The translations under genes were made by a program, and so were the position numbers. 64,000 nt of DNA. It comes from an uncultured delta proteobacterium. Its GTDB lineage: Bacteria > Myxococcota > Myxococcia > Myxococcales > Myxococcaceae. Every line of letters begins with the position of its first letter. The first letter of the stretch is position 1. Positions 1 through 64,000 of this stretch are shown one piece after another. The notes beneath the pieces were generated by a model. It had not been told where the DNA came from. It did not search any database and worked only from the letters and a program-made list of their open reading frames with translations. Where the stretch lies: NCBI GenBank assembly GCA_963771175.1, contig CAVYSY010000050.1:145167-209166 (forward strand). Reading direction: 5' to 3'.

Positions 1-985
1 CGGCTGGGCAGGGGCCGCAGTCCTTGCCGCAGTTGTCCGGGGTGTCATCCGTGCCGCACGACTCGGTGTACTGGCAGATGCCGTCACCGCACTTGAAGAC
101 ATCCCTCTTGCTCATCCGCGTGGTGATGGGCCGGTAGGTGACGCCGTTGTAGGTGCACGACGCGTAGAACTCCTTCGACTCGTCCTTCTCGCAATGCTTG
201 TCGCACCTGGCCTTGACGCGGACGATCGGCAGGCACGGCTGGCGGTCATCGTTCTTCTCGTCCGAGCGGGCGCAGGCGCGAGCGGAGCTGCCGTTGTGGT
301 GGAGCATGCGCCCGTCATTGCCGACGAAGAGGCCCTCGCCGTTGAAGAGGTTGCCGAAGAAGCAGGCCTCTTTCTCCGGGAAGGCGTCGAACTCCTCCTT
401 GGTGTAGGGGATGAGCTCGCCCAGCGCATTCCGCCCCAGCACGGAGATGGGGACGCGGACCCCGAACTTGTTCGCGTGGGCCGCCAGGCAGGCGGAGATG
501 AGCTGTTGCTCGGCCAGGGTCGCCGGTGCGCCCTGGGCCCAGTCCGGCGCCAGCCCCAGGTTTCCCGTCCAGGTGTAGAGGGTGCCCGTGGAGGGCTCGG
601 TGTAGCCGCGCGTCTGCCCGGCGGGCACGGCGCACTGGACGAGGTACTTCATCACCGCGTCGCCGAGCACCGGATCCGTCTGGAACCACGAGGTGAACTC
701 GGGGGTGGCCAGGCCATTGAAGGCCAGGCCATTGAAGGCGAGCCCGTTGAAGGCCAGGCCATTGAAGGCGAGCCCGTTGAAGGCCAGGCCATTCGGGGAC
801 AGGCCGTTGAGGTCGTACAGCGCCTGCTGTCGGACGGCGAGCTCCTGGGGCTCCTCGGGCGGGGCTACCGGGCCACAGGCGCTCGTGGAGGAGAGCAGGA
901 CGGCCGCCCACAGCAGGGCCAGATGGGAGCGTCCTGCCGGAGGGCGCTCCACACGGTGGGATACGTCGAACCGTTGGAGTTGCAC
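1..985 (-). CDS. Cys-rich myxobacterial lipoprotein with NGL(A/S)x pentapeptide repeats; 3' end runs off the window
   Basis: Translated by hand; it is absent from the ORF track because no stop is reached in the window. RBS AAAGGAG, GTG at 985, MQLQRFDVSHRVERPPAGRSHLALLWAAVLLSSTSAC (lipobox), then NGLSPNGLAFNGLAFNGLAFNGLAF, MKYLVQCAVP, GNLGLAPDW, SACLAAHAN and a C-terminal CGDGIC...DCGPC. Confidence 0.8.
   Translation of the reverse strand, partial: MQLQRFDVSHRVERPPAGRSHLALLWAAVLLSSTSACGPVAPPEEPQELAVRQQALYDLNGLSPNGLAFNGLAFNGLAFNGLAFNGLAFNGLATPEFTSWFQTDPVLGDAVMKYLVQCAVPAGQTRGYTEPSTGTLYTWTGNLGLAPDWAQGAPATLAEQQLISACLAAHANKFGVRVPISVLGRNALGELIPYTKEEFDAFPEKEACFFGNLFNGEGLFVGNDGRMLHHNGSSARACARSDEKNDDRQPCLPIVRVKARCDKHCEKDESKEFYASCTYNGVTYRPITTRMSKRDVFKCGDGICQYTESCGTDDTPDNCGKDCGPCPA
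706..812 (-). repeat. 15/30-bp coding tandem repeat (NGLAF pentapeptides)
   Basis: Repeated ggccaggccattgaaggcgagcccgttgaa units are visible on the + strand. Confidence 0.85.
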
Positions 986-1245
986 GACGAGCTCCTTTGT
1001 CGGAAGTGGGGGCGGAGGATGGCTCCACGGTCAGGTTGCTCCTGGGTGAGCAGTCGGGAAAGCCGGAGCAGCCAGGAATTGTCAGCTCCTCCATCTGGAG
1101 ACGGGGGGATTGTGGCCTCGCGTACGCCCCGGGGTGGGCCCGAGTCGGCGGGCGGACGCTTCGGGGTGTAGGGGAGGGCGCACCGGGTGTCGGGTTTTCG
1201 ACGGAGCCTTGCGCCCGTCCTCCCGCTGCGGTAGTTCGCGACCCC

Positions 1246-1881
1246 ATGCCGTCACCTCTCGTCGTTGGCATCGCCGGTGGTACTGCTTCCGGCAAAACGA
1301 CGGTCGCTCGGAAGGTCCGCGACGCGCTCGCCGACTGCCGCGTGGCCTTCATCGATCAGGACTCGTACTACCGGGACCTGTCGGACCTGACGCTCGCCGA
1401 GCGCCGCGAGGTCAACTTCGACCATCCGGATGCCTTCGACACGGAGCTGCTCGTCGAGCACCTGCGAGAGCTCAAGGCGGGCCGGCCCATCCAGAAGCCG
1501 GTCTACGACTTCGTCACGTCCACCCGGCAGAAGCACACGGTGCGCGTGGACCCCGGGGACATGATCCTCATCGAGGGCATCCTCGTGCTCCACATGAAGC
1601 CGGTGCGCGACGAGATGGGCGTGCGCATCTACGTGGACACCGACGACGACCTGCGCATCCTGCGCCGCCTGGAGCGCGACATCCACGAGCGCGGGCGCGA
1701 CTTCGACCACGTGGTCAGCCAGTACCTGCGCCAGGTGCGCCCCATGCACATGGGCTTCGTCGAGCCCTCCAAGCACCACGCCGACATCATCGTCCCCCAT
1801 GGCGGCAACAACGACATCGCCATCATGATGCTGGTGGGCGCGCTGCGCGCGAAGCTGCTCAACCCCGCCGCGCACCGCTGA
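1246..1881 (+). CDS. udk: Uridine kinase
   Basis: VVGIAGGTASGKTT P-loop, DQDSYY, NFDHPDAFD, EGIL, RRLERD..ERGR, FVEPSK..ADIIVP motifs; ATG at 1246. Confidence 0.95.
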   Translation: MPSPLVVGIAGGTASGKTTVARKVRDALADCRVAFIDQDSYYRDLSDLTLAERREVNFDHPDAFDTELLVEHLRELKAGRPIQKPVYDFVTSTRQKHTVRVDPGDMILIEGILVLHMKPVRDEMGVRIYVDTDDDLRILRRLERDIHERGRDFDHVVSQYLRQVRPMHMGFVEPSKHHADIIVPHGGNNDIAIMMLVGALRAKLLNPAAHR

Positions 1882-1915
1882 CGGGCGCTGGCAGGGCCCC
1901 GCGGCTCAGCCGTGT

Positions 1916-2953
1916 TCACGAGCTCCGGCGTCGCAGGAAGTCCCGCATCGGGCGGTGCAGCCGCCCCGCATGCGCCAGCAGGCCCGCGTGATCGCACGGC
2001 GTCGGCACCTCCTGGTAGTGCGCCCGCACGCCCGCCGCGCTGAGCAGGTGGTACGTGTCCCGCACCCGTGACGGAGGCGCCAGTGCGTCGTCCGCTCCCG
2101 CCGCGAGCAGCACCGGCGCCCGGATCTTCTCCAGGCTGTCGGTGACGTCGCCTCCCGCGTACGCCGTGCACAGCAGCGACCACGCGTTCGCGTCGAAGGT
2201 CTCCGCGAAGGCGTCGGCATCCGCCTCCAGCGCCCGCTCGGCGGTGGCCACGGTCGGGTCCATGCAGCGGAACGTGTCGGCCCCGTGGAGCAGCCGCAGG
2301 TACTCCAGGCGCAGCTTGCGCAAGGTGCGCTTCGGTCCCTGGCCCGGCGCGTAGTGGCCCTCGCGGAAGTCCGGATCCTGCCGCAGCATCTGGTGGGTGA
2401 GACCGAGCCGCTCGCGCAGGGGCTCGGGCAGGGCCTTCGCGGCGCCCAGCACCACCACCGCCGTCGTCAGCTCCGGGAAGAGCGCCGCGAGCTGCAACGC
2501 CACCAGCCCGCCGAGCCCCACGCCCACCAGCGCCCGCGCGCGCTCCACCTTCATCCCGCGCAGCATCGCCGCCACCGCGCGCGCCATGTCCGTCACCGTC
2601 ACCGTCGGCAGCGCCGGGCCGTAGGCCCTGCCCACCTTCGTGTCGACCGTCACCGGCGAGGTGGAGCCGAAGGGGCTGCCGAGAAGGTTCGGCACCAGCA
2701 CGTGCAGCGCCGACGTGTCCAGTGGAAGCCCCTCGCCGACGAGCTCCGTGCCCCAGCCCGAGGGCTGGAAGGCCCCCGGCTCCACCGGCCCCAGTGCATG
2801 GTGCGAGTGGGCGAGGTCGTGCAGCAGCACCGCAACATTGTCGTCGGAGCGCTCACCGTAGGCAGACCAGGAGACCGAGGCCCCGCCTAGCAGGCCGCCC
2901 TCCTCTAGAGGAAGTGCAACCGGTAACGTGTAGCTGCCGGTGGTCTGGTACAC
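1916..2953 (-). CDS. Homoserine O-acetyltransferase (MetX)-like alpha/beta hydrolase with an atypical nucleophile elbow
   Basis: LEEGGLL..YG, NLLGSPFGSTSP, VTDMARA, DPDFREGHY, FDAN motifs of the MetX fold; GVGLGG in place of GxSxGG. Confidence 0.8.
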   Translation of the reverse strand: MYQTTGSYTLPVALPLEEGGLLGGASVSWSAYGERSDDNVAVLLHDLAHSHHALGPVEPGAFQPSGWGTELVGEGLPLDTSALHVLVPNLLGSPFGSTSPVTVDTKVGRAYGPALPTVTVTDMARAVAAMLRGMKVERARALVGVGLGGLVALQLAALFPELTTAVVVLGAAKALPEPLRERLGLTHQMLRQDPDFREGHYAPGQGPKRTLRKLRLEYLRLLHGADTFRCMDPTVATAERALEADADAFAETFDANAWSLLCTAYAGGDVTDSLEKIRAPVLLAAGADDALAPPSRVRDTYHLLSAAGVRAHYQEVPTPCDHAGLLAHAGRLHRPMRDFLRRRSS

Positions 2954-3009
2954 GCGAGTCGGGTCTCATATCACTACGGCCGTTATTTCCGAGAGAGGAG
3001 CATCTCCGC

Positions 3010-3915
3010 GTGAAGCGTTATTTCGGACTCATCGTCCTCATCGTGGGCATCATCATTGCCGGGGTGGTGACGTCTCGCAGCGCGAACACCAGGGCGGACG
3101 AGGCCCAGCGCCAGGCGGACTTCACCCGTATCCAGAAGGACTACCTGGAGCGCGTGGGCTGGCTGCGCACCAACCCCGACGAGGGCACCTACCGTCAGGA
3201 GCTGACCCCGTTCTTCAAGACGTACTTCGAGCAGGTCGCCTCGCACCAGAGCCGCTTCAAGCTGAGCAAGGAGTTCGACGCGTACCTGGACGAGCTCGAC
3301 AAGCGCGGGGAGAAGGACGAGCGGGCCCAGGACAAGAAGGCCTTCTACGACTACACGCGCAAGGTGTTCGACCAGATGCGCGAGGGCCGTTACAAGCCGG
3401 TGTGGACGGCCACCGACAAGGGCATGCGCCTGGACGTGCTCTCCTCCGACGTGGTGATGGTGCTCAACAAGCCGCAGGTGCGCCTGCAGCTCGTGCTCTG
3501 GGGCGCCCAGCGCGAGGAGCGCCAGGACGGCAAGGTGAAGAAGATGCTCACCAGCGCCTCCTTCAAGACCCAGTGGAAGCTCACCGACGAGAAGGGGAAG
3601 CTGTTCGGCGAGATGACCGCGGACGATCCCTCGATGAAGGTCGACTTCCCCGAGCGGTTCATCGCCGAGTTCCCCCCGCAGATGGTGCTCGGCCACTACG
3701 ACATGGACCTCATCCCCAATGAGGTGAAGAAGATGGAGATCACCTTCAACGTCAGCTCGCGCGCCTCGTCGGGCGGCGATGCCACGGCCACCTACCTGTG
3801 GAAGCTGGACGTGCCCTCCGAGTGGCGGCTCGGTGCGGGCGAGAAGTGGGATGGCGCCGAGGTCACCGAGCGCTCCGAGGAGGAGATCGATCCCTCCAAG
3901 GCCGCGCAGAAGTAG
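3010..3915 (+). CDS. Hypothetical membrane-anchored protein
   Basis: RBS GAGAGGAG, GTG at 3010, N-terminal hydrophobic segment (KRYFGLIVLIVGIIIAGVV), strongly GC3-biased codons. Confidence 0.8.
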   Translation: MKRYFGLIVLIVGIIIAGVVTSRSANTRADEAQRQADFTRIQKDYLERVGWLRTNPDEGTYRQELTPFFKTYFEQVASHQSRFKLSKEFDAYLDELDKRGEKDERAQDKKAFYDYTRKVFDQMREGRYKPVWTATDKGMRLDVLSSDVVMVLNKPQVRLQLVLWGAQREERQDGKVKKMLTSASFKTQWKLTDEKGKLFGEMTADDPSMKVDFPERFIAEFPPQMVLGHYDMDLIPNEVKKMEITFNVSSRASSGGDATATYLWKLDVPSEWRLGAGEKWDGAEVTERSEEEIDPSKAAQK

Positions 3916-4018
3916 GAGTCCGAGGGGCCTTGTCCCCAGGGCCCACCGCCCACGTCAGCTCCACCTGAGCCGGTGGAAGGGCAGGAGGGCGAGCAGGTTC
4001 TCGCTCGCCTGCCCGCCA

Positions 4019-4339
4019 TCAGGGCGCCTGGGGCCGAGGTGGCTGTGGGGGCCACCTCGAGCGGTCCTTCTCCATGAGCTGTTGGGTCTTGCGCTCCGCC
4101 CAGTCCTGGCTGAAGGGCCCTCCGAAGAAGGTGAAGGTGGCGTGTAGCAGCAGGGCAATGCCCCAGCCGATGAGGGGCCAGTAGAACCAGAGGTGCTCGC
4201 GGTTCGTCACCATGTTGATGGCGAACAGGCCGAGATTCACCAAGAGGTACACCACGAGGTGGCTGTAGAACCCTTGCAGTTCCTCGGCGCGCTTGTGCGC
4301 ACGCTCGTAGGCCGGGTCGTTCTTCCTGTCGTCGGGCAT
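4019..4339 (-). CDS. 2TM domain protein
   Basis: YERAHKRAEELQGFYSHLVVYLLVN...WFYWPLIGWGIALLLHA is the typical 2TM pattern; RBS GGAGGAG before ATG 4339. Confidence 0.85.
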   Translation of the reverse strand: MPDDRKNDPAYERAHKRAEELQGFYSHLVVYLLVNLGLFAINMVTNREHLWFYWPLIGWGIALLLHATFTFFGGPFSQDWAERKTQQLMEKDRSRWPPQPPRPQAP

Positions 4340-4495
4340 GAGGCACTCCTCCCCCGCAAGTTGGGAAGTGGGCCTGGCCCGTGTCCATGGGTCCACCGCT
4401 GCGGCTTGCTCGGTGCCCTGCTTCGTCCAGAAGGGCCGTCTTCCTGGGGGGGTCGACCCGAGAGAGCGAGCGCATGCTCGGCCACCCGGGGCGGC

Positions 4496-6683
4496 TCAGT
4501 TCTCCACCACCGCGAAGTGCGAGGTGAGCTTGTAGGCGGAGAGCGTGCCGAGCTCGTCCAGGAAGTAGAGGTTGAGCTGCGCATCGGCCTGCAGCGCCGT
4601 GAGGCCCGCTCCGGCCCGCACCTCGGCGAGCACGTTGCCGCTGTCCGGATCCACCGCGCGCACGCGCTCGCCCGGCACCAGCACCACGCCGCGCGAGATG
4701 ACGGGTAGCAGCGCCTTCGAGAGCTGCTCGCCCGCCGCTCCCACCCGCCAGTCCACCTCGCCGTCATCGCTCATCCGCGCGGCGGCTCCGAGCGCCGACG
4801 TCACCAGCACTCCGCCCGGCAGCTTCGCCAGTGCGTAGGGCCCCGGCCCCAGGTGCAGCGCGCGCTGCCATCGCGTCTGCCCGTTCGCGTCGAGGCACAG
4901 GAGCACGCCCTCGCCCTCGAGCTCCCCGGCGATGAACAGGCGCTTCCCGCTGGGGAGCGGCGTCGAGGGCAGGGCCAGTGACATCTCGTACGTCCAGACG
5001 GCCTCGCCGGTGTGGGCATCCGACAGCAGCAGCGCGCAGTGCGAGCCCTGGCCCAGCAGCGCCACGAAGCGCCGGCCCCAGGGCACCGGCGGGCCCAGGA
5101 AGGGGAGGGACGCGCTCATGCGGAAGCGCACCTGTCCATCCGCCAGGTCCAGCCCGTAGAGGTAGCCCGAGTCCGTCGCCAGCAGGGCGCGGTGGGCCTG
5201 AATCCCCAGGTGGCTGCGCCGCGTGCGCGGGGGCGCCAGTCGCCACATCTCCCGGCCCGTCACCTCGTTGAAGGCGAGGGCGATCCGATCATCCGAGAGC
5301 GTGAGCAGCAGCCCGTCCTGCCGCAGCAGCAGCGGGCCGATGTTCAGGCCATCGTGGTCGTGCAGCCAGCGCGCACTCGCGCCCTTGCCCTGGAAGCCGC
5401 AGATGCGCACGGTGCTCGCCCCGAGGCTGTAGCCATCCGCCGAGGCCGCCACGCCATGGGTCGCCGCCCGTCGCCAGAGCTGCTTGCCCGTCTTGCGCTC
5501 GAAGGCGCAGGCCATCCGCGGGGACGAGAACACCACCCCCTGGCGCCCCAGCATCAGCCGCCCCTGGTCCGCGTCCGCCAGCTTGCGCTGCTCCCACAGG
5601 CTCTGGAAGCGCAGGCGGCGCAGGCGCCCGGGCACCTTCAGCGGGCGGGAGGCCCCAGGCGAGGGGGCCGTGCCGGGCGATCGCTGGCGTGCTCTCCTCG
5701 GGAGGTTGTACGGCCCCGCGCATGTGCGAGAGGCCCTCCCGGCAGCGCTCGGTCAGCTCCACGAGGTAGGGGTTGCTCGCCAGCGAGCGCTCCCGCTCGG
5801 CCATGGCCACCGCCAGGGCCTGTCCCAGGTGGAACATGGCCTCCACCAGCGCCTCGCCCTGGAGGGGAAGGGCGGTGCCTCCCAGCCGGCCCTCTCCCGC
5901 CTTCAGGTCCAGCATCAGCTCCGGACGCACCCCCGCGGGCTCGAAGCCGAAGCGCGGCTCGCCCAACTCCATCGCCCGTGCCAGGTCCGCCGCCTGCCGG
6001 GTCAGCTCCAGCACGGTGAGGAAGGGCGGCCCCGGCGCGCGCCACGCCACCGGACGGTCCGGCAGGGACAGCCACACCTCTCCCGGGCACAGCAGCGAGG
6101 CCAGCGCCGGACCCTTCTCCCTCGCCGAACGACGCAGCACGTCATCCGGATCCTCCAGCGCGAAGCCGAAGCCGGGCACCGACGGCGGCGCCACCCGCCG
6201 GGTGAAGGGCTGGGGCCGGAGCTCCTCTGGATGGTGGGCGGGCTCGTCGAGCCGCTTCAGCGCCCGCTCGAGCCCCTGCCCGTGCTCCCTGCTCAGCGCC
6301 CGGGGGGCCACCTGGGAGATGTCCTTCAGGAAGTCCCGGCCACATGCCCGGGCCGCCTCCGCCAGCTCCTCCGCGTCCAGCCGCAGCGGCGGGCGCAGCA
6401 GCCGGGCCGGCCGCGACAGGCTCGCCACCTGTAGCTCGATGTCCGCTCCTGAACGCCTCAGCACCAGCTCCAGGTGCGCCTCCGCCAGCGAGGCCTGGGC
6501 CAGTCTCTGGCTCCCCGCATGCAACGCGGCCACGGCCCCCACGAGCGCCGGCACCGCCTCCACGAGCGATTCCTCCACCGCGCCCGGCAGCAGATTCACC
6601 CCGTCCAGCTCCATCGCGACGGAATCGCGCGGAGGGTTGGCGGGTTCGCGTTTCCATCGATGTCCGATGCGAAAGCGGAGCAT
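4496..6683 (-). CDS. PQQ-like beta-propeller repeat protein with an uncharacterised N-terminal half (apparent frameshift near 5660-5690)
   Basis: MLRFRIGHRWKREP start at 6683 in one frame. The C-terminal ORF 4496-5635 has repeated A(F/L)DxxTGxxxW propeller motifs (FERKTGKQLW, FNEVTGREMW, DAHTGEAVW). Confidence 0.75.
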
Positions 6684-6697
6684 CCCTTCCCCATTCG

Positions 6698-6727
6698 TTG
6701 ACAAGCCAGAATAGCGATGGCTAGCAT
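6698..6727 (+). promoter_or_regulatory. Candidate sigma70/SigA promoter for the HARE-HTH gene
   Basis: TTGACA (6698-6703), 18-nt spacer, TAGCAT (6722-6727), in an AT-rich divergent intergenic gap. Confidence 0.6.
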
Positions 6728-6785
6728 CCGCCGCCCATACGGACCTACATTTTTGTAACCGTTCGAATTTCTTGGGGAATCGCCG

Positions 6786-9053
6786 ATGACTTTTTACGAG
6801 GCCGCTCTCCGTGTCCTGGAGAGCGAAGGTCGACCCCTCACCTTCCTGGAGATCACCGAGAAATCGATCGCCGAGAACCTGCTGTCCCACGTCGGCAAGA
6901 CGCCCGAGCTGACGATGCTGTCGCGGCTCGCGGCGATGGCCCGCCGGACGCGCGATCGCAAGGTGGTGGTCACCGCCAAGGACACCTTCGCGCTCGTCGA
7001 CTGGGCGTTGCCGGAGGACGCCGAGGCGTTGGCGTTGACGGGAGTGATGGAGCCACATCCAGAGGACAGCCTGCCGCCCCTGCGGCCGGACGAGCGCCAT
7101 CCGGAGCCGCGCACGGAGAACGTGCGCGCCGCGGGGCGTGGCACCGAGCGGGGCAAGCGCCGCCGCGAGGAGGAGGAGGAGGGTCGGGGTGGCAGTCGCC
7201 GCCGCTTCCCGCCCATGCCGGAGGTGGTGTTCGAGATCCTCAGCGAGTCCGAGCAGTCGCTGCGCCCGGAGCAGCTCCTGGAGCGGGCGAAGAGCAAGGA
7301 GCTGGCGGGCGAGGACCTGACCGTGGAGGCGCTGCTCACCGCGCTGCTGGAGGACAACCAGCGCCGCATCGACGCGGGCCGCCGTCCCCAGTTCTCCCTG
7401 TCCACGGAGACCGGGGCGGTGACGCTGGAGCGCGCCGGCGCGCCGAGCGAGGCGCCGCCGCTGGAGCTGCAGGCCGCGTTCGCCGCCGCGCTGGGGATTC
7501 CGCTCGAGGACGGGCGCCCGGTGCTGCCGAAGGCCGGTGCCGCCGCCGCCGCGACTCCCGAGGCCCAGGCCGATGCCGTCCTGCTGACGACGGCGCGCAC
7601 GGCGGTGAAGGACGCGCGCAAGGCCGTGGCTCGGGCGGTGCGCAAGCGCCTCGGCGAGCTGGACGTGGGCACCTTCGAGAAGTCCGTCGTGAAGATGATG
7701 CACGCGCTGGGCTTCCGCGAGCTGAAGGTGGCCAAGCGCTCCAAGGAGGGCCCGCTGCTCACCGCGCGCAAGCGCGAGGGCAGCGTGGACCTGCGCTACG
7801 CCATCCGCATGCTCAAGGGCACGCCGGCCCTGGAGCGCAAGGCGGTGCAGGAGCTGCGCAAGGACCTCGGCCACTACTCGGCCCAGGTGGGCCTGCTGGC
7901 GTGCGCCGGGGACGTGCGCGGCGATGCGCGCACCGAGGCCCAGGCGAGCGGCTCGCTGGTGATGCTGTGGTGCGGTGACGCGCTCGGCGAGAAGTTCCTC
8001 GAGGCCAAGGCCGCGGTGACCGTCACCACGGTGGAGTTGTACGACGTCGACGAGCGCTTCTTCGAGGTGGCGAAGCTCGAGGCCGAGGAGGCGCAGAAGC
8101 GTCGCGAGGAGCGCCAGCGCGAGAAGCAGGCCCGCACCGAGGAGGGGGAGGAGGGCGCCGAGGAGACCGAGGCCCGCGAGACCGAGGCCGCCGAGGAGGC
8201 CCCCGCGCCGTCCCGCCGCGAGGAGCGCCAGCGCGCCCGCGAGGAGCGTCGTCGCGAGCGGCAGGCCCGTGCCGAGCAGGCCCGCGCCGAGAAGCCCGAG
8301 GCCGCGCAGGCGCCGGTCGCCGTCGCGCCCACCGAGGCCGTCGCGCCCGCTGCCCTCTCCGAGGAGGAGCAGGGCGAGGAGGGTGAGGAGGAGGGCGAGG
8401 ACGAGGAGCTGGAGGCAGCGAGCGCCTTCGTCGGTGGCGGTCAGCCGGAGGGGGGTCCTCCGGGCGAGACCGCGGGTGAGCGCAAGCGCCGCCGCCGTCG
8501 TCGTCGGGGTCGTCGCGGCCGGGGTGGTCGTGGTCCCGAGGGGGCTCCGGGCGTCGAGGGTGCAGCCGGGGCGCCAGGGACTCCTCCGGGTGAGGGCGTC
8601 GCCGCCGCCGAGGGTGTCGCCGCCGCCGAGGGTGCCGCCACCACCGAGGGTGCCGCCACCACCGAGGGTGCCGCCACCACCGAGGGTGCCGCCACCACCG
8701 AGGGTGCCGCCACCGCCGGGGTGACTTCCGGTGAGGGCGTCGCCACCGCCGGGCCCGTTGCCGAGGCCGCTGCTCCGGCTCCTGTCCAGGAGGCCGCCGC
8801 ATCCGCGCCCTCCGAGGGCATGGCGGCTCCGGGTGAGGCCGTGAGGACGGCCGCCGAGTGGCAGTCGCCCTTCCCGAGCGTGGAGAGTTCCGCTCCGGCC
8901 GAGGCCCAGCGTACGGCCGCGGAGGAGTACGCTCGGGTGGCCGCCGAGAAGGCGGAATCCGTCGCCGAGGGGGCCCGTCCTCCCTCGGAGCCGGCCCCCT
9001 CCAACGAGCCACCTCCCTCGGGGGGCGGCTCGCCGGAAGGCGGGACGACCTGA
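6786..9053 (+). CDS. HARE-HTH (x2) + Mrr-like restriction-endonuclease-fold protein with a long charged, disordered tail
   Basis: MTFYEAALRVLESEGRPLTFLEITEKSI..LL...GKTPELTM is HARE-HTH-like. FEKSVVKMMHALGF...AVQEL...AQVGLL...LWCGDAL is Mrr_cat-like. The tail has acidic tracts and RKRRRRRRRGRRGRGGRG. Confidence 0.75.
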   Translation: MTFYEAALRVLESEGRPLTFLEITEKSIAENLLSHVGKTPELTMLSRLAAMARRTRDRKVVVTAKDTFALVDWALPEDAEALALTGVMEPHPEDSLPPLRPDERHPEPRTENVRAAGRGTERGKRRREEEEEGRGGSRRRFPPMPEVVFEILSESEQSLRPEQLLERAKSKELAGEDLTVEALLTALLEDNQRRIDAGRRPQFSLSTETGAVTLERAGAPSEAPPLELQAAFAAALGIPLEDGRPVLPKAGAAAAATPEAQADAVLLTTARTAVKDARKAVARAVRKRLGELDVGTFEKSVVKMMHALGFRELKVAKRSKEGPLLTARKREGSVDLRYAIRMLKGTPALERKAVQELRKDLGHYSAQVGLLACAGDVRGDARTEAQASGSLVMLWCGDALGEKFLEAKAAVTVTTVELYDVDERFFEVAKLEAEEAQKRREERQREKQARTEEGEEGAEETEARETEAAEEAPAPSRREERQRAREERRRERQARAEQARAEKPEAAQAPVAVAPTEAVAPAALSEEEQGEEGEEEGEDEELEAASAFVGGGQPEGGPPGETAGERKRRRRRRRGRRGRGGRGPEGAPGVEGAAGAPGTPPGEGVAAAEGVAAAEGAATTEGAATTEGAATTEGAATTEGAATAGVTSGEGVATAGPVAEAAAPAPVQEAAASAPSEGMAAPGEAVRTAAEWQSPFPSVESSAPAEAQRTAAEEYARVAAEKAESVAEGARPPSEPAPSNEPPPSGGGSPEGGTT
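8592..8750 (+). repeat. 18-bp coding tandem repeat (EG(V/A)A(A/T)(A/T))
   Basis: gagggtgccgccaccacc repeated several times, with degenerate flanking copies. Confidence 0.85.
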
Positions 9054-9110
9054 CGTCTTCGCGCTCTCCGCGGGTGAGGGGAGCGCGAGACTGGGCTAGG
9101 GTAGGCCGGT

Positions 9111-10040
9111 ATGAAGCCCGGCCTGCTCATCGTAGTGGTGGCCTTGATGCTCGGCGCCTGCCGTTCGCGGGAGCCGCTCCTGCCGGTGGAGCGCGTCACG
9201 CTCAAGGGCGCGACGGTGGTGGACAACGGCCTGCTCGGTTGGGGGCCGTCGGACGTTCACGAGCTCTTCTCGGACACGCTGCGCCAGAGCCGCCGCTTCG
9301 AGCTGCTCGAGAATGACGAGAAGGACGAGAAGGCGCGGCGGATGAAGGGCGCCTGGTCGCTCACGCTGGAGCTGCCCTTCACTCGCGAGTCGCTCAAGGA
9401 CGGCAGTGCGTTCACCTTCGCCGAGGTGGGCGCCACCCTGGAGCTGGAGCGGCGCGAGGCGGAGTCCACCGCTCGCTACCAGGTGGTGGGAATTGGCGAG
9501 GTGCGGGTGGAAGGGAAGGACCCCGAGGCTCGGCGCAAGGCGCTGCGCGAGGCGCTCCAGCGGGCCTTCAGCCAGGTCTCCGAGGCCGCCGCGCTCCAGA
9601 TGGCGGCGGCGGACCGGGAGGACGCGGCGCTCCTGCAGGACCTGCAGTCGCCGGACGAGCGGGTGCGCGAGTTCGCCCTGCACGTGCTAGCCGAGCGACG
9701 CAACCCCGCGTCGGCGCCGCTGCTCATCCGCCAGTTGGAGGACGAGGACGCGCAGGAGGTGCGCCAGGCCATCGGCGCGCTGGTGGAGATGAAGGCGCGC
9801 ACCGCCGTTCCCGCGCTCATCGAGTTGGTGAAGGATCGGGAGGTCGGCTTCGTGCAGGAGGTCGTCTTCGCCATCGGGGAGATTGGGGGCGCCGAGGCCG
9901 AGGCGTACCTCTTCACGGTGGCGCACGGGCATGATCAGCCGGATGTCCAGGCCGCCGCCCAGCAGGCGCTGGACACGCTCTACGCATCACGCAAGCTGGC
10001 CACTCCGGAGGCGCGCGGTACGGATCGCGCGAAACACTGA
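9111..10040 (+). CDS. HEAT-repeat lipoprotein
   Basis: Lipobox LGAC; C-terminal DERVREFAL..LA, DAQEVRQAIGAL, AIGEIGG HEAT/PBS-lyase-like repeats. Confidence 0.8.
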   Translation: MKPGLLIVVVALMLGACRSREPLLPVERVTLKGATVVDNGLLGWGPSDVHELFSDTLRQSRRFELLENDEKDEKARRMKGAWSLTLELPFTRESLKDGSAFTFAEVGATLELERREAESTARYQVVGIGEVRVEGKDPEARRKALREALQRAFSQVSEAAALQMAAADREDAALLQDLQSPDERVREFALHVLAERRNPASAPLLIRQLEDEDAQEVRQAIGALVEMKARTAVPALIELVKDREVGFVQEVVFAIGEIGGAEAEAYLFTVAHGHDQPDVQAAAQQALDTLYASRKLATPEARGTDRAKH

Positions 10041-10043
10041 CAC

Positions 10044-10643
10044 ATGAAGCTCTCGTCTGTCGTCGTACGGTGGGGCCTCGGGGCCGCACTGACCATGGGA
10101 GTCGGCGCGTGCGCGAGCCGGCAGCAGGTGGTTGAGAAGGAGACCCGTCCCTCCGAGTCGCTGGCCGCGTACTACCCGCTGGCCGTGGGCAACCGCTGGA
10201 CGTACCGGGTCAACGGCCGCGTGGACAAGACCGTGGACGTGGAGGTGCTCAAGGAGGAGGACGGGTACTTCCTCGACAACCAGGGCGGGCAGCTCTCCGT
10301 GGATGGGTTCGGCATCCGGGATCGCAAGCGCTACCTGCTGCGCGGGCCGCTCGCCGAGGGCAACGCGTGGACGAACGTGGTGTCCGTGTCCTCCACCGAG
10401 CGCTACCGCATCCTCCAGGCGGGAGTGCCCTGTGAGGCGCCGGCCGGCTCCTTCGCCCACTGCGTGCGGGTGGAGGCGCGCAACCGCGTGGACGCGGAAA
10501 CCACGCTGGTGAACGCGCTCACCTTCGCCGAGGGCGTGGGGCTGGTGCGCGTGGAGGTGTCCGCCGAGAAGAGTAACGGCGAGCGCCTGCCGCAGACGTG
10601 GTTGGAGCTGGCCTCGTATCGGCTCGAGAACGCGGGTCGCTGA
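10044..10643 (+). CDS. Hypothetical lipoprotein (YYPLAVGNRWTY family)
   Basis: Lipobox VGAC; YPLxxGNxWxY, PAGSFAHC and FAEGVGLV motifs. Confidence 0.75.
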   Translation: MKLSSVVVRWGLGAALTMGVGACASRQQVVEKETRPSESLAAYYPLAVGNRWTYRVNGRVDKTVDVEVLKEEDGYFLDNQGGQLSVDGFGIRDRKRYLLRGPLAEGNAWTNVVSVSSTERYRILQAGVPCEAPAGSFAHCVRVEARNRVDAETTLVNALTFAEGVGLVRVEVSAEKSNGERLPQTWLELASYRLENAGR

Positions 10644-10660
10644 GAACAGGGGAGCGGAAC

Positions 10661-11983
10661 ATGAAGGAGATTGGCATTGCCCTGCTGGGGCTGGGCAACG
10701 TGGGGCTGGGGACGTACCGGATCCTCAATCAGCACGCGAAGGACATCGAGCGGCGTCTGGGCGCGCGAGTGCGTGTGCGCCACGTGCTGGTGCGCAACCA
10801 GGGCAAGGCCCGTCCCGAGGACGTACCCGCCTCGCTCCTCACCCACGACATCCAGACCATCCTGAAGGATCCGGAGGTGTCGGTGGTGGTGGAGGTGATG
10901 GGCGGGCTGAGCCCCTCGAGCGAGTACCTCGAGCAGGCGATCGCCTCGGGGCGCCACGTGGTGACGGCGAACAAGGCGCTGCTGTCCTCGCAGGGTGAGG
11001 CGCTCTTCTCGAAGGCGGTGGCGCGCGGGGTGGACGTCCACTTCGAGGGCGCCGTCTGTGGCGGCATCCCCATCATCCGCACGCTGCGCGAGGCGCTCGC
11101 GTCGGACCGGGTGGAGTCGCTCATCGGCATCGTCAACGGCACCACCAACTTCATCCTCTCGGCCATGGCGGACGAGGGGGCCACGTACGCGGACGCGCTC
11201 CGGCGTGCGCAGGAGCTCGGCTACGCGGAGGCGGATCCGACGTTCGACGTGGGAGGCATGGACGCGGCGCAGAAGCTGTGCCTGCTGGCCTCGCTGGCCT
11301 TCTCCGCGCGCGTGTCCCCCGAGTCCATCCTCGTCGAGGGGATTACCAGCCTCACCCCCGCGGACATCTCCTACGGGCGCGAGGCGGGCTATGTCCTCAA
11401 GCTGCTCGCCCAGGCGCGCCGCGCTCCCGAGGGCCTGGATGTGCGCGTGCACCCGGCCTTCATCCCCGCCGCCAGCCCCCTGGCGGACGTGCGCAGCGCC
11501 TTCAACGCGGTGCTGCTCCAGTCCGCCGCGCTGGGGGCCTCGCTCTACTCGGGCCGGGGCGCCGGGGCGATGCCCACCGGCAGCGCGGTGGTGTCGGACA
11601 TCATCGACACCTGCCGCAACCTCCTGGCCGGCGTCTCCGGGCGCCTGCCCCTGCCGTGCGCGCCGCACGTGCAGGACGTGCCCCTGCTGCCCTCGGGCGA
11701 GCGTCGCGGGCCGGCCTACCTGCGCTTCTCCGTCAGCGACGAGCCCGGCGTGTTGGGGCGCATCGCCAGCGTGATGGGGGAGAAGGGGGTGAGCATCAAC
11801 TCGGTGCTCCAGCGCCCCCCTCGCCCCGAGGACTCCCACGCCACCATCGTCGTCTTCACCCACGACACGCGCGAGTCGGATGTCATGGCCGCGGTGAAGT
11901 GGATCGACTCGCTGCGCAGCACACGTGCTCCCACCCAGGTCATCCGTATCGAAGAGGGGCCCGGGGTGCTCCTCGCAGGGTAG
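10661..11983 (+). CDS. hom: Homoserine dehydrogenase with C-terminal ACT domain
   Basis: GLGNVG, VVTANK, FEGAVCGGIPII, GIVNGTTNFIL, LGYAEADPTFDVGG.DAAQKL, GRGAG..PTGSAV, DEPGVLG. Confidence 0.95.
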   Translation: MKEIGIALLGLGNVGLGTYRILNQHAKDIERRLGARVRVRHVLVRNQGKARPEDVPASLLTHDIQTILKDPEVSVVVEVMGGLSPSSEYLEQAIASGRHVVTANKALLSSQGEALFSKAVARGVDVHFEGAVCGGIPIIRTLREALASDRVESLIGIVNGTTNFILSAMADEGATYADALRRAQELGYAEADPTFDVGGMDAAQKLCLLASLAFSARVSPESILVEGITSLTPADISYGREAGYVLKLLAQARRAPEGLDVRVHPAFIPAASPLADVRSAFNAVLLQSAALGASLYSGRGAGAMPTGSAVVSDIIDTCRNLLAGVSGRLPLPCAPHVQDVPLLPSGERRGPAYLRFSVSDEPGVLGRIASVMGEKGVSINSVLQRPPRPEDSHATIVVFTHDTRESDVMAAVKWIDSLRSTRAPTQVIRIEEGPGVLLAG

Positions 11984-12089
11984 GGGGCAGCCGAGCAACC
12001 GACTGATTCGGTTACCTGCCTGGCGGGGTGGTTGAAAGCCGCGCCGCTCGTCCCTACCCTGGGGGCCCTTTTCGCCGGAGGGCCTCTGG

Positions 12090-13116
12090 ATGGGTGCGAT
12101 GGAGAACGCCGAGCAGACTCAAGAGGAGCTCATCCTCGGTTTCCTCGCGGATGGGCGTGACGAATACACCTCGGGAGAGGCGCTCTCCGCCAAGCTGGGC
12201 CTGTCGCGCACCGCCGTGTGGAAGCACGTGCAGGCGTTGCGCGGCAAGGGCTACCGCATCGACGCCGTGCCCGCCCGGGGCTATCGGCTGGTGGACGTGC
12301 CGGATCGGCTCTCGCCGCTGGAGCTGTCGCCGCTGTTGGCCACCCACCACCTCGGGCAGAGCATCCACTTCCACGAGACCCTGCCGTCCACCAACGAGGC
12401 CGCCTTCCGGCTGGCCGCGGACGGCGCCGAGCACGGCGAGGTGGTCGTCACCGAGCAGCAGACGGCCGGCAAGGGCCGCCGGGGCCGCGTCTGGGTGTCG
12501 CCTCCGAGGCTGAACCTGTACTTCTCCGCCATCCTCCGGCCGGAGCTGGCGCCGCAGCAGGCCCCCGAGCTCACGCTGGTGGCCGCGGTGGCGCTGGCCG
12601 AGACGCTGCGTGAAGAAGGCGTCGACGCCCTCATCAAGTGGCCCAACGACGTGCAGATCGGTGGCCGCAAGGTGGCGGGCATCCTCACCGAGCTGTCGGC
12701 GGAGCCGGAGCGCGTCCACTTCGTGGTGCTGGGCATCGGCGTCAACCTCAACGCCGGCCGCGAGGACTTCCCCCCGGAGGTGGCCGCCACCGCCACCTCG
12801 CTCTCCGAGGCGCTGGGCCGGCGCGTCAACCGCGCCCTCTTCACCACCGCCCTCTGGGGCCGCCTCGAGGAGTGGCTGGACCTGCACCACGAGGAGGGCT
12901 TCGATCCGGTGCGCCAGCGCTGGAAGGCAGCTGTCCTCCACGCTCGGCCAGGACGTGCTGGTGCGTACCGACCGATCGGAATTGCGCGGTGTGGCCGAAG
13001 ACATCGATCCCGCCGGGGCGCTCCTGGTGCGGACGGCGCGGGGCTCGCTGGAGCGGGTGCTCGCCGGGGATGTGGAGCAGCTCCGTCCCCGGGTGACTCC
13101 GCCGCGCCCCGAATAG
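12090..13116 (+). CDS. birA: Bifunctional biotin repressor / biotin-protein ligase (frameshift near 12928)
   Basis: [19 protein letters not shown] w[34 protein letters not shown]. The C-terminal [18 protein letters not shown] lies in the next frame. Confidence 0.9.
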
Positions 13117-13156
13117 GGGCGTGGGCGGGCGGCTTCGCGCTAGAGTCGGCGAGGCC

Positions 13157-13928
<772 letters not shown>

Positions 13929-13932
<4 letters not shown>

Positions 13933-15094
13933 GCACCACCGCCGCGCCCCAGGACGATTCCGGCCTCGCCCAGGGCTGCCCCATCACCGCGGAGTTCCTG
14001 CCGCCCACATGCGCAAGCACGTGGATCCGGCCGCGCCGCCGCGCCGCTGCGGATGATGGCCGCCAAGGCCCTGGTGCCGCTGGCGCCCGCGGACATGCTC
14101 GGCGCGCTCTTCATGCTCACGTTCGATCGCGGACGCGGGCGTGCGCGAGACGGCCACGAAGAGCGGCCGCCGGCCTGCCGGATCGCATCCTCTCCGCCGC
14201 CCTGCGTGACGAGGACGTCGCCGCCCCCGTGCTGGGCTGGTTCCTCGCGCGGCTGCGCGGCCAAGGACGTCTACGCCGAGATGCTCGTCCTCAACCCCAC
14301 CACGCCCGACGAGGCGGTGGCCGAGGTGGCCGCGAGCTGCAGCGCGAAGATCGCGGAGATCATCGCCGAGAACCAGCTCCGCGATCCTGCGCCACGAGGA
14401 CATCATCCGCAGCTCTGCACAACCCGCAGCGCCAGCCGGCGCCCTGATCGACACGCGTCTGTGACTTCGCGGTGCGCAGCGGCGTGATCCTCGCGGACGT
14501 GCCGCAGATGCAGGCCGCGCGCGTGCGCCTCTTCGGGCCCCAGGCCGCTCCCGCCCGAGCCCGGTCCCACCGCCGAGGAGATCATCGAGGAGTTCAAGGA
14601 CGTCGTGGCCAAGGAGCCGGCGGAGGGGGAGGCGGAGAACGCCCCGCCCATCGAGGAGGCCAAGAAGCTCAGCCTCACCCAGCGCATCATGAAGATGAGC
14701 ATCGCCGAGAAGATCAAGCTGGCGACGCTGGGCAACAAGGAGGCGCGCAGCATCCTCATCCGCGACACCAACAAGCTGGTCTGCGGTCGCCGTCATCCGC
14801 AGCCCGCGCATCACCGACGGCGAGGTCCTCTCCGCGCGGCCAACAAGGCCGTCAACGAGGAGGTGCTGCGCATCATCTACACCAGCCGCGAGTGGACGAA
14901 GAACTACCAGATCAAGCTGGCGCTGGTGAAGAACCCCAAGGTGCCGCTCTCGGTGGGCATGAAGCTTCCTCACCACCCTGCGCGAGAACGACGTGAAGGA
15001 GCTCGCGCGGGACAAGAACGTCCCGTCCGCCGTCCAGGGCATGGCCAAGAAGATGATGGACAAGAAGAACGAGCCCAAGAAGGAAGAGAAGTAG
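13929..15094 (+). CDS. Conserved hypothetical protein following coaX (several frameshifts; start uncertain)
   Basis: Fragments MMAAKALVPL, LVLNPTTPDEAV, IIAENQLR, SLTQRIMKMSIAEKIKLATLGNKEARSILIRD, KNYQIKLALVKNPKVP; stop TAG at 15092-15094. Confidence 0.65.
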
Positions 15095-15150
15095 GGCTCG
15101 CGGTGGGGGCGAGGGGAGCTCATCACGGGTTCAGCCCGTGGGGCTCGGGA

Positions 15151-15193
15151 CCCTCGCCCCGGGTGCCTCTCCCGGTGGGGGAGAGGCGAGGGT
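15151..15193. repeat. REP-like palindrome / bidirectional terminator between convergent genes
   Basis: ccctcgcc...cctctccc ggtg gggagagg cgaggg nested inverted repeats. Confidence 0.5.
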
Positions 15194-15196
15194 GTC

Positions 15197-16942
15197 TCAG
15201 GCGACGGCTTCCTCGTCGTCCTGACCCGCGGGCTGCTCCTCGAGGAGCTGCGTCGCGATGGCCAGCGCCTTCTTCGTCTTCTCGCGCAGCTTCTCGTCGG
15301 TCTTGATGCGCGTGTAGAGCCGCGCCACGCGCTCCTCGTTGCGCGCCACCGACTCCTCCAGCTCGGAGATGCGCTTGCGCAGCTCGTCGGACTCCTGGCT
15401 CGCCTGGGCCCTCGCCTCGTCCAGCTCCGCCCGCGCCGCGTCCAGCTCCGCCCGCGCCGAGTCCAGCTCCGCTCTCAGGCTGTCCGCCTCGTTCCGCGAC
15501 GCCGCCAGCTCCGCGTCGAGCTGATCCGCGCGCGCCCGGAGCTCCTCCACCTCGGCGGCCTGCGCCTGGTAGTGCTCCACCTCGGCCTGCATCGCCGCCG
15601 CGCGGGCCGTGGCGCCACGCGCCTCCTCCTTCGCCGCCGCGAGCTGCTGCTCCACCCGCTTGCGCTCCGCGAGGAGCTGGTCCGCCTTCGTCTGCAGCGT
15701 CTTGAGCTGCGCGTCCCGGCGGGTGATCTCCTCCGTGGCCCCGTTGGCCTGCGTCTCCAGCGCGAGCTGCTTGTCCTGCAGCTCGACGATCTCCTGCTCC
15801 TTCTGGTTCAGCTCGGTCTTGAGGCGGAGGATCTCCCGGTCCTTGCGGTTGGAGGCCTCACGCAGCGCCAGGGTGGCCTGGTCGTTCTTGCCGACGGAGG
15901 CCCTCGTCGTCTCCAGCTCCGTGGACTTGCTCTCCAGCTCGGTCTCGAGCTCCTGCACCCGGCTCTCCGCGGTGCTGGTCTGGGCGCGCGAGTCCTCCAG
16001 GGTGCCCTCCAGCTCGGCCACGCGGGCGCGCAGGTTGCGCAGCTCGGCGGCGTCCGCCGCGGACATGGCCGGGGCCGCGGGCGTGCTCGTCACGGCGGGG
16101 CGCGTCGGAGTCGTCACCGCGGGAGTGGTGCGGGCCGGCGGCGTGAAAGTGGATACCGCGGCCGGCCTGGCCACGGGCTGAGGGGCGGCGCGGGCCGGAG
16201 TCGGCGCGGGCGTCGGCACCGGCGTCGGCATGAAGCCCACCACCGTCTTGTCGTCGTTGCCGTCGTCCATGCCGAACGCGTCCAGCGCGTTGTCGGTCTC
16301 ACCACCACCCAGGCTGTCGAGCCCGGAGAAGTCGTCCTCGGGCGCGCTCAGCTCCGGCGGGGCCTCCACCGGCTCCTCGAGGCTGCCCGTCACGGGCTGA
16401 TCCAGGGAGTCCGCGAAGGGGTTGTCGGTGTCGAACATCGACAGCTCGTCGCCGTGGCTCTCCAGCGGCTCGCCCTCGATGGCGAGCTCCTCGCCCTGCA
16501 CCGGCTCGTCGCCCAGCCCGTCCAGGCCGCCGAGGGTGAGACCGTCGTCGACGACCTCGCCGGCGGGCAGCTCCGGGAAGCCGATCAGCGTGCCCACGCG
16601 CTCCACCAGCTCGTCGGGGTTGACGGGCTTGGCCACGTAGTCGTCCGCGTGCGCCTTCAGCTTGCGGTGCTGCGCGAAGCCATCCGGGTTGCCGATGATG
16701 ACGATGGGGATGGCCTTGAGGTCATCGTCCTTCTTCAGCTTGCCGCAGATGAGGTAGCCGTTCTGGCCCGCCGAGAGGTCCACCGCGAGCACCACCAGCT
16801 CCGGCCGGTCGCGGCGGATCTGCTCCACGCTGCCCTTGCCGTCGGTGGTCTCCTGCGCCGCGAAGCCGCGGGCCTCCAAGGCCTCACGCAGGGATGCGGA
16901 GAGGGCGGTGTCACTTTCGACGATGATGATGTTCTTGGACAT
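15197..16942 (-). CDS. frzS: FrzS: pseudo-receiver domain, acidic/Pro-rich linker and coiled coil (S-motility regulator)
   Basis: MSKNIIIVESDTALS...DGKGSVEQIRRDRPELVVLAVDLSAGQNGYLICGKLKKDDDLK..IGNPDGFAQHRKLKAHAD matches the FrzS receiver; Ala at the phosphoacceptor position; position near the frz locus. Confidence 0.92.
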   Translation of the reverse strand: MSKNIIIVESDTALSASLREALEARGFAAQETTDGKGSVEQIRRDRPELVVLAVDLSAGQNGYLICGKLKKDDDLKAIPIVIIGNPDGFAQHRKLKAHADDYVAKPVNPDELVERVGTLIGFPELPAGEVVDDGLTLGGLDGLGDEPVQGEELAIEGEPLESHGDELSMFDTDNPFADSLDQPVTGSLEEPVEAPPELSAPEDDFSGLDSLGGGETDNALDAFGMDDGNDDKTVVGFMPTPVPTPAPTPARAAPQPVARPAAVSTFTPPARTTPAVTTPTRPAVTSTPAAPAMSAADAAELRNLRARVAELEGTLEDSRAQTSTAESRVQELETELESKSTELETTRASVGKNDQATLALREASNRKDREILRLKTELNQKEQEIVELQDKQLALETQANGATEEITRRDAQLKTLQTKADQLLAERKRVEQQLAAAKEEARGATARAAAMQAEVEHYQAQAAEVEELRARADQLDAELAASRNEADSLRAELDSARAELDAARAELDEARAQASQESDELRKRISELEESVARNEERVARLYTRIKTDEKLREKTKKALAIATQLLEEQPAGQDDEEAVA

Positions 16943-17125
16943 GAAAGGCTGCCAGACCAGGGAAGGCGTGCGAGTGCTCGCGGCGATGCGCGAGGACGGC
17001 GGCTCTGGAAAAGTCGCTCGGGGAGGCTATCGGTGCCTACCGGGACCGTCAATCTTCGGTCCTGTCGGATTTCCAGCCCGTCCGGCACGCCCGGTGAGCG
17101 AGCAGCCTTCGTGCGCGAGCGTGCT

Positions 17126-17953
17126 TCAGGGCTGTAGCGAGACGGGCACGGCGACGAGGTCGGGCGACACCGGGCGCGACGGCTTGCCACTCGCGTCGTC
17201 CTGCTCGGTGAGCATGCGGCGGATGTCCTTCTCGTCGAGATCCGTCACCAGCTCGTAGACGATCTCCCCCTCGCGCCACACGGCCACGTTGTAGCCGAGG
17301 CTGGAGCCCACCTGCACGGAGGGCAGGGGAGGGGCCTTCACCTCGCGCTGGGCATCATCGAAGACGAAGAGGCCGATGCGCTTCGTCGGCGCGCCCTGCT
17401 GCTCGGTGTGGCTCTCGTAGCTGATGTACGCGGCGGGGCGATCCGTCACGTTGGAGATGCGCGCGCCGGAGAGTCTGCTTCCCGGCAGCTGGGGCACCAC
17501 CACGCGGTGATCGAACTTGCCGTCGAGCCAGGCCTCGACGACCTCGTGCGAGGTGCCGGCGATCTCCACCGGCAGCTTCCTGGCGTGCCGCCGCGCGGCG
17601 TCCTCCATGAAGCGGCGGTGTTGCTCCGGCTGGAAGGCCATCCACGCACCGCCGGCCGCCATCACCACCAGGGCCGCGGCGCTCGCGCGCAACCACCAGG
17701 CCTGCTGGACGCGCCGCTGCTCCTGGCGCATCCCGTTCTGGAGTCTGGCTCGCAGGGCGGCGGGCGCCCGCGTGGTCTCCACCGCCTGTCGCGCGGCCCG
17801 ACGCAGCGACTGCTGCATCCGCGCTTCCTCGTGGACTCGCCGCGTGCACTGGGTGCACTGGTTGAGGTGCGCTTCCACCTCCAGCCGTTCCTCGGTCTGG
17901 AACTCGCCGTCGAGGTACGGGTAGAGGATCTGGTCCAGTTCCTGGCAGGTCAT
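17126..17953 (-). CDS. Zinc-finger (zf-HC2) transmembrane anti-sigma factor
   Basis: MTC..LYPYLDGE..EAHLNQCTQC (HxxxCxxC), one TM segment, directly downstream of the ECF sigma gene. Confidence 0.9.
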   Translation of the reverse strand: MTCQELDQILYPYLDGEFQTEERLEVEAHLNQCTQCTRRVHEEARMQQSLRRAARQAVETTRAPAALRARLQNGMRQEQRRVQQAWWLRASAAALVVMAAGGAWMAFQPEQHRRFMEDAARRHARKLPVEIAGTSHEVVEAWLDGKFDHRVVVPQLPGSRLSGARISNVTDRPAAYISYESHTEQQGAPTKRIGLFVFDDAQREVKAPPLPSVQVGSSLGYNVAVWREGEIVYELVTDLDEKDIRRMLTEQDDASGKPSRPVSPDLVAVPVSLQP

Positions 17954-17980
17954 GAGCGCTCAGGGGGTGGGCGAAAGGTT

Positions 17981-18011
17981 TGGGCCCGTGGAAATAATAT
18001 TTCCGGGCCCA
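17981..18011. promoter_or_regulatory. Inverted repeat between the sigma and anti-sigma genes
   Basis: tgggccc gt ggaaata a tatttcc gggccca. Confidence 0.45.
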
Positions 18012-18022
18012 TGAACCTCGAT

Positions 18023-18694
18023 CTACCCCACCTTCTTCCTGCGACGATATTCTTCCAGGTTCGTCGCAGCGCCGGTGGCGGTATTTCCGGTATTGGCGGC
18101 CCCGCCACCCTCGCCCTCTTGACGCAGCACGCCAGTGCCCTGGGCGTACTCGCGCAGCGTCTTCTGCAGCAGCTTGCGTCCGCGGAACAGCCGGCTCATC
18201 ACCGTGCCCACGGGGCACTCGAGGATCTCGGCGATCTCCTTGTAGGAGAACTCCTGCAGGTCCGCGAGGATGACCACCAGCCGGAAGTCGATGGGCAGCG
18301 CGTCGATGGCGCGCAGCACGTCGTCCGAGAGCAGGCGGTCGAAGAAGTACTGCTCGGGGTTGGCCGCGAAGTCCGTTGCGTCCCGGCTGACGAAGCGCTC
18401 GTGCACCGCCTCGCGCTCCACGCCCTCCACCACGCTGCGCTCCTTCACCTTGCGCCGGTAGCGGTTGATGAAGGTGTTGGTGAGGATCTTGAAGAGCCAG
18501 GCCTTGATGTTGGTGCCGCGCTCGAACTTGTCGAAGAAGCGGTAGGCCCGCATGCAGGTGTCCTGCACGAGGTCCTCGGCGTCTCGCTCGTTCTTGGTCA
18601 GCCGCAGGGCCGCGGAGTACAGCGGGTCGAGGTGGGCGAGGGCCAGCTCCTCGAATTCCTGTTTGGTCCGGTTGTTTTGCCGGAAGTCCAACAT
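18023..18694 (-). CDS. rpoE1: ECF sigma factor (RpoE1-like)
   Basis: [51 protein letters not shown]; same position between ald and frzS as the M. xanthus rpoE1 locus (from memory). Confidence 0.85.
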
Positions 18695-18898
18695 GCTCCC
18701 GCCTTCCAGAGGCCCGAAATTACAGGCGATTGAGTCGTTCCCTACCCGGCAATGTATGCACGGGAACATAACGGGCAACAACACAAAGCCCGCCGGCGCC
18801 GTCTGCACGGCTGCCCCGGCGGGCGGGAGACATGTAACAGGGAGGAATATTCCCTGCTTCGAGCAGGAGATTCTCCTCCCTGATGTCGGCAGGGTTGA

Positions 18899-20031
18899 CT
18901 ACCGGCCCTTCGAGCCGATCGCGTCGGTGATGGGCAGGTAGGTGTAGCCCAGGTCCTTGGCCACGGCCTCGTAGGTGACGTGGCCGTTGTAGGTGTTGAG
19001 GCCGCGGGCCAGGGCCTTGTCGCTCTTGATGGCCTCGACGAGGCCCAGGTCGGCGATCTTCCGGGCGTAGGGCCGGGTGGTGTTGGTGAGGGCGAAGGTG
19101 GAGGTCTGGGGCACCGCGCCGGGCATGTTGGCCACGCAGTAGTGGACCACGCCGTGCTTCACGAAGGTGGGGTTGTCGTGGGTGGTGGGCACGCAGGTCT
19201 CGATGCAGCCGCCCTGGTCCACCGCCACGTCCACCACCACGGAGCCGGGGCTCATCTCGGCGATGAGGGCCTCGGTGACGAGCTTGGGCGCCGCCGCGCC
19301 GGGGATGAGCACGGCGCCGACGACGAGGTCCGCCTCGCGCACGCGACCTGGCGATGCTCTCGCTGTCGGAGGCCAGGGTGGCCACGCGGCCGAGGAACAC
19401 GTCGTCCAGGTAGGTGAGGCGCTCGAGGTTGATGTCGAGGATGGTGACCTCGGCGCCCATGCCCACGGCGACCTTGGCCGCGCTGGTGCCCACCACGCCG
19501 CCGCCGATGATGGTCACGCGGCCGCGGCGCACGCCGGGCACGCCGCCCAGGAGGATGCCCTTGCCGCCGTGCGCCTTCTCCAGGCACGCGGCGCCGACCT
19601 GGATGGCCATCTTGCCGGCCACCTCGCTCATCGGCTTGAGCAGCGGCAGCGAGCCGTCGTCGAGCTGGATGGTCTCGTAGGCCACCGCGGTGACCTTCTT
19701 CTTCACCAGGACGCTGGGTGAGCTCGGGGTCCACGCCGGCGAGGTGGAAGTAGGTGTAGATGATCTGCCCGTTCTGGATGCGCTCGTACTCGGGCGCGAT
19801 GGGCTCCTTCACCTTCACGATCATCTCGGCGCGCTTCCACACCTCGTCCGCGCTCTGGACGAGCTGCGCGCCCACGCGCTCGTACTCCGAGTCGGGGATG
19901 CCCGAGCCGACGCCGGCGCTCGTCTCGACGAGGACCGTGTGGCCCGCGCTGGTGAGCGCGCGAACGCCCGCCGGAACCATGCCGACACGGTACTCGCGGG
20001 TCTTGATCTCCTTGGGAACTCCGACGATCAC
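18899..20031 (-). CDS. ald: Alanine dehydrogenase (frameshifts near 19345 and 19710-19740)
   Basis: [75 protein letters not shown]. Confidence 0.93.
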
Positions 20032-20080
20032 TTGAGCTGCCTCCGAAAAGTCCGCGAATAGGCGGAAAAAAAGTGGGCGG

Positions 20081-20109
20081 ACCCTAGGCAGGGGCCTGAG
20101 GGGAGTCAA
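20081..20109 (-). promoter_or_regulatory. Candidate sigma70 promoter for ald
   Basis: Minus strand TTGACT-N17-TAGGGT (+ strand agtcaa 20104-20109, acccta 20081-20086). Confidence 0.6.
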
Positions 20110-20192
20110 GACGCGCTCCGGCAAGGAGTCATACGGCTCGTGAACGCGCGGTGCGTCGAAAGTCCGGCCCGGCAGTGGTAGTTAACGAGGTC

Positions 20193-21501
20193 ATGACTTT
20201 GGTACCGAAACTCCTGTTCGCCGACTCCAAGGGCCGGGTGATGGAGCACCCTTATCTGCTCGCCACCCTGCGCAGCGGAGAAGAGCTCGTTCCCCCCCAG
20301 GACAAGCCCATCCCGCTGCCGTCCGCTGGCCGGCTCGTCCACCTGCCGGGCCGCCTGCCCGTGGGGCTCGATCCCGAGACGGGCGAGCTGGAGCTCGTGC
20401 GCGAGATGAAGGTGAACGGGAAGACCTTCGTGCCCAGCGCGGTGGGCGCGCTGCTGCCCCCGGGCTACACGCGCACCTTCCTGCCCGGCGAGGTGAAGGC
20501 GGAGGGTCCCGTGCTGCCGCAGTGGGCCTACACCGCCGCGGCCTGGGGCGAGGACGGCCCGGTGGCCTGGGCCATGCACACCGACAGGCGCTCGCACTGG
20601 GACCCCGAGAAGTACTCCACGCCCGAGCTGAAGAAGATGGTGGACGCGCACCTGGCGCGCTTCCCCGGCAACCGCGTGCTCAAGCAGCTCACGACGTGCG
20701 CGCTGCTCTACCGGTGCTTCACCTCGCAGAACATCTTCTACGTGCGCGACGAGGGCGCCATCCCCGCCTCGGTGATGTGCAACGCGCGCTGCGTGGGGTG
20801 CATCTCGGATCAGCCGAAGGACGGGCCTCCCGCCTCGCACGAGCGCATGGATGACGGACCCTCCGGCGAGGAGATGGGCGTCATCGGCCTGTACCACCTG
20901 GAGAACGCCACCGGCCGCACCATGGTCAGCTTCGGCCAGGGCTGCGAGGGCGAGCCGCTCACCCGGTGGAAGTTCATCGCCGAGGCCATCCGCTACATGC
21001 GCGCGCACACCTCGCGCGGCTCCATCAACATCAACACCAACGCGAGCCTCACCCACGGGCTGGAGGCGCTCTTCGACGCCGGGCTCGACGCGGTGCGCGT
21101 GTCGCTCAACTCGGCGGACGAAGGACCTCTACGAGGCCTACTACAAGCCGGTGAAGTACGGCTGGGAGGACGTGGAGGCCTCCATCGCGCTGGCGCGCAA
21201 GCGCGGCGCGTACCTCGCGCTCAACCTGCTCCTCTTCCCGGGCGTCACCGATCGCGAGGGCGAGGTGGAGGCCCTGGAGCGGCTGGTGCGGCAGTACCAG
21301 GTGGATCAGGTGCAGACGCGCTCGCTGTGCATCGATCCGCTCCAGTACCTGGAGGTGGCGCGAGACCGGGGCGCGGGCGGAGAGCCCGTGGGCATCCGCG
21401 AGCTGCTGCGCCGACTCAAGGCGGCCCGGCCCGGGCTCATCATCGGCAACTTCGCGCGGGGCCTCGAGGAGCGGGAGAACGCCGCCGGGCGTCGCAAGTA
21501 G
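20193..21501 (+). CDS. Radical SAM protein (frameshift near 21118)
   Basis: CNARCVGC (CxxxCxxC), SFGQGCEGEPL, ININTNAS, VRVSLNS, NLLLFPGVTD. Confidence 0.88.
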
Positions 21502-21520
21502 AAGAGCCTTCGTTTCATCC

Positions 21521-21549
21521 CGCGCACCAGATGCCCATGCTGGTGCGCG
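21521..21549 (+). terminator. Hairpin downstream of the radical SAM gene
   Basis: cgcgcaccag-N9-ctggtgcgcg perfect 10-bp inverted repeat; no clear U-tract. Confidence 0.45.
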
Positions 21550-21833
21550 CGAGGTGTCCGTTGTCGAGCCACGGTGGGCTCGGCCTTCACCCATCGTCAC
21601 AGTGGAGAGTTGCTGGCGGTGGACTGGCCGAGGCCCTCACGGACGTGACGGAGCCCTTCCGGCGCCCGACGGGTGTGTCGGAGGCGCCCAGCTCATCGGA
21701 GAAGGCAGGGCCCGGTCCGGTATTTTGAGCCTCGGTGTTTACACTGCCTGCCGTGTAAGCGCACAGTTCTGCCATCCCTGTTTTATCGCTGAGTTCGCGA
21801 GTCCGGAGTTCAACATTGCGTGGAGGTAACACC

Positions 21834-24631
21834 ATGACAGCCAGGCGCCTGGCCATTCGCTGTGCCCGTTGGAGTTCCCTCCTCACCGCGCTGCTGCTCG
21901 CAGGTCTGACGGCGGCCTCCGAGGCGTCCGCCGAGGGCTTCACCCTCTTCGAGAGCGGGCAGGTCCGACCGCTCAGCCTCTCGCCGAGTGGCAAGTTCCT
22001 CTTCGCCGTCAATACGCCGGACAACCGCCTCGAGGTCTTCGAGATCACCCCGGGCGGTCTCGGCCACCGCTTCTCGGTGCCCGTGGGGCTCGAGCCCGTC
22101 GCGGTCGCGGCGCGCAGCGACGAGGAGGTCTGGGTCGTCAATCACCTGTCCGACAGCGTGAGCGTCGTGCGGATCAACCAGCTCGGGACCGCGGGCTCGG
22201 TGATGCGGACCCTGCTCGTCGGCGACGAGCCGCGCGACATCGTCTTCGCCGGGCCGGGGAAGAGCCGCGCCTTCATCACCGCGGCCCACCGCGGCCAGAA
22301 CGTCCCCTTCGATCCTCAGTTCACCACGCCGGGCATCGGCCGGGCCGACGTCTGGGTCTTCGACGCCACCAACCCGGGCACCTCGCTCGGCGGCACTCCG
22401 CTCAATATCCTCACCCTCTTCAGCGACACCCCGCGCGCGCTCGCGGTGACGCCCGACGGCTCGCGCGTCTACGCCGCCGCCTTCCACTCGGGCAACCGCA
22501 CCACGATCATCGCCGAGAGCCTCGTGCCCAACGGGGGCGAGGCGGCCGGCGGCGTCCCGGGTCCGAACGTCAACTTCGAGGGAAAGCCGGCGCCCGAGAC
22601 CGGCGTGATCGTCAAGTACGACGGCCAGCACTGGGTCGACTCGCTGGGCCGCCCGTGGACGGATCAGGTGAAGTTCTCCCTGCCGGACAAGGACGTGTTC
22701 GTCATCGACGCCACCGCCAACCCGCCGGCGCAGCTCGCGGGCCCGGCCGGCTTCTACTCCGGCGTCGGCACCATTCTCTTCAACATGGCCGTCAACCCGG
22801 TGAACGGGAAGGTGTACGTCAGCAACACCGAGGCCCGGAATGATCTGCGCTTCGAGGGGCCGGGCACCCTCGCCGGCAGCAGCCTGCGCGGTCACCTGCA
22901 CGAGAGCCGCATCACGGTGCTGGGCGCCTCGGGCGTTGCTCCGCGGCACCTCAACAAGCACATCAACTACGACGTCTGCTGCGCCCCCATTCCCAACCCG
23001 GAGAACGAGAAGAGCCTCGCGCAGCCGCTCGGCATGGCGGTGAGCTCCAACGGCTCCACGCTGTACGTGGCCGCGTTCGGCTCCTCGAAGATCGGCGTCT
23101 ACTCCACCGCCGCGCTCGAGGCGAACACCTTCGTTCCGAGCACGACGAACCAGATCCTCCTGAGCGGCGGCGGCCCCACCGGGCTCGTGCTGGACGAGGC
23201 CCGCGGGCGCATGTACGTGCTGACGCGCTTCGACAACGCCATCTCCATCGTCAACACCGCCACGCGCCAGGAGACGGCGCACGTGCGGATGTACAACCCC
23301 GAGCCGGTGAACGTGGTGGCGGGGCGCCGCTTCCTCTACGACGCGCGGAGGAGCTCGAGCCACGGTGACTCGTCCTGCGCGAGCTGCCACATCTTCGGCG
23401 ACTTCGACAGCCTGGACTGGAACCTCGGCAACCCGGATGGCACCTACAAGCTCAACGCGAACCCCATCGCCACGACGCCGCCCGAGTTCGGTGACTGATC
23501 CCACCTTCGGGCAGGATCCCAACTTCCACCCGGTGAAGGGCCCGCTGGCCACCCAGAGCCTGCGCGGGATGGCCAACCACGGTCCGATGCACTGGCGCGG
23601 AGACCGCACCGGCGGCAACGACGAGCCGAGCGCCCAGCCGAACGACGGCGCGTTCGACGAGGTCGCGGCGTTCAAGCAGTTCAACCCCGCGTTCATGGAT
23701 CTGCTCGGGCGCAACGCGCAGCTCTCGCCCGCGGAGATGCAGCAGTTCGCCGACTTCATGCTCCAGGTCGTCTATCCGCCCAACCCGGTCCGCAACCTCG
23801 ACAACTCGCTCACGCCAGCGCAGCAGCGGGGCAAGGACTTCTTCATGAACACCGTGAGCTTCTTCCACGGCTCGTGTAATTCCTGCCACCGGCTCGATCC
23901 CAACGACAACCCCAGCGAGGGCTCCTTCAAGGGCCTCTTCGGAACGGACGGGAAATCGGCCTTCGTCGGGACGGCGATCTTCCCCAAGACCCCGCACCTG
24001 CGCAACATGTACCAGAAGGTCGGCATGTTCGGCGTGGGCTTCCCCTTCGGCTTCCAGCCCCCGGATCCCTTCCTCGGGGATCAGATCCGCGGCTTCGGCT
24101 TCAACAGCGATGGTTCGATCGACACGCTGTTCCGCTTCAACGCCGGCTTCGACTTCCACCCCATCTTCAACTCGGTGGGCATCCCGGACTCGCCCGAGGG
24201 CGTCCAGGCCAAGCTGGACATGGAGCAGTTCCTGCTCGCCTTCGACACCAACCTGGCGCCGATCGTCGGCCAGCAGGTGACCCTCACGGCCCACAACGTC
24301 GAGCGTGGTGGGTCCCCGCATCAACCTGCTGGTGGCGCGTGCGAACGCCGGCGAGTGCGATCTGGTGGCCAAGGGTCGGATGGCGCATGATGAGGTGGGC
24401 TTCCTCTACGTGGGCGGCGGACAGTTCAAGGCCGACCAGCAGTCCAAGCCCCTCGTCTCCGACGCGGCCCTCCGCCAGCAGGTCACCTCGGGCAGCGGTG
24501 CGCTGACCTATACCTGCACGCCTCTGGGCTCGGGCCAGCGCATCGGCATCGATCGCGACCTGGACGGGTTCCTCGATGGCGACGAGCGGGTGGCGTGTAG
24601 CAATCCGGCGGATCCCCTCAGCACCCCGTGA
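21834..24631 (+). CDS. Secreted YVTN-type beta-propeller + di-heme cytochrome c (peroxidase/MauG-like) protein (frameshifts near 23490 and 24305)
   Basis: Signal peptide; [42 protein letters not shown] repeats; heme motifs CASCH and [27 protein letters not shown]-terminal [12 protein letters not shown]. Confidence 0.8.
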
Positions 24632-24724
24632 GTAGTGCCGGAGGAGCGCTCCCGGTCCTCACGAGGGCCGGGCGGCGCTCCCCGGTGGAGTTCCCTTCCA
24701 GATAGTTGTTCGAGCGACGCCTTC

Positions 24725-26997
24725 ATGGCCAGACAGCACGCTTCCTCCTCATTTGCCCGCTCCTCCCTGGCCCGCTCGACGCTCATCAAGATGGGCGTGC
24801 GCATCGCGGTGATCATCGCGCTGGCCACCCTCTTCAGCTACCTCCACATCTTCAACTCCTTGCGCACCGAGGCCCTGGTGCGGATGGAGGGGTATGTCTC
24901 GGAGCGTAGCCAGCGGGAGCAGGCCCTCTTCGTGCTGGCCCAGGACAACCACGCCGTCATCAAGAAGGTCCTGGAGGCGCGGCTTCGGGCCTTGAGCAAG
25001 GAGGACCCGAACCCCCGCTTCGACAGCATGTTCGCGCTGCTCCCGGATGGGACGATCCGCAACTATGACCCGAACTACGACGGCACGAAGGTGCCGGGGG
25101 TCTTCGTTCCCAGGGGCGTGAAGACAGATGCCGACTTCCGTCGCCGGCTCCTGGTCGCCTACGACGTGGTCGCCGAGTATGGGCCCGCCTACCATGTCCG
25201 CTTCATGGACACCGGCGTCATTCTGCCGGAGGGCGCGATCGTGGGGTACTGGCCGGAGGGGGCCACCTATTTCCGGGATCTCGAGCCTGGCTTCTCGCTG
25301 ATGGGCTTCGAGTACTTCACCCTCGCCCTGCCCGAGAACAACCCACAGCGGAGCTCGGCCTGGAGCGGCATCTTCGAGGATCCGCCCAGCCAGATGTGGA
25401 TGTCCACGGTCACCACCCCGGTGGACATGGACGGCCGCTATGTCGCGACGATCACCCATGACGTGTTCCTGAACGAGCTGATGAGCCGGACCATCGGCCA
25501 GCACCTGCCCGGGGCCTACAACATCCTCTTCCGCGACGATGGCCAGCTCATCGCCCACCCCGAGCTGAGGATGAAGAGTGGGGTGGAGCCCTACAACATC
25601 CTGAACGACACCCGGCGGTCGGAGGACATCTTCGCGAAGGCGGGCACCGCCGAGCAGCGAGCCCACCTGCGCGCCATCTTCGAGCGCGTGAAGGCGCGAG
25701 CCCCCGACCGAGTCCGTGGTGGAGCTCTCGGATTATGACGAGTACATCGCCGTGGCGCGGCTGGAGGGCCCGGGTTGGACCTTCGTCACGGTGCTGCCCG
25801 AGAGCGTGGTGTCCGCGGACGCCTTCCGGGCGGCGCGCTATGTCCTGGCGTTCGGCGTGCTGTCGCTGCTCCTGGAGCTGGTCATCATGTTCTGGGTGCT
25901 GAGGCAGCAGATCTCCCGTCCGCTGCTGGACTTCACCCAGGCCACGACCAGCCTGGCGGCCGGTGACTTCAAGGTCACGCTGGACACCTCGCGCGGCGAC
26001 GAGCTGGGGACGCTGGCGCACGCCTTCCAGCGGATGGCCGGAGAGCTCCAGCGGCGCGAGGAGGACCTGCGGCAGGCCAACGAAGGGCTGGAGCAGCGGG
26101 TGGAGGAGCGCACCCGGGAGCTCCAGCAGGTCCATCGGCAGCTCGTGGAGACCGCGCGGCAGGTGGGTCGGGCGGAGATCGCCACCAACGTGCTGCACAA
26201 CGTCGGCAACGTGCTGAACAGTGTCCACACCTCGGCGCAGCTCGCCCGGGAGCGGCTGATCGGGCTGAAGCTCGAGAGCGTGGAGCGGGTGGTGGCCCTG
26301 CTCTCGGAGCACGAGGCCGAGCTCGGCGACCTTCCTGACCCAGGACGAGCGCGGACGGAACGTGCTGCCCTTCCTGAACCAGCTCGGGAAGTACATGCAG
26401 GTGGAGCGTCAGGAGATCCAGACCCTGCTCAATGACGTCTGCCGGCACACCGAGCACATCGGCTCCATCGTCAAGCTGCAGCAGCGCTACGCCCGGACGC
26501 CCCAGCAGCTCTTCGAGCCGGTCGACCTGGGAGAGCTGGTGGAGGACGCCCTGCGCATCAACCAGGCCGCGCTCGGCCGCCACTCCGTCAAGGTGGAGCG
26601 GTACCTGGCGGACGTGCCCGCCGTGCTGACCGAGAAGCACAAGGTGCTGATGATCCTGGTCAATCTGATCAGCAACGCCAAGTACGCCATGGATGACGTG
26701 CCCGAGGAGGCGCGGCGCATGAGCGTGAAGCTGGAGCGTTCCGCCGCCGGCCGTATCCTCATCGAGGTGCGGGACAATGGCGTGGGCATCGCGCCGGAGA
26801 TGATCACGCGCATCTTCCAACATGGCTTCACCACCCGAGAGGAGGGGCACGGCTTCGGCCTGCACTCCAGTGCCCTGGCGGCCCAGGAGCTGGGAGGCTC
26901 ACTGAGCGCTCACAGCGAGGGTCCGGGGCAGGGGGCCACGTTCACGCTGGAACTACCCGCCGTCCCGGAGGAGCTGAATGAGCGAGCAAGCGCGTAA
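24725..26997 (+). CDS. Membrane sensor histidine kinase (Cache-like sensor, HAMP, HisKA, HATPase; frameshifts near 25710 and 26330)
   Basis: Two TM segments, DELGTLAHAFQRM HAMP, ATNVLHNVGNVLN H-box, NLISNAKYA, DNGVGI, GFTT..GHGFGL. Confidence 0.88.
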
Positions 26998-27493
26998 GAG
27001 GCGGATCCTGGTCGTCGACGACTCCGAGGCCATCCACAAGGACTTCCGGCGGATTCTCTGCCCGGAGCCGGTGGGAGGTCTGGATGCGCTGGCTCAGTTG
27101 GAGGATGCGATCTTCGGTCCGGCGCCCTCCCGAGCGACTTCCTCCACCCCGGTGTTCGAGCTGGATTCGGCCTACCAGGGCCAGGAGGGGCTCGCACGGG
27201 TGCGGGAGGCCCTGGCCGCTGGCCGCCCGTATGCGCTGGTCTTCCTGGACTACCGCATGCCGCCCGGCTGGAACGGCTTCGAGACGCTGCGACACCTGCG
27301 CGAGGTGGCGCCCTCGTTGCCGGTGGTGCTCTGCTCGGCCTACTCCGACTACTCGTGGAATGAGATCGCCCGCGAGTTCGGTGGGACGCACCTGCTGGTG
27401 GAGCTGAGGAAGCCCTTCAACACGCAGGAGCTGAGCCGGCTGGCGCTCACCCTCTCCGAGGAGCCGGCCCAGGGGGAGGGGAGCTACTCCTGA
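26978..27493 (+). CDS. Single-domain response regulator
   Basis: RILVVDD, VFLDYRMPPGWNG, CSAYS, LRKPF; overlaps the kinase stop codon. Confidence 0.88.
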   Translation: MSEQARKRRILVVDDSEAIHKDFRRILCPEPVGGLDALAQLEDAIFGPAPSRATSSTPVFELDSAYQGQEGLARVREALAAGRPYALVFLDYRMPPGWNGFETLRHLREVAPSLPVVLCSAYSDYSWNEIAREFGGTHLLVELRKPFNTQELSRLALTLSEEPAQGEGSYS

Positions 27494-29025
27494 CCCGTGG
27501 GGGAGGGGTTGAACTCCTTGGCCACCAGGTTGCCGAGCACGGCGTCCTTCGGCACGTAGCCGTCGGCGCCGGCCTCGCGGCAGATGCGCTGCAGCTCCTC
27601 GACGTTCTCGCCGGAGCACAGCAGCACCTTGATGCCCTTGAAGAGGCTGTTGCTCTTGATGAACCGGCAGAACTGTTCGCCGTTCACGTTGGGCATGCGC
27701 ACGTCCAACAGGACCAGGTCCGGGCGCGTCTGCTTCTTCAGGATGATCTTCGTCGCCTTGTCCGCCGAGTCGGCGATGTGCACCTCGAAGCCCTTGGTCA
27801 CCAGGTCCGCTTCGATGATGCGCGCCGTCATCTCGCTGTCGTCGACGATGAGGATGCGAGGCTTGCGCCCGGCCGCCGCCGCCATCTTCGCCGCGGACGG
27901 GAAGCCCCCCGTGGCCGCGGGGGCGGGCGCCGCCGGAGCGGGAGCCGCCGGAGCGGGCGCCGTCACAGGGGCCGGAGCTGGCGCGGTGGTCTGAGGTGCC
28001 ACGGGCGTCGGAGCCGGTGCCGCGGCGGGAGCCGCCTGTGCCGGAGCCGGGGGGGCCGCCGGAGTCGGGGGCGCCTGCACCGCCGGACGAGGCTGCGCGG
28101 GCTGACCCGCCACGGGCGCGCGAGGAGCCGCCGCGGTGGGGTGGGCTGCCGCCGCCGTCGGAGCCTGCACCGCCGGACGAGGCTGCGCGGGCTGACCCGC
28201 CATGGGCGCGCGAGGAGCCGCCGTGGCGGGGTGGGCTGCCGCCGCGGTGGGATGGGCCCCCGCCGCCGGAGTGTGCACTACCGGACGAGGCTGCGTGGGC
28301 TGACCCGCCACGGGCGCGCGAGGAGCCGCTGTCGCCGGCTGAGCCCCCGTCGGCACCGGGTGGGGACCCGCCGCCGTCGGAGCCTGCACCGCCGGACGAG
28401 GCTGCGCGGGCTGACCCGCCACGGGCGCGCGAGGGCCGGGGATCGCCTGCGCCTGGGTGGCGGGAGCGACGCGAGGTGGAGGGGCGACGTTCGTCTGGGG
28501 CACGGTGCCTGGCGCGACGGGCCGAGGAGCGGCGATGGGGCCGGGAGCCCGGGTCGCCGGAGCCACGGCGGGCGGGCGGGGGGCGGCGGAAGTGGTGGGC
28601 GGGCGAGCGACCGGGGAGGCAGGCGTCGTGACGGGGCGTGCGGGGGTGGTCGCACTGGCGGTGGGGGCCCCCAGGATGCGCATGATGCCGGAGATCACCG
28701 CCTCGATGCCCCCTCCCTTGAGGATGTAGGCATCCGCGCCCGAGTTCCGGGTCTTCGCGGCCAGTTCCTCCTCGGAGATATCCGAGTAGAGTACCAGCTT
28801 GGACGTGACCTTCTTCTGGGTGCGGAGGTACTCGACGACGTCATCGCCGAACATCTCCGGCATGTTCACGTCCATCAGGATGAGCGCGAACGGTCCCTCG
28901 GAGAGCTTCTGGTCGAGGCTCGCCAGGTCCGTAGCCCCGGTGGCCTGGTAGCCAACCGAGCCAAGCGCCCGGACCGTGAGCTCCACCAGCATTGGGCTAT
29001 CATCGATGACCAGTACGCGAGACAT
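27484..29025 (-). CDS. frzZ: FrzZ dual-receiver response regulator with an expanded Pro/Ala linker (513 aa)
   Basis: MSRVLVIDDSPML...LILMD52VNMP and KPRILIVDDSEMTARIIEADL...LLDVRMPNVNGEQFC; divergent from frzA. Confidence 0.92.
   Translation of the reverse strand: MSRVLVIDDSPMLVELTVRALGSVGYQATGATDLASLDQKLSEGPFALILMDVNMPEMFGDDVVEYLRTQKKVTSKLVLYSDISEEELAAKTRNSGADAYILKGGGIEAVISGIMRILGAPTASATTPARPVTTPASPVARPPTTSAAPRPPAVAPATRAPGPIAAPRPVAPGTVPQTNVAPPPRVAPATQAQAIPGPRAPVAGQPAQPRPAVQAPTAAGPHPVPTGAQPATAAPRAPVAGQPTQPRPVVHTPAAGAHPTAAAAHPATAAPRAPMAGQPAQPRPAVQAPTAAAAHPTAAAPRAPVAGQPAQPRPAVQAPPTPAAPPAPAQAAPAAAPAPTPVAPQTTAPAPAPVTAPAPAAPAPAAPAPAATGGFPSAAKMAAAAGRKPRILIVDDSEMTARIIEADLVTKGFEVHIADSADKATKIILKKQTRPDLVLLDVRMPNVNGEQFCRFIKSNSLFKGIKVLLCSGENVEELQRICREAGADGYVPKDAVLGNLVAKEFNPSPTGQE
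28073..28434 (-). repeat. Four-copy repeat in the frzZ linker (PRAP(V/M)AGQP(A/T)QPRP(A/V)V(Q/H)(A/T)P)
   Basis: Core ccggacgaggctgcg at 28083, 28173, 28281 and 28392 (periods 90, 108 and 111 bp, all in frame). Confidence 0.9.
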
Positions 29026-29133
29026 CTGCCTCCTCAGGAATACGACTGTAACCCTACACCGTTGAGCCGGCCCGGACCATGTGATTCGGTCCGCCCTTGA
29101 CCCTGTTCGCTCGCCTCCGGATACTTTGGCGCC

Positions 29134-29649
29134 TTGACCACCACTCCCCTTCAGCGTGCGCTCCGGAAGGCGCCCGACCGTGCCATCGCAGGCCAGGCTC
29201 GGCCGGAGCAGGAATTCTTCTGCTTCCGCGTGGGCGACCTTCGCATGGGCGTTCCCAGTGAGAACGTCCTCGAGGTCATCCGGACCGGTCTCCTCACGCC
29301 CCTGCCTCGGACCCCGTCCTTCCTCCTCGGTGTTACCGGCCATCGCGGCGAGGTACTCCCGGTGCTGGATCTCCTGCGCTTCCTTGGCAAGGGGGAGGCC
29401 CGCGTCGGGCCGAGGACCCGACTCTTCATCGGCACCAGCGGCAACTACCGCGTCGGTGTGGTGGCGGACTCGGTGCTCGGCCTGCGCCGGGTGCTCGTGG
29501 CCGACATCCTTCCTCCTCCCCTGGGTGGGGATTCGGCCGCCGAGCACCTGCTCGGTGTGTCCGAGGGCGGTTCGCTCGGGGCAGCGGTGGCCTTCATCAA
29601 TTTCACCAAGCTGCTGCAGAACGCTCGGCAGCGGGCGGTGGTGCGATGA
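29134..29649 (+). CDS. frzA: FrzA, CheW-like coupling protein
   Basis: FFCFRVG, LTPLPRTPSFLLGVTGHRGEVLPVLDL; first gene of the frz operon. Confidence 0.9.
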   Translation: MTTTPLQRALRKAPDRAIAGQARPEQEFFCFRVGDLRMGVPSENVLEVIRTGLLTPLPRTPSFLLGVTGHRGEVLPVLDLLRFLGKGEARVGPRTRLFIGTSGNYRVGVVADSVLGLRRVLVADILPPPLGGDSAAEHLLGVSEGGSLGAAVAFINFTKLLQNARQRAVVR

Positions 29650-30029
29650 TCGGCTACGACGATCCGTCGGCCGAGTCCGAGTCCAATGAGGTCGACGTCC
29701 TCTTCTTCGCGGTCGGCGACATCATCTATGGCACCGACGCCTCGCAGGTGCTGCGCATCGACCGCGCGCACCCGGATGATCTCTCGGTCGCGGAGCTCGG
29801 TGAGCTCAAGCGCGGCAACCGCGCGCTCGTCTTCGACACCCCCGAGGGGGAGGGCCACCTCAAGGTGGATGCCATCCGGGGCGTGCGCCCCGTCCCCATC
29901 ATCGACCTGCGGCGGTTGCCCCCAGCGGTCTCCGCTGCGTCTTACGCGGTCGGAGTGTTCCTCGATGAGGAGCGCCCCGTGATGCTGATCGATCTCGTTG
30001 AAACCTTGAATGCTCAAGGAAGGCACTGA
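29646..30029 (+). CDS. frzB: FrzB, atypical CheW-like protein
   Basis: EVDVLFFAVG..YGTDASQVLRIDR, ALVFDTPEGEGHLKVD, VMLIDL; lies between frzA and frzCD. Confidence 0.88.
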   Translation: MIGYDDPSAESESNEVDVLFFAVGDIIYGTDASQVLRIDRAHPDDLSVAELGELKRGNRALVFDTPEGEGHLKVDAIRGVRPVPIIDLRRLPPAVSAASYAVGVFLDEERPVMLIDLVETLNAQGRH

Positions 30030-30034
30030 AGGCA

Positions 30035-31261
30035 ATGTCCCCTGTTGACCCGAAGAACGAAGTTGTCGCGACGGAGGGCGTCGCCGCCCCTCGTTCGAAG
30101 AAGGCCGCCCCGCTCAAGCCCCTCACCGACACCGTGATCGCGGTGCTGGCGGGCAACCTCGAGGCGCGCGTTCCGAAGAACGCCGTGGAGGACGATGCCG
30201 CTGATCTGGCCAACCTCTTCAACCAGCTCCTGGATCGTCACGCCGCCGCCGAGCGCCGCAAGCAGGTGGCCGCTCAGGAGATCGATCAGGCCATCGACGC
30301 GCTGATCACCCTGGTGCGCGAGGGCGATCTGGCCCAGTGGAACACCTCCACCGAAGACCCCCAGCTTGGGCCCCTGCTCGAGGGCTTCGGCAAGGTGATC
30401 GAGACGCTGCGCACCTTCGTGCGGGAGATCAACGAGGCGGCCCTGCGCCTGTCCTCGTCCGCCAACCAGGTGCTCGCCGCCTCCACGCAGCACGAGACGA
30501 GCTCCACCGAGCAGGCCGCGGCCATCCACGAGACCACGGCGACGATGGAAGAGCTCAAGCACGCCTCGGCGCAGATCGCCGAGAACGCCGGCAGCGTGGC
30601 GCGCGTGGCCGAGGAGACCCTGGGTGCCGCTCGCGCGGGCCGGGGCGCCATTGGCGAGTTCATCCAGGCCATGCAGCAGATCCGCAGCGACGGTGTCGCG
30701 GTGGCCGACTCCATCACCAAGCTGTCCAAGCGCGTGGAGCGCATCGGCACGGTGGTCGAGGTGATCGACGAGATCGCCGACCGCTCGGACCTGCTCGCGC
30801 TCAACGCCGCCCTCGAGGGCAGCCGCGCCGGTGAGGCGGGCAAGGGCTTCTCCATCGTGGCCGCCGAGATGCGGCGCCTGGCGGAGAACGTCATGGAGTC
30901 CACCAAGGAGATCAAGAACCTGATCACCGAGATCCGCGAGGCCACGGCCGCGGCGGGTACGGCGGCGGAGGCCTCCAAGGAGGCCACGGAGTCCGGTGAG
31001 AAGCTGGGCGCGGTGGCGGCGCAGGCGGTCGAGGGCATCCTCGCCGGCGTGCAGGAGACGAGTGACGCGGCTCGCGTCATCAACCTCGCCACCCAGCAGC
31101 AGCGCACGGCCACCGAGCAGGTGGTGGCCTCCATGGCGGAGATCGAGGACGTTACGCGTCAGACCACTCAGGCCTCGAAGCAGGCCACGGGTGCAGCCGC
31201 CGAGCTCACGCAGCTCGCCGGTCGTCTGGCGGAGCTCATCAAGCGCTTCAAGGCCGACTAA
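30035..31261 (+). CDS. frzCD: FrzCD, cytoplasmic methyl-accepting chemoreceptor
   Basis: No TM segment; IDEIADRSDLLALNAALEGSRAGEAGKGFSIVAAEMRRLAE signalling hairpin. Confidence 0.95.
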   Translation: MSPVDPKNEVVATEGVAAPRSKKAAPLKPLTDTVIAVLAGNLEARVPKNAVEDDAADLANLFNQLLDRHAAAERRKQVAAQEIDQAIDALITLVREGDLAQWNTSTEDPQLGPLLEGFGKVIETLRTFVREINEAALRLSSSANQVLAASTQHETSSTEQAAAIHETTATMEELKHASAQIAENAGSVARVAEETLGAARAGRGAIGEFIQAMQQIRSDGVAVADSITKLSKRVERIGTVVEVIDEIADRSDLLALNAALEGSRAGEAGKGFSIVAAEMRRLAENVMESTKEIKNLITEIREATAAAGTAAEASKEATESGEKLGAVAAQAVEGILAGVQETSDAARVINLATQQQRTATEQVVASMAEIEDVTRQTTQASKQATGAAAELTQLAGRLAELIKRFKAD

Positions 31262-31315
31262 CCAGGAGGGGGAGGGGCAAGGCGGGGCGGTCCTCCGTCC
31301 TCAAGCCCTCTGGTC

Positions 31316-33593
31316 ATGGACACCGAGTCCCTCAAGAGATCCCTCCTGGCGAAGTTCCAGGAGGTCAGCGCAGACCGTCTCCAGAAGATCCAGTTGGGCG
31401 TTCTCGATTTGGAGAAGCCCACCGCGGATCAGGCGGCGGACGAGGTCGCGCGCGAGCTGCACACGATGAAGGGAGAGGCCCGCATGCTGGGCCTGGCCGC
31501 TATCGGTCAGGTCGCGCACGCGGCCGAGGACGTGCTGCGCGCCGAGCGCGACGGGAGGGCCGCCACCGAGGTGGCCACGGACCTCCTGTTGCGCTCGTGC
31601 GACATCATCTCCGACCTCCTCGAGGACATCGAGGGTGCCCAGGGTGGCACCCCGGCCTCGCAGGAGATGGTCGAGGCGCTCTCAGCGGCCTCCGGCCATC
31701 CGATCCCGCCCATCGGCGGCGTGAAGGCGTCCTCGCAGCCGGCCGTCCCCGCGGTGCCGCCCCCGGCACCCGTGGTGATGGAGGTGGTCGCCGAGGCCGC
31801 GGAGCCCGTCTACACGCCTCCACCGGCGGCGCCACCCTCCCGGCCCGCGCCCAAGGCCGAGCACCACGAGGAGCCGCACACCACCAAGGCGCTCGCCGAC
31901 CGCAGCATCCGCGTGAACGTCGAGGTGCTCGATTCGCTCGGCCTGCTCGCGGGAGATCTGCTGGTGGAGAGCGCGCGCGGACGCCTGCGCGCCTCCGAGG
32001 TCGAGGCCCTGCTCAACCGCTTCTCGCGCCTGGGCGACCGCTTCCTCAAGCTGGCCGACCTGCTGCAGGTCCCCAACTCGCTGCGCAACGAGGTGGAGCG
32101 CATCGAGAGCGACCTGCACATGCTCCGCGATGACGCCTTCCGCTTCGCGCGCCGCAACGGGGACGGCATCGAGACGCTGCACGGCAACCTGGCGATGATG
32201 GCGGACCACGTGGCCGAGGCGCGCCTCGTGCCGCTGTCCACCGTCTTCGACGCCTTCCCGCGCGCCGTGCGCGACATCGCTCGCGCCCAGGCCAAGGAGG
32301 TGGACCTCGTCATCGAGAACGCCGACCTCGGCGTGGATCGCTCGATGCTGGCCGACGTGCGCGATGCCCTGGTGCACCTGCTGCGCAACGCGGTGGACCA
32401 CGGCCTGGAGTCGCCCGACGAGCGCAGCATGCTCGGCAAGCCCTCCGCGGGCCGTCTGCTCATCCGCGTTCGCGCCGACGGCGACATGCTCAGCATCGAG
32501 GTCGTCGACGACGGCCGCGGCATGGACCCGCAGCGGCTGCGCGAGGTGGCCGTGCGCAAGCGCCTGCTGACGGATCAGCAGGCCGCCGCACTCTCGGAGC
32601 GCGAGGCCATCGAGCTCGTCTTCCGGGCGGGCTTCTCCACCCGCGAGGAGATCACCGACATCTCCGGCCGCGGCGTGGGCATGGACGTGGTGAAGAAGAA
32701 GGTGGAGTCGCTGGGCGGCTCGGTGGGCATCGTCAGCCGCCAGGGGCGTGGCACCTCCATCACCCTGCGCCTGCCGCAGTCGCTGGCGCTCATGAAGGTG
32801 CTGCTGGTGCGCCTGGGCGACGACGTCTACGGCATGCCCGCCGCCGACGTGGTGGCGGTGATGCGCGTGAAGCCGGAGGACCGGATGGAGGTCTTCGGCA
32901 CCCTGGCGGTGAAGCACCGGGGCAAGCCCACCGCGCTGGTGGGGCTGGGGCCGCTGCTGGGCGTCAACGGCGGCAACCGCTTCGACAAGCCACCCGCGGT
33001 GGTGGTGCGCCACGGCGATGATCGTGGCGGCGCTGGTGGTGGACGGCTTCGTGGACGAGCGCGAGGTGGCGGTGAAGCCCTGCGGCGGCGAGTTCCTCAA
33101 GGGCGCCGCCTTCATCGCCGGTACCGCCGCGCTGGAGGACGGCCGCATCGCCGTGCTCCTGCACGTGCCGGACATCATGACCGAGGTGCGCCGCATGGCG
33201 CGGCCCGTCACCCAGTCCCAGGCCACCAAGCGCCTGCGGGTGCTGCTGGTGGACGACTCGCCCATCGCGCGCGCCACCGAGTCCGCGCTCGTCAAGGCGC
33301 TGGGGCACACCGTGGACGAGGCCCAGGACGGCGAGGAGGGCTTCGAGAAGGCCCAGTCCCAGGCGTACGATCTCATCCTCACGGACGTGCAGATGCCCCG
33401 GCTGGACGGCTTCTCGTTCACGCGGCGACTCAAGTCCACCGCGGGGCTGGCGCGCATTCCGGTCATCGTCCTCTCCTCGCTCGCGTCGCCGGAGGACAGA
33501 CGGCGCGGGGCCGAGGCGGGCGCGGATGCGTACCTCGTCAAGGGCGAACTGGGCGTCGAGAGCCTGGCTCAGACCATCGATCGTCTGACCTGA
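31316..33593 (+). CDS. frzE: FrzE, CheA-CheY hybrid kinase (frameshift near 33020)
   Basis: ELHTMKGEA Hpt, LVHLLRNAVDHG, DDGRG, GFST, SGRGVGMDVV, CheW domain, then the receiver RVLLVDD..LILTDVQMP in the next frame. Confidence 0.93.
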
Positions 33594-33612
33594 GGTACTG
33601 GAAGGGGGTCGC

Positions 33613-34623
33613 TTGGACGTAGGTGCGTCCGCATATCGCGTGTTGCTCGTGGGCGAGGCCCTCAAGGGGGCCTTGCGCGGGTTGTTCGACGGGATCGTGC
33701 TCGCTCCCGCCGGCGACGTCTGCGAGTTCTCCAACGCCTTGGAGCACGTGCGGCGCCTCCACCCGGACGTGGTGGTGGTGGACCTGTCCGGACCCGAGGC
33801 GCTCAAGGCCATCGAGCGCGTGATGGCGGAGCGGCCCGTGCCCGTGGTGGCGCTCCACCCGGGAGTGCTCTCGGGCGCGGACGCCTTCCAGGCACTGGCG
33901 GTGGGCGCCGTGGAGGTGGTGGAGCGCCCCGCCGAGCCCGGCAGCGACTACTGGCAGACGGTGAGCCGCAAGTTGATGCTGCTCGCCGAGGTGCGCGTGA
34001 CGCGCCCCGTGCAGGCCCAGAAGCCCCGCAACGTGCGCCCCCCGGCCACCGACGCGCCGTATCCGCTGTTGGCCATCGCCTCGTCGCTGGGTGGGCCCAA
34101 GGCACTCTCCGTGGTGCTGCGGATGTTGCCCAGGAACTTCCCCGCGCCCGTGTGCATCTGCCAGCACATCAGCAATGGCTTCACCGAGGGGTTGGCCCAG
34201 TGGCTTGGCTCCGAGACGCCGCTGCGCGTGGTGGAAGCCAACGACGGTGAGGAGATGGCCCCCGGGAGCGTCTACATCGCGCGCTCGGGCTCGCACCTGG
34301 TGGTGCGCCCGAAGGGCCAGTTGGTGTTGGATCCGAGCCCGCCGGTGCGTGGTTTCCGACCCTCGTGCGACGTGCTGCTGACATCGGCGGCGGAGGTCTT
34401 CGGGACTCGTACCCTGGGCGTCATCCTCACCGGCATGGGCCGGGACGGAGCCCGAGGGCTGAAGGAAATTCGTGAGCGCGGTGGTCGCACCATCGCGCAG
34501 GATCGGGCGACTTGCGCCGTGTACGGCATGCCGAAGGAAGCCGTGCGCATCGGCGCCGCCGAAGAGGTGCTGCCTCTCGAGCAGATCGCACCGACCCTCG
34601 TCCAATGGGTGGAGACATGCTGA
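33613..34623 (+). CDS. frzG: FrzG, CheB-type methylesterase
   Basis: [37 protein letters not shown]. Confidence 0.92.
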
Positions 34624-36326
34624 CAGTGACCTCAAGGGCCCTGCAGCAACTGGCCGCCCTCCTGCTGGAGCGGGCGGGGCTGAAGATCACCCCGGATGGC
34701 TACCACAGCCTCCGGCTCGCGCTGTCCACGCGCATGCCCGTGGTGGGCCTCAAGGACTCCGAGGAGTACGTGCGGCGCCTCCGTGCGCCGTCCTCGGAGG
34801 ACGAGCTGCGCGCGCTGCTGCCGCTCGTCACCGTGGGGCACACGGAGTTCTTCCGAGATCCCAAGCAGTTCCGGGCGCTGGAGAGCCGCATCCTCCCGGA
34901 GGCGCTGTGGCGGGCGCGGCGGGAGAACCGCCGGGTGTCCATCTGGTCCGCGGGGTGCGCCACCGGCGAGGAGCCCTACAGCCTCGCCATGGTGCTGGCG
35001 GAGCAGGGCGCGCTCCCCATCGAGGTGGACCTGTGGGCCACCGATCTGAACCTCGCCGCGGTGGAGGCCGCGAAGCAGGGGCGCTTCTCGTCGCGGCGCG
35101 TCGCCGGCATGCCCGCCGAGCGCCGGGTGCGCTTCTTCCGGCCGGTGGACGAGGGCTACGAGATCGTCTCCTCGTTGAAGGACTATGTCCGCTTCGACGG
35201 GCAGAACCTCGCCGTGCCCGTCTTCGAGAAGGTCAAGCCGGAGTCGTTGGATCTCATCCTCTGCCGCAACGTCATCATCTACTTCGACCTGCCCACCATC
35301 CGCGCGCTGATGGATCGCTTCCTCACGGCGCTGCGACCCGGGGCCCTACTGCTGCTGGGCTACTCGGAGAGCCTCTTCAAGGTCTACGACCGCTTCGAGA
35401 TGGTGGAGGTGGAGGGCTCGTTCGTCTACCGGCGGCCCGAGAAGCCGCTGCCGGTGCGTGCTCCCGGTTCCGGCCCGAGGCCGATGACGATCGGCGCGCT
35501 GCCGCCCACGGGAAGTCGGCCGTCCGTGTCCTCGGGCGGGGCGCAGCCTCGGGAGACGGTCTCGACCCTGGCGCTGCCTCCAAACTCGAGCCTCACGACA
35601 CTGCCAGCTACCCGGGCCCTGCAGAAGACGCTCGATGCGTCGTCGCGCAGGACGGTGGAACTGCCCGCGGTGGGAGCGCCCAAGGCGTCCGAGGGTCCCT
35701 CGGGAGTGAATGGCGCCACCGCCGAGCCGCCCCGGAAGTCGCTCGAGCTGTCCCCCGTGGGGGGCGAGCCTCCGCGCACGCGCACGGGCGAGCTGCCCGC
35801 GTGGTCGCTGATGCTGGCGCCGGGGGAGCGGTTGAACGCGGCCGTGCGGATGATTGAACGCGGGGACTTCGTGTCCGCGGTGGTCACGGTGGAGCAGCTC
35901 CTGGTGGACGAGCCGAACCACCTGGACGCGCTGCTCACCCTGGGCAACCTCTACTCGCTGACGGGCCGCGTGGTGGACGCGCGCGAGTCCTTCTCGCAGG
36001 CCATCAACCGCGAGCCGCTGTGCGTGGAGGCGCGGGTCTTCGGAGGGCTGGCGGCGCTGCAGGCCGGAGAGCTCGCCGAGGCGCGCGGGGAGCTGGGCAA
36101 GGCGCTCTTCCTGGAGCCCACGCTGGCCATCGGGCACTACCTGCTGGCGCAGGTCCACGAGCGGCTGAAGGATCACGAGGCGGCGCGGCGCAGCTACCGC
36201 AATGCCATCTCGCAGCTTCGCTTCCCCCAGCGCCAGCTCGCCGGCCACTACCCGGAGCTGCCGGACTCGGCCGAGGCCATCACCCGCGCGGCGCGCTATG
36301 CGCTCGCCGCACTGGAAGAGGCCTGA
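34617..36326 (+). CDS. frzF: FrzF, CheR methyltransferase with TPR repeats
   Basis: [37 protein letters not shown]-terminal TPRs; ATG at 34617 overlaps the frzG stop. Confidence 0.93.
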
Positions 36327-36333
36327 GTCCGAA

Positions 36334-36378
36334 GTGAGCGAACGGGTCCGAGGGTCGGACCCGTTGCCCGGCGCTCAC
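36334..36378. terminator. Hairpin between convergent frzF and PHA-system genes
   Basis: aacgggtccga-ggg-tcggacccgtt perfect 11-bp stem, extended by gtgagcg/cgctcac. Confidence 0.65.
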
Positions 36379-36380
36379 CG

Positions 36381-36701
36381 TCAGGCGAGGCCCTTGTTGA
36401 CGTCATCGACGCTCTTGCTGGGGTCGAGCACGGTGCTGAACTTCTTCTGCAGGTAGGACTTGGCCTGGCCGCGCAGCAGCATGCCGGGGTCGGTGCCCTC
36501 GCCCTGGATGGCGCCCTCGGTGATGGTGAAGCTGGCATCGAGGTTGATGCCCATCACCTTGCCGATCACCTTGGCTCCGTCGCCGACCCAGTCCGCCTTC
36601 ACGCCGTACTTCTCGGTCCAGTACTTGAGAAGCTGCTCGACGCGCTTCCTGGCCTCGTCCTTCGAGAGGGTGTGGGGGACCTCGAACTTCATCGTGCCCA
36701 T
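36381..36701 (-). CDS. Polyhydroxyalkanoate-system (PHA_gran_rgn-like) small protein
   Basis: MKFEVPHTLSKDEARKRVEQL..WTEKYGVKADW.GD pattern. Confidence 0.75.
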   Translation of the reverse strand: MGTMKFEVPHTLSKDEARKRVEQLLKYWTEKYGVKADWVGDGAKVIGKVMGINLDASFTITEGAIQGEGTDPGMLLRGQAKSYLQKKFSTVLDPSKSVDDVNKGLA

Positions 36702-36866
36702 GTGGAGCTCCTGGGGTTCGTGATGCTCCCGCCCGGGTCTAGTGACGCCCGGACGGAAAGGGAACACAGGTCTCTCCGCCGAGCGCATGGAAGTCAACAG
36801 TGATGTCACGGTGCTGGCGCTTCGTGGACCGGTGAGATTCCCAATGCGCCGGGCGCGGGTTGATGT

Positions 36867-37928
36867 TTGATGCTGCCCGTGTTCGGACAAGGAGTCGTTC
36901 GAGTGTCCTCGCTGACCCGTTGGCTGTCCCTTGCCGTAGTCCTTCTCCTCGCCGTGCCGGGTGTCGCCCGGGCGCAGATCTACGGCTCCGATGCGCCGGT
37001 ACAGGCGTCGAATCCGTCCTCGCTCGAGCCGCGGGCGTCGCCCACCCAGCAGGGCCAGCTTCCGCCCGCCGCCACCCAGAGCGCCCCTCTCGAGGCCAAC
37101 GGGGTGATGCTCGATGGGCAGGTGCGCTACGGCGCGTTCCTCTCCGGGCCCGGCAGCCTCACCTTCGTGCTGCACCACTCCATCATGGGCGCCATGGGGG
37201 GCTTCTTCACCCAGGGCTTCGCCAATGGCTTCAGCTTCGAGCGCAGCTCCCGCGAGGCCATGCTGGCGGGCACGCTCCTCGGCGCGGGGCTCGGCTTTGG
37301 CTCGTCGGCGTGGTGGCAGTTCTACAACTGGGTCGACAAGCCGATGGGCTACTTCGGCATCGCCAACTCCGTCGTCGGCGGCATGTTCCTCGGCGGTTTC
37401 ATGGACCTGCTCTCGCGCGACCCGAGCCTGCTGACGTGGTCCGCCTTCATCGGCGCCGAGCTGGGCGCGTGGCTCACCGCGACGATTGGCGGCGGGCAGC
37501 TTCCTCTCGATGACGGTCTGCTGGTGGCATCGGGCAGTGGGTGGGGGCTCGCCTACGGTGCGCTGCTGCTGGCCATCATCCACTTCTCCGGGACGAAGAT
37601 CTCCGGGCAGACCTGGACGGACGCGCTGCTCATGGCGCCCGGCATCGGTGCGACGGCGCTCGCGCTGGCCACGATGAAGTACGACCCGACTCCCTCCCAG
37701 ATACTCCGGGCGGATGCGTTCGGTGCGGGCGTGGGGGCCCTGGTGCTGGTGCTCTCCGCGCTGGTGCTTGGGGGCTTCGATCAGCCCACGCCATACGTGC
37801 TGTCCTTCCTCGCCTCGGCCGGCGCCATCACCACCGTGAGCCTTCTCTGGGAGGAGGCCGCCGAGCGTCCGCCAGCGGCCATGAATGGCGCGGTTCGCTC
37901 CAAGGCCTATCGCAACGACTGGTGGTAG
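36867..37928 (+). CDS. Hypothetical Gly-rich polytopic membrane protein
   Basis: Signal-like N-terminus and several Gly-rich hydrophobic helices. Confidence 0.7.
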   Translation: MMLPVFGQGVVRVSSLTRWLSLAVVLLLAVPGVARAQIYGSDAPVQASNPSSLEPRASPTQQGQLPPAATQSAPLEANGVMLDGQVRYGAFLSGPGSLTFVLHHSIMGAMGGFFTQGFANGFSFERSSREAMLAGTLLGAGLGFGSSAWWQFYNWVDKPMGYFGIANSVVGGMFLGGFMDLLSRDPSLLTWSAFIGAELGAWLTATIGGGQLPLDDGLLVASGSGWGLAYGALLLAIIHFSGTKISGQTWTDALLMAPGIGATALALATMKYDPTPSQILRADAFGAGVGALVLVLSALVLGGFDQPTPYVLSFLASAGAITTVSLLWEEAAERPPAAMNGAVRSKAYRNDWW

Positions 37929-37994
37929 CTCGCCCGTTGCCCTGTCGAGGGTGCATGGTGGCGGGAGAGAGCGCGCATCCACACTGTTGGTTAT

Positions 37995-39140
37995 ATGGCG
38001 CGTGTCCTACCCTTTTCCGCACTGCTACCGTCGCTCGAATCGCACCTGTCGGCCGATGATGGGGGCTGTCCTTTCAACGCGCCCCCCCGGTCCTCGTTCA
38101 TCCGACCGCTGCTCGATCGGGTGGATCCGACCGCGGAGCTCGGACGGCTGAGAGACGCGGGCTCCGTGCTCCGTGACACCCGCCCGGCCCTGTACCTGGC
38201 GGAGGTGTATAGCTCCGCAGGGCGGCTTGGCGGCCCCCCGGTCCGCTTCCTCCTGTGCGCGCTCTCCCCGGACGCCGCCGAGCCGCTGGAGATCGAGCCG
38301 TACCGGCCGCGCTCGGCGCAGGTGGAGCCGACCGTCGTCCTGGCGGCGGACGACCATGGGGTGCTCCGAGGACTCCTGGCGGAGGCGGCCGAGCGCAGCA
38401 TCGCCGTGTGGCAGGGCACCTTCGAGGACGCGCCGGTGTCGCTGTGGCGCATCGAGCCCTCGCCGGTGGCCCGGCGCATCCAGGCGGTGCTCGACGAGGC
38501 GCCCCTGCGTCCCCTGGCCGAGCTGGATGAGCGGCGGCCCAGTCTGGCGGCGATCGTGCCCCTGTCGGATCCGGGGCTGCACTTCGAGCCGGTGCACCGC
38601 GCCATCCGAGGGCTGGACACCTTCGACGAGGGCACCTTCCTCTCGCTCGTGACGGCGTACGCGCGAGTCTATGAATTGGAGGAGCCGCTCACGTCGCCTC
38701 GGGGCGTGGCCATGGCGAACGAGCGGCTGGCCACGCTGGTGCGGGGGCACCACGCGGTGCTGCTGGTGCTGCCCGGGGGGCGGGGGAAGATCCTCCGCTT
38801 CCGGCAGGGGTTGGACCTGGCGCACCTGAAGGGAGCACCGCGCAGCCCGACGCTGCGCAGCCTGGATCTCGCGCTGCTGAACTCGCTGGTGTTGCGCACG
38901 GTGCTGGGCATCAAGGATCCCGAGGAGGCGGGACATCCGCAGGTGTTCGCGGTGCAGGGGACGGAGTCGCTGGTGCGAGGCGTCCAGGCGGGGATGTTCC
39001 AGGTGGGCTTCGCGCTCAACCCGCCGCCGCTCTGGGAGGTGCGCGCGGTGATGGAGGCGGCGCAGACGTTGCCGCCCAAGACGCTGCGCGTGGAGCCCGC
39101 GCCACCGGCGGGCCTGCTGTTCCTGGATCCGGAGCTATAA
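37995..39140 (+). CDS. DUF1015-like protein
   Basis: MARVLPF, DTRPALY, DPGLHFEPVHR, LDLALL, GFALNPP..EV..V....TLPPK....P.P..GLLF. Confidence 0.7.
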   Translation: MARVLPFSALLPSLESHLSADDGGCPFNAPPRSSFIRPLLDRVDPTAELGRLRDAGSVLRDTRPALYLAEVYSSAGRLGGPPVRFLLCALSPDAAEPLEIEPYRPRSAQVEPTVVLAADDHGVLRGLLAEAAERSIAVWQGTFEDAPVSLWRIEPSPVARRIQAVLDEAPLRPLAELDERRPSLAAIVPLSDPGLHFEPVHRAIRGLDTFDEGTFLSLVTAYARVYELEEPLTSPRGVAMANERLATLVRGHHAVLLVLPGGRGKILRFRQGLDLAHLKGAPRSPTLRSLDLALLNSLVLRTVLGIKDPEEAGHPQVFAVQGTESLVRGVQAGMFQVGFALNPPPLWEVRAVMEAAQTLPPKTLRVEPAPPAGLLFLDPEL

Positions 39141-39167
39141 GGAAGCCGGGTGGGGGAGGGGAGCGCG

Positions 39168-40298
39168 TCACGGAGCGGGGCTGGCCTCCTGCTGCTTCGG
39201 CTCCTGGGGGTCCTGCTGCTCGCGGCAGAACGAGAAATGCTCCTTGATGACGTCGAGCGGCACCGCCAGCTCCAGCTTGAACTCGTTGCCGTCCGGCCGC
39301 ACCTTCGCGAAGTCCAGGAACTGCGCCAGCTCCGTCTTTCCGTCGGCCAGCGCCTTCATCCGAGCCAGCGACAGCGCGCCCCCGAGCGACTTGCCCAGGT
39401 CCGTCATCTTCGCCTCGTCCGCGCCCCGCACCTGCGCCGTCATCGCGAAGTCCGAGCGAGTGTCCACGTGCAGCTCCACGTTCTCCGCCACCTCGGCCAG
39501 CCGCGTCGCCAGCTCCTGCTGATCCGGCGGGAACATCTTCTTGAGCTGCTCCACCGACACCACCCCATACATCTCGCCGTACGTGCTGCCCTCGGAGATG
39601 ACCGGAGGCTCGTTGGGCCCGCGACCCTCCACCCGATCGATGACCTCCTTCACCCCGTCCGGCGACCTGCCGAAGATCAGCATCTGGTCGTTCCACAGGC
39701 CCACCGGCGACGCGGTCCGCTGCGCTACGCCACCGTCCGGCAGGTGGCGCTCGAACGTGGGCTCGAAGAGGCGCGCCCCATCTCCGTAGTCGTAGTGCGT
39801 CGAGTCCGTCCCGGACAGCAGCTCCTTCAGTCGCTTGTCCCCGAAGTTCCCCGAGACGATGACTCCGTCGTCGGTCACCACCAGCCGGTCCAGGTCCTTC
39901 AACGGGTCCACCCCCGTCTCCTCCTTGAACCGCTCCAGCTTGTCACCACCCTGGCGCATCAGGCACTCGAGCAGCATCTCCCCGATGGGCGAGTTGCGGA
40001 TGGCATTGGCCTCGATGACCATCGCCGTCTTCCCCTTGCCCCGAGGCAGCGCAGCCAGCAACGGATCGCTCGGATGCACCGGCTTCTGCTCCGCCACCGT
40101 GCCCGCGTCCTCCACCGGCGTCACGTACGTCCGCCGGCGCTCCAGGCGCTCGCGCTCCGCCGGTCGCAACTGGTTCGGGAACGCCACCTTCTGCGGGCGA
40201 GGGAGCCTCTCCTCGCCTTGCCCGGACAGCATCAGCCACGCGGCCAGGCCGAACAGCACCACCGCGAACACCAGCCACAACCCTCGGCGCCGCTGCAT
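39168..40298 (-). CDS. Hypothetical membrane-anchored protein, co-transcribed with the ABC transporter
   Basis: MQRRRGLWLVFAVVLFGLAAWLM anchor; GVDPLKDLDRL; ATG overlaps the permease stop. Confidence 0.75.
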   Translation of the reverse strand: MQRRRGLWLVFAVVLFGLAAWLMLSGQGEERLPRPQKVAFPNQLRPAERERLERRRTYVTPVEDAGTVAEQKPVHPSDPLLAALPRGKGKTAMVIEANAIRNSPIGEMLLECLMRQGGDKLERFKEETGVDPLKDLDRLVVTDDGVIVSGNFGDKRLKELLSGTDSTHYDYGDGARLFEPTFERHLPDGGVAQRTASPVGLWNDQMLIFGRSPDGVKEVIDRVEGRGPNEPPVISEGSTYGEMYGVVSVEQLKKMFPPDQQELATRLAEVAENVELHVDTRSDFAMTAQVRGADEAKMTDLGKSLGGALSLARMKALADGKTELAQFLDFAKVRPDGNEFKLELAVPLDVIKEHFSFCREQQDPQEPKQQEASPAP

Positions 40299-41134
40299 CA
40301 GTAATCCCTCCCCTCGAACCACCAGAAGCCCACGGCCAGCACTCCCAGGCCGAACACCAGCACTCCCATCAGCAACATCGTCAGCGACTGCACGCTCAGC
40401 GGCTCCGAGGCCGCCAGCTCCATGCTCGCCTGCGCCAGCGAGGACAGCCGCGGCAGCACCAGCGTCACCGCCTTGAAGAGCTCCCGCGCCAGCCCCTCCT
40501 CGATGAACGGGGCGATCTTCGTCCGGAAGCCCGCGATGATGCCCGCCACCATCGTGATGCCGCCCAGGGCCGCGCACAGCGCCGCGCTGCGCACCAGTGT
40601 CGCCGTCGTCAACATCACCGCGTACACCGCCGCGAAGCTCACGCAGGCCAGCAGCGCGGAGATGATCGGCCCCACCGTCCAGAATCCCGTCTTCACCCCG
40701 AAGATGATCACCAGCCCCACCGAGCCGTACAGCGCCCCGCTCACCGCCAGCGTCATCACCCCCAGGAACGTGCCGGCCAGGATGTGCCAGCGCCGCAAGG
40801 GCAGGGCGAGCAGGTGCTCGATGCGGCCCGGTGACAGCAGGCTCGGCGCGAAGTCCGAGCACGCGACGATGCCGAACAGGATGCCCCCGTAGAAGACGAG
40901 GGTCGCCGCCACCATGAACACCGGCTTGAGCGCCACGTCCACCGCGCGGATGTCCAGGTTCATCACCTCGCCGAACAGCCGCGAGGCCGCCAGCGCTCCG
41001 TCCACCACTTCGATGCGCAGGCTCAGCGACAGCGTCAACAGCACGCCCGTGACGCCCAGCAGGAAGGCCAGGATGAACTTGCGCGAGGCCGCCTCTCGCA
41101 ACACGTAGCCCGCGATCCCCAGCACGCCTCTCAT
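40298..41134 (-). CDS. ABC-2 type transporter permease
   Basis: Multiple TM segments; GRIEHLLALPLRRWHILAGTFLG; C-terminal FEGRDY. Confidence 0.85.
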   Translation of the reverse strand: MRGVLGIAGYVLREAASRKFILAFLLGVTGVLLTLSLSLRIEVVDGALAASRLFGEVMNLDIRAVDVALKPVFMVAATLVFYGGILFGIVACSDFAPSLLSPGRIEHLLALPLRRWHILAGTFLGVMTLAVSGALYGSVGLVIIFGVKTGFWTVGPIISALLACVSFAAVYAVMLTTATLVRSAALCAALGGITMVAGIIAGFRTKIAPFIEEGLARELFKAVTLVLPRLSSLAQASMELAASEPLSVQSLTMLLMGVLVFGLGVLAVGFWWFEGRDY

Positions 41135-42046
41135 GCCGCCACCCCCATGGCCGAGGCCAGCACGGCCTCCAGGTCCTGCCCGTCCCGCTTGAGCTCCACC
41201 AGCAGCGCCCCCGCCGCGCGCGCCTTGTCCAGCGCCGCGTTCAGCCCCGCCGGGTCCGCCGCCTCCAGGTGGTACAGCCCCTCGGAACCCGACGCCGTGA
41301 AGCCCGCCGCCGCCAGCGCGCCCGCGTCCGTCCCCGGGGCGAAGCGCACCGCCCACCGCGCCCCGCCGCGAGACAACTCCTCCAGCCAACCCTCGCGCAG
41401 CACCTTGCCCTCCGCGAGGATCGCCACCCGGTTGCACACGCGCTCGGTCTCCGCCAGCAGGTGCGAGTTGAGGAAGAGCGTGGTGCCTCGCTGCACCTCC
41501 TCCTGGAGGATGCGCCGCACCTCCACCCGGCCCATCGGATCGATGCCATCCGTGGGCTCGTCGAGGATGAGCAGGGCGGGGTTGCCCAGCAGCGCCGCCG
41601 CGAGCCCCAGCCGCTGGCGCATGCCCTTGGAGTAGCCGCCGATGCTCTTGCCCACCGCGTCCGCGAGCCCCACGCGCTCCAGCAGGCGCAGGTTCGCGGC
41701 CGGGTCCGGCTTCTGTCCCTTGAGTCGCGCCACCGTGGCCAGGAAGGCCGGCGACAGCCACGAGCCCGGCAGGTGCAGGCGCTCGGGCAGGTAGCCGATG
41801 CGCGCACGGATGCTCGGATCCTCTGGACGAACCGCCGAGCACCCGCACCGTCCCCTCCGTGGGCTGCACGATGCCGAGGATGCTCTTGATGAACGTCGTC
41901 TTCCCCGCGCCGTTGGGGCCGATCAGCCCGAACGCACTGCCTTCCGGCACGGAGAGATCCACACCCCGTAGCGCCTCGTGGCCCTGGCGCCGGAACGGGC
42001 GCCGGTAGGTCTTACGGAGTCCGATGACTTCGATGGCTGCTGGCAC
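41131..42046 (-). CDS. ABC transporter ATP-binding protein (frameshift near 41825)
   Basis: GPNGAGKTT, YSKGMRQRLG, LILDEPT, NSHLL. Confidence 0.9.
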
Positions 42047-42287
42047 GATGGTGACTTTACGACGGAGCGGGCCCCGCGATTGCTTCGCACTCCAACCAGG
42101 CCGCCAGCCGAGCCCGCGTGGCCCGCCTGCTCGCCACGAGTGCTGCGCACCCGGGAAGCGATGTTCGCACCTTTTTTCAGGGTTTCAGGGTCTGCGGTTC
42201 TGGTGTGGCTGTGGTTTCGCACCCTTGGCGGGATCTTCTCGTGGCCTGGGCTGTGCAGAGGGCCCCAGGTAGAGGAGGCACTGATAC

Positions 42288-43528
<1,241 letters not shown>

Positions 43529-43600
43529 CGGTTGAGGCGCGGCTCCGCACGAGGGGCTTGCGTTCACCCCCCCGACTGAGGGCAAAGATCCCGATCGGCC

Positions 43601-44140
43601 ATGGCCACCAAGAAGAAGAAGCGGCCCCCCTCTAGAACGGCGGCATCCCAGCCCGCGACCCGGCGTCCCCTGCGTGCCGGCAAGCGACCGGGTGCCGCCC
43701 GTACCGCCGTCCCCGCCGCCGCCCCGCGACCGGTGGGCCCGCTCCAGTACAAGGTCGTCGAGCTGTCCACCGTGGACGAGGGGACACTCGAGCGCACCGT
43801 GAATGAATGGAGCTCAAAGGGTTGGACGCTGGACGGCGTGCAGTTCGCCATGCGCGAGTCCTCCAAGCGTCCGGCCATGGCCTTCGTCTTCTTCACCCGC
43901 GAGGGCGAGGCCGCTGCTCCCGACGTGGAGTCCGCGCGAGGCCGGCTGCGGCAGATGTCCGAGACGGGCTCGCCCACGGCCGTGCTGGTGTCCTCGCCGG
44001 ACTTTACCGGCAACGCCGCCGCCTCTTCGTACCAACGGCCCCCGGGCATGGTGAGCGCGCACGAGCGGCTCGCGCAGCTCGCGGGCCTGGACGAGCCCGA
44101 GCGCCCCGAGCGGGGCCTCATCCTGGAGCCCGAAGAGTGA
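43601..44140 (+). CDS. DUF4177-like protein with a basic N-terminal tail
   Basis: QYKVVEL....LERTVNEWSSKGW.L pattern. Confidence 0.65.
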   Translation: MATKKKKRPPSRTAASQPATRRPLRAGKRPGAARTAVPAAAPRPVGPLQYKVVELSTVDEGTLERTVNEWSSKGWTLDGVQFAMRESSKRPAMAFVFFTREGEAAAPDVESARGRLRQMSETGSPTAVLVSSPDFTGNAAASSYQRPPGMVSAHERLAQLAGLDEPERPERGLILEPEE

Positions 44141-44775
44141 GCTCCGCTCCCGAGCGCGCCTTCCTCTCCGTCCCCCGCCGCCACGGCCTGCGGGTGGTGC
44201 ATGACGGGGACGAGATCGGCTCGCCCTATCCCAAGGCCTCGCTCTGGATGCGGCTGGGCGCGCGCATCGTGGACGTTGCCGTGGCCTGGGGTCTCAGCGT
44301 GGTGTGCGGTGCCGCCGGGGGCGTGGTGGCGCTGCTCTTCCTGCTGCTGGCCGACGGCATGCTCCAGGGCCAGAGCGTGGGCAAGCGCATCTTCGGCGTG
44401 AAGGTGATGCACCTGCCCACGCGCTCGGCCGCCCGCCACCGCGACAGCACCCTGCGCAACGCACCGCTGGCCCTCATCGTCCTGTTGGGGATGATGCCGC
44501 CGCCCCTGGGCGCGGTGGCCTGCGTGGCCGGGCTGGTGGTGATCGGCGGGGTGGAGGCCCTGCGCGTGGTGAGGGATCCGCTCGGCTGGAGGCTCGGCGA
44601 TACCTGGGCCCAGACGCAGGTGGTGGACGGGAAGGTCGTCGCCGGAGCAACGGTTGCAGCACGCACGCCTGTGGCGCCTGCTCGTGTCCCAGGCCGATTT
44701 TTGTCCGCGGCCCGGGTCCGCCGGTTCCGCACATTCAAGAAGTCCAGAAGGGGAAAGCCTTGCGCATCGCGCTGA
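44137..44775 (+). CDS. RDD family membrane protein
   Basis: ASLWMRLGARIVD, GQSVGKRIFGVKV, LRN, RLGDTWAQTQVV; GTG overlaps the upstream stop. Confidence 0.85.
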   Translation: MSSAPERAFLSVPRRHGLRVVHDGDEIGSPYPKASLWMRLGARIVDVAVAWGLSVVCGAAGGVVALLFLLLADGMLQGQSVGKRIFGVKVMHLPTRSAARHRDSTLRNAPLALIVLLGMMPPPLGAVACVAGLVVIGGVEALRVVRDPLGWRLGDTWAQTQVVDGKVVAGATVAARTPVAPARVPGRFLSAARVRRFRTFKKSRRGKPCASR

Positions 44776-46945
44776 CCTACAACCTCAGGCTGTCCGATTC
44801 GGAAGACGAGGCGGAGTTCGACACCCAGGAGACGGTGAACACGCTGGCCTCGGCCATCGAGCGGCTCGGCCACCGGCTGGAGCGCTTCGAGGTCAGCGGC
44901 CCCGCCTCCCGGACGGTCGCGCGGCTCGAGGCCTACAGCCCGGACCTCATCTTCAACATCGCCGAGGGCCGCCGCGGCCGCTTCCGCGAGGCCTTCTATC
45001 CCGGCGCTCTTCGAGGAGCTCGGCTTCGCGTACACGGGCTCGGACGCCTACGCGCTGGCGGTGACGTTGGACAAGCAGCTCACCAAGCTGGTGCTCTCCA
45101 AGCACGGCATCCGCACTCCCGGCTGGCAGTTCGTCGAGAAGCTCAACGAGCTGCAAGGTCGAGGACCTGCGCTTCCCCGTCATCGTCAAGCCCAACTTCG
45201 AGGGCTCCTCCAAGGGCATCACCCAGGACTCGGTGGCCGAGACGGTCGAGCAGGCCCGCGAGAAGGTGGCGAAGGCGCTGGCGCGCTACCCGGCCGGCGT
45301 CCTGGTGGAGGAGTTCATCAGCGGGATGGACATCGCGGTCCCGTACCTCGCGGCGGTGCAGAACGACCATGACGGCGTGCTCAGCCCGATGGAGTACGAC
45401 ATCGACCCGGCCGCCATCGCCGGCCGCAAGTACGCCATCTACGACTACGAGCTGAAGACGAAGAAGGAGAGCGCCGTCAAGATGCGTGCCCCGGCCAACA
45501 TCCCTCCCAGGGTGGCCGAGGAGATGCGCACCATGTCGATGAAGATCTTCCAGGCGCTCGACTGCCGGGACCTGGGGCGCATCGACTTCCGGCTGAGCGA
45601 CGCGGGCGTGCCGTACTTCCTGGAGATCAACGCGCTGCCCAGCCTGGAGCCGGGCGCGGGCATCTACGCCGCCGCGGCCCTGGAGGGCGTGCACCTCGAC
45701 GGCGTCGTCAACGCCATCATCCAGAGCGCGGCGCGGCGCTACAAGATCAAGGACGGCAAGCGCCAGGGCAGGCCGACGCGCAAGTCGGGCCCGCTGCGCG
45801 TGGGCTTCACCTACAACGTCAAGCGCGTGAAGCCCGTCGCGGCGGACGGCTCGGCCGTGGAGGACAGCGAGGCCGAGTACGACTCGCCCACCACGCTGCA
45901 GGCCATCCGCGAGGCCATCGCTTCCTGGGGCCACGAGGTGGTGGACCTGGAGGCCACGGCGGAGCTGCCCAGCGTGCTGGCCAGCACCCCGCTGGACATC
46001 GTCTTCAACATCGCCGAGGGCCTCAAGGGCCGCAACCGCGAGAGCCAGGTGCCGGCGATGCTGGAGCTGCTGGACATCCCGTACACGGGAAGCGATCCGG
46101 CCACGCTCTCGATCGCGCTGGACAAGGCGCTGGCGAAGAAGATCGTCCGCCAGGCCGGCATCCACACGCCGAACTTCCAGCTCATGCACACGGGCAAGGA
46201 GCGGCTCGACAAGCAGTTCACCACCTTCCCGCTGATCGTGAAGCCGGTGGCCGAGGGCTCCTCGAAGGGCGTGGTGAGCAAGAGCGTCTGTCGCAGTGAG
46301 GCCGAGCTGCGCGAGGTGGTGAAGGAGATGGTCACCAAGTACCAGCAGCCGGCGCTCATCGAGGAGTACATCGGCGGACGCGAGTTCACGGTGGGCCTGC
46401 TCGGCGAGCGGCGCCCGCGCGTGCTGCCGCCGATGGAGATCGTCTTCCTCGACAAGGAGGACAAGACGCCCATCTACAGCTTCCAGCACAAGCTGGATTG
46501 GAACGATCGCATCCGCTACGACGCGCCGGCGAAGCTCGAGCCCGCGCTGCTGGAGAAGCTGAGGGCGGCGGCGCGAGGCTCGTTCATGGCGCTGGGCTGC
46601 CGGGACGTGGCGCGCATCGACTTCCGCATGGACGACAAGGGCCGCATCTACTTCATCGAGTGCAACCCGCTGCCGGGCCTCACGCCGGGGTGGAGCGACC
46701 TGGTGCTGATCGCCCAGGGCGCCGGCATGGACTACCGGGGCCTCATTGGCGAGATCATGGCCCCGGCCATCCGCCGCTACAAGGAGCGCGAGGCCCGTCG
46801 CGCCGCCGATGAGAGCGCGGTGACGAAGCCGACCCTGGAGAAGTCCGCCATCGAGAAGGCCACCCTCGCCGAGGAGAAGGCCGGGGCGGGCTCGGGTGGT
46901 TCGTCGTCCGGCGAGGCGCCTCCGCGCATGGAGCTGAAGGCCTGA
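44760..46945 (+). CDS. Tandem D-Ala-D-Ala ligase-like ATP-grasp protein (frameshifts near 45000 and 45156)
   Basis: Two complete copies of FNIAEG..GR.RE, YTGSD, LDK.L.K, IVKP..EGSSKG, EE(F/Y)I.G, LxCRD..RIDFR and (L/I)E.N.LP.L. Confidence 0.85.
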
Positions 46946-46959
46946 AGCCAGACTGACGC

Positions 46960-47036
46960 CCCGAGGGGCGTTACCTCGACACGGCCCGGCACGTCGGTGG
47001 GCAGCTTGCCCCGCGTGCCGGGCTTCATCGTTTCAG
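46960..47036 (+). repeat. Left copy of a ~75-bp direct repeat containing a long hairpin (terminator-like)
   Basis: cccgaggggcgttacctcgacacggcccggcacgtcggtgggcagcttgccccgcgtgccgggcttcatcgtttcag; stem gcccggcacg (46984-46993) / cgtgccgggc (47014-47023). Confidence 0.9.
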
Positions 47037-47057
47037 AGGCTGAGTCGGACAACTTGT

Positions 47058-48170
47058 ATGCCAACCACGACAAATAGAGCACGGAAGGTGCGAAGACTCG
47101 AACGGCGGGCGCTGTCGATTCTTCTCTCCGCCCTATCTCTCGCCTGGCTGCCGCCCTTCGCCACGGCCCATGCACAAGCGTCCGTAGCGAGTGGAGCCCC
47201 CTGTTCCAAGGCCGACTACACGAAGACCCGGCGGCGCTTCCAGGCGCTCTACGACGCGGGTGAGTACACGAAGGCCGTCGAGACCTTGCGACACGCGAAG
47301 GAGGCCTGCTGGGAGGCTCTCGATGCCACGGCTCGCGGTTGGTTGGTGTCCGATCTCGGGCTGGCCGCGCTGCGCGCCGGTCAACCGGACCTCTGTCTTC
47401 AGGCACTCGCAGAGGCTCCCAGGGAGCTCGAGCCCCAATCACGGGTCTCCAAGGCCATCGCGTTCAACCGGGGCCTGTGCACCGGGGCTCCCGCCCAGGG
47501 CACGCCCGCCGCCACACAGGGGACGCCCCTCCCCGTGCAGGTGATGCCAGGGCTCCAGGCCTCGTCACCGACGGAGGCGGCCGCGGCCCTCTCCCGCGAG
47601 TGGCGCGCGCCCTGTGCGCTTCGCGAGGGGAGACTCCCGGAGAGGCAGGAGCGCGAGCTTCGTCGCTGTACCGACCTGGACGGAGTCGACGTGAACGACG
47701 TCGACGTCACGGTGACCCAGGATGTCTACGCCTTCCAGATGAAGACCATCCAGTGCCAAGCCTTGAGGCGGGTGGCCCGAGCCCAACCTTCGCGAGTCAG
47801 TCACGTGCGGGAGGTCCTCACGATGAAGGCGCCCGGCGAGGTGCTTCCGGCGGACCTGGCGGCGGCGTTTTCCGACGAAGACGCCGAGCGGCTCGCCCAG
47901 GCGGCGCGCGCGGGGCGCTCGTGGCGTGACTTCGACAAGGAGCTGCGGTTCGGGGAAGCCCAGGGGCGTGAGCTCGAGGTTCGCGGTGAAGGTGACGAGG
48001 GTTACCTCCAGTGGTGGGCGACCGGGGACTTCAATGCCGACGGGTACGAGGACGTGCTCGTTTTCCGCAGCCTGGGCGCCATCGGTGGAAGCATCGCGGA
48101 CCCGGCGGCTTTCGTGCTGACCCGTACCCAACCCAAGGGCGTTCTCCGGGTCCTGGAACGCCTGCGGTAA
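47058..48170 (+). CDS. Secreted Cys-containing hypothetical protein (candidate immunity protein)
   Basis: Signal peptide ending AHA-Q; helical domain CSKADY..TRRRFQALYDAGEY...C...GWLVSDLG...C...AIAFNRGLC; C-terminal GDFNADGYEDV. Confidence 0.7.
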   Translation: MPTTTNRARKVRRLERRALSILLSALSLAWLPPFATAHAQASVASGAPCSKADYTKTRRRFQALYDAGEYTKAVETLRHAKEACWEALDATARGWLVSDLGLAALRAGQPDLCLQALAEAPRELEPQSRVSKAIAFNRGLCTGAPAQGTPAATQGTPLPVQVMPGLQASSPTEAAAALSREWRAPCALREGRLPERQERELRRCTDLDGVDVNDVDVTVTQDVYAFQMKTIQCQALRRVARAQPSRVSHVREVLTMKAPGEVLPADLAAAFSDEDAERLAQAARAGRSWRDFDKELRFGEAQGRELEVRGEGDEGYLQWWATGDFNADGYEDVLVFRSLGAIGGSIADPAAFVLTRTQPKGVLRVLERLR

Positions 48171-48322
48171 CCGCATCGTAAATTTCGGGGGGCGCCTCCC
48201 GTCGTGGAGGGCAGGTTCTCCGCTGTCGTCTCGCTGCTCTAGACTCCCGCCGCGGGCTGAAAGCCATGTGGCCTTCGTGGGGAAGTCCCCACCGACCCTT
48301 GAATTCAGAAAGGCGGTTCTCG

Positions 48323-49226
48323 ATGTTGCCTGGTAATGAAGGTGCTTCCCGCGGTTGCGCGGCGGGGTGGAGGACCCTCTCGGCCGTGTGTGCCCTGGTG
48401 GTGCTCGCCGCACCACAACGGGCCCGCGCGGAGCAGCTCTGCGATCAGGACCGGAATGGTCGGACCCTCGTCATCCAGATTGGCGAGCGGAAGAACGATG
48501 GCTCGCCACTGGAGCCATACGACCCTCGGCAGCCGATGAACCCCTACGAATTTCCCGGGGACCGCCATCTCTTCCGCCGAAAAGGGAAAGGTCTACCGAG
48601 CCGTGGGCAGGTTCCAGGACCGCCAGGAGGGCGAGTCGGCGTTGAAGCAGGTCTACAACGAGATGCCCCACCTCTATACGGGCGCATATCTCCCGCGCCT
48701 CACCACCCCCGGGGCGTACCTGGTGACCGAGTCACGCACCTGCAAGATCAACCGGAAGAACCCCGTCATCGATCCGGCCTGGTGGATCCTGGAGAAGGAT
48801 GGCGTGCTCCTGGTGGGGTCTCAGACGGAGTGCAAGCAGGGCCAACTCACCAAGACCGTCACCGTGGTGTCGTGCGACGGGATGAAGAACCTGATGACCG
48901 ACTCGGTGTCGGCGCCCTGCGACGCGGGCCGGGTCACCTCCTGCATCCACCCCGTCGTGCCGGGCGTGTTCGCGTTCGAGCACTCCTATTCGGCACTGGC
49001 CCAGGGAACGCAGGTCCGTCTGCGCGTCTACGACGTTCCCAAGAAGAAGCGGCTCCACTCCATCGACGCTGGCCATGACGGAGGTCCGGAGACCGAATTG
49101 ATGAGCGTCGAGGACATCGACAAGGACGGCGTGCCCGAGATCGTTCACACCATCGCCGGCACGGGGGAGCGCACGTCGGTGCTCAAGTGGACCAAGGGCA
49201 GGTTCGTCAAGGTGAAGGCCCCATGA
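48323..49226 (+). CDS. Secreted Cys-rich hypothetical protein (candidate immunity protein; frameshift near 48590)
   Basis: Signal peptide ending ARA-E; several Cys; C-terminal EDIDKDGVPEIV; its TGA overlaps the next ATG. Confidence 0.65.
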
Positions 49227-52200
49227 GCTACGGCTATCAGGAGCCGACTCGCCTGTGCACCACCAAGGGCGAGGTCACGCGCTCGTCCAACTACGGTGAA
49301 CCGAAGACCAAGAACGAATTCGCGGGCTCCAACTCGTTCGAGAAGATCTCCAAGGTTTTCGGCAACCCCCTCCTTGAGAGCTTCTGCGCCAATCACATCG
49401 TCCCCGTGGAGTTGGTGGGCTTCGGGCCGCAGAAGGACCAGGTCCGGAAGATCGACGTCAACCGCAAGCTGGCGCCTCTCTTCGCGGCGGCGTTCGAGAA
49501 GATCAAGGCCGCCAACCTGCCCTATGTGCTGCATGCGGTCGGCGGCCATGTCTTCCGCTACCAGCTGAACCCCTCGGTCCAGGCGGCGCTCGTGGACCGC
49601 CCTGAATACGCGGAGCTGCGTAAGCAGCCCGGCTTCATGGGCAGATGGAACATCGATTGTGCCAGGCACGATCTCAAGCATCAGTCCTTTGACGAGATCG
49701 TCCCGCACGACGGACGCCAGAAGGTCAAGAAGGCGCTGCTCTCCAATCATTCCTGGGGCAACGCCATCGACCTCAATGACCAGACGAATCCGTTCGACAA
49801 GAACAAGCGCTTCGACATGCCCCGAAGAATCGTGGAGATCATGGCGAGCTTCGGGTTCCACTGGGGCGGCTACTACCACGACTACATGCACTTCGAGTAC
49901 CTGCGCGCCAGCGTGGCCGGGCTCTCCGACGAGGAGCCTCCGCAGGTGTTCTTCCCTTTCAACGCGGAGCAGAAACGCGAGTCGCCGCTCAAGTACTTCT
50001 TCCTCAACGAGAGCGGGAAGGGGGGCTACTTCCCGCTGGGGCAGCAGCAGAACCTGCACGGGGGCGTGCATCTGGAGCCGGACTCGCCCAAGACCCTGGT
50101 GCCGGTCCAGGCGGCCATGCCCGGGTACATCGTGGCCGCGCGGCTCATGGCGCCGGGGACGGGCGGAGACAATCCGTTCCTCCAGAATGCCACCGAGGGC
50201 CGCCATCTGGGCTTCGTGCTGATCCGGCACGAGCTGGCGGCGATCGAGGAGGGGAAGGAGTCCGAGCAGGCCCATCCGCTCTACAGCTTGTACATGCACC
50301 TGGCGTCCCCGAAGTGGGACGGGGCGAGCGAGGAGTTCGAGGAGGCGCCCTGGCTCGCGTCCTTCCTGAAGATGCAGTTCGGCGCGGTAGTGGATCTGGA
50401 TCCGAGCAGCGCGGACGTGGGCAAGACCTTCTGGGCCCAGGGGAAGCTGGAGCCAGAGGCGGCCTCCTTCAAGGTCCAGGGCCGCGAGCGGCCCCTGACC
50501 GCCAGGCGCGGCGAGCGCATCGTGGCCCTGGGCAAGCCCAGCCCCAAGGACGTCGAGGAGGCCATCCAGGGCTTCAAAGAGGGCTCCATCGTCACCTTTG
50601 ACCGGCCGCTCTTCCCCGTGGCCGCTGGCGAGACGATCGGCTTCGTCACCCAGGGCCATCCCGTCACCGACCAGCCGCCCAGGTACCTGCACTGGGAGTT
50701 GTTCTCTCTCTCGGGAGGCGAGGGCGGGCTCAAGCTCCTCTTGGAGAAGTCGGGGAGCTTGAAGGCTCTGTTCAAGGAGTTCGAGGAGATCCGGCCGAAC
50801 AACTTCCTGGACATGCCTTTACGCAACAAGCCGGATATCCCCAACGAGGTCCAGAAAATCCTCGGGGACACCGGGGTTCAGATTGTCGAGGAACTGCTCA
50901 ACGACCGGTACGGCACGCGGCTGCGGAGGCACTTCAACGAGGGTAAGACGTTCTTTCCGGCGGGGGAATCGTCCGGAGGAGCAGCTGCCGCACCGTTCAG
51001 CTACCCCCTCGAACTCGAGATCTCGAACCCGCACGAGTACAAGGGCGAGCCGGGGAGTGGGTCCTGCGTTCTCGAGGTCTCCTACAAGAAGACGGGAGCG
51101 TCGCTTCCGGAAGCACGGCGAGGGCAGCGCATTACTCTCACCCCGAACCAGGGCAAGGTCACTCTGACCGTGCCCGCGGAGGCGGATGAGATCGTGCTCT
51201 GGTCGGAGCACTTCTTCCTGGATCAGCCCCTGGTGGTGAAGGCGGAGGAGGTACGCCCCAAGCGGCTCCAGAGCCGCGAGGCCCTCTTCGAAAAGGCCGT
51301 GGCTCAGCGCTGGCGCAACCTCGTGCTGGGCCATATGAGTGAGTGGACGCCGAAGGGCCTCGGCGAACAGCTCGATGCGCGCAAGGAAGCCGGGAACCTC
51401 GACCTGCCGAGCAATGACGAGGCCTTCAAGGCGCTGAAGAAACAGCTCCTGCCGCTGTGTTGGTGGTCCCGTCCGAAGAGCGATGAGGACAAGTTCGGTG
51501 AGGTTCCGGTGCTGGGGCCGGACGCCGGCAAGAGCCTCTTCGGCGCGGACGGCCATCTGCTGCCCGAGGACGCCAAGATCGTCACCATGCACCCGGTCAC
51601 GGCGCTGTGGCTCGTCGATCTCCAGATCGAGAAGGGGTCTATTGCGTTCAAGAAGGAGTGGCCGCCTGTCACGCTCAAGCGCGACGAGAGCACTCAGCAA
51701 CCGCCCTACCTGGACGTGCTCTACAAGGGCGAGAAGCCGTTGGTCGGCATGGAGATGTTGCCCGTGCTGGTGCAGCACGGCTATGGCACGACCGACGGCG
51801 CGGACGCTACCGATGTGTCCTTCTGGGTGACCGCACGGGAAAGCGGCCCGGCACAAGCGCCGATGCGGGTGTGCCGCACGACCTACAACGAGGGCGTTGC
51901 CCTGGGGCGCCTCCGCTTTGCTTTCTGGGGGAAGTGGGAGCTATACGCCACCAACGGGGCCGATCAGCGCTTCGAGCCCGTGAAGACCGGGACGACGGTG
52001 CTCGAGATGCCCAAGCCCGAGCTCTCTGGGCAGACCTTCACGCTCGGCACGGGCAAGCCCGATCCCAGCGGGAAGCTCCGTACCCTCGTCACGGGCGGCT
52101 TCACCAGCAGCGCGAACTGGCCCCTCATGCTCGCCGGCTACCTCGTGTTCGAGTACTGGCGGGTGCCCAAGACGGGTGAGCCCGAGGCGCGGGCCTTCAG

Positions 52201-53681
52201 CAAGCTGGCGATCCCCGTCACCGCGCAGAGACCTCCCGAAGAACAGGTGGAGGGGGGGCTTCGCTACAAGGGTGAGTTCATCGTGGGCGTGGAGAAGGCG
52301 AAGAGCAACCCGAAGGTCACCGCCAACTTTTCCTTCCAGGAGTTCGTGAGCCACAAGCGACTGGGGCTGGTCTTCATGGGTGACGTGAAGGAGTTCACAC
52401 TGGCGGTTCCCCTGGCGCGTCGCCTCCAGGAGCTGCGGGACGTCTGCCGGCCCAGGAGCCGCACGGACAAGGACATCTTCCTGACGGTGATGCGGCTTGA
52501 GGACACCGGTGCTCAATTGCTCGTCATTCCGTCCTCGAACAAAGCCGAGGACCTCCAGGCCATCGTGGACAGGCTGCCACTGCTCTCCGAGAAACCCGAC
52601 CTCAAGGTCGTGCGGGCGGAGGACGAGCCCGCGATCCGGATCAGCCTACGAGCCGAAGCCGGACACCGGCCCGCTCGGCTTCGAGTTCGATCCGGGGCCC
52701 GCGCTGGGGCGGCTCGCCGCGCAAGCGCTCTCCCAGGAAGGCGACAGCCTCCATGTCCGTCCCCACTTCATCGCGCCCAATGGCGGGCACACGCTGCTGG
52801 CCGGGAAGCCCGCCGTGGAGGGCGAGGCGAACCTGATCGAGGCCTCGGCGGAGGACATCAAGGCCGCCTGTGGCAATGACTTCCTCGAACTCGCCGCGGA
52901 CAAGGAGCTGCCTCCCGTGAGCCGGTTCGAGTTCGGCGACTGCGCGATCAAGATGGGCCGCGGCAAGCTCATCACGGAGGTGCGCCTCCACGGCGATGCC
53001 CGTCAATGGACCGCGGCCGGCCCCACTCTCAAGCTCACCGGAGGGGGAGAGTCAAAGAGCTCCATCGTGGGCTCGGTGGTCAGGGCGGATTGGGACCTGG
53101 TCAACAAGAAGGGTGAGGTACTCCCGGGCCGCTGGGGCTCGACGCTCGAGTTCACCACCCGCATCACCAACCCCAACAAGGTGGCGACGCCTCCTCCCCC
53201 GGTGAGCTGGAAGGTCGAGGTCAAGCCGAGCCTCGATGAGCTCACGCTGGAGACCAGGAAGTCGGAGCTCCGGTTCGTGGGCAAGGCCCGCTATGTCCCC
53301 ACGGACATCGATTTGCAGATCGTCTGTGAGCGGATGAGCCGGGCGGGCGTGGGGCAGGAGCTCTCCGCCCCCACCGGAGACCTGCTCGCGGACGGCGCCA
53401 GCGATCAGCCGGTGGAGGCGCTGTGGCAGGAGGACGCGAGCATCACCGGGTCCATCCGCTACACGGTCTCGGCCCGCGCCCATTTTGGGCGCTGCACGGA
53501 GACGGGGGTCTTCGAGGCCACCCTCCCCAAGGCCGCGCTCAAGAAGGACTCGGGGCCCTTCCGCTTCACCTGGCGCCCCCGGGTAGCCAGGGAAGGCGAC
53601 CCGCTCATGATCCATGGCATCGCCGTCCAGGCAGCGTCCACCCCTGAGGTCACCTCCACTGACTTGGGACTCGTCAAATGA
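49223..53681 (+). CDS. Large (~1,480 aa) protein: M15-family peptidase + WHIX-like/M23-fold domain + unknown C-terminal region (frameshift near 52640)
   Basis: M15 motifs: FRY...LSNHSWGNAIDLN...GFHWGGYYHDYMHFEY. Then GYFPLG...LHGGVHL, AAMPGYIVAAR, GFVLIRHE, YSLYMHL, AGETIGF, LHWELFS, HMSEW, LCWW, MHPV. The two ORFs join with consistent coding bias. Confidence 0.75.
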
Positions 53682-55753
53682 GCACGCAGAGCACCGCAGG
53701 ACAGACCGCCGCTCCGGCCCAGAATGCCTTGAGGGAGACCGAGTCGGCCCGCCTGAGCGCGGGATATCGGGACTCCATCTCCTTCGTGCTCGTTCCGCGG
53801 ACCTCCATCACGTTCGACCCGATGGACGCCGCGGCCATGCGGAACCTCGCGAGCCCGAGCGAGCTGCTCATCGACGTCCCCATCCGTGGCAAGGGCAAGA
53901 ACTTCAAGCCCGGGGACGTGCCGTGTGGGCTCACCTGGTTGGTGACGAGTGCGGGGAAGACGGCGTCGTACCCCGTGGATGGCGCGGTGATGAAGGTCGC
54001 GCCGGATGGGAAGTTCCACGTCGAGGTCGAGGGCAAGACTCCCGTCATCGATGTGGTGGCCCAGCGTCTGGTCGGGGAGGGGCTGGTGGGGTTCTCCCTC
54101 TCGCCGGACTTTCCCCACGCCGACACGGCCACCTTCCCGCCGTCCCTCCGGTTTAAAAACACCTGCGCCGTCAACACGAAGCTGCCCAAGCCGGAGGAGA
54201 TGCTCCTGGGAGCGCTCGTGACCTTCTCTCCCGACTTCGGGTGGATCTTCAAGAAGGCGGAGCTCGAACTGCGCGTCATCGAGGTGGATGACGGCTCGAC
54301 CGAGATCGCGGCCGGGACTCCTCGGAGCGCCTTTTCGCACCGGTGGGAGGCGGGAAGCTGGTGGTCGGGCGACCGGGAGTGGGCAATTGGCTTCACGGAC
54401 GACTCCTGTGAGCAGCTCGCGGACGTGGGCGAGGAGGAAGTCGGAAGCTACGAGTTTGGCTGGCAGCTCTGGGGGGCAAGCCGGGCGGGCGGCCCACAGA
54501 CGCTGCTGCTCGAACAGAGGGACTTCATCCGGCTCCCGAAGCCGAAGCTCGAGGACTTCAGACTCGATTACGACAGGACCTGGCAAGGCACCTGGGAGGT
54601 GAGCGGAAAGATCTCGGGCGTGGCCCCGCGCGCCAATCTCATGTTCGAGGTGGCGCTGGTGGAACCGGCGGCGGCCGCCGGGTCGGAGCCCCCGGACTAC
54701 CGTGCCACCAGAATCCAGATTGCTTTGCAGGATGACGGGGTCTTCGAGGGATATCTGGGAGAACGACACCTGCCCTGGGCCGCCGATCCCCTGGCGCCCG
54801 CGGTGCCTGCGGTGCCCCTGAAGCCCACGGCGCCTCTGGCACCGCTCTGCCTCATTCCCGAGGCAGAGCCGCGGGCCTTCGCGATCCTCGCGTTCCCGGC
54901 CGCGGCGCGCGACGGCAAGCCAGGCCCCATGGCGGCCTACCTGGACTTCGACGAGGCCAGGTACTCCGCCTTCAAGGGGCAGGGACTGTCCTGGGATCCG
55001 GATGCCGACTGGATCTGCTCGGAGGAGGGGGTCACGCTGATGCAGCGGCCCCCGAAGCCGAAGCGGCGCAAGTCGGGACTCACCACGAACCCAGCGCCGC
55101 CGGTCGAGACGGGAGACCAGAAAGGGGCCATCACCTTCGACGAGATGTGGCTCGACATCACCGCCTGGGAGGGGGTCGTTGCGTACATGTACCGGGACAC
55201 TGAGGGCCATGTGACAGTGGGGGCCGGCAATCTGCTCAGCCGCCTGGAGAAGAACGGTCCCAACGACAAGATGGCGGCCAAGGGGCTGCCCTTCCAGAAC
55301 ATGGACACAGGCAAGCCGGCGACGGAGGCGGAAATCGAAAGGGCCTTCCGTGGCGTCCAGGCGCTGCCCAAGGCCATGTGGGCCACGGAGTACGCGCTGC
55401 GGCCGAGCATCGCTCTCACCGACCAGACCATCCGTGCTCTCGCCAAGGAGCGGCTCGTCGGGGAGTTCCTCCCTCACCTCGAGCGCTACTTCCCCGACTT
55501 CCACAGCTATCCCCGCGCCGCCCGTCGCGGGCTGCTCGATATCGTCTACAACGTGGGGGTGGGCAAGTTCCCGGGAAAGGGAAACAAGCCGGGCAAGGAC
55601 TTCCTGTTCGACAATTTCACCAAGGCCGCGAGGGCCCGGAACTGGACCGTTGCCGCTGAGAATTGCCACACCTCGGGCACGCCCGAGAACCGGAACGCTT
55701 GGCGCAAGGCACTCTTCCTGTACGCCGCCACTGTCGAGGCGAAGAAGACGTAG
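53678..55753 (+). CDS. Protein with an unknown N-terminal region and a C-terminal phage/T4-type (GH24-like) lysozyme domain
   Basis: WEGVVAYMYRDTEGHVTVGAGNL gives an E-x8-D-x5-T triad; LLDIVYNVGVG, F..AARARNW..AA.E, RN.W; ATGA overlap with the upstream gene. Confidence 0.8.
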   Translation: MSTQSTAGQTAAPAQNALRETESARLSAGYRDSISFVLVPRTSITFDPMDAAAMRNLASPSELLIDVPIRGKGKNFKPGDVPCGLTWLVTSAGKTASYPVDGAVMKVAPDGKFHVEVEGKTPVIDVVAQRLVGEGLVGFSLSPDFPHADTATFPPSLRFKNTCAVNTKLPKPEEMLLGALVTFSPDFGWIFKKAELELRVIEVDDGSTEIAAGTPRSAFSHRWEAGSWWSGDREWAIGFTDDSCEQLADVGEEEVGSYEFGWQLWGASRAGGPQTLLLEQRDFIRLPKPKLEDFRLDYDRTWQGTWEVSGKISGVAPRANLMFEVALVEPAAAAGSEPPDYRATRIQIALQDDGVFEGYLGERHLPWAADPLAPAVPAVPLKPTAPLAPLCLIPEAEPRAFAILAFPAAARDGKPGPMAAYLDFDEARYSAFKGQGLSWDPDADWICSEEGVTLMQRPPKPKRRKSGLTTNPAPPVETGDQKGAITFDEMWLDITAWEGVVAYMYRDTEGHVTVGAGNLLSRLEKNGPNDKMAAKGLPFQNMDTGKPATEAEIERAFRGVQALPKAMWATEYALRPSIALTDQTIRALAKERLVGEFLPHLERYFPDFHSYPRAARRGLLDIVYNVGVGKFPGKGNKPGKDFLFDNFTKAARARNWTVAAENCHTSGTPENRNAWRKALFLYAATVEAKKT

Positions 55754-55859
55754 GCGTGATCGTCGCGGGGGGCCCACCGCACGGTTGGAGTGGCTGCTCT
55801 TTGGAGCGCCCAGCTTGCGAACTCCCGGATTTATCGAATGCTCTCGAGGCCTGACTGGT

Positions 55860-55934
55860 CCCGAGGGGATCACCTCGATACGGCCCGGCACGTCGGTGGC
55901 AGCTTGCCCCGCGTGCCGGGCTTCACCGTTTCAG
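55860..55934 (+). repeat. Right copy of the ~75-bp direct repeat
   Basis: cccgaggggatcacctcgatacggcccggcacgtcggtggcagcttgccccgcgtgccgggcttcaccgtttcag; differs from the left copy by a few substitutions and single-base indels. Confidence 0.9.
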
Positions 55935-56015
55935 CGCTTCCCCTGGAAGCGCACCCCTCCCGAGAGGGGGGGCGGTGCGTTGCAGCCTCGGAGATCGCTC
56001 GATTAATCTGTCCCC

Positions 56016-57020
56016 ATGGAAGAGGATGCTGGTGACAGCGGGTCGGAAACATCGGGGAACGGGCAGGCGGATGCTTTCGAGAGTGAACTCGAGAGCGTCG
56101 GCTCTCAGGCGGCCTACGATGCGTTCCTCGGTGCCGCGAAGCTCCTCGACCCAAGCGTCATCGAAGAGTGCTGTGCCGACGTCGTGCTCGCCTACCACAA
56201 CGTGTCGCGCGGCGTTGAGAACGTGCTGGGCAGCGGGGCGGTGGTCGTCGGCAAGCTGCCCGACGTGAACGTGGTGGAGCTCTCGCTGCTCCCGCGACTC
56301 GCCCAGGGGTTGGTCTTCGCCGCGCTGCAGGTGCATCGCGAACTCCGGAGTGCACCGTTCGGGGTGCTCTTCGAGCGGGCGCAAGTCCTGCGTCGCAAGC
56401 TGCGCAAGGCCGCCGATGCCCTTGCCGAGGCGGGCCTCCTTGCCGATGCCGACATCGATGAAGTCCGGCTCCAGGTTCGGCAAGATGTCCTGGAGGACTG
56501 TCTGGCGCTCGCCGCGTTGTTTCGGAGGAACGAGGGGAGGATCACCGGCCGCTCGCCGGTAGCCGCCGCCGATCTCCGCGAGGCGGAGCAGGTCGCCGAC
56601 AAGCTGCGAACGATGCTCGGGCAGCAAGGGGACGCGGTCGAAGGGGGGGCACCGTCCCTCGTCAAGGTCATCGAGATGCGCGACCGGTTCTGGACGCTGT
56701 TGTTCCAGCGCTACGACGTCCTCTGGCGATGTGGTGCGTGGCTCTACGGCCGTGCGGTCGATGAGCGCGTGCCTCCGCTCCCGATCCGGCAGTCGGTCTT
56801 CCGGAAGTTCCGGAGTGCGCCGGTCGCGCGTGACGCAACGCGGACGGTGTCGGAGCAGCGGCGCATCGTCAGTCCTCCTCCCCTCATGCCCACACGCGTG
56901 AGCACGCCTTCCAGTGGGCCCGCGCGCGACTCGGCCCGGCACCTGAATGATTTGCAGCGTGAGTTGGAGCGGAAGACCCGATTCCTCGTCCGGATCGGCG
57001 CCATTCCGCCCCAGCGCTGA
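56016..57020 (+). CDS. Hypothetical protein
   Basis: 334-aa ORF, mostly helical; its 3' part is duplicated downstream with synonymous-type divergence, which supports coding status. Confidence 0.7.
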   Translation: MEEDAGDSGSETSGNGQADAFESELESVGSQAAYDAFLGAAKLLDPSVIEECCADVVLAYHNVSRGVENVLGSGAVVVGKLPDVNVVELSLLPRLAQGLVFAALQVHRELRSAPFGVLFERAQVLRRKLRKAADALAEAGLLADADIDEVRLQVRQDVLEDCLALAALFRRNEGRITGRSPVAAADLREAEQVADKLRTMLGQQGDAVEGGAPSLVKVIEMRDRFWTLLFQRYDVLWRCGAWLYGRAVDERVPPLPIRQSVFRKFRSAPVARDATRTVSEQRRIVSPPPLMPTRVSTPSSGPARDSARHLNDLQRELERKTRFLVRIGAIPPQR

Positions 57021-57031
57021 TCTGGGAAGGG

Positions 57032-57113
57032 TGAGCCTGCCCCGGGGTTTTGTGGACACCCCCATAAGTCGGCTACACGGGAGGTAGTGTCCATGGAGCG
57101 AAGGAAGAGGCGG
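57032..57113 (+). mobile_element. IS3-family left-end remnant (IRL + start of orfA)
   Basis: TGAGCCTGCCCCGGGGTTTTGTGGACACC resembles IS3/IS51-group IRLs (TGAxCxGCCCCG...); RBS GGGAGG, then ATG 57093 MERRKRR as in orfA N-termini; internal ggacac/gtgtcc inverted repeat. Confidence 0.7.
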
Positions 57114-57551
57114 AGCAGGTCGCCGACAAGCTGAGAGCGATGCTCGGGCTGCAAGGGGACGCGCGCGATGGGGGGGGCACCGTCCCTCGTCAAGGTCATC
57201 GAGATGCGCGACCGGTTCTGGATGTTGTTGTTCCTGCGCTACGACGTGCTCTGGCGGCGCGGTGCGTGGCTCTACGGCCGTGCGATCGATGATCGCGTGC
57301 CACCGCTGCCGGTCCGGCAGGCGTTGATCGGTAAGGCCCGGAGCGCGCCGGTCGAACGGAATGCCGCGCAGCCCGTGCCGGAACGGCGGCGGAGCATGAG
57401 TCCTCCGTCTCCCATGCCCTCACCGGTGAGCCCGTCCTCCAGTGTGCTCGTGGTGCGTGACTCAGCCCGACACTTGCACGATCTGCAGCGGGAACTGGAG
57501 CGAAAGGCCCGGTTCCTCGTCCGGATTGGCGTCGTTCCGCCCCGGAGCTGA
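57107..57551 (+). pseudogene. 5'-truncated paralog of 56016-57020 (copy of 56580-57020)
   Basis: gaggcggagcaggtcgccgacaagctg...GGAPSLVKVIEMRDRFW..LF.RYDVLWR.GAWLYGRA...RDSARHL.DLQRELERK.RFLVRIG occurs in both copies. Confidence 0.8.
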
Positions 57552-57587
57552 GCAGGCCCCTCTTCTCGAAATCCCCGCCGCCCGGCT

Positions 57588-57940
57588 ATTAGGCCGCCGC
57601 AGTTGTCATCGTTGTAGGCCACCTCGGTGCCGCTGACGCCGTACAGGCGCAGGTGGGTATCCCCCGAAACCGAGGATCCCGGCAGGTTGCAGGTGCCCAC
57701 CTCCAGCTTGTCCCCCGCGTTCAGGGTGAAGGTCTTGTTGACGGTGTTCTGCTGGGCGCTGTTGGTGTTGGTCGCGCTGTAGCTGTAGTCGAGGCTGATA
57801 TCGAGCGCGGGGAGCACACTCACTGGGGAGTAGCGATCTGTGGTGGTGGACTCCAGGGCGGGCAGCTGCCCTCGGTGTGGGACGTCTCCCGCCAGGTATG
57901 CGGCTTCGAAGTCCATATTGTCGGTGAGGATGTGCACCAA
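57588..57940 (-). pseudogene. Fragment of a secreted-enzyme gene with a truncated PPC-like accessory domain
   Basis: YSATNTNSAQQNTVNKTFTLNAGDKLEVGTCNLPGSSVSGDTHLRLYG..GTEVAYNDDNCGG is a common myxobacterial C-terminal domain; it breaks off after NDDNCGG and no intact N-terminus is present. Confidence 0.55.
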
Positions 57941-58030
57941 GCTCGTGCCGCTCCTGGAAAAACAAACCCCCGCAGCCTGGAGTGGCGGCAGGGGTCGAGG
58001 ACGGGCTCGGGCTATTTCAGCCCGGTGCCG

Positions 58031-60311
58031 TCAGTTGGTGCACACGTTCCCGCCGTCGTTGTTGCTGAAGGTGTTGAAGCTGAAGTCATACGTGACGGCG
58101 CTGGTGCCGGAGCGGGTTCCGTCGCTCCTGGTGACACCGCATCCAGACGAGTCAGTGAAATGGCTGTTCCCTACATAGAAAAAGGTGACGGTGCTCATGT
58201 AGACGTTCAGGTTGCCCGTGCCGACGCTGGAGCCGGGGCCGCCCGCCCCGGCATGAGTGATGCGGGTGAATTCAAGAGCGGTGTCAGCGACATCCCAGAA
58301 GTGCAGCCCGCGCCAGAATCCCTTGGTGGGAGTGAGCGTGTCCGGGACAAAGTGGATTCGCTCCTCATAGGTTCCGAGCGCCATCAGCTTACCGGGCCTT
58401 CCATCGGCGCCGACACTGATTCCACCTGCCGGGCCAAACCGCACTTCCGTGCCCGGCTGAAGGGTCAGCGTCTGGCGAGTGCTGCCACCTACGTCCATGA
58501 AATGGTTGATCACGTAGGGAATGCTGAGTTTCGGCCACGTCAGGGTGGAGTACACGTGGCCCACGCGGATCAGCACCGCGTCGCGTCCATTGCCGCTGAA
58601 GGTGCCGCCGGTGGGGATGGAGGCAGCGTCGTTGGGCTCCACGGCAATGGCGTAGCTGCCGTTGTCGTGCGCGCGAAGTGCAGTCGAGCCCGGGCCGAAG
58701 GCTGCGCCTGAGTCCAGGACGAAGCCGTACAGGCTGCTCTTCCGAACCGTGACGTTATCAATGACGGGGCGGGCTGGTGCCCCACTGATCGTCAGGTTTC
58801 CGAGACTGTCGCTATTCTTGCCTCCCCCGTACTCGATGACAGCGTGGGAGATGCGGGTGTTGCCGGACTGATCACCCACGATCAGGCCCAGCCAGTGGCC
58901 GGGCTGGGGGTTGTCCGAATCCGCGGAGAAGAGGACGGGAGCGTCCGGGGCTCCATTCACGAGCAGCGTTCCCGGATCGCGACCGCCGGGGCGCAGAGTG
59001 CAGTCAGGCCCGAAGCGCAACACCGTGCCGGCGGGAATGGTGAGGGTGGGCTTGGTGGTAACGTCTCTTACTTCGACATAATCGTTCACGACGTAGGGGA
59101 TGCCAAGATTCGGCCAGGTCTGCGTGGCGGGAGACACTGCCCCGGAGCTCGATGGCCTGGCGGGTGTTGCTGGTGAAGCTGCTCTCGGGGGGAAGCGTAC
59201 CGGCCTGATTGGAGCCGATGCGCACCGCGTACCCCTCGCTCCCGGAGACGCTGAGGGTGGTGGACTCCGCGCCGAAGGCACTGCCATCATCGGCCACCAG
59301 CACGCCTGCGGAGCCGCTGTCGCGCACCGATACGTGGCGGAGCACCGGCGCGGCTTGGTTCTCCAGGGCGAGGCAGGCGCCCCTGCCCTGGGCATTGCCA
59401 CAGTGACTCAACGTGACATGGTTGAGCTCCGAGGTACTCCCCGCGGCGGCGAGCACCACGCCGCGCCAGTAACCCTTGGTGGGCGCGCTCTGTCTAGCCA
59501 CTATGCGGATGGGCGCCTCCTGGGTTCCCATCGCCCGGAGTTCCCCGGTGGTGACGCGCAGCTCGGAGTCCTGATCGAAGCGGAGCTCCACCCCCGCCTC
59601 GATGGTGAGCGTGGCGCCACCGAGGACCTCAAGGGCGCCGCGCACCACGTGCGGGTTGTTGGCCGCGAGCCACGTCTCGCTGGCGGTGATGGAGGTGTCA
59701 TGGAGGGTGGGCTGGACGAGCGTGAGGGTGGCCTGCCCCTCCTTGGTGACCCCGCCCCAGGTGGCACTGGCGCGAATGGCCGGCGTTCCCCTGGCGAGGG
59801 CGGTGACCTTGCCCGTCGAGTCCACCTGCGCCACAGAGGTGTCGCTGGACGTCCAGGTATAGCCAGTAGGGGTGAGGGGCTGACCGCTCACATCGGTGGC
59901 GTTGGCCGTGCATTGCGAGGACTGCCCGGTCTCCAGGGAGGTGGGGTTACAGCTCACAGTGACGCCGCCCAGTTGTGGCGTGACCGAGAGGGTGGCCTGG
60001 CCCGCCTGGGTGACCTCGTTCTCGGTGGCACTGGCGCGGATGGTCGGCGTTCCGGCGGAGAGGGTGGTGACCTTGCCCGTCGGGTCCACCTGCGCCACGG
60101 AGGTGTCGCTGGACGTCCAGGTGTAGCCGGAGACGGTGAAGGGCTGGCCATCCTGGTCCGTGGCGCTGGCCGTGCACTGCGAGGACTGCCCGGCGACCAC
60201 GGAGGCGGGGGCACATGTCACCGTCACAGCGCTCAGCTTCTGTTCGGGTCCGGGGCATCCGGCGAGCACCACGAGGGTGCCGAGCCAGAGGGACGCCTTG
60301 TTGCGCTTCAT
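58031..60311 (-). CDS. Surface lipoprotein with two Big_2-type Ig domains and parallel beta-helix repeats (frameshift near 59130)
   Basis: Lipobox VLAGC; two copies of C.P.S...GQSSQCTA.ATD..GQP....YTWTSSDTSVAQVD.TGKVT; three LTI.AG..LRF...G.W.G repeats. Confidence 0.8.
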
Positions 60312-60585
60312 GAGCGTTGAACTCCTTTTCTCCTCTTGGGAGGTGCTGGATGATAGGCCGGATGGGGGGCGGGAAGGAATCGTTGGTAGCGGCGGGTCCT
60401 CGTGCCCCGGAACGGAGCATCTGGCCGGTTGCCCGGCGGTTCCGCGATCGGGCAGGGCGACGCGCTTCCTCGGGAATCGCACGGCGTCCCGCCAGCGGCG
60501 CGCTGGGGGGCCATTGCTCCCCGGGTAAAGGGAGGTAAGCTTACGCGCGGGTAGCAACTTATCGCTGTGTTCTGGGGAGGGACAA

Positions 60586-63500
60586 GTGCTCCGATTCAAT
60601 TTCCTGACCGCGGCCCTGGTGCTGGCGGTACTCGCTGCCTGTACACCCTCCGGACCGGAAAGGGTGACCCCGGTGGACTCGCTGGGGCGGACGCCCAGTG
60701 CGCTCGTTGCTGACGCCTCCACCGACGTGCTGTGGTCCGGGGCAATCGAAGGATGCCTCAATTGTCGCACCAGTCCGGGCTACCAATGCGTGACGAACAC
60801 GTCCGGAAATGACAACACATACGCGGCTCTCACTCAGACTTTTCAGGACCCGTTCCCCGGCGCGGTGGTGGTGGCGGTCAAGGCGAAGGTGTATGGCCGA
60901 CTCAGCAACACCGAAGATGGTGATGGTACTGAGACCATCCGCGTCACGCTGAATGGTCGGAATGGTCAGCCCGGTCAGGTCTTGAGCCCCACGCATTCTT
61001 CGTCGGAGAGCAACTGGTGCAACGTGGGCAAGACTTGCGAGACCGCTTGGGAGACACGCTACCCCGACCCCATTCCCGCCACCCCCCCCGCCACCCCCAT
61101 TCCCGGGTACGTCAGCGGCGGTGTGAATACCCTGGTGGTGGAGGTCTCCGGTTCAAACAATGGCAACAAGACGTCTGAGTATTGTCTCTCCCATGTCGAG
61201 CTCACCTTCACCTACCTGCCACGGACCCTCGCGATCCTCATCCCCGACGGCGGCAGTTTGGATTTTGGCAATCAGCAGGAGGGCACCACCAGTGCTCCGC
61301 AGCCCGTAAAGGTGCAAAACACCGGTGAGGCGACTGTCAAGTCGATCACCCCCTCCATCCAGGATGCCGTCGGTGGGACCTTTACCGTTGTCCTGACTCC
61401 CTCTCGGAACTGTGCCATTCGACCTGACTCCGGGCCAAACAAAGGACTTGGTGGTGACGTTCACGCCCGCTGTCGATGGCGGCACGGATGGTGGCGTGGC
61501 CTCGGGCATTCTCTCCTTCACCAGCGATGAAACGGATGCCGGGCTTTCCGGCCAACAATCCGAGGGTGGACCTCCCCCTCTCCGGCAGGGGAGTGCCGTT
61601 CGCCGCCGAGGTGAGCCCCGAGTCGCTCACCTTTGGGGCGCAGCGCGTGAACAGCACGAGCACGGCGCAGACGGTGACCGTGCGCAACGTGGGTGACGTG
61701 CCCTCCGCCTACTTGTTCAATATTACGAAGGTCTACATCGGCCCCGGTGAGCCTTTCGTCGTGACCACGGACGCGGGATTTCCGCAGAAGGTGACGGTGG
61801 GCTCCAGCGTGTCATTCCCCGTGACGTTCAATCCCACGGACGCGGGAGTGGGCCAGGGCACCCTCACCATCGAGACCACTGACCCGGTCAGACCGACTTT
61901 CGACGTCCCCCTATCGGGCACGGGGGTGAAGTCCACCATCGGGCGAGCCCGAACCCACTCACCTTTGAGTCGCAGCTGGTGAAGACCTCCAGCGGCTATC
62001 AGACGGTAACGGTGAGCAACACGGGTTCCGCGAGCCTGAACGTCAGCGCCGTGGCCATCACCAGCGGCCCCTACGAGGTGTCGACGGACGGGGGGTTCCA
62101 GGTTGCGGCGGATGGTGGCTCCTACGACCTCTCGGTGAGGTTCAGTCCCTCGGCCGAGGGCAACCAGCCGGGTGTCCTCACCGTAACGAGCGATGACCCG
62201 GACAGGCCCACGGCCAACCTCCCCCTGTCGGGCACGGGCATCAAGCCCACCATCGTGCTGAGTCCAGACGCGGGCCTCATCTTTGCCGCTCAGAGCGTGA
62301 ACACCTCCAGCGATTGGCAGACGGTCACGGTGAGCAACCCCGGCTCCTCCCAGCTGAACGTCAGCTCCGCGACCATCACCAGCGGACCCTTCGAGGTGTT
62401 GTCGTCCGCTGGGTTCCCGGTGGCGGCGGATGGCGGCACCCACACCCTCTCGGTGCGGTTCAGTCCTATCGTCGCGGGCACGGACCAGTCGGGCACCCTC
62501 GCCGTAGCGAGCGATGACCCGGACAGGCCCACGGTCAACCTCCCCCTGAAGGGCACGGGCATCAAGCCCACCATCGCGCTGAGTCCAACCCCCATCAACT
62601 TCGGTCAGCAGAGAGTGGGCACCACCAGCGGGCCCCAGACGGTGATGGTGCGCAACTCCGGTACCGAGACGCTGAAGGTCAGCGGCGTGACCACCGACGG
62701 ACCCTTCGCGGTGTCGTCGACCGCTGGGTTCGAGTTGGCGCCTGACGGTTCAAAGTCCCTCTCCGTGACGTTCAGCCCCACGAGCGAGGGCTCGCTCTCG
62801 GGCATGCTCACCTTCTCCAGCAATGACCCAAGCACGCCCGCGGCCACCGTCAACCTGTCGGGCTCGGGGGTGAAGCCCATGCTCGCGGTGATCCCAGCAC
62901 CTCCGCCAACGCCCCGCTCGACTTCGGTGAGCAGCGAGTGAACACCCCGAGCGTGGCCAGGGAGGTGACGCTGAGCAATACGGGAAGCGGCCCCATCACC
63001 ATCAACACCGTCTCCGTCGCCCCGCCCTTCTCGGTGGTCACGAGCGGATTGTTCTCGCTGGCGAGTGGGGCGAACAAAGTGCTCTTGGTGACGTTCACTC
63101 CCACGAGCGAGGGCGTGCTTCCGGGCTCGCTCACCCTCACCACGGATTACGAGACCACGCCTTCCGCCACCGTGTACCTCTCCGGCAGGGGGGTGAAGCC
63201 CACCGTCCAGGCGAGTCCCACGGCACTCGACTTTGGCTCCCAGACCGTCGGGACTGCCAGCGCGCCCAAGGAACTGACCGTGAGCAATACCGGCAGTGGT
63301 ACCCTGAAGATTACCGACATCCAGGTGACTGGGCCCTTCGGGCTCGACTCGATGCTGCCGTTCAGCCTGCTGGACGCGGGCAGCTCGAAGACACTTCAGG
63401 TGACGTTCCATCCCATCGAACAGAACTTGGCCACAGGGAGCATCACCTTCAATACCAATGACCCGACCCAGAGCACGGTCACCATCAATCTCGCTGGTGA

Positions 63501-64000
63501 TGGAGAGGTCTTGCTGCACGTGTCCACTACCGCCATCGACTTCGGTGACGTGCCCGTCGGGTCGTTCGCGGAGAGGGATGTCACCTTCACCAATAACGGT
63601 ACCTTCGATATCACTCTCACAACGGTGTCCAGTTCCTCCTCGCGGTTCGAATTGGTGGGTTTCACCCCTGTGATCCTCACGCCTGCCGATCCCAGTAAAA
63701 CCTTCAAGGCGAAGTTCACGCCTGGCACGACTGGGGAGTTCATTGGAACCATCACCGTGGGGAGTACGGCCGATAACAGCCCTCACAGGCTGAGTCTTTC
63801 GGGCAGGGGCAACGAAGCGAGGGCGCAGCTTACCCTTGATGGCGGTACTCCGCTCACCACGCTCAATTTCGGATCCGTGGAGGTCGACAGCGCGAAGCAG
63901 GCGACGGTGCGGCTCACGAACATTGGAGGCGCGCCGCTCGACATGACAGGCGCCGCGGTCGTCACCCGGCTGTCAGATGGTGGGACTGCGCCGTCCGCCG
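60586..64000 (+). CDS. Large lipoprotein with many ASH / choice-of-anchor-D Ig-like repeats; runs off the window (frameshifts near 61405, 61960 and 62900)
   Basis: Lipobox VLAAC; repeated LxFGxQxV...VTVxNxG...VTFxP...GxLxxxSxD...VxLSGxG units; near-identical DNA between adjacent repeats (about 62000-62260 vs 62320-62580). Confidence 0.8.

Follow-up and report, generated by a model that had tools for sequence, protein, structure and literature searches.

An 8.9-kb block of four genes is a discrete insertion in the window (the whole 64,000-nucleotide stretch of DNA that was analysed), and relatives keep the empty site. It resembles bacterial weapon-and-antidote modules, apparently in a form not yet described. 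We favor, with a probability of about 0.62, a reading in which the block is a transferable effector-immunity module for attacking the peptidoglycan of other bacteria, its toxicity, immunity and export being predicted from the sequences. The features discussed are as follows.

44760..46945, + strand: ddl-like gene, tandem (double ATP-grasp), outside the cassette; the insertion took place in its 3' flank
46960..47036, + strand: left direct repeat; native sequence on the 3' side of the ddl-like gene, resembling a hairpin terminator
47058..48170, + strand: g1, 370 aa, predicted exported, with an N-terminal hydrophobic segment; putative immunity protein against the lysozyme domain of g4
48323..49226, + strand: g2, about 300 aa, Cys-rich, predicted exported; may act with g3 or confer immunity to it
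49223..53681, + strand: g3, 1485 aa when intact, without signal peptide; M15 and M23-like domains
53678..55753, + strand: g4, 691 aa, without signal peptide; C-terminal lysozyme domain of the T4 type (GH24), about aa 488-685
55827..55844, + strand: solo IS5/IS1182-like end (terminal inverted repeat) bordering the right repeat on the cassette side
55858..55934, + strand: right direct repeat, running on into native downstream sequence

Insertion site and direct repeats

The four genes, all on the + strand, are enclosed by two direct-repeat copies of about 77 nt (46960-47036 and 55858-55934), as the earlier note had described with repeats of about 75 bp. A repeat search returned two blocks separated by one indel, 47000-47036/55898-55934 (37 nt, 97%) and 46966-47000/55865-55899 (35 nt, 89%), and a longer alignment of 46940-47036 with 55846-55934 has 77 identical columns out of 97. 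When 46955-47040 was compared by BLAST with the whole assembly (9,833,394 bases), two copies were found genome-wide, the second at 92% identity over query positions 6-82. RNA folding gave -52.4 kcal/mol (z -4.0) for the left repeat and -45.7 kcal/mol (z -3.2) for the right. The left repeat is contiguous with the ddl stop, just as it is in single-copy relatives. A comparison of the ddl locus across relatives, as the earlier note had proposed, revealed the empty site in G006, G012, G014 and G008, each with a single repeat copy behind the ddl stop, and different cargo at the same site in relatives. GC content is 66.0% in the cassette versus 69.7% in the left flank, and GC3 is 0.80-0.90 versus 0.97 in ddl. 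We propose that the block entered where the terminator of the ddl-like gene meets the variable region flanking a type VI secretion system (T6SS) cluster, and that the terminator was duplicated by this insertion.

The ddl-like gene matches PF07478 in two stretches (E 1.2e-60) and is present at 91-94% identity in 17 of 17 same-genus relatives. Its open frame is 626 aa in the window versus 644-970 aa in those relatives, and two +1 frameshifts, near 45000 and 45157, were read from the sequence. The pattern at 55827-55844 is that of the ends of a 1.73-kb IS at G000:C6:90381-92112, whose transposase has DDE_Tnp_1 and DUF772 domains. Strain X1 shows loose ends that match the ends of this IS in inverted orientation and lie on either side of TGA at 47041-47043, which we read as a putative IS copy inserted there in that strain.

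Distribution of the cassette

Five other Archangium species have the same set of four genes, kept together at different loci. The copies in G004 and G008 are 84-89% identical in nucleotides over 8.3-8.7 kb and lie at a locus different from the window's, while a second copy in G008 and those in G003 and G001 are about 70% identical to the cassette. G009 holds a truncated copy. Full-length g4 occurs in 5 of 17 same-genus relatives. Matches to g3 at E<=1e-20 were found in 18 of 151 family genomes and 6 of 51 genera; at that threshold, among the five genera with at least 10 genomes sampled, four had none and one had a single match in 10 genomes. The recurrence of these genes at unrelated loci in other species, together with the different cargo at the ddl site, supports the proposal in the earlier note that the cassette would be exchangeable, and we read it as moving as a unit.

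State of the reading frames

All four genes are present, as reported previously, with g1 (47058-48170) and g4 (53678-55753) in intact frames. The remaining two are frameshifted, and the earlier note had read through both breaks: g2 is split into frames 48266..49078 and 48603..49226, and g3 into 49187..52879 and 52497..53681. Comparison with the G004 and G008 orthologues showed exactly two non-triplet indels, a +1 at about 48579 and a +1 at about 52644. Since these orthologues and the contig of a 97%-identical strain, X1, have neither insertion, both are probably assembly errors. The g2 frame is intact in G004 (L009:7398-8300) and on the X1 contig.

Read as it stands, with g2 and g3 broken, the module may be inactive in the strain of this assembly. 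Another possible explanation is that both insertions are real and that g2 and g3 are pseudogenes in a decaying, dead cassette. Both insertions are in the assembly, and the one at 52644 lies outside any homopolymer run. We consider such decay rather doubtful, given the X1 contig, the lack of any further frame-breaking indel relative to the G004 and G008 orthologues, the conserved genes that are likewise frameshifted in this assembly (the ddl-like gene twice, tssC once) and an assembly completeness of only 81.66% in 58 contigs. Such decay would bear on whether this copy still works and would fit any of the proposed functions. The ATGA overlaps noted earlier at 49223 (g2/g3, where the g2 stop overlaps the g3 start) and 53678 (g3/g4) were borne out in the sequence, and g2, g3 and g4 could be translationally coupled.

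Predicted peptidoglycan hydrolases g3 and g4

An M15 domain (VanY/Ply500-like, about aa 100-230) heads g3, followed by an M23-like domain (about aa 270-500) and about 1000 aa without assigned function. The M15 assignment, made previously, is borne out by a match to PF13539 (E 2.6e-13; 50.8 bits, cut-off 25) with conserved zinc ligands H176/D183/H223, and the family profile matches PDB 2vo9 at E 4e-4. The M23-like domain, missed in the earlier note, has invariant motifs (H283xxxD287, H359 and H490), and a distant homologue carries PF01551. In g4, the fold of the N-terminal 470 aa or so was not recognised; this region is common to paralogues of about 830 aa. The T4-type lysozyme proposed for g4 fell below the Pfam cut-off for PF00959 in the window protein (17.7 vs 22.3 bits) and was recovered in the family, where 27 of 31 members match (best 4e-7) and T4 lysozyme E11/D20/T26 line up with conserved residues.

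This predicted domain content agrees with the suggestion that the pair targets both peptide stem and glycan. We propose that g3 and g4, which carry no export signals, are produced in the cytoplasm and that, in the target periplasm, g3 would cut the peptide stem with its M15 and M23-like domains and the GH24 domain of g4 would cut the glycan chain. Because the two recur as a pair, with paralogous versions carrying swapped catalytic heads, they probably work together. Of the "two-toxin" description, the two signal-less hydrolases stand, but g3 and g4 probably act as partners and not as toxins independent of each other. Paralogous modules, too, include a linked protein with predicted export: one (G001, L016) combines M15, a PF11860 muramidase and a lipoprotein with DTDRDG, and a C39-like one has a signal-peptide SH3 protein upstream; g3/g4-like pairs with C39-like heads occur in several genera of the family. 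The heads of g4 paralogues are all glycan-cutting and do not vary as diverse toxins would, and a dedicated lytic machine fits as well as a polymorphic toxin.

Every head variant (M15, C39-like, M23-like, GH24, PF11860) cuts peptidoglycan, which would also suit a tightly inhibited endogenous autolysin set for developmental lysis or spore-wall removal, with g1 and g2 as periplasmic brakes. In line with this, a portion of PMC10933484 describes the immunity protein of the XAC2609/XAC2610 pair as mainly preventing self-intoxication. We regard this explanation as very improbable, since the enzymes have no export signal at all, the insertion is in a variable region, and the genes are missing in most species of the genus and family and sit at differing loci, a poor fit to a core developmental function.

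Candidate immunity proteins g1 and g2

The most hydrophobic 19-mer of both g1 and g2 is N-terminal, and such N-terminal segments are seen in these two only, not in g3 or g4. The predicted signal peptides, Cys residues and DxDxDG-like motifs previously attributed to g1 and g2 are upheld, the motifs being invariant or nearly so in their families. The C-terminal domain of g1 (about 230 aa) has two invariant Cys and a Ca-loop-like motif, GDFxxDGxED (GDFNADGYED in the window); its family counts 517 clusters at E<=1e-3. The gene is single copy in its own genome and is missing from one complete cassette, the second copy of G008 (L011).

The metagenome loci were seeded from one g1 relative and are therefore kin rather than an unbiased sample; at 10 of 47 loci searched, 8 of them distinct (metagenome or MAG), g1 relatives adjoin small g4-type GH24 lysozyme genes (L028, L030, L031, L033/L035, L034, L037/L038, L050 and, in convergent orientation, L017). 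The genes abutting g1-like genes match an HMM of the g4 lysozyme domain at E 2.8e-51 to 1.8e-13. Among the 11 best g1 matches, 8 have a lysozyme neighbour, 2 are missing the upstream flank and 1 lacks the neighbour. A Pfam lysozyme domain was found in L034, L050 and L037/L038 and weakly in L030, whose pair is 45% identical to g4 and 32% to g1. This pairing in metagenomic bacteria outside the myxobacteria gives independent support to a predicted role of g1 in immunity, in which g1, exported to the producer periplasm, would block the g4 lysozyme domain.

The upstream genes had both been proposed as immunity candidates, and g2 is one by linkage only. It is present in all 6 complete cassette loci, with an additional copy upstream of the cassette in G008, and is absent from the M15-type paralogue locus L016. 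It carries an invariant DxDxDGxPE motif (DIDKDGVPE in the window); of its 31 homologues, all named ones are myxobacterial, and several have a lipobox or the name "lipoprotein"; no Pfam or PDB relative was found for g2. Exported to the producer periplasm, g2 would most likely block or escort g3.

Delivery

A T6SS cluster lies just past the window end. The last 2.8 kb of contig C39 of the same genome correspond to window positions 61210-64000 in reverse orientation (98.5%), and tssC is therefore about 18.9 kb from the right repeat. All 5 relatives checked have tssC downstream of ddl, at a distance of 17.5-21.3 kb. A distance of about 19 kb is loose linkage, and the G004 and G008 cassettes are far from the tssC or IglE matches of those genomes. 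A Pfam search of the 39 window ORFs outside the cassette found no vgrG, PAAR or integrase, consistent with the earlier note, and no Hcp or known adaptor. If the block is an effector-immunity module, the T6SS is our best guess for its delivery, plausible and tentative.

No secretion machine would be needed if g3 and g4 were pesticin-type, bacteriocin-like lysins, released when some producers lyse and able to enter susceptible cells unaided, their large non-catalytic regions serving for passage via an outer-membrane receptor, with g1 and g2 guarding the producer periplasm against re-entry. Pesticin also has periplasmic immunity. The missing export signals, the large unassigned regions of g3 (about 1000 aa) and g4 (about 470 aa) and the location of most cassette copies away from a T6SS fit this explanation, as do weak matches of the Pesticin C-terminal model to one g4-family member (E 0.025) and two small metagenomic lysozymes (E 0.0014 and 0.00055). 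We still find it unlikely, as the catalytic domains of g3 are N-terminal, unlike colicin-type layouts (that of g4 is C-terminal, as in pesticin), and the copy in this genome adjoins a T6SS cluster. No lysis gene, TonB-box annotation or receptor-binding domain was seen either, with methods that would not have picked one up.

The proteins could also be predation effectors that make local holes in the prey wall and are delivered by another contact-dependent route, such as a Kil/Tad-like, T3SS-like or unknown machine. Passages of PMC8460266 describe contact killing by Myxococcus xanthus with local holes in prey peptidoglycan and without need of a T6SS, by a toxin that "remains to be discovered". 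The g3/g4-like pairs with C39-like heads in several family genera would agree with such a route. It is improbable nonetheless: the patchy distribution of g3, as sampled with this query, makes a general predation toxin unlikely, and the immunity-like genes suggest that the targets are kin with similar cell walls.

Comparison with known systems

T6SS cell-wall effector-immunity pairs include Tae/Tai, Tge/Tgi and the pesticin-like VgrG3/TsiV3. Like these, the cassette has signal-less peptidoglycan hydrolases and genes for predicted periplasmic immunity proteins in variable regions beside or away from a T6SS. It differs in having no VgrG or PAAR fusion and no adaptor gene, in its very large effectors (1485 and 691 aa), which form a conserved pair, and in its immunity candidates, which sit upstream. 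Among the curated Pfam and NCBIfam families for T6SS effectors or immunity proteins, none was matched by g1-g4. In pesticin/Pim, a C-terminal T4-lysozyme-like killing domain sits on a longer signal-less protein with periplasmic immunity. The g4 lysozyme domain is likewise C-terminal on a signal-less protein, whereas matches to the Pesticin model in relatives are weak and sub-threshold, no uptake domains were recognised and the cassette adds a second, giant peptidase partner. The Ply500 L-alanyl-D-glutamate peptidase (PDB 2vo9; LAS/VanY-type M15) aligns with g3 across the SxHxxGxAxD ... HFE zinc site; the phage-lysin catalytic chain is 179 aa, whereas the M15 domain of g3 heads a 1485-aa protein, and no phage genes were found by Pfam among the 39 window ORFs around the cassette.

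Strain-variable, mobile toxin-immunity loci are also known among the polymorphic toxins of myxobacteria (SitA, transferred by outer-membrane exchange, and T6SS toxins), as described in parts of PMC8460266. The SitA toxins are lipoproteins according to the same source, whereas g3 and g4 lack signal peptides and, judging by their predicted domains, would target the wall. In the X-Tfe(XAC2609)/X-Tfi(XAC2610) pair of the bacteria-killing Xanthomonas T4SS, a signal-less lysozyme-like effector is matched by an exported lipoprotein inhibitor with a conserved acidic Ca-binding loop, as set out in sections of PMC10933484. The XAC2609 effector is GH19 with an XVIPCD signal for the T4SS, whereas g4 has GH24 fused to a 470-aa domain. 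Against the XAC2610 family model, g1 scored 14.1 bits, under the cut-off of 35, and 7 of 50 g1 relatives matched (best E 0.017); a g1-family profile gave 49 weak matches in the PDB, with no chain named XAC2610 or X-Tfi among them. The GDFxxDGxED loop of g1 nonetheless resembles the one in XAC2610, and g1 is likewise linked to a lysozyme domain.

The cassette and the integrity of its genes

The features of the cassette and the related elements in the same genome (G000) are as follows:

44760-46945, ddl-like gene, directly before the left repeat
46960-47036, left direct repeat
47058-48170, + strand, g1, predicted exported protein
49223, + strand, ATGA overlap of g2 (exported protein) and g3 (M15 and M23-like giant)
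53678-55753, + strand, g4, N-domain and T4-type lysozyme, joined to g3 by a second ATGA overlap at 53678
55827-55844, solo IS5/IS1182-like end, on the inner side of the right repeat
55858-55934, right direct repeat
G000:C6:90381-92112 (L026), complete IS5/IS1182-like copy of 1.73 kb with a 416-aa DDE transposase, ends AGAGCNNTCGATAAATCCC inverted, and a 3-bp duplication TAA
G000:C39:447285-449033, tssB/tssC, in the T6SS cluster that probably continues from the window end

The earlier note described four genes between the repeats. This is correct for g1 and g4, which are intact open frames, but g2 and g3 are each divided over two frames in this assembly. Comparison with the orthologues in two same-genus relatives, G004 and G008, revealed exactly two non-triplet indels in the window, a +1 near 48579 and a +1 near 52644. 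The G004 copy is intact (g2, 300 aa; g3, 1485 aa; g4, 691 aa), and its ATGA overlaps at g2/g3 and g3/g4 match the two that had been pointed out in the window. A contig of a 97%-identical strain from a public run (X1) differs over 47041-55796 by 253 letters and 9 gaps, and both extra bases are absent from it; the public runs listed as carriers include no RNA run. The ddl-like gene has two +1 insertions in this assembly, near 45000 and 45157, leaving an open frame of 626 aa here vs 644-970 aa in same-genus relatives, and tssC is also frame-broken. Since X1 does not have the extra bases and two other genes are broken in the same assembly, the g2 and g3 frameshifts are probably assembly errors. 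They may instead reflect real decay of the cassette in this isolate, as the X1 strain is a different isolate from the assembled genome. The assembly consists of 9.83 Mb in 58 contigs, with a completeness of 81.66%; the window is G000:C50:145167-209166, and named database matches assign the genome to Archangium.

Window-wide, many genes look frame-split, consistent with indel errors throughout the assembly. The ddl-like gene itself joins two ATP-grasp units of the D-Ala-D-Ala-ligase type in tandem; all 17 same-genus relatives have it at 91-94% conservation, and it is found across the order.

Peptidoglycan hydrolase domains of g3 and g4

The M15 peptidase domain claimed for g3 was confirmed by Pfam (Peptidase_M15_4, PF13539), with an E-value of 2.6e-13 and 50.8 bits vs a gathering cut-off of 25; the intact G004 orthologue scored 48.2 bits. 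H176, D183, and H223, which we take to be the zinc ligands, show at least 90% conservation among 38 sequences. The zinc-site pattern SxHxxGxAxD...HFE is kept across these homologues and aligns to the site of the phage lysin Ply500. Beyond the M15 domain, H283xxxD287, H359, and H490 are invariant, and the first His of an HxH motif is Tyr (YLHWE). M23 peptidases of the LytM type have the motifs HxxxD plus HxH, and this second region appears to resemble them, with the first HxH His replaced. Pfam did not match PF01551 (M23) to g3 in the window or in the intact orthologue, and one distant 1651-aa g3 homologue carries it. The remaining ~1000 aa of g3 matched nothing. Intact g3 is a predicted double peptidase of 1485 aa.

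The assignment of a T4-type lysozyme to g4 is supported by the catalytic residues and by family matches, but the score of g4 itself against PF00959 (17.7 bits) falls below the Pfam gathering cut-off of 22.3. The model matches 27 of the 31 g4 family members at E<=1 (best 4e-7), and three g4 homologues have a precomputed PF00959 domain. The segment EG..(x)YRDTEGHVTVGAGN aligns to residues 11-38 of T4 lysozyme (T4L). E498, D507, and T513 of g4 do not vary among 27 sequences and correspond to T4L E11, D20, and T26, presumably the catalytic residues of that enzyme. The first ~470 aa of g4 had no match, and a protein-atlas search with a best score of 0.81 gave no lead. Homology between g4 and g3 was considered and rejected, as their profile-profile comparison covered 68 columns with a probability of 2%.

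An N-terminal hydrophobic segment is present in g1 and g2 and not in g3 or g4, in keeping with the signal-sequence asymmetry seen before.

Predicted exported proteins as candidate immunity factors

Both exported proteins are Cys-rich and each has a DxDxDG-type loop, so this part of the earlier description stands. The g1 family comprises 517 clusters at E<=1e-3 and is uncurated. Its only member in the genome is g1. A profile scan of a collection of genome contigs with a narrow g1 alignment gave one locus. Against XAC2610_fam (NCBIfam NF047539), g1 reaches 14.1 bits with a curated cut-off of 35, over a 22-residue loop only. The model matches 7 of 50 g1 relatives weakly (best E 0.017), and none of the 49 weak PDB matches of the g1 family profile is a chain named XAC2610 or X-Tfi. 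Because all matches were sub-threshold, g1 was rejected as an XAC2610 family member by sequence. Homology between g1 and g2 was also rejected, with a profile-profile match limited to a 16-column DxDxDG stretch (probability 0.5%). A language-model search suggested that g2 is a SPOR-domain protein (0.90, 165 shared features), but Pfam on 29 members did not confirm this.

A metagenome scan from one g1 relative as seed yielded 46 loci, which are kin and seed-biased. Neighbors were then surveyed over 47 loci with HMMs of the g4 lysozyme domain and the g1 domain. A g4-type lysozyme gene abuts the g1-like gene in 10 of the 47 loci, 8 of them distinct. The lysozyme lies directly upstream on the same strand in L028, L030, L031, L033/L035, L034, L037/L038, and L050, and the two genes are convergent in L017, an alphaproteobacterial MAG. 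Among the 11 strongest g1 matches, 8 have a lysozyme neighbor, 2 have no upstream DNA, and 1 has no such neighbor. Pfam finds Phage_lysozyme in L034, L050, and L037/L038, and weakly in L030. The two proteins of the L030 pair share 45% identity with g4 (E 2e-46) and 32% with g1 (E 1e-30), respectively. In a set of 13 loci, which are kin and not independent of one another, pairwise identities of the lysozyme and g1 domains co-vary (r 0.93, 78 pairs).

The linkage of a signal-less hydrolase to an exported protein is thus conserved across lineages, with g1 beside GH24 in 8 distinct loci. It has the look of the classic signature of a cognate inhibitor, and the prediction that g1 is an immunity protein is fairly secure. 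The proposal that both upstream exported genes confer immunity gains support for g1 from this conserved pairing; for g2 there is only linkage and coupling. The g2-g3 linkage is found in all 6 complete cassette loci, with the ATGA overlap, and this tight linkage and translational coupling make g2 a weak candidate for an immunity protein. The g1-GH24 pair points to a testable new candidate immunity family with >500 sequence clusters.

Genes for other wall enzymes were seen near these pairs. A 1673-aa protein ending in Peptidase_C70 is encoded in L034 (265-8612), a divergent 446-aa protein with a VanY/M15 domain at its end in L030 (404-4149), and a LysM-like plus PG_binding_1 protein directly downstream of the pair in L028 and L030. 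In L010 of G008 (2827-5907), an extra g2 copy with 78% aa identity is located 4.6 kb upstream of the g2 in the cassette, and next to it comes a gene for a 656-aa DUF4215 / myxobacterial cysteine-rich-repeat protein. This copy may be an orphan immunity gene or belong to another pair.

Insertion behind the ddl-like gene

The direct repeats reported around the cassette are real. A repeat search found the pairs 47000-47036 / 55898-55934 (37 nt, 97% identity) and 46966-47000 / 55865-55899 (35 nt, 89%), with one indel shifting the offset between them. BLAST of 46955-47040 against the whole genome hit two places only, the second at 92% identity. Each copy folds as a long G+C-rich hairpin (left, -52.4 kcal/mol, z -4.0; right, -45.7 kcal/mol, z -3.2), and the left one begins 15 nt after the ddl-like stop.

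A search for an empty site in relatives, proposed as a check of the cassette, was successful: a single copy of the repeat sequence lies behind the ddl-like gene in G006, G012, G014, and G008. The native sequence that follows the single copy of G006 continues from the window's right copy, not the left. Taken with the one-copy sites, this identifies the repeat as the native ddl terminator region. The two window copies have bases in common that differ from the other species, so the duplication arose in this lineage. The ddl terminator region was therefore duplicated upon insertion of 8.8 kb just behind it. Genus-wide, the region 3' of ddl is hypervariable: in G006 it is nearly empty, large exported RCC1-repeat proteins are encoded in G012 and G014, G004 and G016 have unrelated genes, and G008 has T6SS genes (IcmF-like and IglE-like). 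In detail, the G008 genes 2-11 kb from the ddl-like gene (L008, 1060-10384) encode IcmF-like (1262 aa) and coiled-coil (685 aa) proteins, an IglE_N lipoprotein, and a protein of 643 aa with no Pfam match; the IglE lipoprotein domain of this T6SS cluster is of the Francisella type.

No integrase or recombinase was found by Pfam in the cassette or in the 39 other window ORFs, as the earlier note had stated for an integrase, and the whole window has no tRNA or tmRNA. Compared with an integrase-borne genomic island, the site has repeats, no integrase or tRNA, and a solo IS end as its only trace of a mobile element. There are five end-like matches of this IS5/IS1182-like element in the genome. In the X1 strain, contig ends matching both IS ends flank TGA at 47041-47043, which we read as a copy of the element inserted at that position, and 42 other letters replace window 55797-55897. 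The solo end and the X1 ends together suggest that the cassette junctions are IS-active. Cargo exchange next to a T6SS cluster can be seen here in a clean natural example: the terminator is duplicated, an IS end is present, and sister species provide the empty-site control.

The G004, G008, and G003 cassette loci have no flanking repeat. A 37-nt direct repeat flanking the G001 cassette was rejected as an insertion signature since at least 40 copies of it occur in the G001 genome. Rfam gave one sub-threshold DnaX match in the window (56542-56573, outside the cassette), and a promoter/terminator consensus scan did no better than shuffles. Beyond the cassette, a 528-bp tandem duplication (56580-57556, 82-91% identity) takes in the 3' portion of a gene for a 334-aa protein (56016-57020) and leaves a partial second gene copy at 57168-57551; a further copy is at G000:C39:455752-456147.

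Distribution and paralogous pairs

The module is carried by 5 of 17 same-genus relatives. G004 and G008 have all four genes together (84-89% nt identity), in both cases with a Mut7-C RNase gene downstream of them; G008 also has an isoleucyl-tRNA synthetase gene upstream. Copies with about 70% identity are found in G003, G001, and another locus of G008, and the G009 copy is truncated. All six complete loci have the trio g2-g3-g4, and g1 is absent from one (L011). The view of an exchangeable cassette is supported to the extent that the module recurs at other loci and the ddl site holds different cargo.

At E<=1e-20, 18 of 151 family genomes, from 6 of 51 genera, have relatives of g3. Distant g3/g4 pairs keep the g3 body and the g4 N-domain and exchange the catalytic heads. 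In G001 (L016), M15 goes with a PF11860 muramidase, and a lipoprotein with DTDRDG comes next. A more widespread type, found in contig C2 of G000 and in G013, G015, and G051, carries a papain head that is C39-like (DWCGRTS; PF13529, E 2.8e-4) and is preceded by an SH3 signal-peptide protein; its g4-like partner in G000 weakly matches a tail-lysozyme model. Since pairs are retained with swapped heads, g3 and g4 form a conserved pair that is always wall-directed and always has a linked exported protein. The C2 locus (G000:C2:113600-122400, L015) contains the SH3 signal-peptide protein, an apparently frameshifted g3-like gene, and the 822-aa g4-like protein with the weak tail-lysozyme match. HMMs show no relation of the L016 lipoprotein or the SH3 proteins to g1 or g2, and they were rejected as relatives.

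Candidate delivery routes

The 39 window ORFs outside the cassette contain no vgrG, PAAR, hcp, or known adaptor, so the stated lack of vgrG/PAAR in the window holds. The window also has chemotaxis genes at 29646-36326 (MCP, CheA-like, CheB, CheR-TPR) and a Mrr-type restriction endonuclease with a HARE-HTH domain at 6786-9053. VgrG-like matches are on contigs C30 and C45 of the genome. In 5/5 relatives checked, tssC is 17.5-21.3 kb downstream of the ddl-like gene. The window end (61210-64000) overlaps G000:C39:459051-461836 in reverse orientation by 2.8 kb at 98.5%, and C39 is collinear with G006 around tssC. By this overlap, contigs C50, which holds the window, and C39 are probably neighbors, in which case tssC would be ~18.9 kb from the right repeat and the cassette would lie in the variable region flanking a T6SS cluster. 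A 144-aa ORF at G000:C39:451057-451491 (L074), ~2 kb from tssB, has the sequence …GAMLQCSFGVAPSSLVVLPANKV…, which we take to be typical of DUF4280, a PAAR-like domain.

With tssC probably near this copy, a T6SS is the leading candidate route for g3/g4. This is weakened by the G004 and G008 copies, which are far from those genomes' tssC or IglE matches. IglE_N occurs in 14/17 genus relatives and does not separate cassette carriers from non-carriers. Another explanation is that g3/g4 may be self-delivered in a pesticin-like manner. Delivery may also depend on another contact-dependent machine: contact killing in M. xanthus is reported to make local holes in the prey wall without a T6SS, and the cell-wall toxin is unidentified there (PMC8460266). 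Signal-less wall hydrolase pairs are therefore concrete knockout candidates.

A broader proposal, to which we would give about one chance in five, is that g3/g4 and the C39-like-, PF11860-, and tail-lysozyme-headed paralogues represent a previously undescribed effector class of Myxococcaceae, made up of giant wall-degrading proteins that come in pairs. The large parts outside the catalytic domains would themselves serve as the device for delivery or penetration, and the proteins could be a source of the cell-wall hydrolase behind contact-dependent lysis in some myxobacteria. Under the same proposal, g1 would found a >500-cluster, uncurated immunity family specific for a GH24 lysozyme subfamily and extending well beyond myxobacteria.

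Comparison with known systems

Effector-immunity modules attacking peptidoglycan are well known, and none of the four proteins is in a curated effector or immunity family. The architecture, which the earlier note did not recognize as described in myxobacteria, was not found in full-text literature searches. The module is functionally like T6SS wall effectors with periplasmic immunity, but here stands in a window without vgrG, PAAR, or hcp. It is also functionally like XAC2609/XAC2610 (PMC10933484); g1 scores below the XAC2610_fam cut-off. What is unusual here is the combination of two exported proteins before the effectors, a putative double peptidase of such size, and a lysozyme-headed partner co-varying with it.
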